A stretch of DNA of 32,000 nt. It comes from Methylorubrum extorquens. GTDB lineage: Bacteria > Pseudomonadota > Alphaproteobacteria > Rhizobiales > Beijerinckiaceae. Below the pieces are notes generated by a model that saw only the letters and a list, made by a program, of their open reading frames with translations, ran no database searches and had not been told where the DNA came from. The position numbers were made by a program, and so were the translations under genes. Positions 1 to 32,000 of this stretch are shown here, one piece after another. Position 1 is the first letter of the stretch. Every line of letters begins with the position of its first letter. The stretch is taken from positions 3,990,001 to 4,022,000 of the forward strand of contig LT962688.1 of assembly GCA_900234795.1 (NCBI GenBank), in the 5' to 3' direction.

Positions 1-1
1 C

Positions 2-379
2 GTCGCGCGCCTGCGGGCGGCGCAGGTACTCGTGGTGCAGTTTCCGACCTGGTGCTTCGGCCCGCCGGCCATGCTCAAGGGCTTCATCGACCGGCTGATG
101 ATGCCGGGCGTCGCCTTTGACCTCTCCGATCCGCGGCATGTCCGGCCGACCCTCGACTCGCTGGAGCGGATCGTCGGCGTCGTCACCTACGGCCGCCCGC
201 GCTGGATGGCGTTGGCGATGCAGGACCCACCCCGCCGGATGGTGACGCGCTACCTCCGCTGGTTCGCCGCCCGCCGGGCCCGCGCCGAGTACCTCGCGCT
301 CTACCACCTGAACGTCGCGTCCGATGACCGCCGCCGCGCCTTCATCGAGCGCGTGCGGACGCGGATGGAGCGGCTTTGA
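2..379 (+). CDS. NAD(P)H dehydrogenase (quinone)/flavodoxin-like fold (Flavodoxin_2) protein, C-terminal part; 5' end lies outside the window
   Basis: The reading frame is open from the window edge. The translation ..LVVQFPTWCFGPPAMLKGFIDRLMMPGVAFD.. matches the conserved FQFPxWWfxxPAiLKGwiDR core of NQO/KefF-type flavodoxin-like oxidoreductases. Stop TGA at 377-379. Confidence 0.7.
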   Translation, partial: VARLRAAQVLVVQFPTWCFGPPAMLKGFIDRLMMPGVAFDLSDPRHVRPTLDSLERIVGVVTYGRPRWMALAMQDPPRRMVTRYLRWFAARRARAEYLALYHLNVASDDRRRAFIERVRTRMERL

Positions 380-418
380 GGCCAACGATCACCCGCATCC
401 CCTGACCGGAGTCCCGCC

Positions 419-1978
419 ATGCTGATGCATCGTCTCCTCACGCTCGGCGCCGAGCGCCATCCCGACCGGCCTGCCTTCCACTGGGTCGATCGCGACCGGG
501 GCCTGACCTATGCCGGCGCGGTCGATGCCATGGAGCGGATGGCGGGCGCCCTGCACGATGCGGGCGTGGGCAAGGGCGATCGGGTCACGATCTTCGCCCA
601 TAACGGGCTCGACTACATCGTGGCGATGTTGGGCGCCTGGCGAATCGGCGCCATCGCCGCCCTGGTGAACGTGAAGTTCGCCGACGAACTCACCGACTAC
701 TTCGCCGACCACACGCCGAGCGCGGTGGTCTACACCCACGACATGGAGGGGCAGGTCGCCGCGGCCTGCGCCGCCCTCGGCACGGTCCGCGCCCGCCTGT
801 GCATGGACGGCGCGCAGGACGGCGCCCTCTCCCTGCCGGAGATGCTGGTGGCCGGCCTGCCGGCGCCGCCCGATCCCGGCGACGAGACCGCCATCGCCCA
901 CCTCTCCTACACCTCGGGCACGACGGGTAAGCCGAAGGGCGCCTGCCTGCGCCATGAGCCGACCGTGCGAGCCTCCCGCTGCATCGGCGAGCGTCTGCGG
1001 CTGCGGCCGGGCGACGTCTCGTTCGGGCCCTCGGCACTCTCCAGCTCCTACCAGCTCGTTGCCAACCTGCTGCCGCCGCTCGCCGTCGGGGCCGCGATCA
1101 ACGTGATGCGCTTCTGGACGCGGGAGGGCGGCTACGACGCGCTCACCGCCCGTGGGGCGACCAGCCTCGTTGCCAACCCGCCGATCCTCGACGACGTGCT
1201 GCAGGAGGCCCGCCGACGCGGCGGCCCCCCGCCATCGCTGCGCCTCGGCATCTCCGGCGGCGGGCCGGTGCCGCCGACGCTCAAGGCGGCGTGGCGCGAC
1301 GAACTCGGCCTGCCGCTGGTGGAGAGCTACGGCCAGAGTGAACTCGGCGGCTTCGTCGGCCTCGGCTACCCGGAACTGGAGCCGGACGATGCCAAACTCG
1401 GGCGGGTCGGGCCGCCGCTGCCCGACAAGGAGGTCTTCATCCTCGGGCCCGACGACCGGGTGCTGCCGCCGGGCGAGATCGGCGAGATCGCGCTCACCGG
1501 CGGCTTCATGGCCGGCTACTGGGGCAAGCCGGACAAGACGGAAGCCGCGACCCGCGGCGGCTACCTGCGCACCGGCGATCTCGGGCTCCTCGATGCCGAG
1601 GGCTGCGTCACGCTGCGCAGCCGCCGGGCGGAACTCGTCGAGGTGGCCGGGCGCCTGTGGTATCCGCGCGACGTCGAGGAGGCGCTCGCAGCGCAGCCCG
1701 GCGTGGCGCAGGCGGCCCTGGTCGGTGTCGGCGACCCGGCGCTCGGCCAACGGCCGGTGGCCTTCGCCCAGGCCCAGCCCGGCGCCGCGCTCGATGCTGC
1801 GGCGTTGAAAGCCGCGATCACCGGCCGGGTCGCCTACGACCTCGACCCGCTCGTCCTCGTCGTCGTGCCCGAGATGCCGATGACCCCGACCGGCAAGATC
1901 GCCAAAGCCGATCTCGCCCGCTCCGACCTCGCGCGGAGGGCGGCCGAGAGCGCCGCCAAGAATGCGCAGGCAGCGTGA
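419..1978 (+). CDS. AMP-dependent synthetase/ligase (acyl-CoA synthetase family)
   Basis: 519-aa ORF with AMP-binding signature LSYTSGTTGKPKGA, later YLRTGDLG and C-terminal MTPTGKIAK motifs. GGAG lies about 8 nt upstream of ATG 419. Stop TGA 1976-1978 overlaps the next ATG (TGATG). Confidence 0.9.
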   Translation: MLMHRLLTLGAERHPDRPAFHWVDRDRGLTYAGAVDAMERMAGALHDAGVGKGDRVTIFAHNGLDYIVAMLGAWRIGAIAALVNVKFADELTDYFADHTPSAVVYTHDMEGQVAAACAALGTVRARLCMDGAQDGALSLPEMLVAGLPAPPDPGDETAIAHLSYTSGTTGKPKGACLRHEPTVRASRCIGERLRLRPGDVSFGPSALSSSYQLVANLLPPLAVGAAINVMRFWTREGGYDALTARGATSLVANPPILDDVLQEARRRGGPPPSLRLGISGGGPVPPTLKAAWRDELGLPLVESYGQSELGGFVGLGYPELEPDDAKLGRVGPPLPDKEVFILGPDDRVLPPGEIGEIALTGGFMAGYWGKPDKTEAATRGGYLRTGDLGLLDAEGCVTLRSRRAELVEVAGRLWYPRDVEEALAAQPGVAQAALVGVGDPALGQRPVAFAQAQPGAALDAAALKAAITGRVAYDLDPLVLVVVPEMPMTPTGKIAKADLARSDLARRAAESAAKNAQAA

Positions 1979-2799
1979 TGCGCCCCGCCTCGCGCTGGTG
2001 GTGGGGATCTGACCACGGAGGACTTTTCGCGCCTCGACTGGGGGCCGCTCGTCGCGATCCTGCCCGTGGCGGCGGTCGAGCAGCACGGGCCGCACCTGCC
2101 GGTACGGGTCGATGCGGCGATCAATGCCGGTATCCTCGCCCGCGCCGTGGCTCTGATGCCCGACGACCTGCCGGCCCTGGTCCTGCCGATGCTGCCCATC
2201 GGCAAGTCGAACGAGCATCATGCCTTCCCCGGCACGCTCAGCCTCTCCCACGAGACCCTGGCGCGCCTGTGGATCGAGACCGCCGAGAGCGTGCACCGCG
2301 CCGGCTGCCGCCGCCTCCTCATCCTCAACAGCCATGGCGGGCAGCCGCAGGTGATGGAGATTGTCAGCCGCGAGTTGCGGGTGCGGCTCGGCATGCTCGC
2401 GGTCGGGTGTGGCTGGGGCGGGGTGACGCCGATGGACGACCTGTTCTCGCAGGCCGAGCGGCGCCACGGCATCCATGGCGGCGAGATCGAGACCAGCGCG
2501 ATGCTGGCGCTCCACCCCGACCTCGTGCGGATGGAGCGGGCGGACGACTTCGTGCCGCTCTCGGTCGAGATGGAACGGGCCGGCGGCCTGCTGACGCCGG
2601 AAGGCCGGGTCGGCTTCGGTTGGATGGCGCAGGATCTTCACCCGTCCGGCGTCAGCGGCAACGCGGCGGCGGCAGATGCCCGGCGCGGGGCCGAACTGGT
2701 GGAGCGCGCGCCGCCGCGGGCGTGGTGCGGCTGGTGCGCGAGATCGCGGATTTCCCGCTCGAGCGGCTGGGTTCCGGAACCGCCTTCGATGCCCGCTGA
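1978..2799 (+). pseudogene. Creatininase-family amidohydrolase with two apparent compensating frameshifts (or two sequencing indels)
   Basis: The core (about 2006-2710, frame of ORF 2066..4432) reads DLTTEDFSRLDWGPLVAILPVAAVEQHGPHLPV...LILNSHGGQ...HGGEIETS, which is typical of the creatininase fold. The only canonical start upstream of this conserved N-terminus is ATG 1978 (MRPASRWWW) in another frame, coupled to the upstream stop. The expected C-terminal helix AAAGVVRLVREIADFPLERLGSGTAFDAR* is again in that other frame and ends at TGA 2797-2799. Total length is 822 nt (273 aa), normal for the family. Confidence 0.6.
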
Positions 2800-4432
2800 C
2801 CCGCTCCTGCCGGTCGCCGAACCCGCCACGGCGACGCTGACCCTTCCCGACGGCGTCGTTCTCGCCGCCGATGTCTGGCGCCCGGCCGGGCCCGGCCGCC
2901 ATCCCGTCCTCCTCATGCGCCAGCCCTACGGCCGCGCCATCGCCTCGACGCTGACCCTGGCCCATCCCGCCTGGTACGCCGCCCGCGGCTACATCGTCGT
3001 GGTTCAGGACGTGCGCGGGCGCGGCGGCAGCGGCGGCGCCTTCCACCTGTTCGAGCACGAGGCCGAGGATGGCGCGGCGACCCTCGCCTGGGCGGCGGAT
3101 CTGCCCGGATCGGACGGCCGGGTCGCGACCTACGGCTTCAGCTATCAGGCGGTGACGCAGTTCCTTGCGCTGGCGGGCGCCCTGCGCGGGGGCACCAAGC
3201 GGCCCGACGCGATCGTGCCGGCGATGGGCGGCTGGAGCATCCGCGACGACTGGGCCTATACCGGCGGCGCCTTTGGCCTTGCCGGCAATATCGGCTGGGT
3301 CTGCCAGATGGGCGCCGAGGCCGCCCGGCTCCGGGGCGACGCCGCCGCCTTCGCGGCGCTCGGCGCGGCGGCGCGCGGCACGCCCTGGAGCGGACCCGTC
3401 GCGGCCCATCCCGAGGCGCTCGCGGCCCACGCCACCGACCACCACTATTTCGACTGGCTCGGCGACGATCCGGCCCTTTGGGACCGGATCGCCCCGGCCC
3501 GCCGCCTCGCGGGGCGCGACCTCGCCGTGCCCGGCCTGCATGTCGGCGGCTGGCAGGATTTCCTGCTCGACGGCACGCTCGGCGCCTACGACGCCTTCTG
3601 CACCGGGCCGGCGCCGCAGCGTCTGCTGATCGGGCCCTGGACGCATTCCCCCTGGGGCCGCCGGGTCGGCAGCCTGGATCTCGGGCCGGAGGCGGTCACG
3701 CCGGTCGATACCGCGACGGTCGCCTTCCTCGATCACGTGCTGCACGGGTGCGAGGATCCGGGTCCGCCGGTCCGGCTCTTCGACGTGGGGGCTCGCGATT
3801 GGGCCAGTTTTTCCGAATGGCCGAACCCCGAACCGACGGCGCTGTATCTCGCCTCGGACGGCCTCGCCGCGACCGCTGCGAGCGGCCGCCTCGTGGCGGC
3901 GCCGGGGGAGGCCGGCGAGGACCGCCTCGTGCACGATCCCTGGCGTCCTGCACCGGTCGCCGGCGGGCCCTGGGGGACGCCGCCGGGCTATCAGGACCGC
4001 GCCGCCCTCGACGACCGCAGCGACGTCGCGGTCTATGACGGCCCGGTGATCGCCGCGCCCCTGCAGCTCGCCGGCCGCGTCGCGGCGGAGGTGTTCGTAA
4101 AAACCGCGGCGGCGAGCCACGACCTGCACGCCACGCTCTCCCTCGTGGAGCCGGACGGACGCGCCGTCACCCTCACCGCCGGCCATCTGCGGGTGGTCGA
4201 GGCCGCCCCCGGCCCACGGCGCCTCGCCATGCGGGGCCTGTGCTGCACGCTGTACCCCGGACAGCGCCTGCGCCTGTCGCTCCAGGCCGCCGCCTGGCCA
4301 GCCTTCGCCGTCAATCCCGGAACCGGGAGCTGCCCGGAGGTGACCCCAGCGATGCAGGCGCAGGTGATCGTTCTCGCCCTGCGCCACGGTGCCGAGCGGC
4401 CGTCGCGGCTGCTGCTGCCGGTGCTCGGGTGA
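2789..4432 (+). CDS. CocE/NonD family hydrolase (peptidase S15 / X-Pro dipeptidyl-peptidase-like alpha/beta hydrolase)
   Basis: ATG 2789 gives MPADPLLPV..LTLPDGVVLAADVWRPAGPGRHPVLLMRQPYGR..YIVVVQDVRGRGGSGG..TYGFSYQAV (nucleophile elbow), followed by a long C-terminal beta-domain. This is the typical CocE/NonD layout. It overlaps the inferred creatininase stop by 11 nt. The ORF track fuses it to the upstream gene only because the upstream frame is shifted. Confidence 0.8.
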   Translation: MPADPLLPVAEPATATLTLPDGVVLAADVWRPAGPGRHPVLLMRQPYGRAIASTLTLAHPAWYAARGYIVVVQDVRGRGGSGGAFHLFEHEAEDGAATLAWAADLPGSDGRVATYGFSYQAVTQFLALAGALRGGTKRPDAIVPAMGGWSIRDDWAYTGGAFGLAGNIGWVCQMGAEAARLRGDAAAFAALGAAARGTPWSGPVAAHPEALAAHATDHHYFDWLGDDPALWDRIAPARRLAGRDLAVPGLHVGGWQDFLLDGTLGAYDAFCTGPAPQRLLIGPWTHSPWGRRVGSLDLGPEAVTPVDTATVAFLDHVLHGCEDPGPPVRLFDVGARDWASFSEWPNPEPTALYLASDGLAATAASGRLVAAPGEAGEDRLVHDPWRPAPVAGGPWGTPPGYQDRAALDDRSDVAVYDGPVIAAPLQLAGRVAAEVFVKTAAASHDLHATLSLVEPDGRAVTLTAGHLRVVEAAPGPRRLAMRGLCCTLYPGQRLRLSLQAAAWPAFAVNPGTGSCPEVTPAMQAQVIVLALRHGAERPSRLLLPVLG

Positions 4433-4520
4433 GCCGCATGATCGGTCCCGACGGCACGGCCCTTGCTGACGCCGATCAGTGCAAACGGTGGCCGCGACGG
4501 CCCCCGCGGGAGCCTCGACA

Positions 4521-4727
4521 ATGCGCGTGAAACGGGCCTTTTTCGGCCTCAGCCTACCCCTCCTCGCTTGGTTCGTCGCAGCCTTCTGCCTCGGCAGCGG
4601 CGTCGCCACGGCGCCCGGTGCCCGTGCGCAGGGCACGGTGACGCCACCGGCCGGCCAATCGCGCGCCACCGCTCCGGGCGGGCGGCGCGGAAAGGCTGCC
4701 CGTTCGCACCGGAAGCGTCATCGGTAA
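4521..4727 (+). CDS. Small secreted Pro/Gly/Ala-rich protein (hypothetical), paralog of the next ORF
   Basis: ATG 4521 gives MRVKRAFFGLSLPLLAWFVAAFCLGSGVATAPGARA/QG, a Sec-type signal peptide. The mature part, QGTVTPPAGQSRATAPGG, parallels QGSTGAPAGQPGATAPGG in the neighbouring ORF. It ends in a basic tail. Confidence 0.4.
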   Translation: MRVKRAFFGLSLPLLAWFVAAFCLGSGVATAPGARAQGTVTPPAGQSRATAPGGRRGKAARSHRKRHR

Positions 4728-4798
4728 GGCGCTTCCTGGGGTTCCTGCCACCCGGCGACATCGCGCGCCCCCTCCTCCGCAACCGGAAAGTTCGTCCC

Positions 4799-5080
4799 AT
4801 GCGTACCATCACGACAGCCACGCTCGCCCTGGGCGTCCTCGCGGGCCTGGGAGTGGGCCTGAGCAGTGCGGCCTTCGCTCAAGGATCGACCGGCGCCCCG
4901 GCCGGTCAGCCGGGGGCAACCGCCCCGGGCGGCACGGAAGGGGCCGCCGCCCTCTCGAACGAGCAGGAGGCGATCCGCTCGGGCGAGGCGATCCCGGCGA
5001 CGCCCGGCACCGGCGTGCCGATCGAGACGGCCCCGCCCCCGGCCGAGGAGCGCCATCGGGCGCACCCGCCGCGGCCCTGA
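4799..5080 (+). CDS. Small secreted Pro/Gly/Ala-rich protein (hypothetical)
   Basis: ATG 4799 gives MRTITTATLALGVLAGLGVGLSSAAFA/QG, a signal peptide with an AxA cleavage motif, followed by a low-complexity P/G/A-rich mature region. A strong terminator follows immediately. Confidence 0.5.
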   Translation: MRTITTATLALGVLAGLGVGLSSAAFAQGSTGAPAGQPGATAPGGTEGAAALSNEQEAIRSGEAIPATPGTGVPIETAPPPAEERHRAHPPRP

Positions 5081-5096
5081 CCGGCATCGAAACGCG

Positions 5097-5137
5097 AAGA
5101 GGCGCCGCCGGATCGCTCCGGCGGCGCCTCTTCTTTT
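5097..5137. terminator. Rho-independent, probably bidirectional terminator between convergent genes
   Basis: Perfect 16-bp stem: AAGAGGCGCCGCCGGA (5097-5112), loop TCGC, TCCGGCGGCGCCTCTT (5117-5132), then CTTTT (5133-5137). It lies between the stop at 5080 (+) and the stop at 5157 (-). Confidence 0.8.
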
Positions 5138-5156
5138 AGGGCCTTCGCGCCCGCTT

Positions 5157-6230
5157 CTACTGCGTCAGCCGGTCGTCGATTCCCTTCACGTACCAGTTCA
5201 TGCCGAGGATCATCGGGTCGGGGGCTTGCTCGCCCTCCTTCACCGCGACCGAGCCGTCCTGCTTGAGCACCGGCCCCTGGAACGGGTGGATCTTGCCCTC
5301 GACGATCCCCTTCTTGGTCTCCTCGGCCAGCGCCTTCACGTCGTCGGGCATGTTGGTGAAGGGTGCCAGCACGACCATGCCGTCCTTGATGCCGGCCCAG
5401 GTGTCCCCGCTCTTCCACGTGCCGTCGAGAACGGCCTTGGTCTCGGCAATGACGTAGCCGTTCCAGTCGTCGACGATCGAGGTGAGCTGCGCCTTCGGGG
5501 CGAAGCGGTACTGGTCGGAGGACTGGCCGAAGGCGAGCTTTCCGGCCTTCTCTGCCTCCTGCAGCGGCGCGGCGGAATCGGTGTGCTGGGTCAGGATGTC
5601 GGCGCCCTGGGCCAGCAAGGCCTTGGCCGCCTCCGCCTCCTTGCCGGGATCGAACCACGTGTTCACCCAGACGATCTTGATCTTGATGTCCGGGTTGACC
5701 GACTGCGCGCCGAGCATGAAGGCGTTAATGCCGCTCACGACTTCGGGGATCGGGAAGGAGGCGATGTAGCCGACGGTGCCCGACTTCGACAGCTTGCCGG
5801 CGATCTTCCCGCAGATGTAGCGGCCCTCGTAGAAGCGGGCCGAGTAGGTGGAGACGTTGTCGGCCCGCTTGTAGCCGGTGGCGTGGGCGAACTTCACCTT
5901 GGGGAATTTCTTGGCGACCTTCAGGGTCGGCTCCATGAAGCCGAAGGAGGTCGTGAAGATCAGGCCGGCGCCCGAGCGGGCGAGCTTCTCGATCGAGCGC
6001 TCGCTGTCGGCCTCGGGCACGTTTTCGAGGAAGGTCGTCTCGACCTTGCCGGGCAGCGCCTCGGCCAGCGCCTTGCGGCTGAGGTCGTGCTGGTAGGAAT
6101 AGCCGTAATCGGCGACCGGGCCGACATAGACGAAGCCCACCTTGAGCTTGTCCGCCGCCCGCGCCGGAGCCGCCGCGATGGCCGCGCACAGGAGTGCCCC
6201 GGCCACGCGCGTGACGATGCTGCCCATCAT
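5157..6230 (-). CDS. BMP-family (Med/PnrA-like) ABC transporter substrate-binding protein, orphan copy
   Basis: Start ATG at 6230 gives MMGSIVTRVAGALLCAAIAAAPARA/ADKLKVGFVYVGPVADYGYSYQHD.., a signal peptide plus the conserved BMP N-terminal motif. AGGGG lies upstream. The 445-aa ORF in the track extends upstream as non-coding-looking sequence. Confidence 0.85.
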   Translation of the reverse strand: MMGSIVTRVAGALLCAAIAAAPARAADKLKVGFVYVGPVADYGYSYQHDLSRKALAEALPGKVETTFLENVPEADSERSIEKLARSGAGLIFTTSFGFMEPTLKVAKKFPKVKFAHATGYKRADNVSTYSARFYEGRYICGKIAGKLSKSGTVGYIASFPIPEVVSGINAFMLGAQSVNPDIKIKIVWVNTWFDPGKEAEAAKALLAQGADILTQHTDSAAPLQEAEKAGKLAFGQSSDQYRFAPKAQLTSIVDDWNGYVIAETKAVLDGTWKSGDTWAGIKDGMVVLAPFTNMPDDVKALAEETKKGIVEGKIHPFQGPVLKQDGSVAVKEGEQAPDPMILGMNWYVKGIDDRLTQ

Positions 6231-6566
6231 GAGTGTCTGCCCCTTTTCGACGGCGTTGTCCGCCGCGGCTTGCCGGCGCCGCGCATGGGCGCCCGGGGGA
6301 ATTTCAGAGCAAGACCAGGGCCAGGAGGGGGCGCGGGAGACGCTGAGCGGATGCTGACGCATCCCATCGATGACCATCAGCGGTTCGGCTGGTCTTTGAG
6401 CATGGAGATCAATGCGCCGGTCGGGCGTCAAAGCCATGCTGATCCCGCAATGCCGGGCAGCGGGCCCCTGTGGCGATCGCTGACGCGAGGGCACGCCCGC
6501 GCGCTTGGCAGGCCGTCATCGAGCGCGGCTCGATCCTACGGATCGGGTCGCACGGAGCATCGGACC

Positions 6567-7379
6567 ATGGATGACCTCGTCCTTCGCATCATCATCTTCG
6601 CGATCGTTGGCTTAGTCTCCGGTTTCATATCCGGATTGTTCGGCATCGGCGGCAGCACCGTGCGCCTGCCCATTTTCATTTATCTGCTTCCCTGGGTCGG
6701 TATCGGGCAATCGGTCCTGATGCACGTGGCATCGGCAACATCCATGGCGCTGGTCATACCCAGTGCGATCACCGCGACCCGCAAGCAATATGCCCTCGGG
6801 AACCTCGATGTCGGGTTTTACAAGACATGGGTGATCGGTCTCTTCATCGGCGTTGCCTTAGGGGCAATCTTGCTTCCGCATGGATCGACCGAAATCCTGC
6901 AGACCCTGTTTGCGGTCTATATCCTTCTGGTCGGCTTCTACATCGCTTTCGGCCGTGGACGCTTTTCGTCCAGAAGTGAGCCGCCGTCGGGCAGCAAGAG
7001 GATCGGCATCGCTTCGTTCGTCGGGCTCGTGGCGGCTTTGACTGGAACAAGTGGCGGTACACTGACGACACCGATCCTGAGCACCTGCGGGCTCGCTCTC
7101 GAAAAGGCGATCGCGATCGCCTCCGCCACCGGACTGGTAACCGGAAGCATCGCGACGATCGGAGGCATCCTTTCCGGATGGCATGCCCCGGATCGACCCT
7201 CCTATTCGCTCGGCTACGTGTACCTCGTCATCTTCGTCGTGATGATGCCGACGGTGATGATCAGCGCGCCCTGGGGCGTCTCCGTCGGCGAGAAGTTCAG
7301 CGAGACGACGCTGCAGCGGACCTATGCCGCGTTGCTGATCCTGGTCGGCTTGGATCTCCTGCGGCGGCTGGCGTTCTGA
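6567..7379 (+). CDS. TauE/SafE (DUF81) family anion/sulfite exporter membrane protein
   Basis: ATG 6567 gives MDDLVLRIIIFAIVGLVSGFISGLFGIGGSTVRLP.. and, in the second half, a repeated TGTSGGTLTTP motif. Multiple hydrophobic spans give the typical 2x4-TM DUF81 organisation. The gene is visibly lower in GC than its neighbours. Confidence 0.85.
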   Translation: MDDLVLRIIIFAIVGLVSGFISGLFGIGGSTVRLPIFIYLLPWVGIGQSVLMHVASATSMALVIPSAITATRKQYALGNLDVGFYKTWVIGLFIGVALGAILLPHGSTEILQTLFAVYILLVGFYIAFGRGRFSSRSEPPSGSKRIGIASFVGLVAALTGTSGGTLTTPILSTCGLALEKAIAIASATGLVTGSIATIGGILSGWHAPDRPSYSLGYVYLVIFVVMMPTVMISAPWGVSVGEKFSETTLQRTYAALLILVGLDLLRRLAF

Positions 7380-7715
7380 CCCACAAGTGCGGGGCTTCGT
7401 GTCGGTGACCCTGGATCGCCGGCAGACCAGATCTGGCAAGGTCACGGGCGGTCGCCGAGCGATGAGTGCGGCCGGACGCGGCTGGAGATGTGCTGCCAGA
7501 GGCCAGTGACGGCCTGCGGATGCCGGGATCACGGCACTCAGGTCCCCATCTTGTCGTGCAGCGGACCTTCCGAGCCGTGGTCGCGAAGGTCTGGAAGGGG
7601 TTCGGACGCTTGGAGCGAGCTTGGATGGGCAGCAAGCTCCGCGCGGGGCCGAAAGCGGCCCGGTCCACGGTCAGATGGTTGAGATTGCCCCGACCAACCT
7701 GACGGCGTCCCCAGC

Positions 7716-9278
7716 CTAATGATGCCCGGCCATGTGGCGGCCGATCACCCCGGCCTCCGCCGCGGCGGCCGGCGTTTCGTAGACGAGGCGTCCGTCCGAC
7801 ATCACGCAAATGCGGTCCGACAGTTCGAGAATCTCGTCGAGATCCTCGCTGATCAGCAGCACGGCGGCGCCGGCGTTCCGCGCCGCCACGATGCGGGAGC
7901 GGATCTCGGCGACCGCCGCGAAATCGAGGCCGAAGCAGGGATTGACGACGATCAGGAGATCGACCGGGTCGGTGAGTTCGCGCGCGAGCACGGCGCGCTG
8001 CACGTTGCCGCCCGAGAGCGTGGCGATCGGCGCCTCCGAGGAGGCGGTCTTGACCTTGAAGCGGGCGATCAAATCCTTCGCCCGCCGGCTCATGGCGCGC
8101 CGGTCGAGCCAGAGGGTCGGGGCACCGGCGGGATCGTCGCCGCGCCGGTCGAAGGCGCGGAAGGCGAGGTTTTCGGCCACCGACATCCGCGGCGCGCAGG
8201 CATTGCGCAGGGGCTCTTCGGGGATGAAACGCACCCGGTGCCGGCGGCTCTGCGCCCGCGTGCCGCGATAGGGCTCGCCCTGCACCACGACGCGCCCGCC
8301 CGTCGCGCGGATCTGGCCGCCGAGCACGTCAGCGAGTTCCTTCTGCCCGTTGCCGGAGACGCCGGCGATGCCGACGATCTCGTGGGCGCGCACGCGCAGA
8401 TCCGCGACATCGATCCGCCGCAGGCCGGAAGTGTCGGTGGCGGTCAGGCCGTCCACCCGCAGGATCTCGCGGGCCGGGTCGGGCTCGCCGACCCGCGCAG
8501 CGATCGTCCGCACGGCACGCTCGCCCACCATCATCGCAGCCATGTCGTCCCGCGATAGCGCGCCGACCGCGCCGCCGCCGACGAGCCGCCCACGCCGCAG
8601 GACGCTGAGGCTGCGGGCGAAGGCTTCGACCTCGCGGAACTTGTGGCTGATCATCAGCACCGTGAGCGCGCCCGCGTCCGCCATGCCGCGCAGCAGGCCC
8701 AGCACCTCCTCGGCCTCCGCCGGCGTCAGCACGGAAGTCGGCTCGTCGAGGATCAGGAACCGGGCCTTGAGGTAGAGCTGCTTGACGATCTCAAGCTTCT
8801 GCCGCTCGCCGGCCGCGAGTTCCGCCACCGGCCGGTCGAGGTTCAGCCGGAACGGCATCCGGGCCATGAAGCCGGCGAGCGCCGCGCGCTCGGCCTTCCA
8901 GTCGAGGATGGCGGGGGCGTCGGCCCGGCCGATGACCAGGTTCTCGGCACCGGTCAGCGACGGCACCAGGGTGAAGTGCTGGTAGACCATGCCGAGGCCG
9001 CGCCCCTGCGCGCCCTTCGGCCCGGTGATCTCGGCCTCGCGGCCATCGACGAGCACCGAGCCGGCGGTGGGCGCGTAGAAGCCCATCACGCATTTGACGA
9101 AGGTCGACTTGCCCGCGCCGTTCTCGCCGAGCAGGGCGTGGAAGCCGCCGGCCTCGATCTTCATCGAGACGTCGTCGAGGGCGGTGAAGCCGCCGAAGCG
9201 CTTCGTCATGCCGACGGTCTCGACCGCAAGGGCGCCGGAGTGGGCGCCGGATGGGACGGGGTGCGCGGAAGCCGCCAT
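7716..9278 (-). CDS. ABC transporter ATP-binding protein, tandem two-domain type (BMP/nucleoside-sugar class), system B
   Basis: 520 aa. First domain: Walker A GENGAGKST, LSAGERQKLEI, ILDEPTS. Second domain: GIAGVSGNGQ, LSGGNVQR. Start ATG 9278 lies 7 nt after the upstream stop. Confidence 0.9.
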   Translation of the reverse strand: MAASAHPVPSGAHSGALAVETVGMTKRFGGFTALDDVSMKIEAGGFHALLGENGAGKSTFVKCVMGFYAPTAGSVLVDGREAEITGPKGAQGRGLGMVYQHFTLVPSLTGAENLVIGRADAPAILDWKAERAALAGFMARMPFRLNLDRPVAELAAGERQKLEIVKQLYLKARFLILDEPTSVLTPAEAEEVLGLLRGMADAGALTVLMISHKFREVEAFARSLSVLRRGRLVGGGAVGALSRDDMAAMMVGERAVRTIAARVGEPDPAREILRVDGLTATDTSGLRRIDVADLRVRAHEIVGIAGVSGNGQKELADVLGGQIRATGGRVVVQGEPYRGTRAQSRRHRVRFIPEEPLRNACAPRMSVAENLAFRAFDRRGDDPAGAPTLWLDRRAMSRRAKDLIARFKVKTASSEAPIATLSGGNVQRAVLARELTDPVDLLIVVNPCFGLDFAAVAEIRSRIVAARNAGAAVLLISEDLDEILELSDRICVMSDGRLVYETPAAAAEAGVIGRHMAGHH

Positions 9279-9285
9279 GGTTGTC

Positions 9286-10005
9286 TCAGCCCATCGCTGC
9301 CAGGATCGCCTCGGACGAGGCCACCGCGCCGAACACGCCGCCCTGCATCGTCACCATCTTCAGCGCCGCCTCGTGGTTGCCCCGGTCGGTGGCGGCGGTG
9401 CCGTCGGAGACGATCACGCATTCGAAGCCGCGGTCGTTGGCCTCGCGCATCGTGGTGTGGACGCAGACATCCGTGGTGATGCCGGTCAGGATCAGGTTGC
9501 GGATGCCGCGCGTGGCCAGGATCAGTTCGAGATCGGTGGCGCAGAACGAGCCTTTGCCCGGCTTGTCGATCACCGGCTCGTCCGGCAGTGGCGCCAGCTC
9601 CGGGATGATCTCCCAGCCCGGCTCGCCGCGCACCAGCACCCGCCCGCAGGGACCGGGATCGCCGATCCCCGCTCCGATCCGGCGCGAGCGCCAGCGCTTG
9701 TTGTCGGGAAGATCCGCGAGATCCGGCCGATGGCCCTCGCGGGTATGGATTACGGGGTAGCCGCTCTTCCGCGCGGCGGCGAGAAGCCGTGCGATCGGCT
9801 CGATCGGCGCGCGGGTCAGGGCGAGGTCGTAGCCCATGGCATCGACGTAGCCGCCCTTGCCGCAGAAATCGGTCTGCATGTCGATGATGACGAGGGCCGT
9901 GGTCTTCGGATTGAGCGAACCGTCATAGGGCCAAGGATAGGGCTCAGCAGCGACGAAGCGGCCGCTTTCGGCGGCAGCGGCGGAGGGGAACGGGATGACG
10001 CTCAT
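9286..10005 (-). CDS. Isochorismatase-like cysteine hydrolase, BiuH/TrtA-like (copy A)
   Basis: 239 aa. Asp-Lys-Cys triad contexts are [18 protein letters not shown] and [12 protein letters not shown]-terminal PYPWPYDG motif. ATGA start/stop overlap with the formamidase gene (10002-10005). Confidence 0.85.
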
Positions 10006-11030
10006 TCCGCCGCCTCCCGCGCGGCCGTCGTCTGGCCCTCACCGTAGGCGCGGGTCGGCTCTGGGAAGCCGCACGAGGTGCCATCGGTCACCTTCACCGT
10101 CTCCTCCCACGGCACGCGGTAACGGCCGGCGGCGAGGTCGTGCATGTAGGTGTAGGGGCAGTCGTTCGCGCCGCCCTTCACCGCCGTGTAGCCGCGGTGA
10201 CCGAGCTGGTAGATGTTGTTCTCGACGCCCCAATGCGCCCGCGCCTCGCGGACCAGATCCGGCCGCACCTCGGCGGTGATGATCTCGTCGACGCGACCCG
10301 TGGTGCTGTGGGCGATGACGGTGCCGTCGAAGTTGACGATCATGCCTTCGCCCATGGAGTCGAAGGTGCCGTCCGAGCCGCACATGCAGACATTGGCGGT
10401 CACCATCAGGTTGCAGAAGGCGTTCGACTGGTTGGTGAAGCGCCAGGATTCGCGGATCGGGGCGGTGTAGCCGGCCGTGCGGATCATGATCTCGGCGCCC
10501 TTGTAGGCGCATTCGCGCGCCATCTCGGGGAACATGCCGTCGTGGCAGATGATGAGGCCGATCTTGGCGCCCTTCGGGCCCTCGATCACCGGGATGCCGA
10601 GATCGCCGGGCTCCCAGGGCTCGACCGGCACCCAGGGATGCATCTTACGATAGTAGAGCTTCAACGCGCCGGTGTCGTCGATGATGAGGCCGGAATTGAA
10701 CGGATTGCCGTTCGGGTTGGCCTCCATGATCGAGAAGCAGCCCCAGATCCGGCTGTCGCGGCAGGCCTGTTTGAAGGCCGCGACCTCGGGGCCGTCGAGC
10801 GTGCACAGGATCTGAGGGTTGGTGTCCATCGACAGGCCGTGCAGGGCGTATTCGGGGAAGACGACGAGATCCATCGTCGCGAGGTTGGCGCGCGCCTTGG
10901 CGACCATCGCGACGATGCGGTCGGTCTGTGCCTTGAGGTCAGCCCTGGTGGCCACGTTCGGAAGCTGGAGCTGCACGAGGCCGAGCACGACGCCGTTCGG
11001 GGATTTGTTCAGTCCGCCGAGACCGTTCAT
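10002..11030 (-). CDS. amiF: Formamidase (AmiF-type aliphatic amidase, nitrilase superfamily)
   Basis: 342 aa. Glu-Lys-Cys triad contexts are [18 protein letters not shown] and [21 protein letters not shown]. The C-terminal [36 protein letters not shown] closely follows my recollection of Helicobacter AmiF, and fits it better than AmiE. AAGGAA Shine-Dalgarno (SD) sequence upstream of ATG 11030. Confidence 0.85.
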
Positions 11031-11039
11031 GGGGATTCC

Positions 11040-11960
11040 TTACTTCAGGGACAGCTCGCCCGGCGCGCCGGCCAGCGCCCGGTCGGGCGAGGAGGTGGCG
11101 ATCAGGAGCGCCAGGGTGAGGATGTAGGGAGCGGCGTAGAACAGGTAGTAGCCCTGCGAGATGCCGACCGATTGCAGGGCGGGCCCGAGTGCGCCGGCCC
11201 CCCCGAACATCAGGGCGGCGCCGAAGCAGGCGAGCGGGTTCCAGCGGGCGAAGATCACCAGCGCCACCGCCATCAGACCCTGCCCGGACGAGATGCCCTC
11301 GTTCCAGGAGCCGGGATAGTAGAGCGAGAGATAGGCGCCACCGATCCCGGCGAGCACGCCGCCCGCGGCGGTCGCCAGGAGCCGCACGCGGTCGACGTCG
11401 TATCCCATGGCCCGTGCCGCATCCGCGCTGTCGCCGACCACGCGCAGGATCAGGCCGGCCTTGGTGTTGCGGAACGCCCACCACAGCAACACCGCCAGCG
11501 CCGCGCCGGCCAGGAACAGCACGTTGACCCGCAACGCCGCCTGCACCTGCGGCAGGTCGGACCAGAAGCCGAAGGGAATCGCCGGCAGCGGCGGGGCCGA
11601 GGGCTGGATGAAGGGCTTTCCGAGGAAGAAGGCGAGGCCTGAGCCGAACAGCATCAGCGCGATGCCGATCGCCACGTCGTTGACGCGGGGGAAGCGGCAG
11701 ATGAAGCCGTGCAGCAGGCCGAAGGCGCCGCCCGCGAGCCCCGCGACCGCGACGCCCGCCCACGCGCTCCCGCTCAGCACGGCGGTGGCGTAGGCCGACA
11801 TCGCCCCGAAGACGAGGATGCCCTCCAGCCCGAGATTGATGCGTCCCGAGCGCTCGGTGATGGTCTCGCCGAGGCTCACGAACAGGAACGGCGTCGAGAC
11901 GCGGATCGCGCCGCCGACCACGGCGAGCAACACGGTCCCCAGGCCGAGATCGTCGCTCAT
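11040..11960 (-). CDS. ABC transporter permease (BMP/nucleoside-type, NupQ/YufQ-like), system B
   Basis: 306 aa, polytopic and hydrophobic. N-terminal VSTPFLFVSLGETITERSGRINLGLEG motif, typical of this permease family. Confidence 0.85.
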   Translation of the reverse strand: MSDDLGLGTVLLAVVGGAIRVSTPFLFVSLGETITERSGRINLGLEGILVFGAMSAYATAVLSGSAWAGVAVAGLAGGAFGLLHGFICRFPRVNDVAIGIALMLFGSGLAFFLGKPFIQPSAPPLPAIPFGFWSDLPQVQAALRVNVLFLAGAALAVLLWWAFRNTKAGLILRVVGDSADAARAMGYDVDRVRLLATAAGGVLAGIGGAYLSLYYPGSWNEGISSGQGLMAVALVIFARWNPLACFGAALMFGGAGALGPALQSVGISQGYYLFYAAPYILTLALLIATSSPDRALAGAPGELSLK

Positions 11961-11982
11961 TCCGTCGGCCCCCTACCGGCTC

Positions 11983-13140
11983 TCACGACACCGCTCCGCG
12001 CTTCTCGGCCCAGAGATGCGGGCTGAACAGCTTGAAGCGCCCGTAGAGCGTCTCGCTGACGAGCACGACGAGGAAGAGCAGCCCTTCGAGCACGAGCACC
12101 GTGGCGTCGGGCAGCTGCATCCGGCGCTGGATCAGGCCGTTCGAGGCCTCGATGCCGCCGAGCAGGAAGGCCACGGGCAGGATCGCGAGGGGATTGTGGC
12201 GGGCGAGGAAGGCGACGAGGATGCCGGTATAGCCGAAGCCCGCATTGAGCGAGGCGTTGGCGTTGCCGTGCACCGCCGCGACCTCGAAGAAGCCGGCCAG
12301 CGCCGCGCAGGCGCCGCCGAGCGCGGTGAAGCCGACGACGAGCCGCCCGACCGGCAAGCCCTGGATCTGTGCGGCCCGCACGTTGCCGCCCGCGATGCGC
12401 GCAGCAAAGCCGATCGTGGTGCGCTCGGTGAGCCCGTAAGCGGCCAGGCAGGCGAGAATGCCGATGCCGAGGCCCCAGTGAACCTCGAGGCCCGGCATGG
12501 GGCCGACCGCGAACGCCTCGCCGATCGGCCAGGTGGAGGGCTTGTTGAGGCTGCCCGCGTCGCGCAGCAGGCCCTCGATCAGATGGTTCGAGAGCGCGAT
12601 CGCGATGTAGGACATCAGCAGGCTGGCGATGGTCTCGTTGACGCCGCGATAGGCGCGCAGCGCGCCGACGGCGCCGATCCAGGCTGCCCCGGCCGCTGCC
12701 GCGGCGAGCGCCATCAGCGGCACCGCGAGCATCGGGGGAGAACCCTGAAGCGGCTGTGCCGCGGCCGCCGCGGCCACGCCTCCGAGCACGATCGCGCCCT
12801 CGCCGCCGATCACCACGAGTCCGAGCCGGGCGGGCAGCGCGACGCAGAGCGCGGCGAGGAGCAGGGGCGCGGCGCGCTGCAGGCTGTTCTGGAGGGCGAA
12901 GGGCGAGCCGAAGCCGCCGCGCCAGACGAGGTCGAGGAAGGCGAGCGGGCTCTTTCCGAGGGCGAGCAGGAAGAGGGAGAACAGCAGGAAGCCGGCGATG
13001 ACCGCTCCGACCGGGATCGCCAGGGCCTCGGCCCGGCGCGCGAGCCATGCCCGAGCCTGGAGCGAGGCCGGCGGATGGTCCGGGCCGCTCACGGCGCTCT
13101 CGACGAGCGGCAGCGCGGGGGCGGTGGTGTCAGCGGCCAT
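11983..13140 (-). CDS. ABC transporter permease (BMP/nucleoside-type, NupP/YufP-like), system B
   Basis: 385 aa, polytopic. Conserved ...LGLVVIGGEGAIVLGG... and ...TGILVAFLARHNPL... segments. It lies 22 nt upstream of the next permease gene. Confidence 0.85.
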   Translation of the reverse strand: MAADTTAPALPLVESAVSGPDHPPASLQARAWLARRAEALAIPVGAVIAGFLLFSLFLLALGKSPLAFLDLVWRGGFGSPFALQNSLQRAAPLLLAALCVALPARLGLVVIGGEGAIVLGGVAAAAAAQPLQGSPPMLAVPLMALAAAAAGAAWIGAVGALRAYRGVNETIASLLMSYIAIALSNHLIEGLLRDAGSLNKPSTWPIGEAFAVGPMPGLEVHWGLGIGILACLAAYGLTERTTIGFAARIAGGNVRAAQIQGLPVGRLVVGFTALGGACAALAGFFEVAAVHGNANASLNAGFGYTGILVAFLARHNPLAILPVAFLLGGIEASNGLIQRRMQLPDATVLVLEGLLFLVVLVSETLYGRFKLFSPHLWAEKRGAVS

Positions 13141-13313
13141 CGCTCAGTCCTCGCCCGCGGAGCGGCAGAAACCGTGCCAGGTCGACGCTCACCACCCCGC
13201 CCCGAAGCGCAGGCCCGTCCGCGCCGCGCGACGGCAGGACGGATGGTGCGCGGGAGCCGTTCTCGGGGGGAGCCCGGGATCCGCTTGCATCCGGCGGGAT
13301 GGCGGGAGCCGCA

Positions 13314-14453
13314 TCAGGCCGAGCCCTTCACGCCCTCGACGAGGTAGTTGGTCTTCTCCAGCTCGATCGCGTTCTCGGCGAACGCCTTGCCGGGGCCGGC
13401 GATCTCGTTGCCCTTGTTGTCCTTGAGCGGGCCCTTGATGATGGCGAAGCCGCCCTTCATCATCTCGGCCTTGACCGCGTCGGCGTTGCGGCGTGCTTCC
13501 TCGGACACCGCGGGCCCGTAGGGGCTCATCTTCACGAAGCCGTCCGGCAGGCCGCCGCGCACGAAGTTCGGGGGCGCCTTGCCCGCCTGCATGTCGGCGA
13601 CGAAGCCCTTGTAGATCGAGGCCCAGTTCCACTCGGCGCCGGTCAGGTACTTGTCCTTGGCGAGTGCCGATTGGTCGGCGTGGTAGCCGCAGACGAAGGC
13701 CCCGCGCCGCGCCGCGGTCTCGACCACGACCTTGGGACCGTCGACGTGGCAGGTGATCACGTCGGCGCCGCCGTCGATGAGCGCGTTGGTCGCCTCCGCC
13801 TCCTTGACCGCGAGCGACCACTCGCCGGTGAAGATCACCTGCAGGGTGATGGACGGATCGACGCTGCGCGCGCCGAGCAGGAAGCCGTTGACGTTGTTGA
13901 GCACCTGGGGGACCGGCTTGGCGGCGACGAAGCCGAGCCGCTTCGACTTCGAGGCGTGGGCGGCAACGATGCCGTTCAGGTACTGGCCTTGGGCGATGTA
14001 GCCGAAATACGAGCCGGCGTTCTTCGGGTTCGCCTCGGTCCAGAGGCCGCCGCAATGGCGGAACTGCACCTTCGGGTTCTTCTTGGCCTCGATCAGCACG
14101 TGCGGATCGAAGTAGCCAAAGGACGTCGGGAAGACGAGGCTCGCGCCGTCCAGGTTGATCATGCTCTCCATGGTCTTCTGGACGTCGGTGGTCTCGCGGA
14201 CGTTCTCCTCCTCGACGACTTGAAGGCCGGGGATCGCCTTAAGGGCGGCCGCACCTTGGGCGTGGGCTTGGTTGTAGCCGTAATCGTCCTTCGGCCCGAC
14301 ATAAATGAACCCGACGGTGAGCGGGCCGGCGGCCCGGGCGCGGCCGAAGGGCAGCGCGCCGAGCGAGAGGGCGGCCGCACCGCCGAGAAGATGTCTGCGG
14401 GAGAAAGGATGGGCTGACACGAGGCGTGATCCGTCTTTCCGGGCCGGCGGCAC
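13314..14453 (-). CDS. BMP-family ABC transporter substrate-binding protein with a twin-arginine-like signal
   Basis: ..HPFSRRHLLGGAAALSLGALPFGRARA/AGPLTVGFIYVGPKDDYGYNQAH... contains an SRRxLL Tat-type motif followed by the BMP N-terminal motif. The start is GTG 14453 or an internal GTG at 14420 (VSAHPFSRR). Confidence 0.85.
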   Translation of the reverse strand: MPPARKDGSRLVSAHPFSRRHLLGGAAALSLGALPFGRARAAGPLTVGFIYVGPKDDYGYNQAHAQGAAALKAIPGLQVVEEENVRETTDVQKTMESMINLDGASLVFPTSFGYFDPHVLIEAKKNPKVQFRHCGGLWTEANPKNAGSYFGYIAQGQYLNGIVAAHASKSKRLGFVAAKPVPQVLNNVNGFLLGARSVDPSITLQVIFTGEWSLAVKEAEATNALIDGGADVITCHVDGPKVVVETAARRGAFVCGYHADQSALAKDKYLTGAEWNWASIYKGFVADMQAGKAPPNFVRGGLPDGFVKMSPYGPAVSEEARRNADAVKAEMMKGGFAIIKGPLKDNKGNEIAGPGKAFAENAIELEKTNYLVEGVKGSA

Positions 14454-14618
14454 AGGCTTGGCAGAATTGATCCTGTTCCGTGCAGAGAAAAGATCAAAGT
14501 TTCGGCATCAGAATGCGGATCAACCGCCAGGGAAAACCCTGTCGAATCGGATGATGCGCCCAAAAAGACGTCCGCATATGCATGCTTTCGCGCCATCGAT
14601 CCCGCGTCGCTACGGTCC

Positions 14619-15545
14619 TCAACGGCTCGGAGCGAAGACGCGGCCGAGCGCTGCCGGTGCCAGCGAGCCGCCCCGACGCCGGCCGAGCGACAGCAGGACG
14701 AGGGCTAGGATGGTGGCGAGGTAGGGGACCGCCGAGAGCAACTGGCCGGGCAGGCCGAGACCCGCAGCCTGGGCGTGGAGCTGCAGCACGGTCGCCCCGC
14801 CGAAGAGCAGCGCGCCCGCGGCCACCCGCAGCGGCTGCCAGGAGGCGAAGACCACGAGCGCGAGCGCAATCCAGCCCCGCCCGGCCGTCATCGCCGGCGC
14901 CCAGAACGGCGTGTAGGCCAGCGACAGGTAAGCGCCCGCCAGCCCCGCGCAGGCGCCGCCGAACAGCACGGCGAGGAAGCGGACCTTGCGCACCTTGAGC
15001 CCGAGGGCGTGGGTCGCGGTGTGATCGTCGCCGATGGCGCGCAGGGTCAACCCGGCGCGGGTGCGCCAGAGGAACCACCACACCCCCGCGACGAGGAGGA
15101 GGGCCGCGTAGACGAAGGCGTCGTGTCCGAACAGCAGCCGCCCGATCCCGGGGAGGTCGGTGAGGCCGGGCAGGTGGAGATGAGGCGCCGGATCGCGCTT
15201 CATCCCGACATAGCCGGCGCCGACGAGGCCGGAGAGCCCCAGTCCGAGGATGGTCAGCGCCAGTCCCGAGGCGACTTGATTGGCCGCCAGCCCCACGGTG
15301 AGAATGCCGAAGAGCGCGGCGAGCAGCAGGCCCGCCCCAGCCCCGCCGAGGGCGCCGAGGGCGGTCGATCCAGTCTCGGTGGCGACGGCGAAGCCGGCGG
15401 CCGCGCCGAACACCATCATGCCCTCGACGCCGAGATTGAGCACGCCGGCGCGCTCCACGACGAGCTCGCCGACAGCGGCCAGGATCAACGGGGTGGCCGC
15501 CGCCAGCACCGTGACGAGCACCATTTGGACGATGTCGAGGCTCAT
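14619..15545 (-). CDS. ABC transporter permease (BMP/nucleoside-type), system A
   Basis: ATG at 15545 gives MSLDIVQMVLVTVLAAATPLILAAVGELVVERAGVLNLGVEG.. There is an ATGA overlap with the stop of the upstream permease (15542-15545). The 586-aa ORF in the track is a spurious upstream extension. Confidence 0.85.
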   Translation of the reverse strand: MSLDIVQMVLVTVLAAATPLILAAVGELVVERAGVLNLGVEGMMVFGAAAGFAVATETGSTALGALGGAGAGLLLAALFGILTVGLAANQVASGLALTILGLGLSGLVGAGYVGMKRDPAPHLHLPGLTDLPGIGRLLFGHDAFVYAALLLVAGVWWFLWRTRAGLTLRAIGDDHTATHALGLKVRKVRFLAVLFGGACAGLAGAYLSLAYTPFWAPAMTAGRGWIALALVVFASWQPLRVAAGALLFGGATVLQLHAQAAGLGLPGQLLSAVPYLATILALVLLSLGRRRGGSLAPAALGRVFAPSR

Positions 15546-16633
15546 GGTGTCACCCGTGTGCTCGCGCCGCCCGGCACGATCCGAACGTGGTAGCGCGTGA
15601 GCACGTCGGCCCCGAGCACGAGGCCGAGCAGCAGCCCTTGGAAGGCGCGGGTCAGATCGAGCGGCAGCTTCAGGTCGATCTGCGCCCCCTCCCCGCCGAT
15701 CGTCGTGAGCGCGATGACGAGCGCCGCAAGCAGGATGCCGGGCGGGCTGAGGCGCCCGAGAAATGCGACGATGATCGCGGTGAAACCGTAACCGGGAGAG
15801 ATCTCCGGCTGGAGCTGGCCAATCCGCCCGGCCACCTCGCAGATGCCGGCAAGACCCGCCGCACCGCCAGAGATCGCGAAGACCGAGAGCGTCAGCCGCG
15901 CGTCCGAGAAGCCGGCAAAGCGGGCTGCCCGCGGGCTCGCCCCGACGGCGCGCACCTCGAAGCCGAACAGGGTGCGCGCCAGGACGAGGGCCGCGAGCAC
16001 GATTGCCAGAAGGCTGATGAGCACGCCCGCATGGAGCGACTCGCCGTCCATCAGCAGCGGCAGCCGGGCGGCATCCTCGAAGCCGACGCTCTGCGGGAAG
16101 TTGTAGCCCTGCGGATCGCGCAAGGGGCCACGCACCATGTAGTCGAGCAGCAGCTGCGCGACGTAGACGAGCATCAGGCTGGTCAAGATTTCCGAGACGC
16201 CGAGCCTGACCCGCAGCAGCGCCGGGATCATCGCGTAGGCGATCCCGGCACAGGTGCCGGCGAGCAGCATCGCGGGTAGGATCCAGAAGGTGGGCCCCTG
16301 GAAACCGTGCGCGGCGACAGCGACCCAGCCGCCCGCGAGGCCGCCGGCCACGTACTGACCCTCCGCCCCGATGTTCCACAGGTTGGCGCGGTAGCAGAAG
16401 GCGAGACCGGTCGCGATCAGGGCCAGCGGCGCGGCCTTCAGCGCGACCTCCTGCAGCGACCAGACCTCGCTCAAGGGCGCGACGAAATAGGTGAGGAAGG
16501 CCTGTTCCGGCGCGACGCCGAGGGCCGCCACCGCAATCCCGCCGATCAGAACCGCGGCGAGGAAGGCGAGCGCGGGCGCGAGCAGGTCGAGCCAGGGTGA
16601 CCGGCGCGCGCGGGGGAGGAGATCAAGGCGCAT
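15542..16633 (-). CDS. ABC transporter permease (BMP/nucleoside-type), system A
   Basis: 363 aa, polytopic. Paralogous to 11983-13140 (..NIGAEGQYVAGG.., ..TAIIVAFLGRLSP..). Confidence 0.85.
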   Translation of the reverse strand: MRLDLLPRARRSPWLDLLAPALAFLAAVLIGGIAVAALGVAPEQAFLTYFVAPLSEVWSLQEVALKAAPLALIATGLAFCYRANLWNIGAEGQYVAGGLAGGWVAVAAHGFQGPTFWILPAMLLAGTCAGIAYAMIPALLRVRLGVSEILTSLMLVYVAQLLLDYMVRGPLRDPQGYNFPQSVGFEDAARLPLLMDGESLHAGVLISLLAIVLAALVLARTLFGFEVRAVGASPRAARFAGFSDARLTLSVFAISGGAAGLAGICEVAGRIGQLQPEISPGYGFTAIIVAFLGRLSPPGILLAALVIALTTIGGEGAQIDLKLPLDLTRAFQGLLLGLVLGADVLTRYHVRIVPGGASTRVTP

Positions 16634-16695
16634 CGCGCATCCCGTTCATTCCTGGCTCGCCTCTCGCACGTAGGGGGATTGGGTCCGGCAGGAGC

Positions 16696-18303
16696 TCAAT
16701 GGACCGGCGCGGCGGTTCGGATCGCAGGCGCCGCCGGAGGCTCGCCCGTCTGCTGCTCCGGCTCGCCGGCCCCGCCCATCAGCAGCCCCAAAGCCGCGCG
16801 GCTGGTCGCAGCGGTCGGGACGGGCGGCGAGAGAGCGCGCCGGCATGCAGGACGGCGATAGAATCGGCGATCTCGAACAGCTCGTCGAGATCCTGGCTGA
16901 TCACGACCACCGCGGCACCGCGGCCGGCGAGATCGAGCACCGCCTGCCGGATATGGGCGGCGGCGGCGGCATCGACGCCCCAGGTCGGCTGGTTGATGAC
17001 GAGGATGCCCGGCTCGGCCAGGATCTCGCGCCCGACCACGAATTTCTGCAGGTTGCCGCCCGAGAGCGTGCCGGCCGCCGGGTCTGGGCCGGCGCCGCGC
17101 ACGTCGAAGGCGTCGATCACCCGACGGGCGAGCGCCCGCGCCGCGCCGAGCCGCAGCAGGCCCAGCCAAGTGAGCGGCGCCGTGGCGTGGCGGGAGAGCA
17201 GCGCGTTCTCCGACAGGGTCATGGACGGGACGGCGGCGTGGCCGTTGCGCTCCTCGGGCACGAAGGCGGCCCCGAGCCGGCGCCGGGCATTGATGCCGAG
17301 CTGGCCCACCGCCCGGCCGTCGAGGCGCACCGCCGCGGCCGCCGGGGCCCGGCTCTCGCCGGAGAGGACGTCGAACAGCTCTGCCTGCCCGTTGCCGGCG
17401 ATGCCGGCGATGCCGAGGATCTCCCCGCCCGCAACGGAGAGCGCGATGTCCCGCAGCGGCGTCCCGTGCAGGCCGGGCGCGGGCCGCGACAGGCGGTCGA
17501 GCACGAGGCGCTCGGCGCGGCCCGCGCGGGCCGCCTTCGGCCGCACCTCGCTCACCCCCCGTGCCGACCATCATCGCCGCGAGCGAGCGGGCGGTCTCCG
17601 CCTGCGGATTGCAGCTGCCGACGACCCGGCCGCCCCGCAGGATCGTGGCCCGGGTGCAGAGGCGGCGCACCTCGTCGAGCCGGTGGGAGATGTAGAGCAC
17701 GGCGCGGCCCTCATCGCGCAGGCGTTCCAGCACCGAGAACAGCACCTCCGCCTCGCCCGGCGTCAGCACCGAGGTCGGCTCGTCGAGGATCACGAGCTTC
17801 GGGTTCTGAAGCAGGCAGCGCACGATCTCGATGCGCTGGCGCTCGCCCGCCGAGAGCGACCAGACCGGCCGCGCGGGATCGAGATGCAGGCCGTAATCCG
17901 CTCCGAGCCGGGCGATCCGCTCCGCCAGCGCCCGGCCCGTCAGCCCGGCGGGCATGACGAGGGCGATGTTCTCGGCGACCGTCAGATTCTCGCACAGCGA
18001 GAAGTGCTGGAACACCATGCCGATGCCGAGCGCCCGCGCGGCCTCGGGGTTGGCCAGCCGCACGATGTCGCCCTGATGCGTGACGACGCCCTCCGTCGGC
18101 TCCAGGAGGCCGTAGAGGATCTTCATCAGGGTGGATTTGCCGGCGCCGTTCTCGCCGAGCAGGGCGTGGATCTCGCCGGCGCGGATCTCCAGATCGACCT
18201 GATCGTTGGCGGTGAAGGCGCCGAAGCGCTTGACGATGCCGTAGGCCCCGAAGAGCGGGGTCGGGCCTTCCCGCGAGGCCGGCGCAGCGGATGCGGCCGC
18301 CAT
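16696..18303 (-). pseudogene. ABC transporter ATP-binding protein (two-domain), system A, with two apparent compensating frameshifts
   Basis: Domain 1 (GENGAGKST, LSAGERQRIEI, ILDEPTS) is in the frame of ORF 16696..19044 and starts at ATG 18303 (TGATG overlap with the deaminase stop). After ..AAMMVGT the sequence continues sensibly only in the frame of ORF 16779..17555 (VSEVRPK..GIAGIAGNGQ..LSGGNLQK..). The C-terminus LSPPVPTAATSRAALGLLMGGAG..* returns to the first frame. The shift sites are the C6 run at 17545-17550 and about 16836-16848. Total length is 1608 nt, divisible by 3. Confidence 0.7.
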
Positions 18304-19667
18304 CACGCCGTTCCGAACAGGGTGCGTGCCAGCCGGCCGTGCTCCTCGCGCAGGCGTCCCGTTTCGATGCCGACGGGCTCCCCGTCGATAACTCGCCAGT
18401 TCCCGGCCACCATCACCCGGTCCGCCCGGTGAGCGCCGCACAGGACCAAAGCCGCGAGCGGGTCGTGGGCGCCGGAGAAGCGGAGTTCGTCGAGGGTGAA
18501 CAAGGCCAGATCCGCCTCGCGGCCGGGTTCGATCCGTCCGATATCGCTGCGCCCGAGGCAGGCGGCGGAGCCCTCCGTCGCCCAGCGCAGGGCATCGAGA
18601 TGGGTCACGGCTTCCGCACCGTAGGTCAGGCGGTTGATCATCAGGGCGTGGCGCACGCCCTCCGTCAGATTCGAGCTGTCGCTCGAGGCCGAGCCGTCGA
18701 CGCCGAGGCCGACGGGGGAGCCCGCGGCCTCCAGCTCGCAGGTGCGGCACTGGCCCGAAGCCAGCACCATGTTCGAGGCCGGGCAATGGCACACCCCGAC
18801 GCCGGCGCCGCCGAGGCGCTTCACCTCGTCGTCGTTGAAGTGGATGCCGTGGGCGAGCCAAGCCCGCCGCGTCATCCAGCCAACCTCTTCGAGATAGTCC
18901 ACCGGACGCTGCCCGAACGCCTCCAGGCAGAAGGCGTTCTCGTCGAGCGTCTCGCCGAGATGGGTGTGCAGGCGGCAATCGTGGCGCTCGGCGAGCGCGG
19001 CGCTCTCGCGCATCAGCCGCTTGGTAACGTTGAACGGCGAGCACGGAGCCAGCCCGATCTGCACCATCGCGCCGGGTTCGGGATCGTGGAACAGGCCGAG
19101 CACCCGCTCGCTGTCGGCCAGGATGGTGTCGTCGTCCTGCACCAGCGTCTCGGGCGGCAGGCCGCCGTCCTTCTCCGACAGGCTCATCGAGCCGCGGGTG
19201 ACGAAGGCGCGGATACCGAGGGAGCGCGCCTCCTCGAACTGGATGTCGACGGCCGCCTCAAGCCCTCTCGGGAACAGGTAATGGTGGTCGCCCGCCGTGG
19301 TGCAGCCCGACAGCAGCAGCTCCGTATAGGCGAGCCGCGTCGCCAGCCGGAAGGCGTCCGGCGTCAGCCGCGGCCAGATGGTCGAGAGCGCCTTCAGCCA
19401 GGGAAAGAGCGGCTTGTTGATCGCGATCGGGTGCGCGCGGGTGAGCGTCTGGAAGAAGTGGTGATGCGTGTTGACGAGGCCGGGGATGACGACGTGGCGC
19501 GAGGCGTCGAACGTCTCGTCGACCGGGCTCGCGGGCAGGGCGCCCGCGTCCACCACTTCGGCGATGCGGGTGCCCTCCACCACGAGCCCGCCGCCGGCCC
19601 CGTCGGCGAGGATCGCCAACGGATCGCGGAGCCAGAGACGGCGGGGGCGGGTGCTCGATTCCATCAT
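18303..19667 (-). CDS. Amidohydrolase-superfamily deaminase, 8-oxoguanine deaminase-like
   Basis: 454 aa. LWLRDPLAIL.., metal-binding GLVNTHHHFFQTLTR, HTHLGE, WLAHGIH, GLGVDGSASSD. From memory it is collinear along its whole length with Pseudomonas PA0142-type 8-oxoguanine deaminase. Confidence 0.8.
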   Translation of the reverse strand: MMESSTRPRRLWLRDPLAILADGAGGGLVVEGTRIAEVVDAGALPASPVDETFDASRHVVIPGLVNTHHHFFQTLTRAHPIAINKPLFPWLKALSTIWPRLTPDAFRLATRLAYTELLLSGCTTAGDHHYLFPRGLEAAVDIQFEEARSLGIRAFVTRGSMSLSEKDGGLPPETLVQDDDTILADSERVLGLFHDPEPGAMVQIGLAPCSPFNVTKRLMRESAALAERHDCRLHTHLGETLDENAFCLEAFGQRPVDYLEEVGWMTRRAWLAHGIHFNDDEVKRLGGAGVGVCHCPASNMVLASGQCRTCELEAAGSPVGLGVDGSASSDSSNLTEGVRHALMINRLTYGAEAVTHLDALRWATEGSAACLGRSDIGRIEPGREADLALFTLDELRFSGAHDPLAALVLCGAHRADRVMVAGNWRVIDGEPVGIETGRLREEHGRLARTLFGTA

Positions 19668-19692
19668 CCGGCTTCGCGTTTCCTGTCGGGGA

Positions 19693-20689
19693 TCAGAAGA
19701 TGTGGAAGGCGACGCCGGCGAGGAAGCTCTTCTCCTCGGTGCCCTTGAAGGTCGCGGTCTCCTGGTTGCCGAACTTGTTCAGCCAGTACTGGAAGCCGAT
19801 GAAGACATCGACCTTGTTGGGCTGATCGTAGGCGAGCTTGCCGAGATCGAGCACGAGGTTGGTGCGCGACAGGAATTCCAGCCCGCGCGGCGGGTTGAAC
19901 GCGAAGGCGGCGGGGTTGTTGCTGATGCCGCGGCCCTTGGGCAGGACGATGTTGTTGAAGCCGGCCAGCGTCAGCGGCAGACCGGTGAAGGTCAGCGGCA
20001 GGCTGTAGACGATCTCGAATTCGGGGACCGTGTTGAAGCTCTGGTCGCGGTCGGGCTGGGTGTTGAAGCCGTTGCGGTTCCATTCCTTGTAGGCGTGGAC
20101 CGACAGGTTCAGGAAGCCGGCCGGCACGTCGAAGGCGAAGTTCAGGCCGCCGACGACGTCGCGCTTCTTCGAGCCGAAGGCGTCGTTCTGCGAGTTGGCG
20201 TCGAAGCCGTAGGAGAGCGAGACCTCCTTGACGATGCCGGGGACCATGAAGGCCTTGGTGCCGGTCAGGGCGTTCAGGCTGAGCGTGCCGCGGTAGAGGC
20301 CGTAGGCTTCGGTGTTGCCGTAATCGGCGAAGGTCGGGATGCCACCGGGCGTGTTGGTCGTACCGGCCGGAAACTGAGAACCCGATTGCAGGATGTCGAG
20401 GGTGAAGAAGTTCGTGCCGTAGGCCCAGGCATCCGCGTGCGAGATGTTGAGGATGTGCTTGGGCGCCTCGCGCGAGCGGAAGCTGCCGTCCGGCCGCTGG
20501 ATCTGGATGCCGGGCGTGACGGTCGGGAACTGGTAGCGATAGCTGATCTGCGTGTCCGCGAAGAGGAAGAACGGCACTTCCTTCGCGGCCACCGCTTCGG
20601 GGGGCCCGCTTCTCCCCGAGATCCGCCGCGACCGCCGTACCCACCGTGAAGAGCGACAGCGCCACCGCCGCAAGTCCCCGAACCGACAT
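19693..20689 (-). pseudogene. Outer-membrane beta-barrel channel, tentatively Tsx/OmpK-like, with one apparent frameshift after the signal peptide
   Basis: ATG 20689 (GGGGAGAA SD) gives MSVRGLAAVALSLFTVGTAVA/ADLGEKRAP in one frame. The barrel, ..EAVAAKEVPFFLFADTQISYRYQ....FLAGVAFHIF* (alternating pattern, terminal Phe), is in another frame. The junction is the G6 run at 20599-20604. Length is 997 nt, one base more than a multiple of 3. Confidence 0.6.
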
Positions 20690-21196
20690 TCTTCGTTCTC
20701 CCCGACCATCCGTGTGGTCGGGCGGCAGCAACGGGGGTGCCAACACAAAACAAGCCGCAGCCCTCGGCGCCTATGCGGCAGCACAAGTCACAAATCCGCA
20801 ACACATTCTCGGCGGTGCCGGGCTGGGCCGCTTAGTGTATGGCCGGACCAGGACGCCTCTTAGAACCGGTGGGAGTTGGAGGATGAGCCTTTATCGCGCC
20901 GGGGTAATCCGTCGAACCTTCTCAGGCCGCCCACCGTCCGCTCATGCTGCGCATTTCATGGACGTGATGCTGGCAGGGCCGCGGAGTGAAAGCCGTTTGC
21001 GCGCACAGCCGTTCGCACCGTGCGGCCGGAGCCGGCGGCGTGCCGCCGTGGACTGCACAGGCCGACGCCAGCCTGACGACACTTCGTGCATCGGCGACGA
21101 TGATCGGGCACGATTTTTCGGGAGCCGAGCGCCATCATCGCGGCGGCCCGGACACGCTCCGGCCTCCGGCCCCGCGCGATCGCTCCGAGGTAGCCC

Positions 21197-21877
21197 ATGC
21201 CCGCCCCGCAGCCCCTTCTCGACGCCGAACCTGCACCCCTGCCGTTCGATCCGGCCCGGACGGCCCTCGTCGTCATCGACATGCAGCGCGACTTCCTCGA
21301 ACCCGGCGGCTTCGGCGAGAGCCTGGGCAACGACGTCTCGCTGCTCGCCGCCGCGGTGCCGCCCGCCCGCGCCCTGCTGGCCGCCGCGCGCGCGGCCGGC
21401 CTCCTCGTCGTCCACACCCGCGAGGGACACGCGCCCGATCTCTCGGACGCCCCGCCGGCCAAGCGGGAGCGCGGCGCGCCGACGGCGCGGATCGGCGAAC
21501 CGGGCCCGATGGGCCGCATCCTGATCCGCGGCGAGCCCGGCCACGACATCATCCCCGAACTGGCGCCCCTCGACGGCGAGCCGGTGATCGACAAGCCGGG
21601 CAAGGGCGCCTTCTACGCGACCGGGCTCGCGGCTCTGCTGGAGGCGCGCGGCATCGAAACCCTGATCGTCTGCGGCGTGACGACGGAGGTCTGCGTGCAC
21701 ACCACCGTGCGCGAGGCCAACGACCGCGGCTATCGCTGCGTCGTCGTCGCCGATGCCTGCGGCTCGTACATTCCGGCCTTCCACGAGGCGGGCCTTGCCA
21801 TGATCAAGGCCCAGGGTGGCATCTTCGGCTGGGTCTCGCGCTCCGCAGCGGTGATCGCCGCCCTTGGCCAAGCGTGA
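21197..21877 (+). CDS. Isochorismatase-like cysteine hydrolase, BiuH/TrtA-like (copy B)
   Basis: 226 aa. [29 protein letters not shown]. Alignable over its full length with copy A (shared TREGHxPDL.., [26 protein letters not shown], REANDRG). Confidence 0.85.
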
Positions 21878-21974
21878 GGCGCTCCTGAACGACGGAACGC
21901 ACCGCGGACCGGAGTGCCGGCCGTGGCGCGGCCATTGCACCGGACGCGAAGCGCCCGATCCTCAGGGGGAACCG

Positions 21975-22178
21975 ATGACCGATCACGCCGCGGAGACGCC
22001 GACGCCCGATCTCGACGCCTATGCCGCGGCGGCAGCCCCCCTGCTGGGCCTCACCCTCGATCCGGCCTGGACCGGGGCGGTCGTCGCCCACCTGCGGGTG
22101 CTCCACGCGGCGGCGGCGCTCGTCGGCGGGTTCCCGCTGCCCGACACCGCCGAGGCGGCGCCGGTCTACACGGCGTGA
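21975..22178 (+). CDS. AtzG-like / HpxX-like small protein (DUF4089, GatC-related)
   Basis: 67 aa. AGGGGGA SD upstream of ATG 21975. MTDHAAETPTPDLDAYAAAAAPLLGLTLDPAWTGAVVAHLRVLHAAAALV.. has the size and pattern of the small partner subunit of AtzE-type amidases. Its stop overlaps the amidase GTG (GTGA at 22175-22178). Confidence 0.65.
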   Translation: MTDHAAETPTPDLDAYAAAAAPLLGLTLDPAWTGAVVAHLRVLHAAAALVGGFPLPDTAEAAPVYTA

Positions 22179-23590
22179 GCGCGACGACGGATTGGAGCCT
22201 CGCCCCGGCCTCCGACATCGCCCGGGCCGTGTCGGCGGGGACGGTCGGCGCCCGCGACGTGGTCGCCGCCGCGCTGGATCGTATCGCCCGCATCGATCCG
22301 GCGGTGAACAGCTTCACCGAGCGCTTGGCCGAGCGCGCCACCGCCCGCGCCGCGGAGCTCGACGCCGCGCGGACCCGGGGCGACAGGCTCGGCCCCCTGG
22401 CCGGGGTGCCCTTCGCGGTCAAGAACCTGTTCGACGTCGCCGGGCTTCCGACGCGGGCGGGCTCGCGGATCAATCGCGAGCGGGCGCCGGCCACCCGCGA
22501 TGCCGCCCTGATCCGGCGGCTGGAGGCGGCGGGCGCCGTCCTGGTCGGGACGCTTGGCATGGGCGAGTACGCCTACGACTTCACCGGCGAGAACATCCAC
22601 GACGGCAACACCCACAATCCGCACGCCCTCGGCCACATATCCGGCGGCTCGTCCGGCGGCTCGGGCGCGGCGATCGCCGCCGGCCTGGTGCCGCTCGCGC
22701 TGGCCTCGGACACCAACGGCTCGATTCGGGTGCCCGCCGCCTTCTGCGGCTGCTTCGGGCTCAAGCCCACCTACGGGCGGTTGAGCCGGGCCGGGAGCTT
22801 CCCCTTCGTCGGCAGCCTCGATCATCTCGGGCCGATGGCGCGATCGAGCCGCGATCTCGCCCTGGCCTACGACGCGATGCAGGGGCCCGATCCCGAGGAT
22901 CCCGCCATGGCGTCCCGCCCGGCCGAGCCCGCGGCTCTGGACCTCGACCGGGGCGTCGCGGATCTTCGCATCGCGGTGGCCGGAGGCTACTTCGCGCAAG
23001 GGGGCGACCCGGAGGCCTTCGCCGCCGTCGCGCATGTCGCCCGCGCGCTGGGAGCGCGCTGCAGCGTCGTGATCCCGGAGGCGGCCCGCGCACGGGCGGC
23101 GGCCTACCTCATCACGGCGGCCGAGGGCGCCGCGCTGCATCTCGACCGGCTGCGCAGCCGAGCCGGCGACTTCGATCCGGCGGTGCGCGACCGGCTCATC
23201 GCCGGAGCGATGCTGCCCGCCCCCTTCGTGGAACGGGCGCAGCGTTTCCGCCGCTGGTATCGCGACGCCGTGCTGGCGCTGTTCCGCGAGGTCGATGTGA
23301 TCCTCGCGCCGAGCACGCCGGTCCGGGCACCACGCTCCGGCCAGACGACCTTCGTCCTCGACGGCGTTGAGTTGCCGGTGCGGCCCAATATCGGCGTGTT
23401 CACGCAGCCGATCTCGTTCATCGGCCTGCCCGTGGCCGCGGTGCCGGTCTGGCTCGACGGAGGCTTGCCGCTCGGCGTGCAGGTCATCGCTGCGCCCTGG
23501 AACGAGGCGCTCTGCCTGCGGGTGGCGCATCACCTCGAACGCGAGGGTGCGGTCCGGGCGCCGGTCGCGACCGTGAAGGACACGCGATGA
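22175..23590 (+). CDS. AtzE-family amidase (amidase-signature, GatA-like)
   Basis: 471 aa from GTG 22175. Catalytic contexts are PFAVKNLFDVAG (Lys), GGSSGGSGAA (cis-Ser) and ASDTNGSIRVPAAFCG (nucleophile Ser). It sits between AtzG-like and AtzH-like genes, with overlapping start/stop codons on both sides. Confidence 0.85.
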   Translation: MSATTDWSLAPASDIARAVSAGTVGARDVVAAALDRIARIDPAVNSFTERLAERATARAAELDAARTRGDRLGPLAGVPFAVKNLFDVAGLPTRAGSRINRERAPATRDAALIRRLEAAGAVLVGTLGMGEYAYDFTGENIHDGNTHNPHALGHISGGSSGGSGAAIAAGLVPLALASDTNGSIRVPAAFCGCFGLKPTYGRLSRAGSFPFVGSLDHLGPMARSSRDLALAYDAMQGPDPEDPAMASRPAEPAALDLDRGVADLRIAVAGGYFAQGGDPEAFAAVAHVARALGARCSVVIPEAARARAAAYLITAAEGAALHLDRLRSRAGDFDPAVRDRLIAGAMLPAPFVERAQRFRRWYRDAVLALFREVDVILAPSTPVRAPRSGQTTFVLDGVELPVRPNIGVFTQPISFIGLPVAAVPVWLDGGLPLGVQVIAAPWNEALCLRVAHHLEREGAVRAPVATVKDTR

Positions 23591-23994
23591 TCATCGACGA
23601 TCCCGCGGTGAAGGCTGAGGTCGAGCGGGTCTTCGCGACCTACGAGGCGGCGCTCGTGAGCAACGACGTCGCGACGCTCGAACGGCTGTTCCACGACGAT
23701 CCCCGCACGATCCGCTACGGCGCGGCGGAGAACCTCTACGGCATGGACGCGATCCGCGCCTTCCGCCGGGCGCGGCCCTCGCAGGGCCTCGCCCGCGACC
23801 TCGCGGGCACCGTCATCACCACCTTCGGCCGCGACTGCGCCGTGGCGATGACGCTGTTCCGGCGCGAGGGCGCCCCCGGCCGCGTCGGACGCCAGAGCCA
23901 GACCTGGCTGCGCTTTCCCGACGGCTGGAAGGTGGTGGCGGCCCATGTCAGCGTCATCGACGACGCTCCCGGTGAGGGCGCGAGCGGCGCTTGA
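23587..23994 (+). CDS. AtzH-like / HpxZ-like NTF2-fold protein (DUF3225)
   Basis: 135 aa. There is an ATGA overlap with the amidase stop. VERVFATYEAALVSNDVATLERLFHDDPRTIRYG..QTWLRFPDGWKVVAAHVS is the characteristic SnoaL/NTF2-like DUF3225 pattern. Confidence 0.75.
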   Translation: MIIDDPAVKAEVERVFATYEAALVSNDVATLERLFHDDPRTIRYGAAENLYGMDAIRAFRRARPSQGLARDLAGTVITTFGRDCAVAMTLFRREGAPGRVGRQSQTWLRFPDGWKVVAAHVSVIDDAPGEGASGA

Positions 23995-24030
23995 CCCGGC
24001 GGCCTGATCGATTGCGACGGGCCCGCGGTA

Positions 24031-24062
24031 ACGTCAGTGGGCTTGGACGTCAGTGGGCTTGC
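24031..24062. repeat. Tandem 16-nt duplication spanning the stop codon of the NCS2 permease gene
   Basis: ACGTCAGTGGGCTTG occurs at 24031-24045 and again at 24047-24061. The unit contains the last codons and the TGA of the permease. Confidence 0.85.
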
Positions 24063-25450
24063 GCGACCTCGGCCTGACGGATCGCCGCCTCACGGGATTC
24101 CGCTCGGTCGCCGAATCCATTGAAGAACAGGTTCAGCCCCACCGCCGCGATCGCGGCGAGCAGAATGCCCGATTCCAGCAGCGGATGCAGCGCGTGCGGC
24201 ATCTGCTTGAAGAAGTTCGGCGCGACGAGCGGGATCATGCCGAAACCGACCGAGACCGCGACGACGAACAGGTTGTTGCGGTTGCGCGCGAAATCGACGC
24301 CGCCGAGGATGCGCGTGCCGGTCGCGCCCACCATGCCGAACATCACGAGGCCGGCCCCACCGAGCACGCATTGCGGCACGGCCTCGACCAGGGCCGCGAG
24401 CTTCGGGACCAGTCCGAGGCCGAGCATGATGAAGCCCGCGGTCACCGTGACCCAGCGCGAGCGGATGCCGGTGACCCCGACGAGCCCGATATTCTGCGAG
24501 AACGAGGTGTAGGGAAACGTGTTGAAGATGCCGCCGATGACGGTGCCGAGCCCGTCCGCGCGCAGGCCCCGCGTCAGCCGCCGCTCGTCGACCGGATCGG
24601 CAGTGATCTGCGACAGGGCCAGGAACATCCCGGTCGATTCGATCATCACGACGATCATCACGAGGCACAGGGTGACGACCGAGACCGGATCGAAGCTCGG
24701 CCAGCCGAAGGCGAAGGGGCGCACCATATCGAACCAGGGCGCCGCGGCGACGCGGTCGAGCTCCACCAGCCCGGCAAAGCCGGCCAGCACCATGCCGAGC
24801 GCGATCCCGATCAGCACCGAGGCCGAGGCGACGAAGCCCGTGGCGTAGCGGGTGATCGCGAGGATCGCGCAGAGCACGAAGGCCGCGATGCCGAGATAGA
24901 CGGGGGCGCCGTAATTCGGGTTGCCGACGCCGCCGGCGGCCCAGTTCACCCCGACCCGCATCAGCGAGATGCCGATGACCAGAATGATGGTGCCGGTCAC
25001 GACCGGTGGGAACAGCGGCAGGAGGCGTCCGATCACCGGTGCGGCGATGAGGCCGAACAGGCCGGAGGCGATGACGGCGCCGTAGATGCCGGTGAGGCCG
25101 ATCGCCGGGTTCGTCCCCATGGAGAGCATCGGGCCGACGGCCGCAAAGGTGACCCCCATCATCACCGGCATGCGGATGCCGATGCCGGGCAGGCCCCAGC
25201 TCTGGATCAGCGTGACGATCCCGCAGGCGAACAGGTCGGCGCTGACCAGCATGGCCACCTGCTCGGGCGGCAGCTTGAGCGCCCGTCCGATGATGAGCGG
25301 GATCGCCACGGCGCCCGCATACATCACGAGCACGTGCTGCAGCCCGAGCAGGCCGAGGGCCGCGGGGGGAACCCGTTCCTCGGGCTTGAGGGGCACCGGA
25401 CCCTCGATCTCGGCCGCGGAATCCGGCTGGGAAGGCGCCATCAACACCAT
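24050..25450 (-). CDS. Nucleobase:cation symporter-2 (NCS2) family permease (xanthine/uracil/urate type)
   Basis: 466 aa, polytopic. LGLQHVLVMYAGAVAIPLIIG near the N-terminus and the NCS2 signature-like VPQCVLGGAGLVMFGMVGATG. Confidence 0.9.
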   Translation of the reverse strand: MVLMAPSQPDSAAEIEGPVPLKPEERVPPAALGLLGLQHVLVMYAGAVAIPLIIGRALKLPPEQVAMLVSADLFACGIVTLIQSWGLPGIGIRMPVMMGVTFAAVGPMLSMGTNPAIGLTGIYGAVIASGLFGLIAAPVIGRLLPLFPPVVTGTIILVIGISLMRVGVNWAAGGVGNPNYGAPVYLGIAAFVLCAILAITRYATGFVASASVLIGIALGMVLAGFAGLVELDRVAAAPWFDMVRPFAFGWPSFDPVSVVTLCLVMIVVMIESTGMFLALSQITADPVDERRLTRGLRADGLGTVIGGIFNTFPYTSFSQNIGLVGVTGIRSRWVTVTAGFIMLGLGLVPKLAALVEAVPQCVLGGAGLVMFGMVGATGTRILGGVDFARNRNNLFVVAVSVGFGMIPLVAPNFFKQMPHALHPLLESGILLAAIAAVGLNLFFNGFGDRAESREAAIRQAEVAQAH

Positions 25451-25745
25451 GGGAGAGATGCTCCGAACGTCCGGACGCGGTTGCAGGTGTTATGCCAGAG
25501 AGCGACCACGGCCTGTGCCGCCCTCGGCGCGGAAGGCCGCCTGTCGCCGGTACTCGTTGCGCCGCGTGCCGTCGAATCGCGCGCAAGATCCGTTCTCCCC
25601 GGCGAGCCCGGCGCGATGTCCTCGATCTGCGACCCGGTTTCGGGACCATGTCGATCTCTCAACCCGGTCCCGTCCGAAGGAAGGCCAGGAGCCCCAACGA
25701 GGCATTCTCTCGGCGGTGCGGCGTTGTGGATGGTTCACTCGGCTC

Positions 25746-25915
25746 ATGGCCAAGGTGTCTCGCGCGTGGGAGGCGGATCAGGGCCGGCTTCTGTCGCCCT
25801 CGCTGCACGAGTTCGTGCCGCCGGGCACAGGGCGCAGTTTGGGCAGGATACGATGCGGGAAGCGCTCGACCTGTCGGCCCGCCTCGACACCGAGGAGCGC
25901 GGCTACCCGGACGTT
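25746..25915 (+). pseudogene. Decayed N-terminal remnant of a DDE transposase (IS1182/IS5-superfamily-like)
   Basis: ATG 25746 gives MAKVSRAWEADQGRLLSPSLHEFVPPG. After a 1-nt frame slip near 25826 it continues HRAQFGQDTMREALDLSARLD. This resembles the DRxQxxLLPPSLxDxVPxDHPxRxIxxFVDxLDL N-terminus of these transposases. Nothing further is recognisable downstream. Confidence 0.35.
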
Positions 25916-26093
25916 TCAGGCTTGGCCTGTCACACCACAGTCGGAACCGTAGAGCGAACTGGCCCGTGACTGTTTTCCCAGCACAAAACCATCAAATGAT
26001 ATAAATTTAGTCTGCAAGCACAGCATTGTCTCTTGAGCGACTCGGCCGCCGCTTCCTAGCCTCGCGCCCGGTAATCAACTCGAGAGAACGGCC

Positions 26094-29000
26094 GTGCCCC
26101 AGTCCCAAGCGAGCGCCCTGCGCGATGTCGTGCGCGCCACCTATCGGCGCGCGGGGCTCGACAAGTCCGAGACCGAACTCGAGGCTCTGCTTCCCACCGT
26201 CCGGCCGTTGATCGACTTCGATCCGCGCGAGGCCCGCGAGGCCGACATCGTCGGCCTGCTGGGCAAACTTACCTTGCGGGACGCATCCCTGCCCGCCGCG
26301 CCCGGACCCGTCTCCCTGGTCCGTACGCTGTCGAAGGAGCCGCTGGCTGCCTATGGCGGCACGACGCCCGACATCACGACCAAGTCGGCCACGGAACTCG
26401 CCGCCCTGCTGGCGAGCGGCACGATCACCTCGCGGGAGATCGTGCTCCAGTACATGTACAAGATCCAGAAGCTCGACCGCGCCGGTCCGGCTCTGCGATC
26501 GGTGACGGAACTCAACCCCGAGCTTCTGACCATCGCCGACCGCATGGATGCGCGCCGGGCCGAGGCCAAGGCGAAAGGAGAGACGCTGCCGGACCTGTTC
26601 GGCATCCCGATCCTCCTCAAGAACAACATCGAGACCGGCGACCATCTCCGCACCACCGCCAGTTCGATGGCCCTGATCGGCTCGAAGCCCGCGGACGACG
26701 CGCCCCTGGTGGCCAACCTGCGCGAGCAGGGTGCCATCATCATGGGCAAGACCAACATGAGCGAGTGGGCCAACTTCCGGGGCGGGATCGTTCTCAGCGG
26801 ACAGGGCGGAACCGCCATCAACCCGTTCGGGCCCGATCGGCCGCTATACGGCTCGAGCGTCGGGTCGGGCATTGCGGTTGCCATGGATTTCGCACCGCTC
26901 ACCGTCGGGACGGAGACCAACGGCTCGATCACGAGTCCGTCCACGGGCTACCACATCTGGGGTCTCAAGCTGACGCGCGGCCTCGTGGATGGCGCCGGCA
27001 TCATCCCGGGCATCGCGTCGCTGGATGCGCCCGGTCCCATGGGATCGAACCCGGCCGATCTCGCCCTGATGCTCAACGGGATGCGGGGGAGCGGCACGTC
27101 CGGCTCCGCAAATCCGCCGACCGACTACACCAGCAAGATGAACGGCGATCTGACAGGTGTCAGGATCGGCGTCGATACCACCGACGCATCTCCGGCATTC
27201 GTGTCCCTGCTTTCGGCCGCCGCGACAGGGTCCGGGGCGACGTTGGTCACCTACAACAAGGCGGCCTACGACCAGGCCGTCTATGCGGCGGTGCGCGGCC
27301 TCGACACGGCGGAGATCGGCGAACTCGTCAAACTGTATAATGGATTGGCGCCCTCGACAGCCGTAACCCAGGCTCAAATCGATGCGTTCTTAAAAATACT
27401 CGTTACCGATATGTTAAACCAATGGTACACCGCCTTTCCTCTGAGTACGGCCATAGGAAACGCATACGGACTCATCTCTGCATACGAGCTCAGGAAGTAC
27501 ATCGACGAGAATCTGGGTGCGCGCGAAGCGAATCCTCAGGACTACGACAGCGCCCTGGTTCGACTGCTCGGTACCACCTTCCGGCCGCTTAGCGGCGACG
27601 GGGCGAAATTCGCGCGCGATCTGCCGGATGTCGTTGCATTCAACGCAGCGAATCCGGAGATCGAGAGGGTCGGCTTCGGGTTCGACACTTTCGTCAGCGT
27701 CGCCAGGCTGAGCCTCGATGACCTCGTCAGGAGCTCAGGTTTCGATTCCGCCGCCGCGCTCGAAGCCGCCGCCGTAAACTGGAAGGGGATCATCGGGAAG
27801 ATCCTTCACGAGGTGAGAGCCGGTCTCGGCGTCGATGTCTCGTTCGATACCCGGTTCGACGAGAATGCGATGGCGTTCGCAAACTCGCCTCAGTTGGTCG
27901 TTCCCGTCGGTCCGGGACGCGGTTCCACCGGGCAGATCATGAACGCCGACCCGTTCGGCGAGGAGGCTATGCTTCGGGTCGGCTACGCCCTGAACGAGAA
28001 GCTGAACGACCCCGCCTTCGCGAGCCTGCGCGCGCTATCCCCGTCCATCCCCGAGACGGGCTTCACCAATCAGCCGGCCGACCGGGGCCCGCCTCTGCCG
28101 TTGGTGCTGCACGATCTGGACGACCACGGTCGGGCGACGCTGGCCCATCTCCTCACCACCGAGATGGCCCCCCTCGTGCTCCACACCACCGGCAACCTCG
28201 ACCTGCCCACCTTCGACGGGCGCATCTCCGGCAATGGCGGCCTGATCAAGGAGGCCGACGGCGTTCAGGCCCTCACCGGCGACAGCGACTTCACCGGCAC
28301 CGTCCAGGTCTGGAAGGGCGCCCTGGCGATCGACCGCAACCAGGCCCTCGGCAGCGCCGCCAACGCCGTCAGCCTCGAAGCCGGCAGCGCCCTGATCGCC
28401 AGCCGCAGCCTCACCCTGGCCCGCGACCTCCTCCTGAAGAACGGCGGCGGCCTCGGCGCCGGAGCCGAGATCACCCTGATCGCCGACGGCGTGATCGCCG
28501 GCAATGGCGGCCTGACCAAGACCGGGGCCGGCCAGCTGACCCTGGCGGGCATCAACACCTATACCGGCGGCACCCGCGTCGCCGAAGGCGTTCTGGCCGT
28601 CGCCGCCGATGCCGGGCTCGGCCAGGATTACGGCGCGCTGCGCTTTGCCGCCGGCACCGGCCTGCTCGTCACCGGCAGCTTCGCCACCCAGCGGCCGTTC
28701 CAGCTCGACGGGGAGACCCACCTCTCCATCCGGGCCGGAGCCTCCCTGACGGTGAACAACCTCATCGACGGCGCCGGCAGCCTCGTCCTCGACGGCGGCG
28801 GCAGCCTCACCCTGGCCGCGGCCGCCAACCGCTTCGCCGGCGGCATCCAGCTCAAGGCCGGCACCCTCGCCCTCGACGGGGCCGGCGCCGCCGGGCTCGG
28901 CCCGATCCGCTTCGAGGCCGGGCCCCAGACCCTCGTCCTCGACGCCGCCGCCTTCCAGTCCGGGGTGTTCGGGGGCACGATCGCCCGGTTCGGCACCGCC

Positions 29001-30992
29001 GACACGATCAGCCTGGCCGATCTCGCCTACACCGCCGGCGCCACCGCCCAGTACGATCCCACCGCCCAGGCGCTGACCGTCGTCAGCGGCGGCCTCACCC
29101 GCCAGCTCACCCTGTCCGAGGTCGGCCGCGGCGGCTTCACCCTGGCCTCCGACCCGGCCGGCGGCACCCGCGTCCTGCTCACCGGCGTGCCCGTCGGCCT
29201 CGCCGCTTCGGGGCCGGGCCTCGACGCCCAGGGCAACGGCCTGCTGAAGGCCGGGGCCGTCCTCACCTTCACCGTCGAGATGTCCGATCTCGTCACCGTC
29301 GAGACCGGCGCGGGCCGCCCCGTGCTGGTCCTGTCCAACGGAGCGGAGGCGGCCTATACCGGCCAGTCGAACGGGACGAGCCTCGGCTTCGCCTACACCG
29401 TCGCCCCCGGACAGGACAGCCAGGCCCTCACCGTCACCCGGCTCGACCTGCGCGGTGCCGTCATCCGCGACACCGGCGGCCACGTGGCCGACGTGACCGC
29501 CCTTCCCGCCGCCCCGTCGGGCACGATCACCCTCGACACCACCGCGCCGACGCTGGCCCTGACCGCAGCACCGCCCGCCACGGTCGAGGCGAGCTCCGCC
29601 GCGGGCGCGGCCGTGAGCTTTGCCGCCAGTGCCGGAGACGGGGTCGATCCGGCCCCGCGCGTGGTGTTCCGGTCGGGCGACACCGTGGTGTCCTCCGGCC
29701 AGACCTTCGCGCTCGGCACCCACAGCGTCACCGCCACCGCTTTCGATGCCGCCGGCAATGCCAGCGCTCCGGTCTCGTTCGACTTTACGGTTCAGGACAG
29801 CACCGCGCCGACGCTGGCTCTGACGGTCCCGCCGCCCAGCACCGTCGAGGCGAGTTCCGCCGCGGGTGCCGCCGTGAGCTTTACCGCCAGCGCCGGGGAC
29901 GGCGTCGATCCGGCCCCGCGCGTCGTGTTCCGCGCCGGCGACACCGTGGTGACCTCGGGCCAGACCTTCGCGCTCGGCACCCACAGCGTCACCGCCACCG
30001 CTTTTGATGCTGCCGGCAATGCCAGCGCTCCGGTCTCGTTCGACTTCGCCGTGACGACCCCGGTCGCGCCGGCCACGGCGAGCTTCGACTTCGCCCTGAG
30101 CCAGGCCAGCCTGCGCCAGGCCCCGGGACACATCGCCCTGATCGGGCCGGACGGCCTGAGCCACGACGTCACCGCCGTCGAGACCTTCGTGTTCAGCGAT
30201 GGCGTCGTCCGGCAGAAGGACGCCGCCCCGCTGGTCGACGACCTGTTCTACTACGCCGCCAACCCCGACGTCTGGCAGGCCCAGATCGATGCCGAGGCGC
30301 ACTATGCCGCCTATGGCTGGCGCGAGGGCCGCGACCCGAACGCCGCCTTCTCGACCGGGGGCTATCTCGCCGCCAACCCGGAGGTGGCCGCGGCCGGCCT
30401 CGACCCGCTGGTCCACTTCGCGCAAACGGGCTGGAAGGAGGGCCGCGATCCCGCCGCCGGCTTCGACGTCGAACGCTACCTCGCCCGCCATCCGGAGGCG
30501 CGGGCGGCCGGCCTCGATCCGCTCAGCCACTACCTCGCCCAGGGCCGGGCCGAGGGTCACGTCGCCCACGCCGCGATCGGACGCCCGGCCGATCTGGCCG
30601 AGCAGGGCGGCTTCGACGCGCAGGCCTATCTGCTGTCCAACCTCGACGTGGCCGAGGCGGCCCGGGCGGCCGGGGGCGACAGCTTCGCCTTCGCCCGGAC
30701 GCACTACACGACCTATGGCTGGCAGGAGGGGCGCAACCCGAACGCGGTGTTCGACACCAAGGGCTATCTCGCCGCCTACGGCGACGTGGCAGCAGCCGGG
30801 ATCGATCCGCTCGCCCACTATGTCCGGTACGGCGCGGCGGAGGGGCGCGATCCCTCCGCCGGCTTCGACGGCAAGGCCTACCTCGCCGCCAACAGTGACG
30901 TGGCCGCGGCAGGGCTGAACCCGATGCTGCACTATCTCCAGTACGGCGCCGCCGAGGGCCGCAGCGCCTTCGCCGACGGGCACTTCGCCTGA
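26094..30992 (+). CDS. Giant multidomain protein: N-terminal amidase-signature domain fused to a PATR beta-helix, Ig/HYR-like modules and C-terminal repeats
   Basis: 1632-aa ORF from GTG 26094.
- aa ~95-640: amidase-signature fold with GIPILLK176NN, GS254SVGSG and GTETNGS278ITSP. The Lys-Ser-Ser spacing of 78/24 compares with 75/24 in FAAH as I recall it.
- aa ~700-960: autotransporter-associated beta-strand repeats (GNGGLTKTGAGQLTLAGINTYTGGTRVAEGVLAV).
- aa ~960-1148: adhesin-type beta modules.
- aa 1150-1323: two 87-aa HYR/Ig-like copies.
- aa ~1383-1632: six YLAANPDVAAAGxDPLxHYxxxGxxEGRDP repeats.
There is no N-terminal signal peptide, no C-terminal beta-barrel and no GGxGxD repeats. Confidence 0.85.
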   Translation: MPQSQASALRDVVRATYRRAGLDKSETELEALLPTVRPLIDFDPREAREADIVGLLGKLTLRDASLPAAPGPVSLVRTLSKEPLAAYGGTTPDITTKSATELAALLASGTITSREIVLQYMYKIQKLDRAGPALRSVTELNPELLTIADRMDARRAEAKAKGETLPDLFGIPILLKNNIETGDHLRTTASSMALIGSKPADDAPLVANLREQGAIIMGKTNMSEWANFRGGIVLSGQGGTAINPFGPDRPLYGSSVGSGIAVAMDFAPLTVGTETNGSITSPSTGYHIWGLKLTRGLVDGAGIIPGIASLDAPGPMGSNPADLALMLNGMRGSGTSGSANPPTDYTSKMNGDLTGVRIGVDTTDASPAFVSLLSAAATGSGATLVTYNKAAYDQAVYAAVRGLDTAEIGELVKLYNGLAPSTAVTQAQIDAFLKILVTDMLNQWYTAFPLSTAIGNAYGLISAYELRKYIDENLGAREANPQDYDSALVRLLGTTFRPLSGDGAKFARDLPDVVAFNAANPEIERVGFGFDTFVSVARLSLDDLVRSSGFDSAAALEAAAVNWKGIIGKILHEVRAGLGVDVSFDTRFDENAMAFANSPQLVVPVGPGRGSTGQIMNADPFGEEAMLRVGYALNEKLNDPAFASLRALSPSIPETGFTNQPADRGPPLPLVLHDLDDHGRATLAHLLTTEMAPLVLHTTGNLDLPTFDGRISGNGGLIKEADGVQALTGDSDFTGTVQVWKGALAIDRNQALGSAANAVSLEAGSALIASRSLTLARDLLLKNGGGLGAGAEITLIADGVIAGNGGLTKTGAGQLTLAGINTYTGGTRVAEGVLAVAADAGLGQDYGALRFAAGTGLLVTGSFATQRPFQLDGETHLSIRAGASLTVNNLIDGAGSLVLDGGGSLTLAAAANRFAGGIQLKAGTLALDGAGAAGLGPIRFEAGPQTLVLDAAAFQSGVFGGTIARFGTADTISLADLAYTAGATAQYDPTAQALTVVSGGLTRQLTLSEVGRGGFTLASDPAGGTRVLLTGVPVGLAASGPGLDAQGNGLLKAGAVLTFTVEMSDLVTVETGAGRPVLVLSNGAEAAYTGQSNGTSLGFAYTVAPGQDSQALTVTRLDLRGAVIRDTGGHVADVTALPAAPSGTITLDTTAPTLALTAAPPATVEASSAAGAAVSFAASAGDGVDPAPRVVFRSGDTVVSSGQTFALGTHSVTATAFDAAGNASAPVSFDFTVQDSTAPTLALTVPPPSTVEASSAAGAAVSFTASAGDGVDPAPRVVFRAGDTVVTSGQTFALGTHSVTATAFDAAGNASAPVSFDFAVTTPVAPATASFDFALSQASLRQAPGHIALIGPDGLSHDVTAVETFVFSDGVVRQKDAAPLVDDLFYYAANPDVWQAQIDAEAHYAAYGWREGRDPNAAFSTGGYLAANPEVAAAGLDPLVHFAQTGWKEGRDPAAGFDVERYLARHPEARAAGLDPLSHYLAQGRAEGHVAHAAIGRPADLAEQGGFDAQAYLLSNLDVAEAARAAGGDSFAFARTHYTTYGWQEGRNPNAVFDTKGYLAAYGDVAAAGIDPLAHYVRYGAAEGRDPSAGFDGKAYLAANSDVAAAGLNPMLHYLQYGAAEGRSAFADGHFA
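29541..30062 (+). repeat. Tandem in-frame duplication, 2 x 261 nt (2 x 87 aa), inside the giant gene
   Basis: ACCGCGCCGACGCTGG starts at 29541 and again at 29802. By my alignment the two encoded units (TAPTLALT..GTHSVTATAFDAAGNASAPVSFDF) are identical at 77 of 87 residues. Confidence 0.9.
30240..30989 (+). repeat. Six degenerate ~37-aa coding repeats at the C-terminus of the giant protein
   Basis: The pattern (F)xxxxYLAANP(D/E)VAAAG(L/I)(D/N)PLxHYxxxG(W)xEGR(D/N)Pxxx recurs at about aa 1384, 1422, 1461, 1507, 1557 and 1596. Confidence 0.7.
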
Positions 30993-31366
30993 CGCCCGCT
31001 TCCCAGCGAGGCTGAAATCCCCGCTGGCAGGGGGCGGGCCGGCTGGCCTCTCGAGGCCATCCGATCCGCCTCCGTGCGATCCGCCCCCATGCCGATCCGT
31101 CTGCGCGCCGTGCCGCCGAGCGGCCGGATCATCGCCGTGCCCGATTGGAGACGGCGCCCGCCTGATGCCGTTCGCGCGTCAGCTTCGCCGCGAGGTCAGG
31201 CCCCTCGGTGGCGAACGCGACGCGTTGCGCCCAACCCACTTCTTGGCCCCGTTGGAGCCACGCGGTCCGCGCACCTCAATGCACTTGACGCGCTGCGGGT
31301 CGACAAGCGCCGGCCGTGGATCGAACCGACGCCCGCAGCGCCGCCGCTGGCCTTTTAAAGATTAAG

Positions 31367-31416
31367 TGGAGCGGGCAATCGGGATCGAACCGACGACATT
31401 CAGCTTGGGAAGCTGA
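31367..31416 (-). other. 3' fragment (anticodon arm to CCA) of a tRNA-Gly(CCC) gene; not a complete tRNA
   Basis: The minus strand reads TCAGC-TTCCCAA-GCTGA (anticodon CCC), ATGTC, GTCGG-TTCGATC-CCGAT, TGCCCGC-T-CCA. The expected 5' acceptor strand GCGGGCA and a D-arm are absent from the adjoining sequence. Confidence 0.75.
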
Positions 31417-31444
31417 AGTATTTCTCTGCGCATCACATTAAGAA

Positions 31445-31957
31445 GTGTTTGCAGGTATGCAGCTAGACAGCCATAAGATCGACTACCCCCGCTCCTACTG
31501 CTCTCAGAATTCAAACGGCAAGGCCGATCAGCCCGCAGGCGCGACGTTGCGAAGTACCCTTCTCCTCGATGGCCCAGCTCACGGCTGTTCTGCGTGCGCC
31601 GCGCGCCAGAAGTTTTTTCCCAAAGCCTCGCGCAGCGTCGCCACGTCGAGCAACGCCTCGGCGGTGAGCTTCTTGAGCTTGCGGTTCTCCTCGTCGAGCG
31701 CCTTCAAGCGGCGCGCATCCGAGACCGCCATGCCGCCGAAGCGCGAGCGCTACGTGTAGAACGTCGCGTCGCTGATGCCGTGGCGACGGCAGACCTCAGC
31801 CACCAGAAGCCCAGCCTGCTGCTCCTTCAGGATGCCGACGATCTGCTCTTCGCTGAACCGGCTCTGCTTCATCGTCCGCCTCCTCATCGACGGACCCGAG
31901 CTTCAGAATGAGGGCGGACCAGGGGGTAAGGTCAGCCGACTTCGGGGTTTCCGGTCA
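31445..31957 (-). mobile_element. Truncated IS3-family insertion sequence remnant (left end, orfA, start of orfB)
   Basis: The minus strand begins TGACCGGAAACC.. at 31957, a typical IS3 terminal TGA. orfA starts at ATG 31872. The slippery GGGAAAAAAC (plus-strand T6 at 31613-31618) precedes an orfB-like continuation, KKLLARGARRTAVSWAIEEKGTSQRRACGLIGL, that stops at 31511. The remainder of the element is missing. Confidence 0.7.
31579..31872 (-). pseudogene. IS3-family transposase orfA with a premature stop
   Basis: MKQSRFSEEQIVGILKEQQAGLLVAEVCRRHGISDATFYT*RSRFGGMAVSDARRLKALDEENRKLKKLTAEALLDVATLREALGKNF. The in-frame TAG at 31750-31752 sits where the family has FYxW(K/R). Confidence 0.7.
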
Positions 31958-32000
31958 TGAACCGCGCTGCGATTGTATCGCCCTCTCTCGACACGCCCTA

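Follow-up and report, generated by a model that had tools for sequence, protein, structure and literature searches.

The 32 000-nucleotide stretch of Methylorubrum extorquens DNA analysed here (the window) carries the M. extorquens copy of a known and widespread biuret/triuret operon, in which biuret hydrolase is encoded amid the genes of the ABC importer that serves it. An earlier sequence-only reading knew of no described pathway so arranged, and a new pathway is a tempting interpretation; the arrangement is, however, on record in plasmid pRL10 of Rhizobium 3841, in Supp. Fig. 1 of Tassoulas 2021, where an ABC cassette is drawn beside biuH/trtA, and in a 2025 report of biuH co-located with bmpA-nupABC in nitrifiers. 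The layout is thus the usual one for biuret/triuret operons and is very widespread, occurring even on plasmids of Enterobacteriaceae, and we consider it probable that the window holds the M. extorquens version of the known nitrogen-scavenging operon.

In the working that we propose, uptake is by a BMP-family ABC importer that consists of a binding protein exported through Tat, a pair of permeases and a fused ATPase. Its cargo would be an open-chain, planar ureide: biuret most probably, and perhaps also triuret or cyanuric acid. BiuH would then convert biuret in the cytoplasm to allophanate and ammonia, the divergent trtA-atzG-atzE-atzH genes would bring triuret into the same pool by way of 1-carboxybiuret, and AmiF would hydrolyse formamide to formate and ammonia. 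Allophanate, the known product of BiuH, is a substrate of AtzF-type enzymes. Both biuret and triuret occur as impurities in fertiliser and are candidates for slow-release sources of nitrogen, so that knowledge of their uptake, and of its control by nitrogen, has some applied value. For specialists, two points go further: about one-third of the operons carry a conserved, co-evolving formamidase, the source of whose substrate is so far unexplained, and the binding proteins form a distinct BMP subfamily, which makes the transported compound directly testable.

Gene order and co-transcription

The six genes of the importer operon (System B) all lie on the minus strand, in the order BMP-family binding protein (13314-14420), permease 1 (11983-13140), permease 2 (11040-11960), AmiF-type formamidase (10002-11030), BiuH (9286-10005) and ATPase (7716-9278). 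The open reading frame of the binding protein spans 13314-14453, but gene callers in sister assemblies start at 14420, giving a protein of 368 amino acids with a Tat-type export signal (SRRHLL) and a match of 122 bits to the Bmp family (PF02608). Both permeases match BPD_transp_2 (PF02653), and the ATPase is a fused double one, with two PF00005 domains in one 520-amino-acid protein. That both hydrolases are embedded in an importer operon, as had been claimed, is therefore correct, and the junctions agree exactly with their earlier description: 9 nt between permease 2 and AmiF (TAAggaatccccATG), with the AAGGA of a Shine–Dalgarno sequence overlapping the stop codon, an ATGA overlap between AmiF and BiuH, and 7 nt between BiuH and the ATPase (TGAgacaaccATG). 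Because the junctions are so tight, a single transcript from permease 2 to the ATPase, comprising four genes, is essentially forced. Stoichiometric co-translation, which had also been claimed, does not follow from short junctions.

The embedded biuret hydrolase and the divergent TrtA operon

The embedded isochorismatase-like cysteine hydrolase scores 423.6 bits against the BiuH equivalog model NF050097 (cut-off 370) and 391 bits against the Rhizobium BiuH structure 6AZO. In the alignment to 6AZO the Asp-Lys-Cys triad is kept, with IIDMQ, IDKPGKG and TDVCVHTT conserved; in Rhizobium BiuH the catalytic residues are Asp36, Lys142 and Cys175 (PMC5806882). Four second-shell positions discriminate BiuH (Tyr, Tyr, Asp and Val) from TrtA (Phe35, Asn41, Glu160 and Ile205), and the embedded enzyme has the BiuH-type residues Y, Y, D and V (in GGY, MGY, TTDVC and QGGV), whereas the paralogue at 21197 has the TrtA-type F, N, E and I (in GGF, LGN, TTEVC and QGGI). 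The embedded enzyme is an orthologue of the Rhizobium 3841 biuret hydrolase, of which a crystal structure is known, and its first description as a BiuH-like hydrolase is confirmed by model score, structural match and residue type alike.

The paralogue, TrtA triuret hydrolase (21197-21877, plus strand), has Herbaspirillum TrtA (6XIX/6XJE) as its best PDB match, at 297 bits, and reaches 283 bits against the BiuH equivalog, below the cut-off of 370. Its gene lies near the BiuH operon but is the first of a divergent operon rather than following directly after the ATPase. Downstream on the same strand (21975-23994) are an atzG-like gene (21975-22178; PF13318, 57 bits), an atzE-family amidase gene (approximately 22175-23590; NF006631, 741 bits) and an atzH-like gene (23587-23994; PF11533, 200 bits). 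Because the AtzH-like protein also exceeds the cut-off of the HpxZ equivalog (200 bits against 135), the atzE- and atzH-like genes could instead be the oxalurate genes HpxY and HpxZ. A tblastn search with Rhizobium and Mesorhizobium proteins found no atzD, atzF, trtB or GntR regulator in the 32-kb window, and the allophanate step is therefore not visible there.

Distribution of the operon

The arrangement was surveyed in 83 related loci from many phyla. Permease 2, BiuH and the ATPase occur together in 68 of the 83, and in all 68 BiuH lies between the other two, with or without AmiF ahead of it and AtzD behind. These loci span Alpha-, Beta- and Gammaproteobacteria, Cyanobacteria, Verrucomicrobia, Planctomycetota, Rokubacteria and Actinobacteria. 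The conservation of the neighbourhood, for which the sequence-only reading had proposed a check, therefore extends across many phyla, and the placing of BiuH within the importer genes is far beyond chance. Methylorubrum extorquens itself belongs to the Rhizobiales/Hyphomicrobiales, the group that had been guessed from the sequence.

Accessory genes vary more among the 83 loci: TrtA is found in 52, AmiF in 30, AtzF in 28, TrtB in 10, GntR in eight and AtzD in five. A mobile cassette on an Enterobacter plasmid, with a transposase gene at either end, keeps the importer order and runs transposase, atzF, binding protein, permease, permease, amiF, isochorismatase-like hydrolase, ATPase, isochorismatase-like hydrolase, GntR, transposase.

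The binding protein and its ligand

The closest solved relatives of the System B binding protein are AtzT (6PI5, 192 bits) and 3S99. The residues that 65 orthologues retain are Tyr/Trp45, Ser97, Phe98, Trp194, His218 and Asp220. Glu165, which contacts the purine, is found in none of the 65, and Gln stands in its place in 57; positions 139 and 217 are also altered, and the System B protein of the window has Gln139 and Cys217 beside its Gln165. The protein thus appears to descend from purine binders, with the aromatic sandwich kept and the purine-contacting Glu lost, and the BMP binding proteins of biuret operons can be regarded, on their residues, as a subfamily of their own in which the ligand site has changed. 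The cargo is most likely a small ureido-type amide, in line with the earlier proposal, rather than a nucleoside.

Neighbouring genes

A second, purine-type BMP importer (System A, minus strand) lies around System B. Its binding protein (5157-6230) matches the adenine-bound Brucella protein 3S99 at 499 bits and is identical to it at 10 of 11 compared ligand sites, Glu165 among those kept, with Tyr instead of Trp at position 45. Between this gene and the rest of System A lie the nested System B and, on the plus strand, a TauE gene (6567-7379), a gene order also seen in three of the surveyed loci (L003, L030 and L050). The two permeases (15542-16633 and 14619-15545, together 14619-16633) match PF02653. 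The ATPase (16696-18303) gives two half-length ABC matches and is broken in the window by an additional G at 17560 and an additional CT at 16834-16835; in the sister assembly L085 it is intact, at 534 amino acids, and these two indels are the sole differences between the window and L085 across 14 kb.

Beyond System A, also on the minus strand, lie genes for an 8-oxoguanine deaminase of the amidohydrolase superfamily (18303-19667; NCBIfam equivalog NF006055, 667.7 bits, cut-off 532) and for a Tsx-like outer-membrane channel (19693-20691). The channel protein, which ends in AGVAFHIF, has no sequence match in Pfam, NCBIfam or the PDB, but its AF2 model (pLDDT 91.6) is an all-beta barrel, and the fold most similar to it is that of E. 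coli Tsx (1TLW; E 5.6e-8, TM 0.61/0.73). Its signal peptide, MSVRGLAAVALSLFTVGTAVAADL, is encoded in another frame, with an apparent frameshift near 20600.

Sigma-54 motifs

TGGCAC-N5-TTGC is matched without any mismatch at one place only in the window, by the sigma-54 (−24/−12) promoter motif TGGCACCCCCGTTGC (20728-20742, minus strand), approximately 35-50 nt upstream of the start codon of the Tsx-like channel. A sigma-54-like motif with one mismatch, TGGCACGGTTTCTGC (13165-13179, minus strand), lies between the binding protein and permease 1 and is conserved in the same place in four Methylobacterium/Methylorubrum loci (L003, L004, L006 and L007). Upstream of the binding-protein gene itself the M. 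extorquens window has no such motif, whereas one precedes the binding-protein gene of the biuret system in 39 of 69 related loci; none lies upstream of AmiF (0/30). All of these sites are consensus matches only, and the total in the window at two or fewer mismatches equals that expected by chance. The operon is probably expressed in a sigma-54-dependent, hence nitrogen-controlled, manner.

The formamidase and its place in the operon

AmiF belongs to the nitrilase superfamily and scores 586 bits against the formamidase equivalog NF009803, 180 above the cut-off of 406, but only 228 bits against the aliphatic amidase (AmiE) model NF009802 (cut-off 427); its PDB matches are 5G3O (366 bits) and 2DYU (330 bits). 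E60, K133, W137, E141, C166, D168 and Y192 are conserved in the protein of the window. The Cys-Glu-Glu-Lys tetrad (E60, K133, E141 and C166) and D168 are kept in every operon AmiF aligned there, and W137 and Y192, which form the pocket wall, are invariant in every one aligned at those positions; in the H. pylori enzyme these two residues restrict the pocket to formamide (PMC10781810, also for the roles of the other residues). By these residues AmiF is a true formamidase, predicted to retain the formamide-only pocket.

Operon AmiFs from different phyla are 72-92% identical to that of the window, and their divergence from one another goes in step with that of the transporter genes (pairwise identities, r = 0.75-0.76); in a Mantel test of AmiF against BiuH, none of 2000 permutations reached the observed value. 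AmiF has thus co-diverged with the operon, as an optional yet long-standing module. It is followed directly by BiuH in 25 of the 30 loci that contain it and by the binding-protein gene in four more.

To our knowledge, formamide has no place in biuret, triuret or cyanuric-acid chemistry, and one conserved gene of the operon, amiF, is therefore unaccounted for; we found no link between formamidase and biuret in the searchable literature. Among possible sources of formamide we rank a parallel or side substrate first, if tentatively, and formylurea by way of BiuH second, with other sources making up the remainder.

The account that survives best, a real possibility though one we would not call likely, is that AmiF is a chemically unconnected nitrogen-scavenging passenger, co-regulated under nitrogen limitation, with formamide entering by diffusion or through the same channel and importer. 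Formamidases have repeatedly been joined to small-amide or urea importers: an AmiF clade of 47% identity follows urtABCDE on Klebsiella plasmids, and Methylophilus fmdCABDEF unites a formamidase with a porin and an ABC uptake system. The retained formamide-only pocket agrees with such a role, as does the fact that most biuret operons do without AmiF. However, so stable a position, and so high an identity across phyla, suggest more than hitch-hiking, and all five loci with AtzD also have AmiF, a hint, from few loci and with phylogeny ignored, that the two are linked chemically.

The sequence-only reading had proposed that the imported compound is deamidated in two steps. For biuret this fails, since BiuH yields allophanate and the AmiF pocket appears to admit formamide only; a sequence of two steps is conceivable solely for a formyl-ureide such as formylurea. 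The importer would then bring in formylurea or another N-formyl ureide, BiuH would convert it to N-formylcarbamate, spontaneous loss of CO2 would give formamide, and AmiF would produce formate and ammonia. The two independent placements of AmiF in the operon and its co-divergence speak for this route, the chemistry would parallel that from biuret to allophanate, and formylurea is the second-best substrate of the BiuH paralogue TrtA. Formate, moreover, is a central metabolite in methylotrophs. Against it, action of BiuH on formylurea is hypothetical, the activity of TrtA with formylurea is just 0.3% of that with triuret, two-thirds of the operons have no AmiF, and formylurea has no established natural source in such habitats. 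The active-site residues of BiuH are also invariant between AmiF-containing and AmiF-lacking operons, the only enriched position being the lid-adjacent K50 (15/28 against 3/40, raw counts ignoring phylogeny). On balance we regard the route as doubtful.

A wider form of the same idea takes the operon to be a system that salvages the ureide debris left by oxidised nucleobases, namely biuret, triuret, formylurea and formamide, together with cyanuric acid in operons that have atzD, with an undescribed BiuH-AmiF formylurea branch and a binding protein retuned to open-chain ureides by the change from Glu165 to Gln. The conserved neighbours (the Tsx-like channel, the 8-oxoguanine deaminase and the purine-type BMP importer) would fit this idea, but we consider it rather unlikely.

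It is considerably less probable that the operon AmiF has shifted in specificity, acting either as a substitute allophanate hydrolase or as a deformylase of N-formylbiuret from 5-azauracil-type s-triazine rings. Rhizobium 3841 lacks atzF near biuH, the fate of allophanate is called unresolved in the literature, and the constant company of AtzD and AmiF would suit this idea. However, there is no anticorrelation between AmiF and AtzF (the latter occurs in 8/28 AmiF-containing and 15/40 AmiF-lacking loci), both are found on the Enterobacter cassette, the W137/Y192 wall is invariant, and the formamidase equivalog cut-off is exceeded by 180 bits. Least credible of all is that System B is an ordinary nucleoside/purine importer with two unrelated hydrolases inserted: its matches to Pfam Bmp and to an NCBIfam B6-type model are weak and its closest solved relatives bind guanine or adenine, but Glu165 is lost in 65/65 orthologues while kept in the adjacent System A protein, BiuH is embedded in System B-type transporters across many phyla, and the locus already has a separate purine-type importer.

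Comparison with known systems

The Methylophilus fmd and Klebsiella-plasmid urtABCDE-amiF clusters resemble the window in placing a formamidase in one ammonia-repressed unit with a porin and/or a small-amide importer, but their transporter is of the Urt/HAAT rather than the BMP/CUT2 type, they have no BiuH, and FmdA is a non-homologous formamidase. AtzT, encoded in atzRSTUVW of Pseudomonas sp. ADP, is likewise a Tat-exported BMP-family protein, encoded beside s-triazine catabolic genes under sigma-54 and nitrogen control; unlike the System B protein with its Gln165, Gln139 and Cys217, it binds guanine (Kd 0.11 μM) and retains Glu165, and its operon has no embedded enzymes. The triuret cluster of Herbaspirillum sp. 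BH-1 and the bmpA-nupABC clusters of nitrifiers combine biuH/trtA with a BMP-type ABC cassette, presumably for uptake followed by hydrolysis as in the window; their descriptions include atzF but mention no formamidase (PMC7948467, PMC12625717).

The closest is pRL10 of Rhizobium johnstonii (formerly leguminosarum bv. viciae) 3841, the source of characterised BiuH and AtzD and of a TrtA. Its operon, which over 100% of its length is 96.8% identical to that of strain 248 (binding protein, permease, permease, formamidase, BiuH, atzD, ATPase, TrtA, cupin), differs in that its ATPase is separated from BiuH by atzD and followed at once by trtA and the trtB cupin gene, and in having a divergent GntR regulator. 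The window lacks atzD, trtB and GntR, has trtA with atzG-E-H in a divergent operon approximately 11 kb away, and has its entire biuret system nested inside a purine-type BMP importer. Apart from AtzD and TrtA, however, the window shares the pRL10 order of BMP binding protein, permease, permease, formamidase, BiuH, AtzD, ATPase and TrtA; a sigma-54 motif lies in the promoter region of each, and the encoded enzymes are close, with AmiF 80% and BiuH approximately 73% identical to their pRL10 counterparts.

Operon organization and sequence quality

The minus strand of the window, whose G+C content is approximately 70%, carries an unbroken run of genes from approximately 20.7 kb down to 7.7 kb, as judged by third-position G+C and ORF analysis. 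The six genes of System B, the BMP-type importer with embedded hydrolases, that the sequence-only reading had named are all present on this strand where it had placed them, each with a family match: a Bmp-family substrate-binding protein (SBP; 13314-14453, with a start more likely at 14420), two BPD_transp_2 permeases (permease 1, 11983-13140; permease 2, 11040-11960), the CN-hydrolase AmiF (10002-11030), the isochorismatase-like hydrolase BiuH (9286-10005) and a double ABC ATPase (7716-9278). The tight junctions are also exactly as first described: that between permease 2 and AmiF is TAAggaatccccATG, with AAGGA overlapping the stop codon, AmiF and BiuH share an ATGA overlap, and the BiuH/ATPase junction is TGAgacaaccATG. 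A search for internal terminators between the embedded genes found none, terminator-like sites being fewer than in shuffled sequences, and there were no matches to sigma-70 promoters. With neither kind of site between them, permease 2, AmiF, BiuH and the ATPase are all but bound to be co-transcribed.

The ATGA coupling is not universal, because an insert of approximately 600 nt separates amiF from biuH in other Methylorubrum/Methylobacterium species (positions 9436-9990 of locus L003, and also loci L004 and L010). The insert carries, on the opposite strand, a BrnT/BrnA toxin–antitoxin pair (BrnA, 54 bits; the BrnT fragment, 26.4 bits, under its cut-off of 34.5).

The same locus is present in several read-archive assemblies. 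Over 14 kb, the window differs from the sister assembly L085 only at two indels: it has one G more in a G-run (17560) and one CT more in a CT repeat (16834-16835). Both lie inside the ATPase gene (16696-18303) of System A, the purine-type BMP importer of this locus, which is split in the window and is an intact 534-aa gene in L085 and sister assemblies. Either the assembly is in error at these sites or slippage has mutated them; no frameshifted fragment of this ATPase is on record in the other assemblies searched. The reading frames of System B are intact. At 380-4432, the acyl-CoA ligase, creatininase-family protein and CocE/NonD-family hydrolase are called as three separate genes in sister assemblies.

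Identity of the hydrolases

With 586 bits, AmiF exceeds the 406-bit cut-off of the NCBIfam formamidase equivalog, whereas it scores only 228 bits with the aliphatic amidase model; it also matches the solved AmiF structures from Bacillus cereus and Helicobacter pylori (366 and 330 bits, respectively). AmiF enzymes are defined by Glu60, Lys133, Glu141, Cys166 and Asp168, with a wall formed by Trp137 and Tyr192 that limits the pocket to formamide (PMC10781810), and all seven residues are kept in the window AmiF and in every operon AmiF aligned there. A Methylorubrum extorquens database entry matches the window protein at 100% identity.

The embedded isochorismatase-like protein passed the BiuH (biuret amidohydrolase) equivalog with 423.6 bits (cut-off 370). 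Its alignment to the Rhizobium 3841 biuret hydrolase, for which there is a crystal structure, scores 391 bits and shows an intact Asp-Lys-Cys triad. A second paralog, at 21197-21877, fell under the BiuH cut-off at 283 bits, and its top match was the solved triuret hydrolase TrtA (297 bits). Tassoulas et al. described four second-shell positions that separate BiuH from TrtA; at these, Tyr, Tyr, Asp and Val place the embedded protein with BiuH, and Phe, Asn, Glu and Ile place the paralog with TrtA.

The binding proteins and their ligands

The System B binding protein has a twin-arginine signal, SRRHLL; among solved structures, it is closest to AtzT of Pseudomonas ADP (192 bits) and to 3S99, a Brucella protein with bound adenine. 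The contacts of AtzT to guanine are Tyr45, Ser97, Phe98, Glu165, Trp194, Asn218 and Asn220. Among 65 orthologs of the System B protein, the aromatic sandwich, Ser97, Phe98, His218 and Asp220 are retained, while Glu165 is found in none and is Gln in 57; position 139 has become Gln, and position 217 Cys or Met. The second binding protein, at 5157-6230, matches 3S99 with 499 bits and has the same residue at 10 of the 11 sites compared, the exception being Tyr rather than Trp at position 45. The ligand-site residues of the two proteins point to one purine-type importer and one with a retuned pocket, and the System B pocket would thus be suited to a planar, non-purine ligand. A small ureide cargo, one of the kinds proposed by the sequence-only reading, is in keeping with such a pocket, for which biuret or triuret would be the obvious candidate.

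Neighbouring genes

Upstream of System B on the minus strand lie the ATPase and two permeases of System A (14619-18303) and, on the same strand, an 8-oxoguanine deaminase (668 bits, cut-off 532). These are joined by a 363-codon ORF (19693-20691, minus strand) for which sequence searches of Pfam, NCBIfam and the PDB gave no match. An AF2 model built from a 40-sequence alignment (pLDDT 91.6) had as its top fold match 1TLW, the nucleoside channel Tsx, and by its modelled fold the ORF is a Tsx-like outer-membrane beta-barrel channel. Its C-terminus reads ...AFHIF, and its signal peptide reads in another frame, indicating a frameshift near 20600. Homologs of the channel adjoin BMP importers in Methylobacterium and Bradyrhizobium.

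The biuret and purine importer operons form a conserved supra-operonic association, seen at 5157-18303 of the window and in loci L003, L030, L050, L061, L074, L075, L077 and L082. In Methylorubrum (L003), the purine system encloses the biuret system, with the purine permeases on one side and the purine binding protein on the other; in Bradyrhizobium, both importers, the Tsx-like channel and the 8-oxoguanine deaminase are adjacent.

The divergent strand carries trtA, then atzG-like, atzE-family amidase and atzH-like genes (21975-23994) and, beyond these, a xanthine permease gene. Because the AtzH-like protein clears the cut-off of the NCBIfam HpxZ equivalog (200 bits against 135), HpxZ being an oxalurate protein, the trio could act on oxalurate instead of, or besides, 1-carboxybiuret. 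At 26094-30992, a 1632-aa ORF combines an N-terminal amidase-signature domain (approximately residues 91-362) with autotransporter-type beta-strand repeats after it, which suggests a large amidase, secreted or at the cell surface, beside a nitrogen-scavenging locus.

Regulation

We searched for the sigma-54 consensus TGGCAC-N5-TTGC. The sole perfect match in the window, at 20728-20742, lies just upstream of the channel gene, and a one-mismatch motif lies between the SBP and permease genes of System B, at 13165-13179. Across the compared loci, a motif with at most one mismatch was found upstream of the SBP gene in 39 of 69 (21 of them perfect), at a distance of 4-106 nt and mostly 30-85 nt; it was found upstream of permease 1 in five of 76, namely the window and four Methylobacterium/Methylorubrum loci, and upstream of AmiF in none of 30. 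This distribution points to sigma-54 control, which, by analogy with the atz operons of Pseudomonas ADP, is probably nitrogen-regulated.

A further one-mismatch motif, TGGCCCTGGTCTTGC (6309-6323), precedes the gene for the purine-type binding protein by approximately 90 nt and is kept in L003. The 200-nt intergenic region before the System B SBP gene (14421-14618) is relatively A+T-rich and holds a short inverted repeat, TTGATC-N18-GATCAA, a possible operator. The window contains no gene for the GntR regulator that accompanies the operon in other genera, and at gathering thresholds Rfam detected neither a riboswitch nor any other known RNA element there.

Distribution of the operon

We used tblastn with 16 reference proteins to score 83 loci: 80 species-representative loci with close BiuH relatives, two plasmid loci and the window. 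In 68 of them permease 2, BiuH and the ATPase occur together, and in almost all of these BiuH lies between the other two. Among the hosts are Alpha-, Beta- and Gammaproteobacteria, Cyanobacteria, Verrucomicrobia, Planctomycetota, Rokubacteria and Solirubrobacteraceae. Companions in the 83 loci are TrtA (52), AtzF (allophanate hydrolase; 28), AtzE (18), TrtB (10) and the cyanuric-acid enzyme AtzD (5).

The arrangement had been thought undescribed, but the window operon is of an already known type. In the operon of Rhizobium leguminosarum bv. viciae 248, a divergent GntR regulator gene is followed by SBP, permease, permease, formamidase, BiuH, atzD, ATPase, TrtA and cupin, and its 8.6 kb align end to end with plasmid pRL10 of strain 3841 (96.8% identity, same annotated genes). 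The characterised BiuH comes from strain 3841; we found no mention of its pRL10035x locus tags in the searchable literature. Tassoulas et al. drew the biuH context as an 'ABC transporter cassette' with grey genes of unknown function, and a 2025 study reported that in nitrifiers biuH, trtA and atzF share a locus with bmpA-nupABC. Enterobacter and Klebsiella plasmids carry, between transposases, the cassette atzF, SBP, permease, permease, amiF, BiuH, ATPase, TrtA, GntR. The complete cassette is found on the Enterobacter cloacae plasmid pENT-784 (L083) and many Klebsiella, Citrobacter and Enterobacter plasmids, and circulates in clinical and wastewater Enterobacteriaceae.

Role of the formamidase

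Of the 83 loci, 30 have AmiF, which stands directly before BiuH in 25 and directly before the SBP gene in four Bradyrhizobium-type loci. The operon AmiFs are 72-92% identical to that of the window across phyla, their pairwise identities follow those of the permease and ATPase (r = 0.75-0.76), and in a Mantel test against BiuH none of 2000 permutations reached the observed value. This tracking of the transporter genes marks AmiF, on sequence comparison, as a long-standing resident of the operon rather than a recent insertion. All five AtzD loci also have AmiF, although these are small numbers and phylogenetically non-independent.

To our knowledge, formamide has no place in biuret, triuret or cyanurate chemistry. 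A chemically attractive candidate route would be conversion of formylurea by BiuH to N-formylcarbamate, decarboxylation of which would give formamide for AmiF; for TrtA, formylurea is the second-best substrate, at only 0.3% of the activity on triuret. A BiuH specialised in AmiF-containing operons is not indicated, as its active-site positions are the same as in AmiF-lacking ones (96 invariant positions, with only K50 enriched). Nor does AmiF stand in for allophanate hydrolase: 8 of 28 AmiF-containing loci have AtzF, as do 15 of 40 AmiF-lacking ones, with no anticorrelation, and both enzymes are on the Enterobacter plasmid cassette.

Of the interpretation first offered, the embedding and co-transcription of the enzymes stand, borne out by the junctions and the lack of internal terminators, whereas the two-step deamidation of the imported compound is unsupported as stated. 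No paper in the searchable literature ties a formamidase to cyanuric acid, biuret or its hydrolase, although one of Cameron 2011, Aukema 2020 and Seffernick 2012 may do so. There are precedents for a formamidase joined to a small-amide importer. The matches listed in the AmiF protein search were all at least 82% identical, and more distant contexts were sampled from plasmid records; among these, an AmiF clade of 47% identity follows urtABCDE on Klebsiella plasmids, and the fmdCABDEF cluster of Methylophilus similarly unites a formamidase with a porin and an ABC uptake system.

Follow-up and report, generated by a model that had tools for sequence, protein, structure and literature searches.

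The stretch of Methylobacterium chromosome analysed here, which is 32 kb long and is referred to below as the window, contains four adjacent genes, trtA, atzG, atzE, and atzH, on the plus strand at positions 21197-23994. All four are real genes, and the same four were called independently in four NCBI Methylobacterium/Methylorubrum genomes. The first gene, trtA (21197-21877, +), encodes an isochorismatase-family protein of 226 aa (PF00857, E 4e-49) and is followed by a 97-nt spacer (21878-21974, +), the 3' end of which is a GGGGGA ribosome-binding site. Downstream of this lie an atzG-like gene, which encodes a GatC-like small subunit of 67 aa (21975-22178, +; PF13318, formerly DUF4089, 57 bits vs. 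a cutoff of 24), an atzE-like gene for an amidase-signature amidohydrolase of 471 aa (22175-23590, +; NF006631, 742 bits vs. a cutoff of 461), and an atzH-like gene for an NTF2-fold protein of 135 aa (23587-23994, +; DUF3225/PF11533, 200 bits). The gene content of the original prediction, i.e., a cysteine hydrolase, an AtzG homologue, an AtzE-family amidase, and a DUF3225 protein, was matched by these models, including the placement of the amidase, whose score lies far above the family cutoff, and of the small ORF in DUF4089.

The four genes had also been described as translationally coupled, which holds for atzG/atzE and atzE/atzH, where the two 4-nt overlaps that had been named (GTGA at 22175-22178 and ATGA at 23587-23590) are present in the sequence, but not for trtA and atzG. 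The last base of the trtA stop codon is 21877, and atzG starts at the ATG at 21975, after the GGGGGA Shine-Dalgarno, so that the untranslated gap of 97 nt, seen both in the sequence and in the gene calls of the four genomes, leaves an overlap at only two of the three junctions. A stable fold of -51 kcal/mol, a value given without a shuffled-sequence comparison, is predicted for 21870-21985. The four genes are probably co-transcribed, and the divergent intergenic region that separates trtA from a minus-strand uptake/catabolism array in the ORF map (20785-21196) presumably holds the promoter or promoters, although no sigma-70 consensus site or Rfam match was found in this region, and no regulator gene adjoins it.

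The product of the first gene had been called a BiuH/TrtA-like cysteine hydrolase, and, while the family is correct, the assignment can be narrowed to the TrtA type, rather than the BiuH type or a generic member. By all the available sequence tests, this protein is an orthologue of TrtA, with a predicted triuret hydrolase activity. It has 66% identity to the Herbaspirillum TrtA, and its best match in the PDB is the TrtA structure 6XIX (298 bits, gapless), against 249-259 bits for the BiuH structures, while the NCBIfam BiuH model returns 283 bits, under its cutoff of 370. The isochorismatase fold is accompanied by the equivalents of the Asp-Lys-Cys catalytic triad (D24, K129, and C162), and, with the crystallised TrtA as the reference, all 14 of the catalytic, ligand-binding, and TrtA-vs-BiuH discriminating residues taken from PMC7948467 are kept (D24, F29, F35, N41, E72, K129, K132, A134, T158, E160, C162, Y187, Q202, and I205). 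At the discriminating positions F35, N41, A134, E160, Y187, and I205, together with Q202, the protein is thus identical to the Herbaspirillum enzyme. The same signature is found in the R. johnstonii TrtA, whose gene was named trtA in the TrtA paper (PMC7948467), although this protein and the characterised enzyme are only 61% identical.

The assignment is clear because a BiuH paralogue is present in the same window for contrast. This biuret hydrolase gene, biuH (9286-10005, -; NF050097, 424 bits vs. 370; PDB BiuH 6AZO, 392 bits), is located 11 kb from trtA, on the opposite strand and in a separate operon, and at the discriminating positions its product shows the states of BiuH (Y, Y, S, D, T, and V), with a residue signature, DFYYEKKSTDCTQV, that is identical to that of the R. 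leguminosarum BiuH. The original prediction had overlooked this paralogue, together with the formamidase and BMP-type ABC transporter genes that accompany it. According to Pfam and NCBIfam, this accessory operon (7716-14453, -) comprises the genes of an ABC ATPase (7716-9278, -), a formamidase (10002-11030, -), two permeases (11040-13140, -), and a BMP-family binding protein (13314-14453, -), in an order that matches the biuH/atzD/trtA cluster of R. johnstonii 3841 pRL10, minus atzD, trtA, and the cupin gene. The cupin gene found 3' of trtA on pRL10 is, from its position, the putative TrtB (carboxybiuret decarboxylase), and no homologue of this cupin (PF12973) was found in the window.

The remaining surroundings of the four genes place them in a purine catabolism setting. 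A convergent NCS2 xanthine permease gene of the pbuX type (24050-25450, -; TIGR03173, 528 bits vs. 414) follows atzH, as had been recognised, and the divergent array includes an 8-oxoguanine deaminase gene (18303-19667, -; NF006055, 668 bits vs. 532), which had passed unmentioned. The product of this deaminase is urate. Between the deaminase and trtA is a conserved gene resembling those of outer-membrane proteins (19693-20688, -), for which no Pfam match was found and which is frameshifted in the window by a 1-nt insertion near 20604 relative to two related genomes (L001 and L002); in the relatives it is intact, and its translation has 331 aa, a signal peptide, and a C-terminal Phe. A homologue with 30% identity adjoins atzT on pADP-1, and the order of deaminase, outer-membrane protein gene, and trtA is conserved in the Methylobacteriaceae relatives L007-L009. 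The earlier inference of a natural, purine-linked ureide substrate, rather than a xenobiotic cyanuric acid pathway, appears to have been right.

The AtzG-like protein has a weak direct match to the pADP-1 AtzG (6C62_C, E 0.012), and it is, by its PF13318 score, a putative GatC-like partner encoded directly 5' of atzE. The AtzE-like protein, which also reaches 694 bits with TIGR02715 (cutoff 426), has 55% identity to the pADP-1 AtzE (6C62, 504 bits) and 52% to the Klebsiella HpxY, and it carries the amidase-signature motifs AVK83NLF, GGSSGGS at 157-163, and GS183IR (Lys/cis-Ser/Ser). The AtzH-like protein conserves nine of the nine pocket residues that were taken from PMC6219798 (Y22, R46, R63, R66, R73, F94, R96, Q106, and Q108), the full arginine-rich pocket being that expected for a dicarboxylate substrate, and it is predicted to be a 1,3-dicarboxyurea decarboxylating hydrolase. 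The same residues are identical in the Klebsiella HpxZ, however, so this pocket does not separate AtzH from HpxZ.

HpxW-HpxX-HpxY-HpxZ make up the oxalurate branch of purine catabolism in Klebsiella, a function that was inferred genetically. Given this, the AtzG, AtzE, and AtzH of the window might be of the HpxX, HpxY, and HpxZ type, acting from oxalurate through N-carboxyoxamate to oxamate, with the TrtA-like enzyme supplying another ureide (e.g., oxalurate amide) or acting on an unrelated substrate, in which case the module would belong to allantoin/oxalurate catabolism. This would agree with the identities of the window AtzH, which are 62% with the Klebsiella HpxZ and 54% with the pADP-1 AtzH, and with its score above the cutoff of the NCBIfam HpxZ model and its best PDB match, which is 2RCD rather than AtzH, but the HpxZ model does not discriminate between the two, given that it also captures the authentic AtzH of pADP-1, which PGAP labels 'HpxZ'. 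We know of no residues that are diagnostic for 1-carboxybiuret vs. oxalurate in AtzE/HpxY, and sequence models cannot separate AtzE/AtzH from the oxalurate-type HpxY/HpxZ.

In the phylogeny, the window AtzE falls in a clade (95% bootstrap) in which every member is linked to trtA and/or atzF, and outside the ggt-linked enterobacterial HpxY, which are grouped in a clade of their own (100% bootstrap), although the deep nodes of both the AtzE and the AtzH trees have bootstrap values of only 20-60%. In the columns that separate the pADP-type AtzE from HpxY, the window protein has the AtzE state in 33 and the HpxY state in 14, a count that may merely reflect the longer enterobacterial branch.

More evidence comes from gene linkage, which was surveyed in the 80 species-level genomes with the closest TrtA relatives, linkage being defined as a position within 8 kb. 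Both atzE and atzH are found at this distance from trtA in 12 of the 80 genomes, against a chance expectation of approximately 0.3% (P ~6e-17), and the same linkage occurs on two plasmids, of Terrarubrum and Microvirga. There are at least four gene orders among the linked loci, including trtA-atzGEH, trtA-permease-atzGEH, and divergent layouts, as well as atzG-atzE-trtA-atzH-atzF in Chelatococcus and trtA-permease-atzF-atzGEH on the Terrarubrum plasmid. Allophanate hydrolase, atzF, is present in eight of the 12 linked loci and on both plasmids, which fits allophanate as the product and does not fit oxamate, after which this enzyme would have no role. Neither the window nor any of the 80 TrtA loci contains an HpxW/ggt oxamate amidohydrolase gene, while a ggt homologue is present at the loci of Klebsiella, Serratia, and Acidithiobacillus. 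On the other hand, TrtA-like genes on E. coli ColV plasmids adjoin allFGH-allK, the genes of another oxalurate system, and the peptidase M20 gene directly 5' of atzGEH in M. symbioticum resembles the Hpx layout with allantoate amidohydrolase (PMC6219798). Oxalurate is also, like triuret, a product of urate oxidation (PMC11782772). All the residues that make TrtA specific for triuret are nevertheless kept in the window, and the reported activity of TrtA on other tested substrates is at most 0.5% (PMC7948467), so the oxalurate pathway is an unlikely function for these genes.

The linkage also bears on a more trivial possibility, which is that the four genes are neighbours with no shared pathway, with triuret being consumed by TrtA, spontaneous decarboxylation, and the BiuH at 9286-10005, and AtzGEH acting on an unrelated amide. 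A BiuH gene is indeed available in the window, the spontaneous decarboxylation of carboxybiuret has a half-life of ~20 min (PMC7948467), trtA and atzG are separated by 97 nt, and atzGEH occurs in many other contexts, including those in PMC6219798. For example, M. radiotolerans, M. durans, and M. symbioticum have atzGEH orthologues (AtzE identity 76-79%) with no trtA nearby, adjoining peptide-type ABC transporter genes or the peptidase M20 gene, and no atzGEH was found near the trtA of L007 and L008, the closest TrtA relatives. A linkage in 12 of 80 genomes is far over chance, however, and it persists through several orders, including the Chelatococcus locus, in which trtA is inserted between atzE and atzH. 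In addition, BiuH is missing from all but one of the 12 linked loci, and the cupin gene occurs at TrtA loci only where BiuH is encoded as well, and never with atzE/atzH, the two being mutually exclusive. A chance neighbourhood is for these reasons quite improbable, more so than the oxalurate pathway.

A standard cyanuric acid pathway of the atzDGEHF type, with atzD and atzF located just beyond the window, is scarcely credible. The homologues of AtzG, AtzE, and AtzH have the same order as on pADP-1, but trtA occupies the slot that atzD holds there, and no cyanuric acid hydrolase AtzD was found in the window, in the 10-kb flanks on both sides in four related genomes, or at any of the 80 TrtA loci. 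As originally noted, neither AtzD nor AtzF has a homologue in the window, and the 10-kb flanks in the related genomes contain neither of them; an allophanate hydrolase located elsewhere in the genome was seen in related Methylorubrum genomes only.

To the gene identities, residue signatures, and recurrent linkage that are observed here, a concrete substrate can be added, and the original description of the substrate as unknown was understated. The demonstrated product of TrtA is 1-carboxybiuret (PMC7948467), which is a known substrate of AtzEG (PMC7948467; PMC6219798), and this allows triuret to be proposed. Given that AtzH would then yield allophanate, the operon most likely encodes a hybrid route, in which the opening reaction of the Herbaspirillum/Rhizobium pathway for triuret is followed by the middle reactions of the cyanuric acid pathway of Pseudomonas sp. 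ADP. The trtA-atzG-atzE-atzH unit is thus probably an operon that scavenges nitrogen from triuret (carbonyldiurea) while bypassing biuret, a function that we infer for each enzymatic step in this organism. TrtA would remove a terminal amide from triuret, giving 1-carboxybiuret and NH3, and the AtzE-AtzG heterocomplex would convert 1-carboxybiuret to 1,3-dicarboxyurea and NH3 ahead of its spontaneous decarboxylation to biuret. AtzH would then convert 1,3-dicarboxyurea to allophanate and CO2, and the allophanate would pass to an unlinked allophanate hydrolase or decay to urea. The presence of biuH in the same window means that the biuret route is also available, and its product would salvage the biuret that leaks from the spontaneous reaction.

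Urate oxidation yields triuret (PMC7948467), and the likely natural source would be the non-enzymatic oxidation of urate, the precursors of which may be supplied by the neighbouring 8-oxoguanine deaminase, xanthine permease, and BMP-type ABC transporters. More tentatively, the natural, pre-herbicide role of AtzEGH, at least in the Alphaproteobacteria, could be the processing of 1-carboxybiuret derived by TrtA from triuret, which would represent a third, biuret-free ureide branch for regaining the nitrogen of purines damaged by oxidation (from 8-oxoguanine to urate, triuret, and allophanate), the s-triazine operon of pADP-1 then having arisen by the replacement of trtA with atzD ahead of a carboxybiuret module that was already in place.

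It was within the herbicide-derived cyanuric acid pathway that AtzEG and AtzH were characterised (PMC6219798), and the linkage to trtA provides a candidate natural source of exactly the substrate known for this module, which makes the origin of atzGEH directly testable. The function predicted here would provide a second path between triuret and allophanate, one that does not pass through biuret, a possible dead end for the cell. Triuret arises from urate oxidation and is also an impurity of urea fertiliser, so this route is relevant to the cycling of nitrogen by bacteria associated with plants. Genome annotation is also affected, given that these genes are now labelled 'HpxZ', 'biuret hydrolase', or 'GatA'.

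The component enzymes are already known, while for the combination of trtA with atzGEH no description was found. Clusters of atzG-atzE-atzH without atzD or atzF are widespread 'in unique genetic contexts', including in Methylobacterium (Esquirol et al. 2018, PMC6219798); the window locus is a member of this catalogued class, and a TrtA-type hydrolase neighbour was not identified in the main text of that study. The Klebsiella HpxWXYZ system likewise has a triad of small subunit, amidase, and NTF2 protein headed by a hydrolase in a purine-catabolic setting (HpxY and HpxZ being 52% and 62% identical), but in the window the lead gene is a TrtA-type cysteine hydrolase, rather than the ggt-family HpxW, the AtzE is outside the enterobacterial HpxY clade, and the relatives of the unit are accompanied by allophanate hydrolase, and not by oxamate amidase.

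In the TrtA-TrtB-BiuH-AtzF pathway for triuret, known from Herbaspirillum sp. BH-1 and from Rhizobium leguminosarum/johnstonii 3841 (Tassoulas et al. 2020, PMC7948467), the first enzyme is the same, with 66% identity to the characterised TrtA and an identical residue signature; TrtA was discovered two years after the study of Esquirol et al. 2018. The window also has the BiuH paralogue, formamidase, and BMP-type ABC transporter in the order of pRL10. Here, however, trtA is outside the biuH operon and heads atzGEH, the putative TrtB cupin, atzD, and atzF are missing from the window, and carboxybiuret is predicted to be deamidated, rather than decarboxylated, so that biuret is bypassed. The atzDGEHF operon of Pseudomonas sp. 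ADP pADP-1 (Esquirol et al. 2018, PMC6219798) has the same order of atzG, atzE, and atzH, in overlapping or closely spaced genes, with products 55% (AtzE) and 54% (AtzH) identical and all the AtzH pocket residues kept, and homologues of a BMP-type binding protein and of the outer-membrane protein are found near both. The enzyme that would make carboxybiuret in the window is TrtA, an isochorismatase-like cysteine hydrolase of linear triuret, whereas the AtzD of pADP-1 is a ring-opening amidohydrolase, and the window locus, which lacks atzF, is chromosomal and set among purine catabolism genes, while pADP-1 is a herbicide catabolic plasmid.

The four genes foreseen by the original prediction on the forward strand were borne out at their places, all of them scoring far above the curated cutoffs of their profiles: an isochorismatase-family protein (trtA, 21197-21877), a 67-aa AtzG-like protein (21975-22178; PF13318, formerly DUF4089), an AtzE-family amidase (22175-23590) and an AtzH-like protein (23587-23994; PF11533). 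The GTGA and ATGA overlaps by which all four had been held to be translationally coupled are present, but they leave out the trtA/atzG junction, where the stop codon of trtA is separated by a gap of 97 nt from the atzG ATG, which has its own GGGGGA ribosome-binding site. This gap agrees with the independent gene calls in NCBI genomes. The convergent NCS2 xanthine permease was likewise confirmed, as was the lack of AtzD and AtzF in the window, and the Rfam, promoter and terminator scans returned nothing. The window, with a G+C content of 65-75%, matches Methylobacterium/Methylorubrum chromosomes, and CP021054.1, CP073633.1 and two leaf isolates encode a protein identical to the 226-aa product of the first gene.

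The first gene had been described as a BiuH/TrtA-like cysteine hydrolase, and the family stands, although the label proved too generic, since the protein has the TrtA state at 14/14 listed sites and a separate BiuH paralogue is encoded in the same window. These sites are the catalytic triad D24, K129 and C162, the ligand contacts F29, E72, K132, T158 and Q202, and the positions F35, N41, A134, E160, Y187 and I205, at which the TrtA and BiuH consensus sequences differ (PMC7948467). In a search of solved structures, the best match was the Herbaspirillum TrtA (6XIX, 298 bits, gapless), with the BiuH structures below it at 249-259 bits. The second paralogue (9286-10005, reverse strand) has the full BiuH signature, scores 424 against a cutoff of 370 with the NCBIfam BiuH equivalog, and is closest to the Rhizobium BiuH structure 6AZO (392 bits). 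Given that both paralogues are present and cleanly separated, the first gene is, on its sequence, a TrtA orthologue. The R. johnstonii TrtA and 80 other relatives also keep the TrtA signature, except for single residues at three loci (L008, L076 and L079, the last a truncated ORF).

The association of trtA with the triad was surveyed by mapping enzyme homologues around the 80 closest TrtA relatives in one-genome-per-species contigs, where both atzE and atzH lie within 8 kb of trtA at 12/80 loci. The expectation for one randomly placed atzGEH copy per genome is approximately 0.3% of loci (P ~6e-17, a value which ignores shared ancestry). Within the same distance, atzF was also found at 12 loci, eight of them with atzE and atzH, and BiuH at eight, while neither AtzD nor ggt/HpxW was found at any of the 80. 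The gene orders vary among lineages, from trtA-atzG-atzE-atzH in the window and M. adhaesivum to trtA-membrane protein-atzGEH in M. thuringiense, atzG-atzE-trtA-atzH-atzF in Chelatococcus reniformis (checked by profile searches), trtA-membrane protein-atzF-atzG-atzE-atzH on a Terrarubrum plasmid, and divergent arrangements in a number of metagenome-assembled genomes. Directly 3' of trtA, 59/80 genomes (e.g., L066:8743-10326 and L009:8719-10311) encode a multi-pass membrane protein of approximately 530 aa; it has no match in Pfam or NCBIfam, is not encoded in the window, is labelled a "regulator" by PGAP in Terrarubrum, and is a candidate triuret transporter.

The demonstrated product of TrtA is 1-carboxybiuret, which has a half-life of approximately 20 min and which the same paper notes to be the substrate of AtzEG (PMC7948467), and AtzH converts 1,3-dicarboxyurea to allophanate (PMC6219798). 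The simplest reading of the cluster is a hybrid route, all of whose catalytic steps in this organism we infer, in which TrtA would convert triuret to 1-carboxybiuret, AtzEG would convert this to 1,3-dicarboxyurea, and AtzH would yield allophanate. BiuH would salvage the biuret that leaks from the route, and the allophanate would be finished by an unlinked allophanate hydrolase, genes for which were found in related Methylorubrum assemblies only. Urate has been proposed as the ultimate source of triuret (PMC7948467), and this fits the gene neighbourhood, which holds genes for an 8-oxoguanine deaminase, a xanthine permease and two ABC transporter systems of the BMP type. At the locus of the closest TrtA relative (L007:7993-14831, an uncultured Methylobacterium, 89% identity), the order of the 8-oxoguanine deaminase, outer-membrane protein and trtA genes is conserved, with a LysR regulator gene and genes for an adenine deaminase and a xanthine dehydrogenase in place of atzGEH, an arrangement that links trtA to purine oxidation even without the triad.

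A serious rival, rated as rather unlikely, is a role of the triad in the catabolism of oxalurate. It is raised by the lack of atzGEH beside the two closest TrtA relatives, by the close atzGEH orthologues of M. radiotolerans, M. durans and M. symbioticum, which have no trtA nearby, by E. coli ColV plasmids, on which TrtA-type genes adjoin the second known oxalurate system, allFGH-allK, and by the origin of oxalurate, which is a product of urate oxidation, as is triuret (PMC11782772). Oxalurate and carboxybiuret are one NH group apart, so that one enzyme set might handle both. The ColV locus (L103:896-8106, plasmid p1ColV5155 of E. coli APEC IMT5155), matched by 77 E. coli plasmid records, mostly from poultry, is headed by a cysteine hydrolase that is 67% identical to the window protein and has the complete TrtA signature, followed by DUF2877, FdrA and DUF1116 proteins (AllH, AllF and AllG), a carbamate kinase and a cytosine permease. 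This gene set hints that, in a uric-acid-rich niche, TrtA products or oxalurate are broken down by phosphorolysis.

The triad was compared in sequence with its counterparts from pADP-1 and Klebsiella. The window AtzE is 55% identical to the pADP-1 AtzE and 52% to the Klebsiella HpxY, and has the amidase-signature motifs; the NTF2-like AtzH shares 54% identity with AtzH and 62% with HpxZ, and has 9/9 of the AtzH pocket residues. None of these identities, motifs or residues separates a carboxybiuret from an oxalurate enzyme set, and the pocket was dropped as a discriminator, the same residues being found in HpxZ. The NCBIfam HpxZ model was dropped as well, with PGAP naming the authentic pADP-1 AtzH hpxZ. 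RefSeq/PGAP lists this characterised protein (L087:6001-6390), like those of many plasmid records, as "oxalurate catabolism protein HpxZ", and the NF033625 "equivalog" thus cannot tell the two proposed functions apart and is spreading a possibly wrong name.

Neighbour-joining trees of AtzE and AtzH support shallow clades only, with bootstraps of 20-60% at the deep nodes that relate the AtzD-linked, ggt-linked and TrtA-linked groups. The window AtzE falls within a clade of 95% support, whose members are all encoded in linkage with trtA, an allophanate hydrolase gene or both, and the ggt-linked enterobacterial HpxY proteins form a separate clade with 100% support. At the columns fixed differently in pADP-type AtzE and HpxY, the window protein has the AtzE state in 33 cases and the HpxY state in 14, a difference that branch lengths alone may explain. 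Some of these columns cluster at residues 97-101 of the window protein, a stretch that is S-x-I-N-R in AtzD- and TrtA-linked proteins and A-x-L-L-S in HpxY. A homology search with AtzE returned Methylobacterium proteins only, with no added diversity. The division between AtzD-linked and ggt-linked triads is itself blurred on an Acidithiobacillus caldus plasmid (L099:2874-9600), where AtzG, AtzE and AtzH are accompanied by both a ring-opening amidohydrolase of the AtzD/barbiturase family and an HpxW-like ggt protein, together with ureidoglycolate lyase and XdhC.

The published carboxybiuret decarboxylase, TrtB, offers another fate for the product of TrtA. On pRL10 of R. johnstonii, the order is BMP binding protein, two permeases, formamidase, BiuH, AtzD, ATPase, TrtA and a cupin, which, judging from its position, is the sole candidate there for TrtB. 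The idea of TrtB as an AtzH-family protein was dropped, since no small gene adjoining this trtA is unassigned apart from the cupin. Cupin homologues are confined to TrtA loci with BiuH, and never occur alongside atzE/atzH. The window keeps the pRL10 order from the BMP binding protein to the ATPase (7716-14453, reverse strand), but this operon is without atzD, trtA and the cupin, and the trtA of the window heads atzGEH rather than lying in a biuH/atzD cluster. Formamidase genes adjoin trtA or biuH in 7/80 related loci. In the BMP-ABC/BiuH/TrtA(/AtzF) operons of Ideonella (L102:6980-7381) and P. oryzihabitans (L101:6983-7390), an AtzH-like gene with no AtzE partner takes the place of the cupin. 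Arg66 of the pocket is lost in both proteins and Arg96 in one of them, which would suit a substrate with a single carboxylate, such as carboxybiuret, and the two proteins may be non-homologous replacements for TrtB.

The window has several other genes of note. A second BMP-family binding protein (5157-6494, reverse strand) is 52% identical to the BMP-family gene adjoining the atzD operon of pADP-1, presumably AtzT, over the part of the latter that lies within L087. In the published structure of AtzT, guanine is reported to have been retained in the binding site (PMC6834077), which suggests purine uptake. An outer-membrane-protein-like gene (19693-20688, reverse strand), with no Pfam family, has a 30%-identical homologue beside atzT on pADP-1. 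In relatives, the product has 331 aa, begins with a signal peptide and ends in Phe; near 20604, the window has one extra base (a run of six C, five in L001 and L002) that puts the signal peptide out of frame, and the gene is either a pseudogene or affected by a homopolymer sequencing error. The 1632-aa protein at 26094-30992 (forward strand) is not an allophanate hydrolase. At its N terminus is an amidase-signature domain that stops halfway through the Pfam model (7-246 of 445); autotransporter-type PATR repeats and HYR/Ig-like domains come next, and the counterparts of the protein in related genomes have 1545-1806 aa. Near the 5' end of the window lie an AMP-binding enzyme gene (419-1978, forward strand) and one long ORF (2066-4432, forward strand) that joins creatininase-family and X-Pro dipeptidyl-peptidase S15 (CocE/NonD-type) domains; a Roseomonas plasmid (L090) likewise has creatininase and CocE/NonD genes close to AtzH-like genes.

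The literature searched for trtA together with atzE, atzG or atzH describes no trtA-atzGEH cluster or hybrid route, and the 2018 survey of orphan atzGEH clusters (PMC6219798) is older than the discovery of TrtA. The main value of the present cluster is a testable natural substrate for these orphan modules, and with it a plausible forerunner, in evolution, of the operon for herbicide breakdown. Its parts belong to the known families TrtA, AtzE/AtzG and AtzH/HpxZ, but the operon that they form is neither an atzDGEHF pathway, given that AtzD and AtzF are lacking, nor an HpxWXYZ module, as it has no HpxW and its AtzE lies outside the HpxY clade, nor the TrtA-TrtB-BiuH operon, since it lacks the cupin and BiuH is encoded elsewhere in the window.

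What the first reader, a model, noticed from the sequence alone, without database searches (positions are those of the whole stretch)
26094..30992. 1632-aa amidase-on-a-stalk chimera with no recognisable export signal
One uninterrupted ORF joins an apparently catalytically intact amidase-signature domain (K176, S254, S278 in the correct motif contexts and spacing) to domains normally found in surface adhesins or autotransporter passengers. These are PATR beta-helix repeats, BapA-like beta modules, two Ig/HYR-like modules, and a C-terminal array of six repeats of about 37 aa.

The usual export hallmarks are missing. The N-terminus (MPQSQASALRDVVRATYRRAGLDK...) is not a signal peptide, there is no C-terminal autotransporter barrel, there are no RTX nonapeptides, and no secretion genes flank it in the window.

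I know of no characterised family that displays a GatA/AtzE-type amidase on an adhesin-like scaffold. The gene sits next to a purine/ureide catabolic cluster and between mobile-element scars (25746-25915 and 31367-31957). It could be an extracellular amide or ureide scavenging enzyme, a cell-wall or competitor-directed effector, or a new secretion substrate class.
Basis: partly seen in the sequence, partly recalled or inferred. Interest (0 to 1): 0.78.

Follow-up and report, generated by a model that had tools for sequence, protein, structure and literature searches.

The report
Surface amidase with swapped export module
This is a real, selected 1632-residue gene of Methylorubrum extorquens that carries a peptide-amidase-like enzyme on a beta-helix stalk; its relatives are classical autotransporters, and here the signal peptide and barrel are replaced by an uncatalogued C-terminal module found on many signal-peptide-less, cysteine-free secreted-type proteins.

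Summary
ORF 26094-30992 (+) encodes 1632 aa: a complete amidase-signature fold (K176/S254/S278), three PATR repeats, two HYR/Ig modules and six ~37-aa C-terminal repeats. It has no signal peptide, barrel or RTX repeats.

It is neither an artefact nor a decaying gene. The identical protein is SOR30891.1. 1632-aa members also come from other assemblies, including a 5.48-Mb contig (ABY30089.1). dN/dS against a 96.7%-identical strain is 0.21.

The missing export signals have an explanation. Methylobacterium homologues carry the same N-region, amidase and PATR stalk, plus a Sec signal peptide and a PF03797 barrel, so they are classical autotransporters. Signal-peptide-less versions end instead in RTX repeats, a Hint_2 domain or, as here, Ig modules plus a ~310-aa C-terminal module.

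That module matches no Pfam or NCBIfam model and no solved fold. It sits at the extreme C-terminus of more than 1,200 proteins (matrixins, serralysin-type, lipase-like, GH16/GH26, RTX). These lack signal peptides and nearly all lack cysteine.

Best reading: a Pam-like amidase displayed on the cell surface, exported Sec-independently, probably by type I secretion. No transporter gene is linked and the substrate is unknown. I rate it a new variant of a known kind.

The parts
26094..30992 (+). Whole gene: 1632-aa amidase-on-a-stalk protein (identical to SOR30891.1, 'putative amidase-related protein', Methylorubrum extorquens)
   Evidence: ORF list. Exact match in the protein collection. dN/dS 0.21 against the CP019322 orthologue.
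26094..26273 (+). Family-specific N-terminal three-helix unit (aa 1-60). In barrel-bearing homologues it follows directly after the cleavable signal peptide.
   Evidence: AF2 model: helices 3-19, 26-39 and 49-58, with pLDDT above 90. Alignment. No Pfam or NCBIfam hit.
26274..26369 (+). Low-confidence, Pro-rich linker (aa 61-92)
   Evidence: pLDDT 49-72 in the model.
26370..28043 (+). Complete amidase-signature fold (aa ~93-650), Pam-like. The triad codons are K176 (26619-26621), S254 (26853-26855) and S278 (26925-26927). The region aa ~365-590 is a family-specific helical elaboration.
   Evidence: Pfam PF01425, E 1.8e-45. PDB phmmer, peptide amidase 1m21, E 3.4e-47. Foldseek to 1m22, E 5e-25, TM 0.81 normalised to the 487-residue target. 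Triad invariant in alignment A2.
28044..28229 (+). Highly conserved junction (NQPADRGP-LPLVL-DLDDHGRA--AHLLTTEMAPLVL) joining the amidase to the stalk; this is the family's signature.
   Evidence: Invariant columns in alignment A3. As a search pattern it found only 5 loci among 185,579 species genomes, all Methylobacterium.
28230..29093 (+). PATR beta-helix stalk (three PATR units starting at aa 713, 803 and 893)
   Evidence: PF12951 63 bits and TIGR02601 70.7 bits, three stretches each. Motif positions.
29094..29534 (+).
   Evidence: No significant Pfam hit.
29535..30053 (+). Two tandem 87-aa HYR/Ig-like modules encoded by a 261-nt DNA repeat. Protein lengths in other strains fit 2-5 copies.
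   Evidence: TRF: period 261, 2.0 copies, 90% matches. PF02494, 40-43 bits. Strain variants of 1632, 1719/1721, 1806 and 1894 aa. Extra repeat copies in CP019322.
30054..30989 (+). C-terminal module (aa 1321-1632). It has a small beta sub-domain (aa ~1328-1373, nt 30075-30212), six helical repeats of the form YLxxNPDVAxAGxDPLxHYxxxGxxEGRxP (aa ~1380-1620, nt 30231-30953), and a terminal motif EGRSAFADGHFA (nt 30954-30989). Proposed Sec-independent export and surface-retention module.
   Evidence: 1222 homologues at 50-68% identity, locked to the C-terminus. No Pfam or NCBIfam model. AF2 pLDDT 95.3. No significant PDB fold match. 21,947 representative clusters carry the repeat.
31582..31872 (-). 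IS3-family orfA (HTH_Tnp_1) remnant with an internal stop, downstream of the gene
   Evidence: Translation. Pfam PF01527, E 2e-25.
25441..25662 (-). Short ORF between the permease gene and the amidase gene. Its orthologue is flagged rve_3 (integrase-core remnant).
   Evidence: Precomputed Pfam hit in L001. Not reproduced in my own scan.

Best explanation
The gene encodes a cell-surface, or possibly released, amidase-signature hydrolase of the peptide-amidase (Pam-like) clade.

**Proposed layout.** The enzyme head sits at the N-terminus. It is carried on a PATR beta-helix and a stack of Ig-like HYR modules that varies in number between strains. The base is a ~310-aa C-terminal module.

**Proposed history.** The ancestor was a classical type Va autotransporter with a Sec signal peptide, an amidase-PATR passenger and a beta-barrel. 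In the Methylorubrum extorquens lineage both type Va export parts are absent, and the C-terminal end is the module that Methylobacterium and related bacteria attach to many Sec-independent secreted-type proteins.

**Proposed mechanism.** The protein is exported C-terminus first, most probably by an unlinked type I secretion system that serves many substrates.
- The beta sub-domain and the extreme C-terminal motif would act as the export signal and folding nucleus.
- The helical repeats would hold the protein on the cell envelope, possibly on surface polysaccharide.
- The beta-helix and Ig spacers would project the amidase outward, where it would hydrolyse an extracellular amide, most likely peptide C-terminal amides or a related small amide.

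**Shown by tool results.**
- The domain architecture, the intact triad and the complete fold.
- Family membership.
- The link between signal peptide and barrel among the homologues checked.
- The modular, C-terminus-locked, signal-peptide-free and cysteine-free nature of proteins carrying the module.
- Purifying selection on the gene.

**Inferred.** The export route, the surface retention and the substrate.
For: **1. The head is a complete amidase.**
- Pfam scores 156 bits.
- Pam (1m21) is the best PDB sequence hit, E 3.4e-47.
- The model (pLDDT 86) superposes on the whole Pam chain with TM 0.81.
- K176, S254 and S278 are invariant.

**2. Homologues are true autotransporters.**
- P0009-P0015, P0017 and P0021 carry Amidase + PATR + PF03797.
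- The six barrel-bearing homologues aligned, plus partials P0016 and P0020, have a 30-40-aa signal peptide in front of the shared 'ALRDVVRAAY' region.
- The window protein, P0001/4/6, P0008 (RTX end) and P0018 (Hint_2 end) start at that region with no signal peptide.

**3. The C-terminal module behaves like a sorting module.**
- It has 1222 homologues, ending within a few residues of the C-terminus in all but a few of the 120 proteins checked.
- Cargo includes matrixin, serralysin C-domain, lipase-like, GH16, GH26, CHRD, cadherin and RTX.
- RTX repeats lie directly upstream of the module in P0320 and P0354.
- None of the roughly 158 proteins inspected has a signal peptide. 92% of the 120, and 34 of 38 of those, have zero cysteines.
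- One module-bearing protein, named 'Protease' by UniRef, is followed by an Inh-type protease-inhibitor gene, as in serralysin loci.

**4. The window protein fits that profile.** It has 0 Cys in 1632 aa and a pI of 4.8.

**5. Weak structural hint.** The module's beta sub-domain weakly resembles RTX block V of CyaA, the C-terminal RTX block, and type I secreted lipases (Foldseek probability 0.63-0.97, but E 0.2-2).

**6. The gene is under purifying selection.** dN/dS is 0.21 overall, 0.18 for the amidase and 0.17 for the module.

**7. Stalk length varies between strains.** The Ig modules vary from 2 to 5 copies, judged from the protein lengths, as in variable-length surface proteins (PMC9704523 for the concept, cited from its title).

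**8. A swap is mechanically plausible (established knowledge, not tested here).** Both type Va passengers and type I substrates emerge C-terminus first.
Against: - No type I secretion ABC, MFP or TolC-type gene lies in the window, within 10 kb in a syntenic strain, or next to any of five other module-bearing genes examined.
- The protein has no RTX repeats.
- The same helical repeat occurs in long arrays inside presumably cytoplasmic glycosyltransferases (Glyco_trans_1_4, RgpF). The repeat is therefore not in itself an export signal.
- The structural likeness to the RTX cap is not statistically significant.
- No secretome or activity data exist in the searchable literature.
- The substrate is unknown. 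The protein scores well below the cut-off of every NCBIfam amidase equivalog.
Confidence: 0.6

Rival explanations
1. Decaying autotransporter remnant. After losing its signal peptide and barrel, the protein stays in the cytoplasm and has no function.
For: It lacks both defining type Va export parts. IS remnants flank the gene. One relative in M. mesophilicum appears truncated, with a disrupted neighbour.
Against: The ORF is intact at 4.9 kb with dN/dS 0.21, including 0.17 on the newly acquired C-terminal module. The same architecture is kept in many strains and in a 76%-identical variant, P0006. The replacement C-terminus is a well-conserved module, 50-68% identical to more than 1,200 others, and not random sequence.
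Confidence: 0.07
2. Sec-independent export by a route other than type I secretion. The C-terminal module would be the signal or anchor of a transport or attachment system that has not been described.
For: The module has no Pfam or NCBIfam model and no solved-structure match. No type I secretion genes were linked in any locus examined. Many module-bearing proteins carry no RTX repeats.
Against: RTX repeats and the serralysin C-domain occur often in the same proteins, directly upstream of the module. Freedom from cysteine and absence of a signal peptide are the classic profile of type I substrates (established knowledge). Type I systems that serve many substrates are often unlinked to their substrate genes (established knowledge).
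Confidence: 0.2
3. Extracellular scavenging enzyme that works with the adjacent AtzEGH, isochorismatase and permease cluster. It would release a ureide or amide product that the cluster imports and mineralises.
For: The gene lies beside this cluster here and in CP019322. The barrel-bearing homologue P0009 of Methylobacterium sp. DB1607 lies inside the same cluster at a different position.
Against: In M. fujisawaense and Methylobacterium sp. UNCCL125, and by ORF layout probably M. phyllostachyos, the homologue instead sits head-to-head with a subtilisin (S8) autotransporter. The RTX version has neither neighbour. IS remnants flank the gene here, which suggests insertion. The closest enzymes are peptide amidases, not AtzE, AtzF or biuret hydrolases.
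Confidence: 0.2
4. Competitor-directed toxin, with an amidase-signature effector head like Tse8.
For: Tse8 is a secreted member of the amidase-signature family and appears among the structural matches.
Against: Tse8 is a distant match: E 8.5e-18 against 3.4e-47 for Pam, and a lower TM-score. I saw no immunity-like, PAAR, VgrG or Rhs features in the flanks. A variable-length stalk argues for display rather than delivery.
Confidence: 0.05
5. Assembly artefact that joins separate genes or collapses repeats.
For: The gene contains a 261-nt tandem repeat at 90% identity, of the kind short-read assemblies can collapse.
Against: The identical 1632-aa sequence is on record on a 5.72-Mb contig (SOR30891.1). 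Other 1632-aa members come from a 5.48-Mb contig (ABY30089.1, WIU41398.1) and a 0.63-Mb Leaf92 contig. Homologues from other species have the same amidase-PATR junction.
Confidence: 0.02

Closest known systems
Peptide amidase Pam of Stenotrophomonas maltophilia (PDB 1M21/1M22; engineered variant 5AC3)
   Same: Amidase-signature fold and Ser-cisSer-Lys triad. It is the best sequence match (E 3.4e-47) and among the best structure matches (TM 0.81 on the target). Pam is also an exported enzyme (my own knowledge).
   Different: Pam is a stand-alone protein; the solved chains are about 490-500 residues. Here the fold has about 225 aa of family-specific helical elaboration and an extra N-terminal three-helix unit, and it is fused to about 980 aa of stalk and C-terminal module. 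Identity is only 26% over the structural alignment. The NCBIfam equivalog cut-off is not reached (234.6 against 534).
Enzyme-tipped classical autotransporters (subtilase Ssp, SPATE proteases, esterase EstA)
   Same: An N-terminal catalytic domain is carried on a PATR-containing beta-helix (PMC9977779). Direct homologues of this protein have exactly that architecture, with a signal peptide and a PF03797 barrel.
   Different: The enzyme class is new for this kind. PMC9977779 lists protease, lipase and phosphatase activities, and solved structures for chymotrypsin-like proteases, an esterase and a subtilase. This particular protein has neither a signal peptide nor a barrel.
Type I secreted RTX enzymes and giant surface proteins (serralysin AprA, lipase LipA, LapA-type adhesins)
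   Same: No signal peptide, acidic, cysteine-free, export information at the C-terminus, Ig-like repeat spacers. The sibling P0008 has true RTX repeats. The module's beta part weakly resembles RTX caps and type I secreted lipases.
   Different: No RTX nonapeptides. The C-terminal 310 aa is a different, helical-repeat module. No linked ABC/MFP genes. No LapG-type di-alanine site is conserved in the N-terminal region (alignment, by eye).
Tse8, amidase-signature T6SS effector of Pseudomonas aeruginosa (PDB 6TE4/6YHV)
   Same: A member of the amidase-signature family that is sent out of the cell.
   Different: Distant relative (E 8.5e-18). Different secretion system. No stalk.
Periscope proteins (variable-length surface proteins; PMC9704523)
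   Same: Near-identical tandem DNA repeats encode Ig-like modules whose number differs between strains. Here the protein lengths fit 2-5 copies.
   Different: The concept rests largely on Gram-positive wall-anchored adhesins (my own knowledge). Here the repeats sit in a Gram-negative enzyme-bearing protein.

Membership tests
Amidase signature (AS) family, PF01425 | Profile match above the curated cut-off | tested here: met
   156.3 bits against a cut-off of 27. Only model positions 7-246 of 445 are matched by sequence.
Amidase signature (AS) family, PF01425 | Ser-cisSer-Lys catalytic triad in the conserved motifs and spacing | tested here: met
   K176, S254 and S278 are invariant in a 50-sequence alignment. 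They align to the corresponding conserved motifs of Pam.
Amidase signature (AS) family, PF01425 | Complete AS fold, including the C-terminal half | tested here: met
   The AF2 model (pLDDT 86.3) covers Pam 1m22 with TM 0.81 normalised to the 487-residue target.
Amidase signature (AS) family, PF01425 | Amide-hydrolysing activity | not testable with these tools
   Needs the enzyme and substrates.
   AtzE family NF006631 scores 123.9 against 461. GatA TIGR00132 scores 113.2 against 481. The AtzE-like gene with its AtzG and AtzH partners is the neighbour at about 21972-23994.
Pam-like amidases (NCBIfam PRK08137 / PRK06828) | Score at or above the equivalog cut-off over the full length | tested here: not met
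   234.6 against 534, and 213.3 against 494. Only the N-terminal core aligns. This is the closest clade, but the protein is not a member by NCBI's criterion.
Classical (type Va) autotransporter | N-terminal Sec signal peptide | tested here: not met
   The protein starts at the mature-region motif, and an in-frame stop lies 20 codons upstream. The six barrel-bearing homologues aligned have a signal peptide.
Classical (type Va) autotransporter | C-terminal beta-barrel translocator (PF03797) | tested here: not met
   No hit in this protein. Present in P0009-P0015, P0017 and P0021.
Classical (type Va) autotransporter | Beta-helical passenger with PATR | tested here: met
   PF12951 and TIGR02601, three repeats each.
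Type I secretion substrate (RTX type) | GGxGxDxUx nonapeptide repeats (PF00353) | tested here: not met
   No Pfam hit and no GGxGxD motif.
Type I secretion substrate (RTX type) | No signal peptide, acidic, few or no cysteines | tested here: met
   pI 4.8 and 0 Cys in 1632 aa. The same profile holds across proteins bearing the module.
Type I secretion substrate (RTX type) | Functional uncleaved C-terminal secretion signal | tested here: inconclusive
   The module is locked to the C-terminus and has a conserved terminal motif. Signal function itself needs an experiment.
Type I secretion substrate (RTX type) | Genetic linkage to ABC, MFP or outer-membrane-factor genes | tested here: not met
   None in the window, in 10-kb flanks, or beside five other module-bearing genes. 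Linkage is common but not obligatory for this class.
HYR / Ig-like module (PF02494) | Profile match above the cut-off | tested here: met
   40-43 bits against 21.7, two copies.
Periscope-type variable-length surface protein | Near-identical tandem DNA repeats whose copy number differs between strains | tested here: met
   261-nt unit at 90% identity. Protein variants of 1632, 1719/1721, 1806 and 1894 aa. Surface location itself was not tested.

The most novel reading that the evidence does not exclude
The ~310-aa C-terminal module (a beta cap plus six helical repeats ending in EGRSxFxDGHFG) would be the sorting and anchoring signal of a substrate class that has not been described. That class could be an RTX-independent branch of type I secretion or a separate route. 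Methylobacterium, Methylorubrum and related bacteria would use it to place hundreds of different enzymes on their surface. The amidase-PATR passenger would then be a natural case of one passenger moved between type V, RTX-type and this new export module. In addition, the enzyme would be an extracellular amide-scavenging head that feeds the adjacent AtzEGH and permease nitrogen-salvage cluster.
Probability: 0.2. Interest if true: 0.75.

Novelty: new variant of a known kind. Interest (0 to 1): 0.55.

Why it matters
**New enzyme class on a beta-helix passenger.** Amidase-signature enzymes would join proteases, lipases/esterases and phosphatases as catalytic heads that bacteria display on beta-helical passengers.

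**A natural experiment in export.** Within one small family the same passenger ends in a type Va barrel, RTX repeats, a Hint_2 domain or the module described here. Among the homologues checked, a signal peptide is present only in the barrel-bearing forms and the two partials. This bears on how large beta-helical proteins are exported and how secretion systems are exchanged.

**An uncatalogued module.** The C-terminal module is widespread and is predicted with high confidence, yet it matches no profile-library model and no solved fold. Defining it would improve annotation of more than a thousand proteins that carry the full module.

**Tractable organisms.** The gene is present in well-studied methylotroph strains (DM4 by name; ABY30089.1 and ACK82856.1 are, to my knowledge, PA1 and CM4), so the predictions can be tested directly. 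Pam-type enzymes are also used for peptide C-terminal modification, so a surface-displayed version has biocatalytic interest.

Tried and rejected
- **Profile libraries on the C-terminal 312 aa and the N-terminal 102 aa.** Pfam and NCBIfam gave no hit even at E up to 10.
- **Foldseek of the C-terminal module against the PDB.** Nothing reached E 0.001 or better. Only weak local likeness to RTX caps appeared.
- **Is the N-terminal 92 aa a fused AtzG/GatC-like partner?** BLASTP against the window's AtzG-like protein gave no alignment. Idea dropped.
- **Type I secretion genes beside module-bearing genes.** Six loci were returned from seven look-ups; five held a different module-bearing gene. None had such genes (one search returned nothing).
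- **Literature.** Nothing on amidase-signature autotransporters, on the protein's accessions, or on 'amidase-related protein' in M. extorquens. General searches on Methylobacterium secretomes and type I secretion gave nothing specific.
- **'BapA-like' assignment of aa 1001-1147.** No profile support.
- **Pseudogene reading.** Rejected on dN/dS.
- **Assembly-artefact reading.** Rejected because 1632-aa forms occur in independent assemblies.
- **Rfam scan of the window.** No hit.
- **Promoter and terminator scan around the gene.** Nothing beyond chance.
- **Upstream 'scar' 25746-25915.** No Pfam hit. By eye it resembles an IS5/IS1182-type N-terminus, which is unverified.
Full report

The ORF at 26094-30992 (+) exists as described. 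It has a GTG start and encodes 1632 aa. Its codon-position GC of 0.69/0.53/0.88 is typical of real genes in this roughly 70% GC window. A stop at 26034-26036 lies 20 codons upstream in frame, with no start codon between, so no signal peptide can be hidden upstream.

Pfam finds Amidase at aa 124-365 (E 1.8e-45), three PATR repeats and two HYR modules. It finds nothing on the last ~300 residues. K176, S254 and S278 sit in LLKNNI, GSSVGSG and GTETNGS. Six repeats of about 37 aa close the protein. There is no PF03797 barrel, no RTX motif, and no secretion gene in the window. The ABC components present are Bmp-type importers.

**2. Not an artefact and not a dead gene.**

- The window is 96.7% identical to and syntenic with M. 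extorquens CP019322.
- The exact protein is SOR30891.1, on a 5.7-Mb contig.
- 1632-aa forms also occur on a 5.48-Mb contig (ABY30089.1; to my knowledge strain PA1) and in Methylobacterium sp. Leaf92.
- Forms of 1719/1721 aa (1721 in DM4, CAX23964.1), 1806 aa (ACK82856.1; to my knowledge CM4) and 1894 aa (SL192) differ in length by multiples of the 87-aa HYR module. That module is encoded by a 261-nt tandem repeat.
- dN/dS against the CP019322 orthologue is 0.21 overall, 0.18 for the amidase, 0.17 for the C-terminal module and 0.11 for the N-terminal unit.

**3. The enzyme head.**

- Sequence: the best solved relatives are peptide amidase Pam (1m21, E 3.4e-47), its engineered form 5ac3, and a Bacillus anthracis amidase. 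GatA, biuret hydrolase/AtzE, allophanate hydrolase and Tse8 are far weaker.
- NCBIfam: the ranking is the same, and no equivalog cut-off is reached.
- Structure: sequence profiles cover only the first half of the fold. I therefore modelled aa 1-700 with a 50-sequence alignment (pLDDT 86.3, pTM 0.84). Foldseek places the model on the whole Pam chain (TM 0.81 on a 487-residue target, E 5e-25).
- Conclusion: the amidase-signature fold is complete over aa ~93-650, with a family-specific helical elaboration at roughly aa 365-590.
- Extra parts: in front lie a confident three-helix unit (aa 1-60) and a floppy linker. This unit shows no similarity to the neighbouring AtzG-like protein.
- Nearest stand-alone enzymes: these are amidases of 500-550 aa, 43-50% identical over the catalytic core only.

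**4. The family explains the stalk.**

A search with the whole protein found about twenty relatives that share the amidase and the PATR region. The named ones are all Methylobacterium or Methylorubrum; some are unnamed metagenome proteins.

- Nine of them (P0009-P0015, P0017, P0021) also carry the PF03797 autotransporter barrel.
- In an alignment of the N-terminal parts, all six barrel-bearing homologues included (P0009, P0010, P0011, P0013, P0014, P0017) have a typical 30-40-aa signal peptide. Examples are ...LLLLGTTMLTWIGPAPAQS and ...LLGALWLTVPASAQAS. The partial sequences P0016 and P0020, which show no barrel hit, have one too. The signal peptide comes directly before the shared 'ALRDVVRAAYxRAGQ' region.
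- The window protein, its M. extorquens orthologues, P0008 and P0018 begin at that region.
- P0008 ends in RTX repeats with a typical type I tail. P0018 ends in a Hint_2 domain. The M. extorquens form ends in Ig modules plus the C-terminal module.

One passenger is therefore found with four different C-terminal ends. Among the homologues checked, a signal peptide is present in the barrel-bearing forms and the two partials, and absent from the forms with another C-terminal end.

The junction between amidase and stalk is nearly invariant. Used as a search pattern, it found only five loci among 185,579 species-representative genomes, all Methylobacterium. The family is narrow. The gene may also be strain-variable within M. 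extorquens, since the scan returned no M. extorquens locus, and IS remnants flank it.

**5. The C-terminal module is the most novel part.**

- The last 312 aa hit 1222 proteins (90% clusters) at 50-68% identity over almost their whole length.
- In all but a few of the 120 proteins checked, the match ends within a few residues of the C-terminus, usually on EGRSxFxDGHFG or a variant.
- The N-terminal cargo differs widely: RTX repeats, matrixin, serralysin C-domain, lipase-like hydrolases, GH16, GH26, CHRD, cadherin, VCBS and Calx-beta.
- None shows a signal peptide. 92% of the 120 listed, and 34 of 38 larger ones, contain no cysteine at all. That includes proteins of 2,565 and 2,791 aa.
- Where RTX repeats are present they lie immediately upstream of the module (P0320, P0354).
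- One module-bearing protein, named 'Protease' by UniRef, is followed by an Inh-family inhibitor gene, as in serralysin loci.
- No Pfam or NCBIfam model matches the module.
- AlphaFold gives a very confident model (pLDDT 95.3, pTM 0.90): a small beta sub-domain followed by a helical-repeat domain.
- Foldseek finds no significant PDB match. The beta part weakly resembles RTX block V of CyaA and type I secreted lipases.
- An exhaustive phmmer search finds the repeat in 21,947 representative clusters (13,159 at E up to 1e-10). Some carry the C-terminal module. Others are large glycosyltransferases (GT group 1, RgpF) with 5-13 internal copies.

The helical repeat is therefore a general building block, and I infer that it may bind glycan. 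The full module with its beta cap and fixed terminal motif behaves like a C-terminal sorting element.

**6. Mechanism proposed.**

*Shown:* the architecture, the family, the link between signal peptide and barrel, the properties of module-bearing proteins, and selection on the gene.

*Inferred:*
- The protein leaves the cell without Sec, C-terminus first, most likely through an unlinked type I system that serves many substrates.
- The beta cap and tail provide the signal and folding nucleus.
- The helical repeats hold the base on the envelope.
- The 2-5 Ig modules and the PATR helix set the distance of the Pam-like head from the surface.

Type Va passengers and type I substrates both emerge C-terminus first (established knowledge). 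That makes an exchange of export modules mechanically plausible.

*Main weaknesses:* no ABC, MFP or TolC-type gene is linked in any locus I could read. This protein has no RTX repeats. There is no experimental localisation.

**7. Neighbourhood.**

Upstream lie:
- an isochorismatase-family gene (21197-21877);
- AtzG-, AtzE- and AtzH-like genes (about 21972-23994);
- a xanthine/uracil-type permease (24050-25450, minus strand).

Further upstream are an amidohydrolase, Bmp-type ABC importers, a CN-hydrolase and a second isochorismatase.

In Methylobacterium sp. DB1607 the barrel-bearing homologue sits inside the same AtzG/E/H-isochorismatase-permease cluster, but at another position.

In M. fujisawaense and sp. 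UNCCL125 the homologue is paired head-to-head with an S8-protease autotransporter. The ORF layout suggests the same in M. phyllostachyos. The RTX version has neither neighbour.

A functional tie to the ureide cluster is therefore possible but not general. The protease pairing fits a peptide-directed enzyme at least as well.

**8. Comparison with known systems.**

It works like an enzyme-tipped autotransporter passenger such as Ssp, the SPATEs or EstA. PMC9977779 lists protease, lipase and phosphatase activities for autotransporters. However, this protein fails two of the three defining features of type Va membership.

It looks like a type I substrate in composition and topology, but it lacks RTX repeats and linked transporter genes.

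Its head is closest to Pam, without reaching any equivalog threshold. No paper in the searchable library mentions the protein or an amidase-signature autotransporter.

**9. Verdict.**

This is a new variant of a known kind: an amidase-signature passenger family whose M. extorquens member has exchanged type Va export parts for an uncatalogued, widespread C-terminal module.

Interest is moderate to high (0.55). It would rise if the module proves to define a new export or anchoring class.

Noticed in passing
window 30054-30989; proteins P0038-P0157 and P0298-P0408: The ~310-aa C-terminal module matches no Pfam or NCBIfam model and no PDB fold. Yet it occurs at the extreme C-terminus of more than 1,200 signal-peptide-less, nearly cysteine-free proteins with very varied secreted-type cargo. 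It is a candidate new domain or sorting-signal family.
   Followed up: partly
proteins P0275, P0283, P0290, P0303: The same ~37-aa helical repeat forms arrays of 5-13 copies inside glycosyltransferases of 1000-2500 aa (Glyco_trans_1_4, RgpF). This hints at a glycan-related role for the repeat.
   Followed up: partly
L003/L004 1020-6566 and L007/L008 1281-6521 (minus strand), next to the amidase autotransporter at 8001 onward: In M. fujisawaense and Methylobacterium sp. UNCCL125 the amidase autotransporter is divergently paired with a Peptidase_S8 + PATR + barrel autotransporter. The ORF layout in L021 suggests the same in M. phyllostachyos. The two could be a processing pair or a functional pair.
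   Followed up: partly
L002 3744-14432 (Methylobacterium sp. DB1607): The barrel-bearing homologue lies between the AtzG-like and isochorismatase genes of the same cluster that neighbours the window gene. The same cluster is therefore involved at a different insertion point in another genus.
   Followed up: partly
window 29535-30046: A 261-nt tandem repeat encodes the HYR module. Protein lengths of 1632, 1719/1721, 1806 and 1894 aa fit 2-5 copies across strains (1721 in DM4, 1894 in SL192). P0005 instead has a deletion inside the PATR region.
   Followed up: yes
window 2066-4432 (+): One 788-aa ORF fuses a Creatininase domain (aa 2-215) to a Peptidase_S15/PepX_C (CocE/NonD-type) hydrolase. This is an unusual fusion of two hydrolases.
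   Followed up: no
window 19693-20784 (-): A 363-aa ORF with strong coding bias has no Pfam hit. A 331-aa gene, also without a Pfam hit, occupies the same position beside the isochorismatase gene in both L001 and L002.
   Followed up: no
window 6495-7715: A gap of about 1.2 kb with lower GC (0.64-0.67) lies between a Bmp-type binding-protein gene and an ABC ATPase gene. It has no ORF with coding-type GC3 and no Rfam hit.
   Followed up: partly
window 5157-6494 (-): This Bmp/PnrA-like substrate-binding protein has an N-terminal extension of about 116 aa before the domain, if the longest ORF is the real one. The start codon may be miscalled.
   Followed up: no
L011 10001-12498: P0061, a module-bearing protein that UniRef names 'Protease', is followed by a gene for an Inh-family (PF02974) protease inhibitor. 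This mirrors serralysin/AprI loci, but without adjacent transporter genes.
   Followed up: no
window 31582-31872 (-) and 25441-25949: An IS3 orfA remnant with an internal stop lies downstream of the gene. Possible integrase or IS5-like remnants lie upstream. The gene appears to sit in an IS-scarred spot. The genome-collection scan returned no M. extorquens locus, which may mean the species-representative genome lacks the gene.
   Followed up: partly
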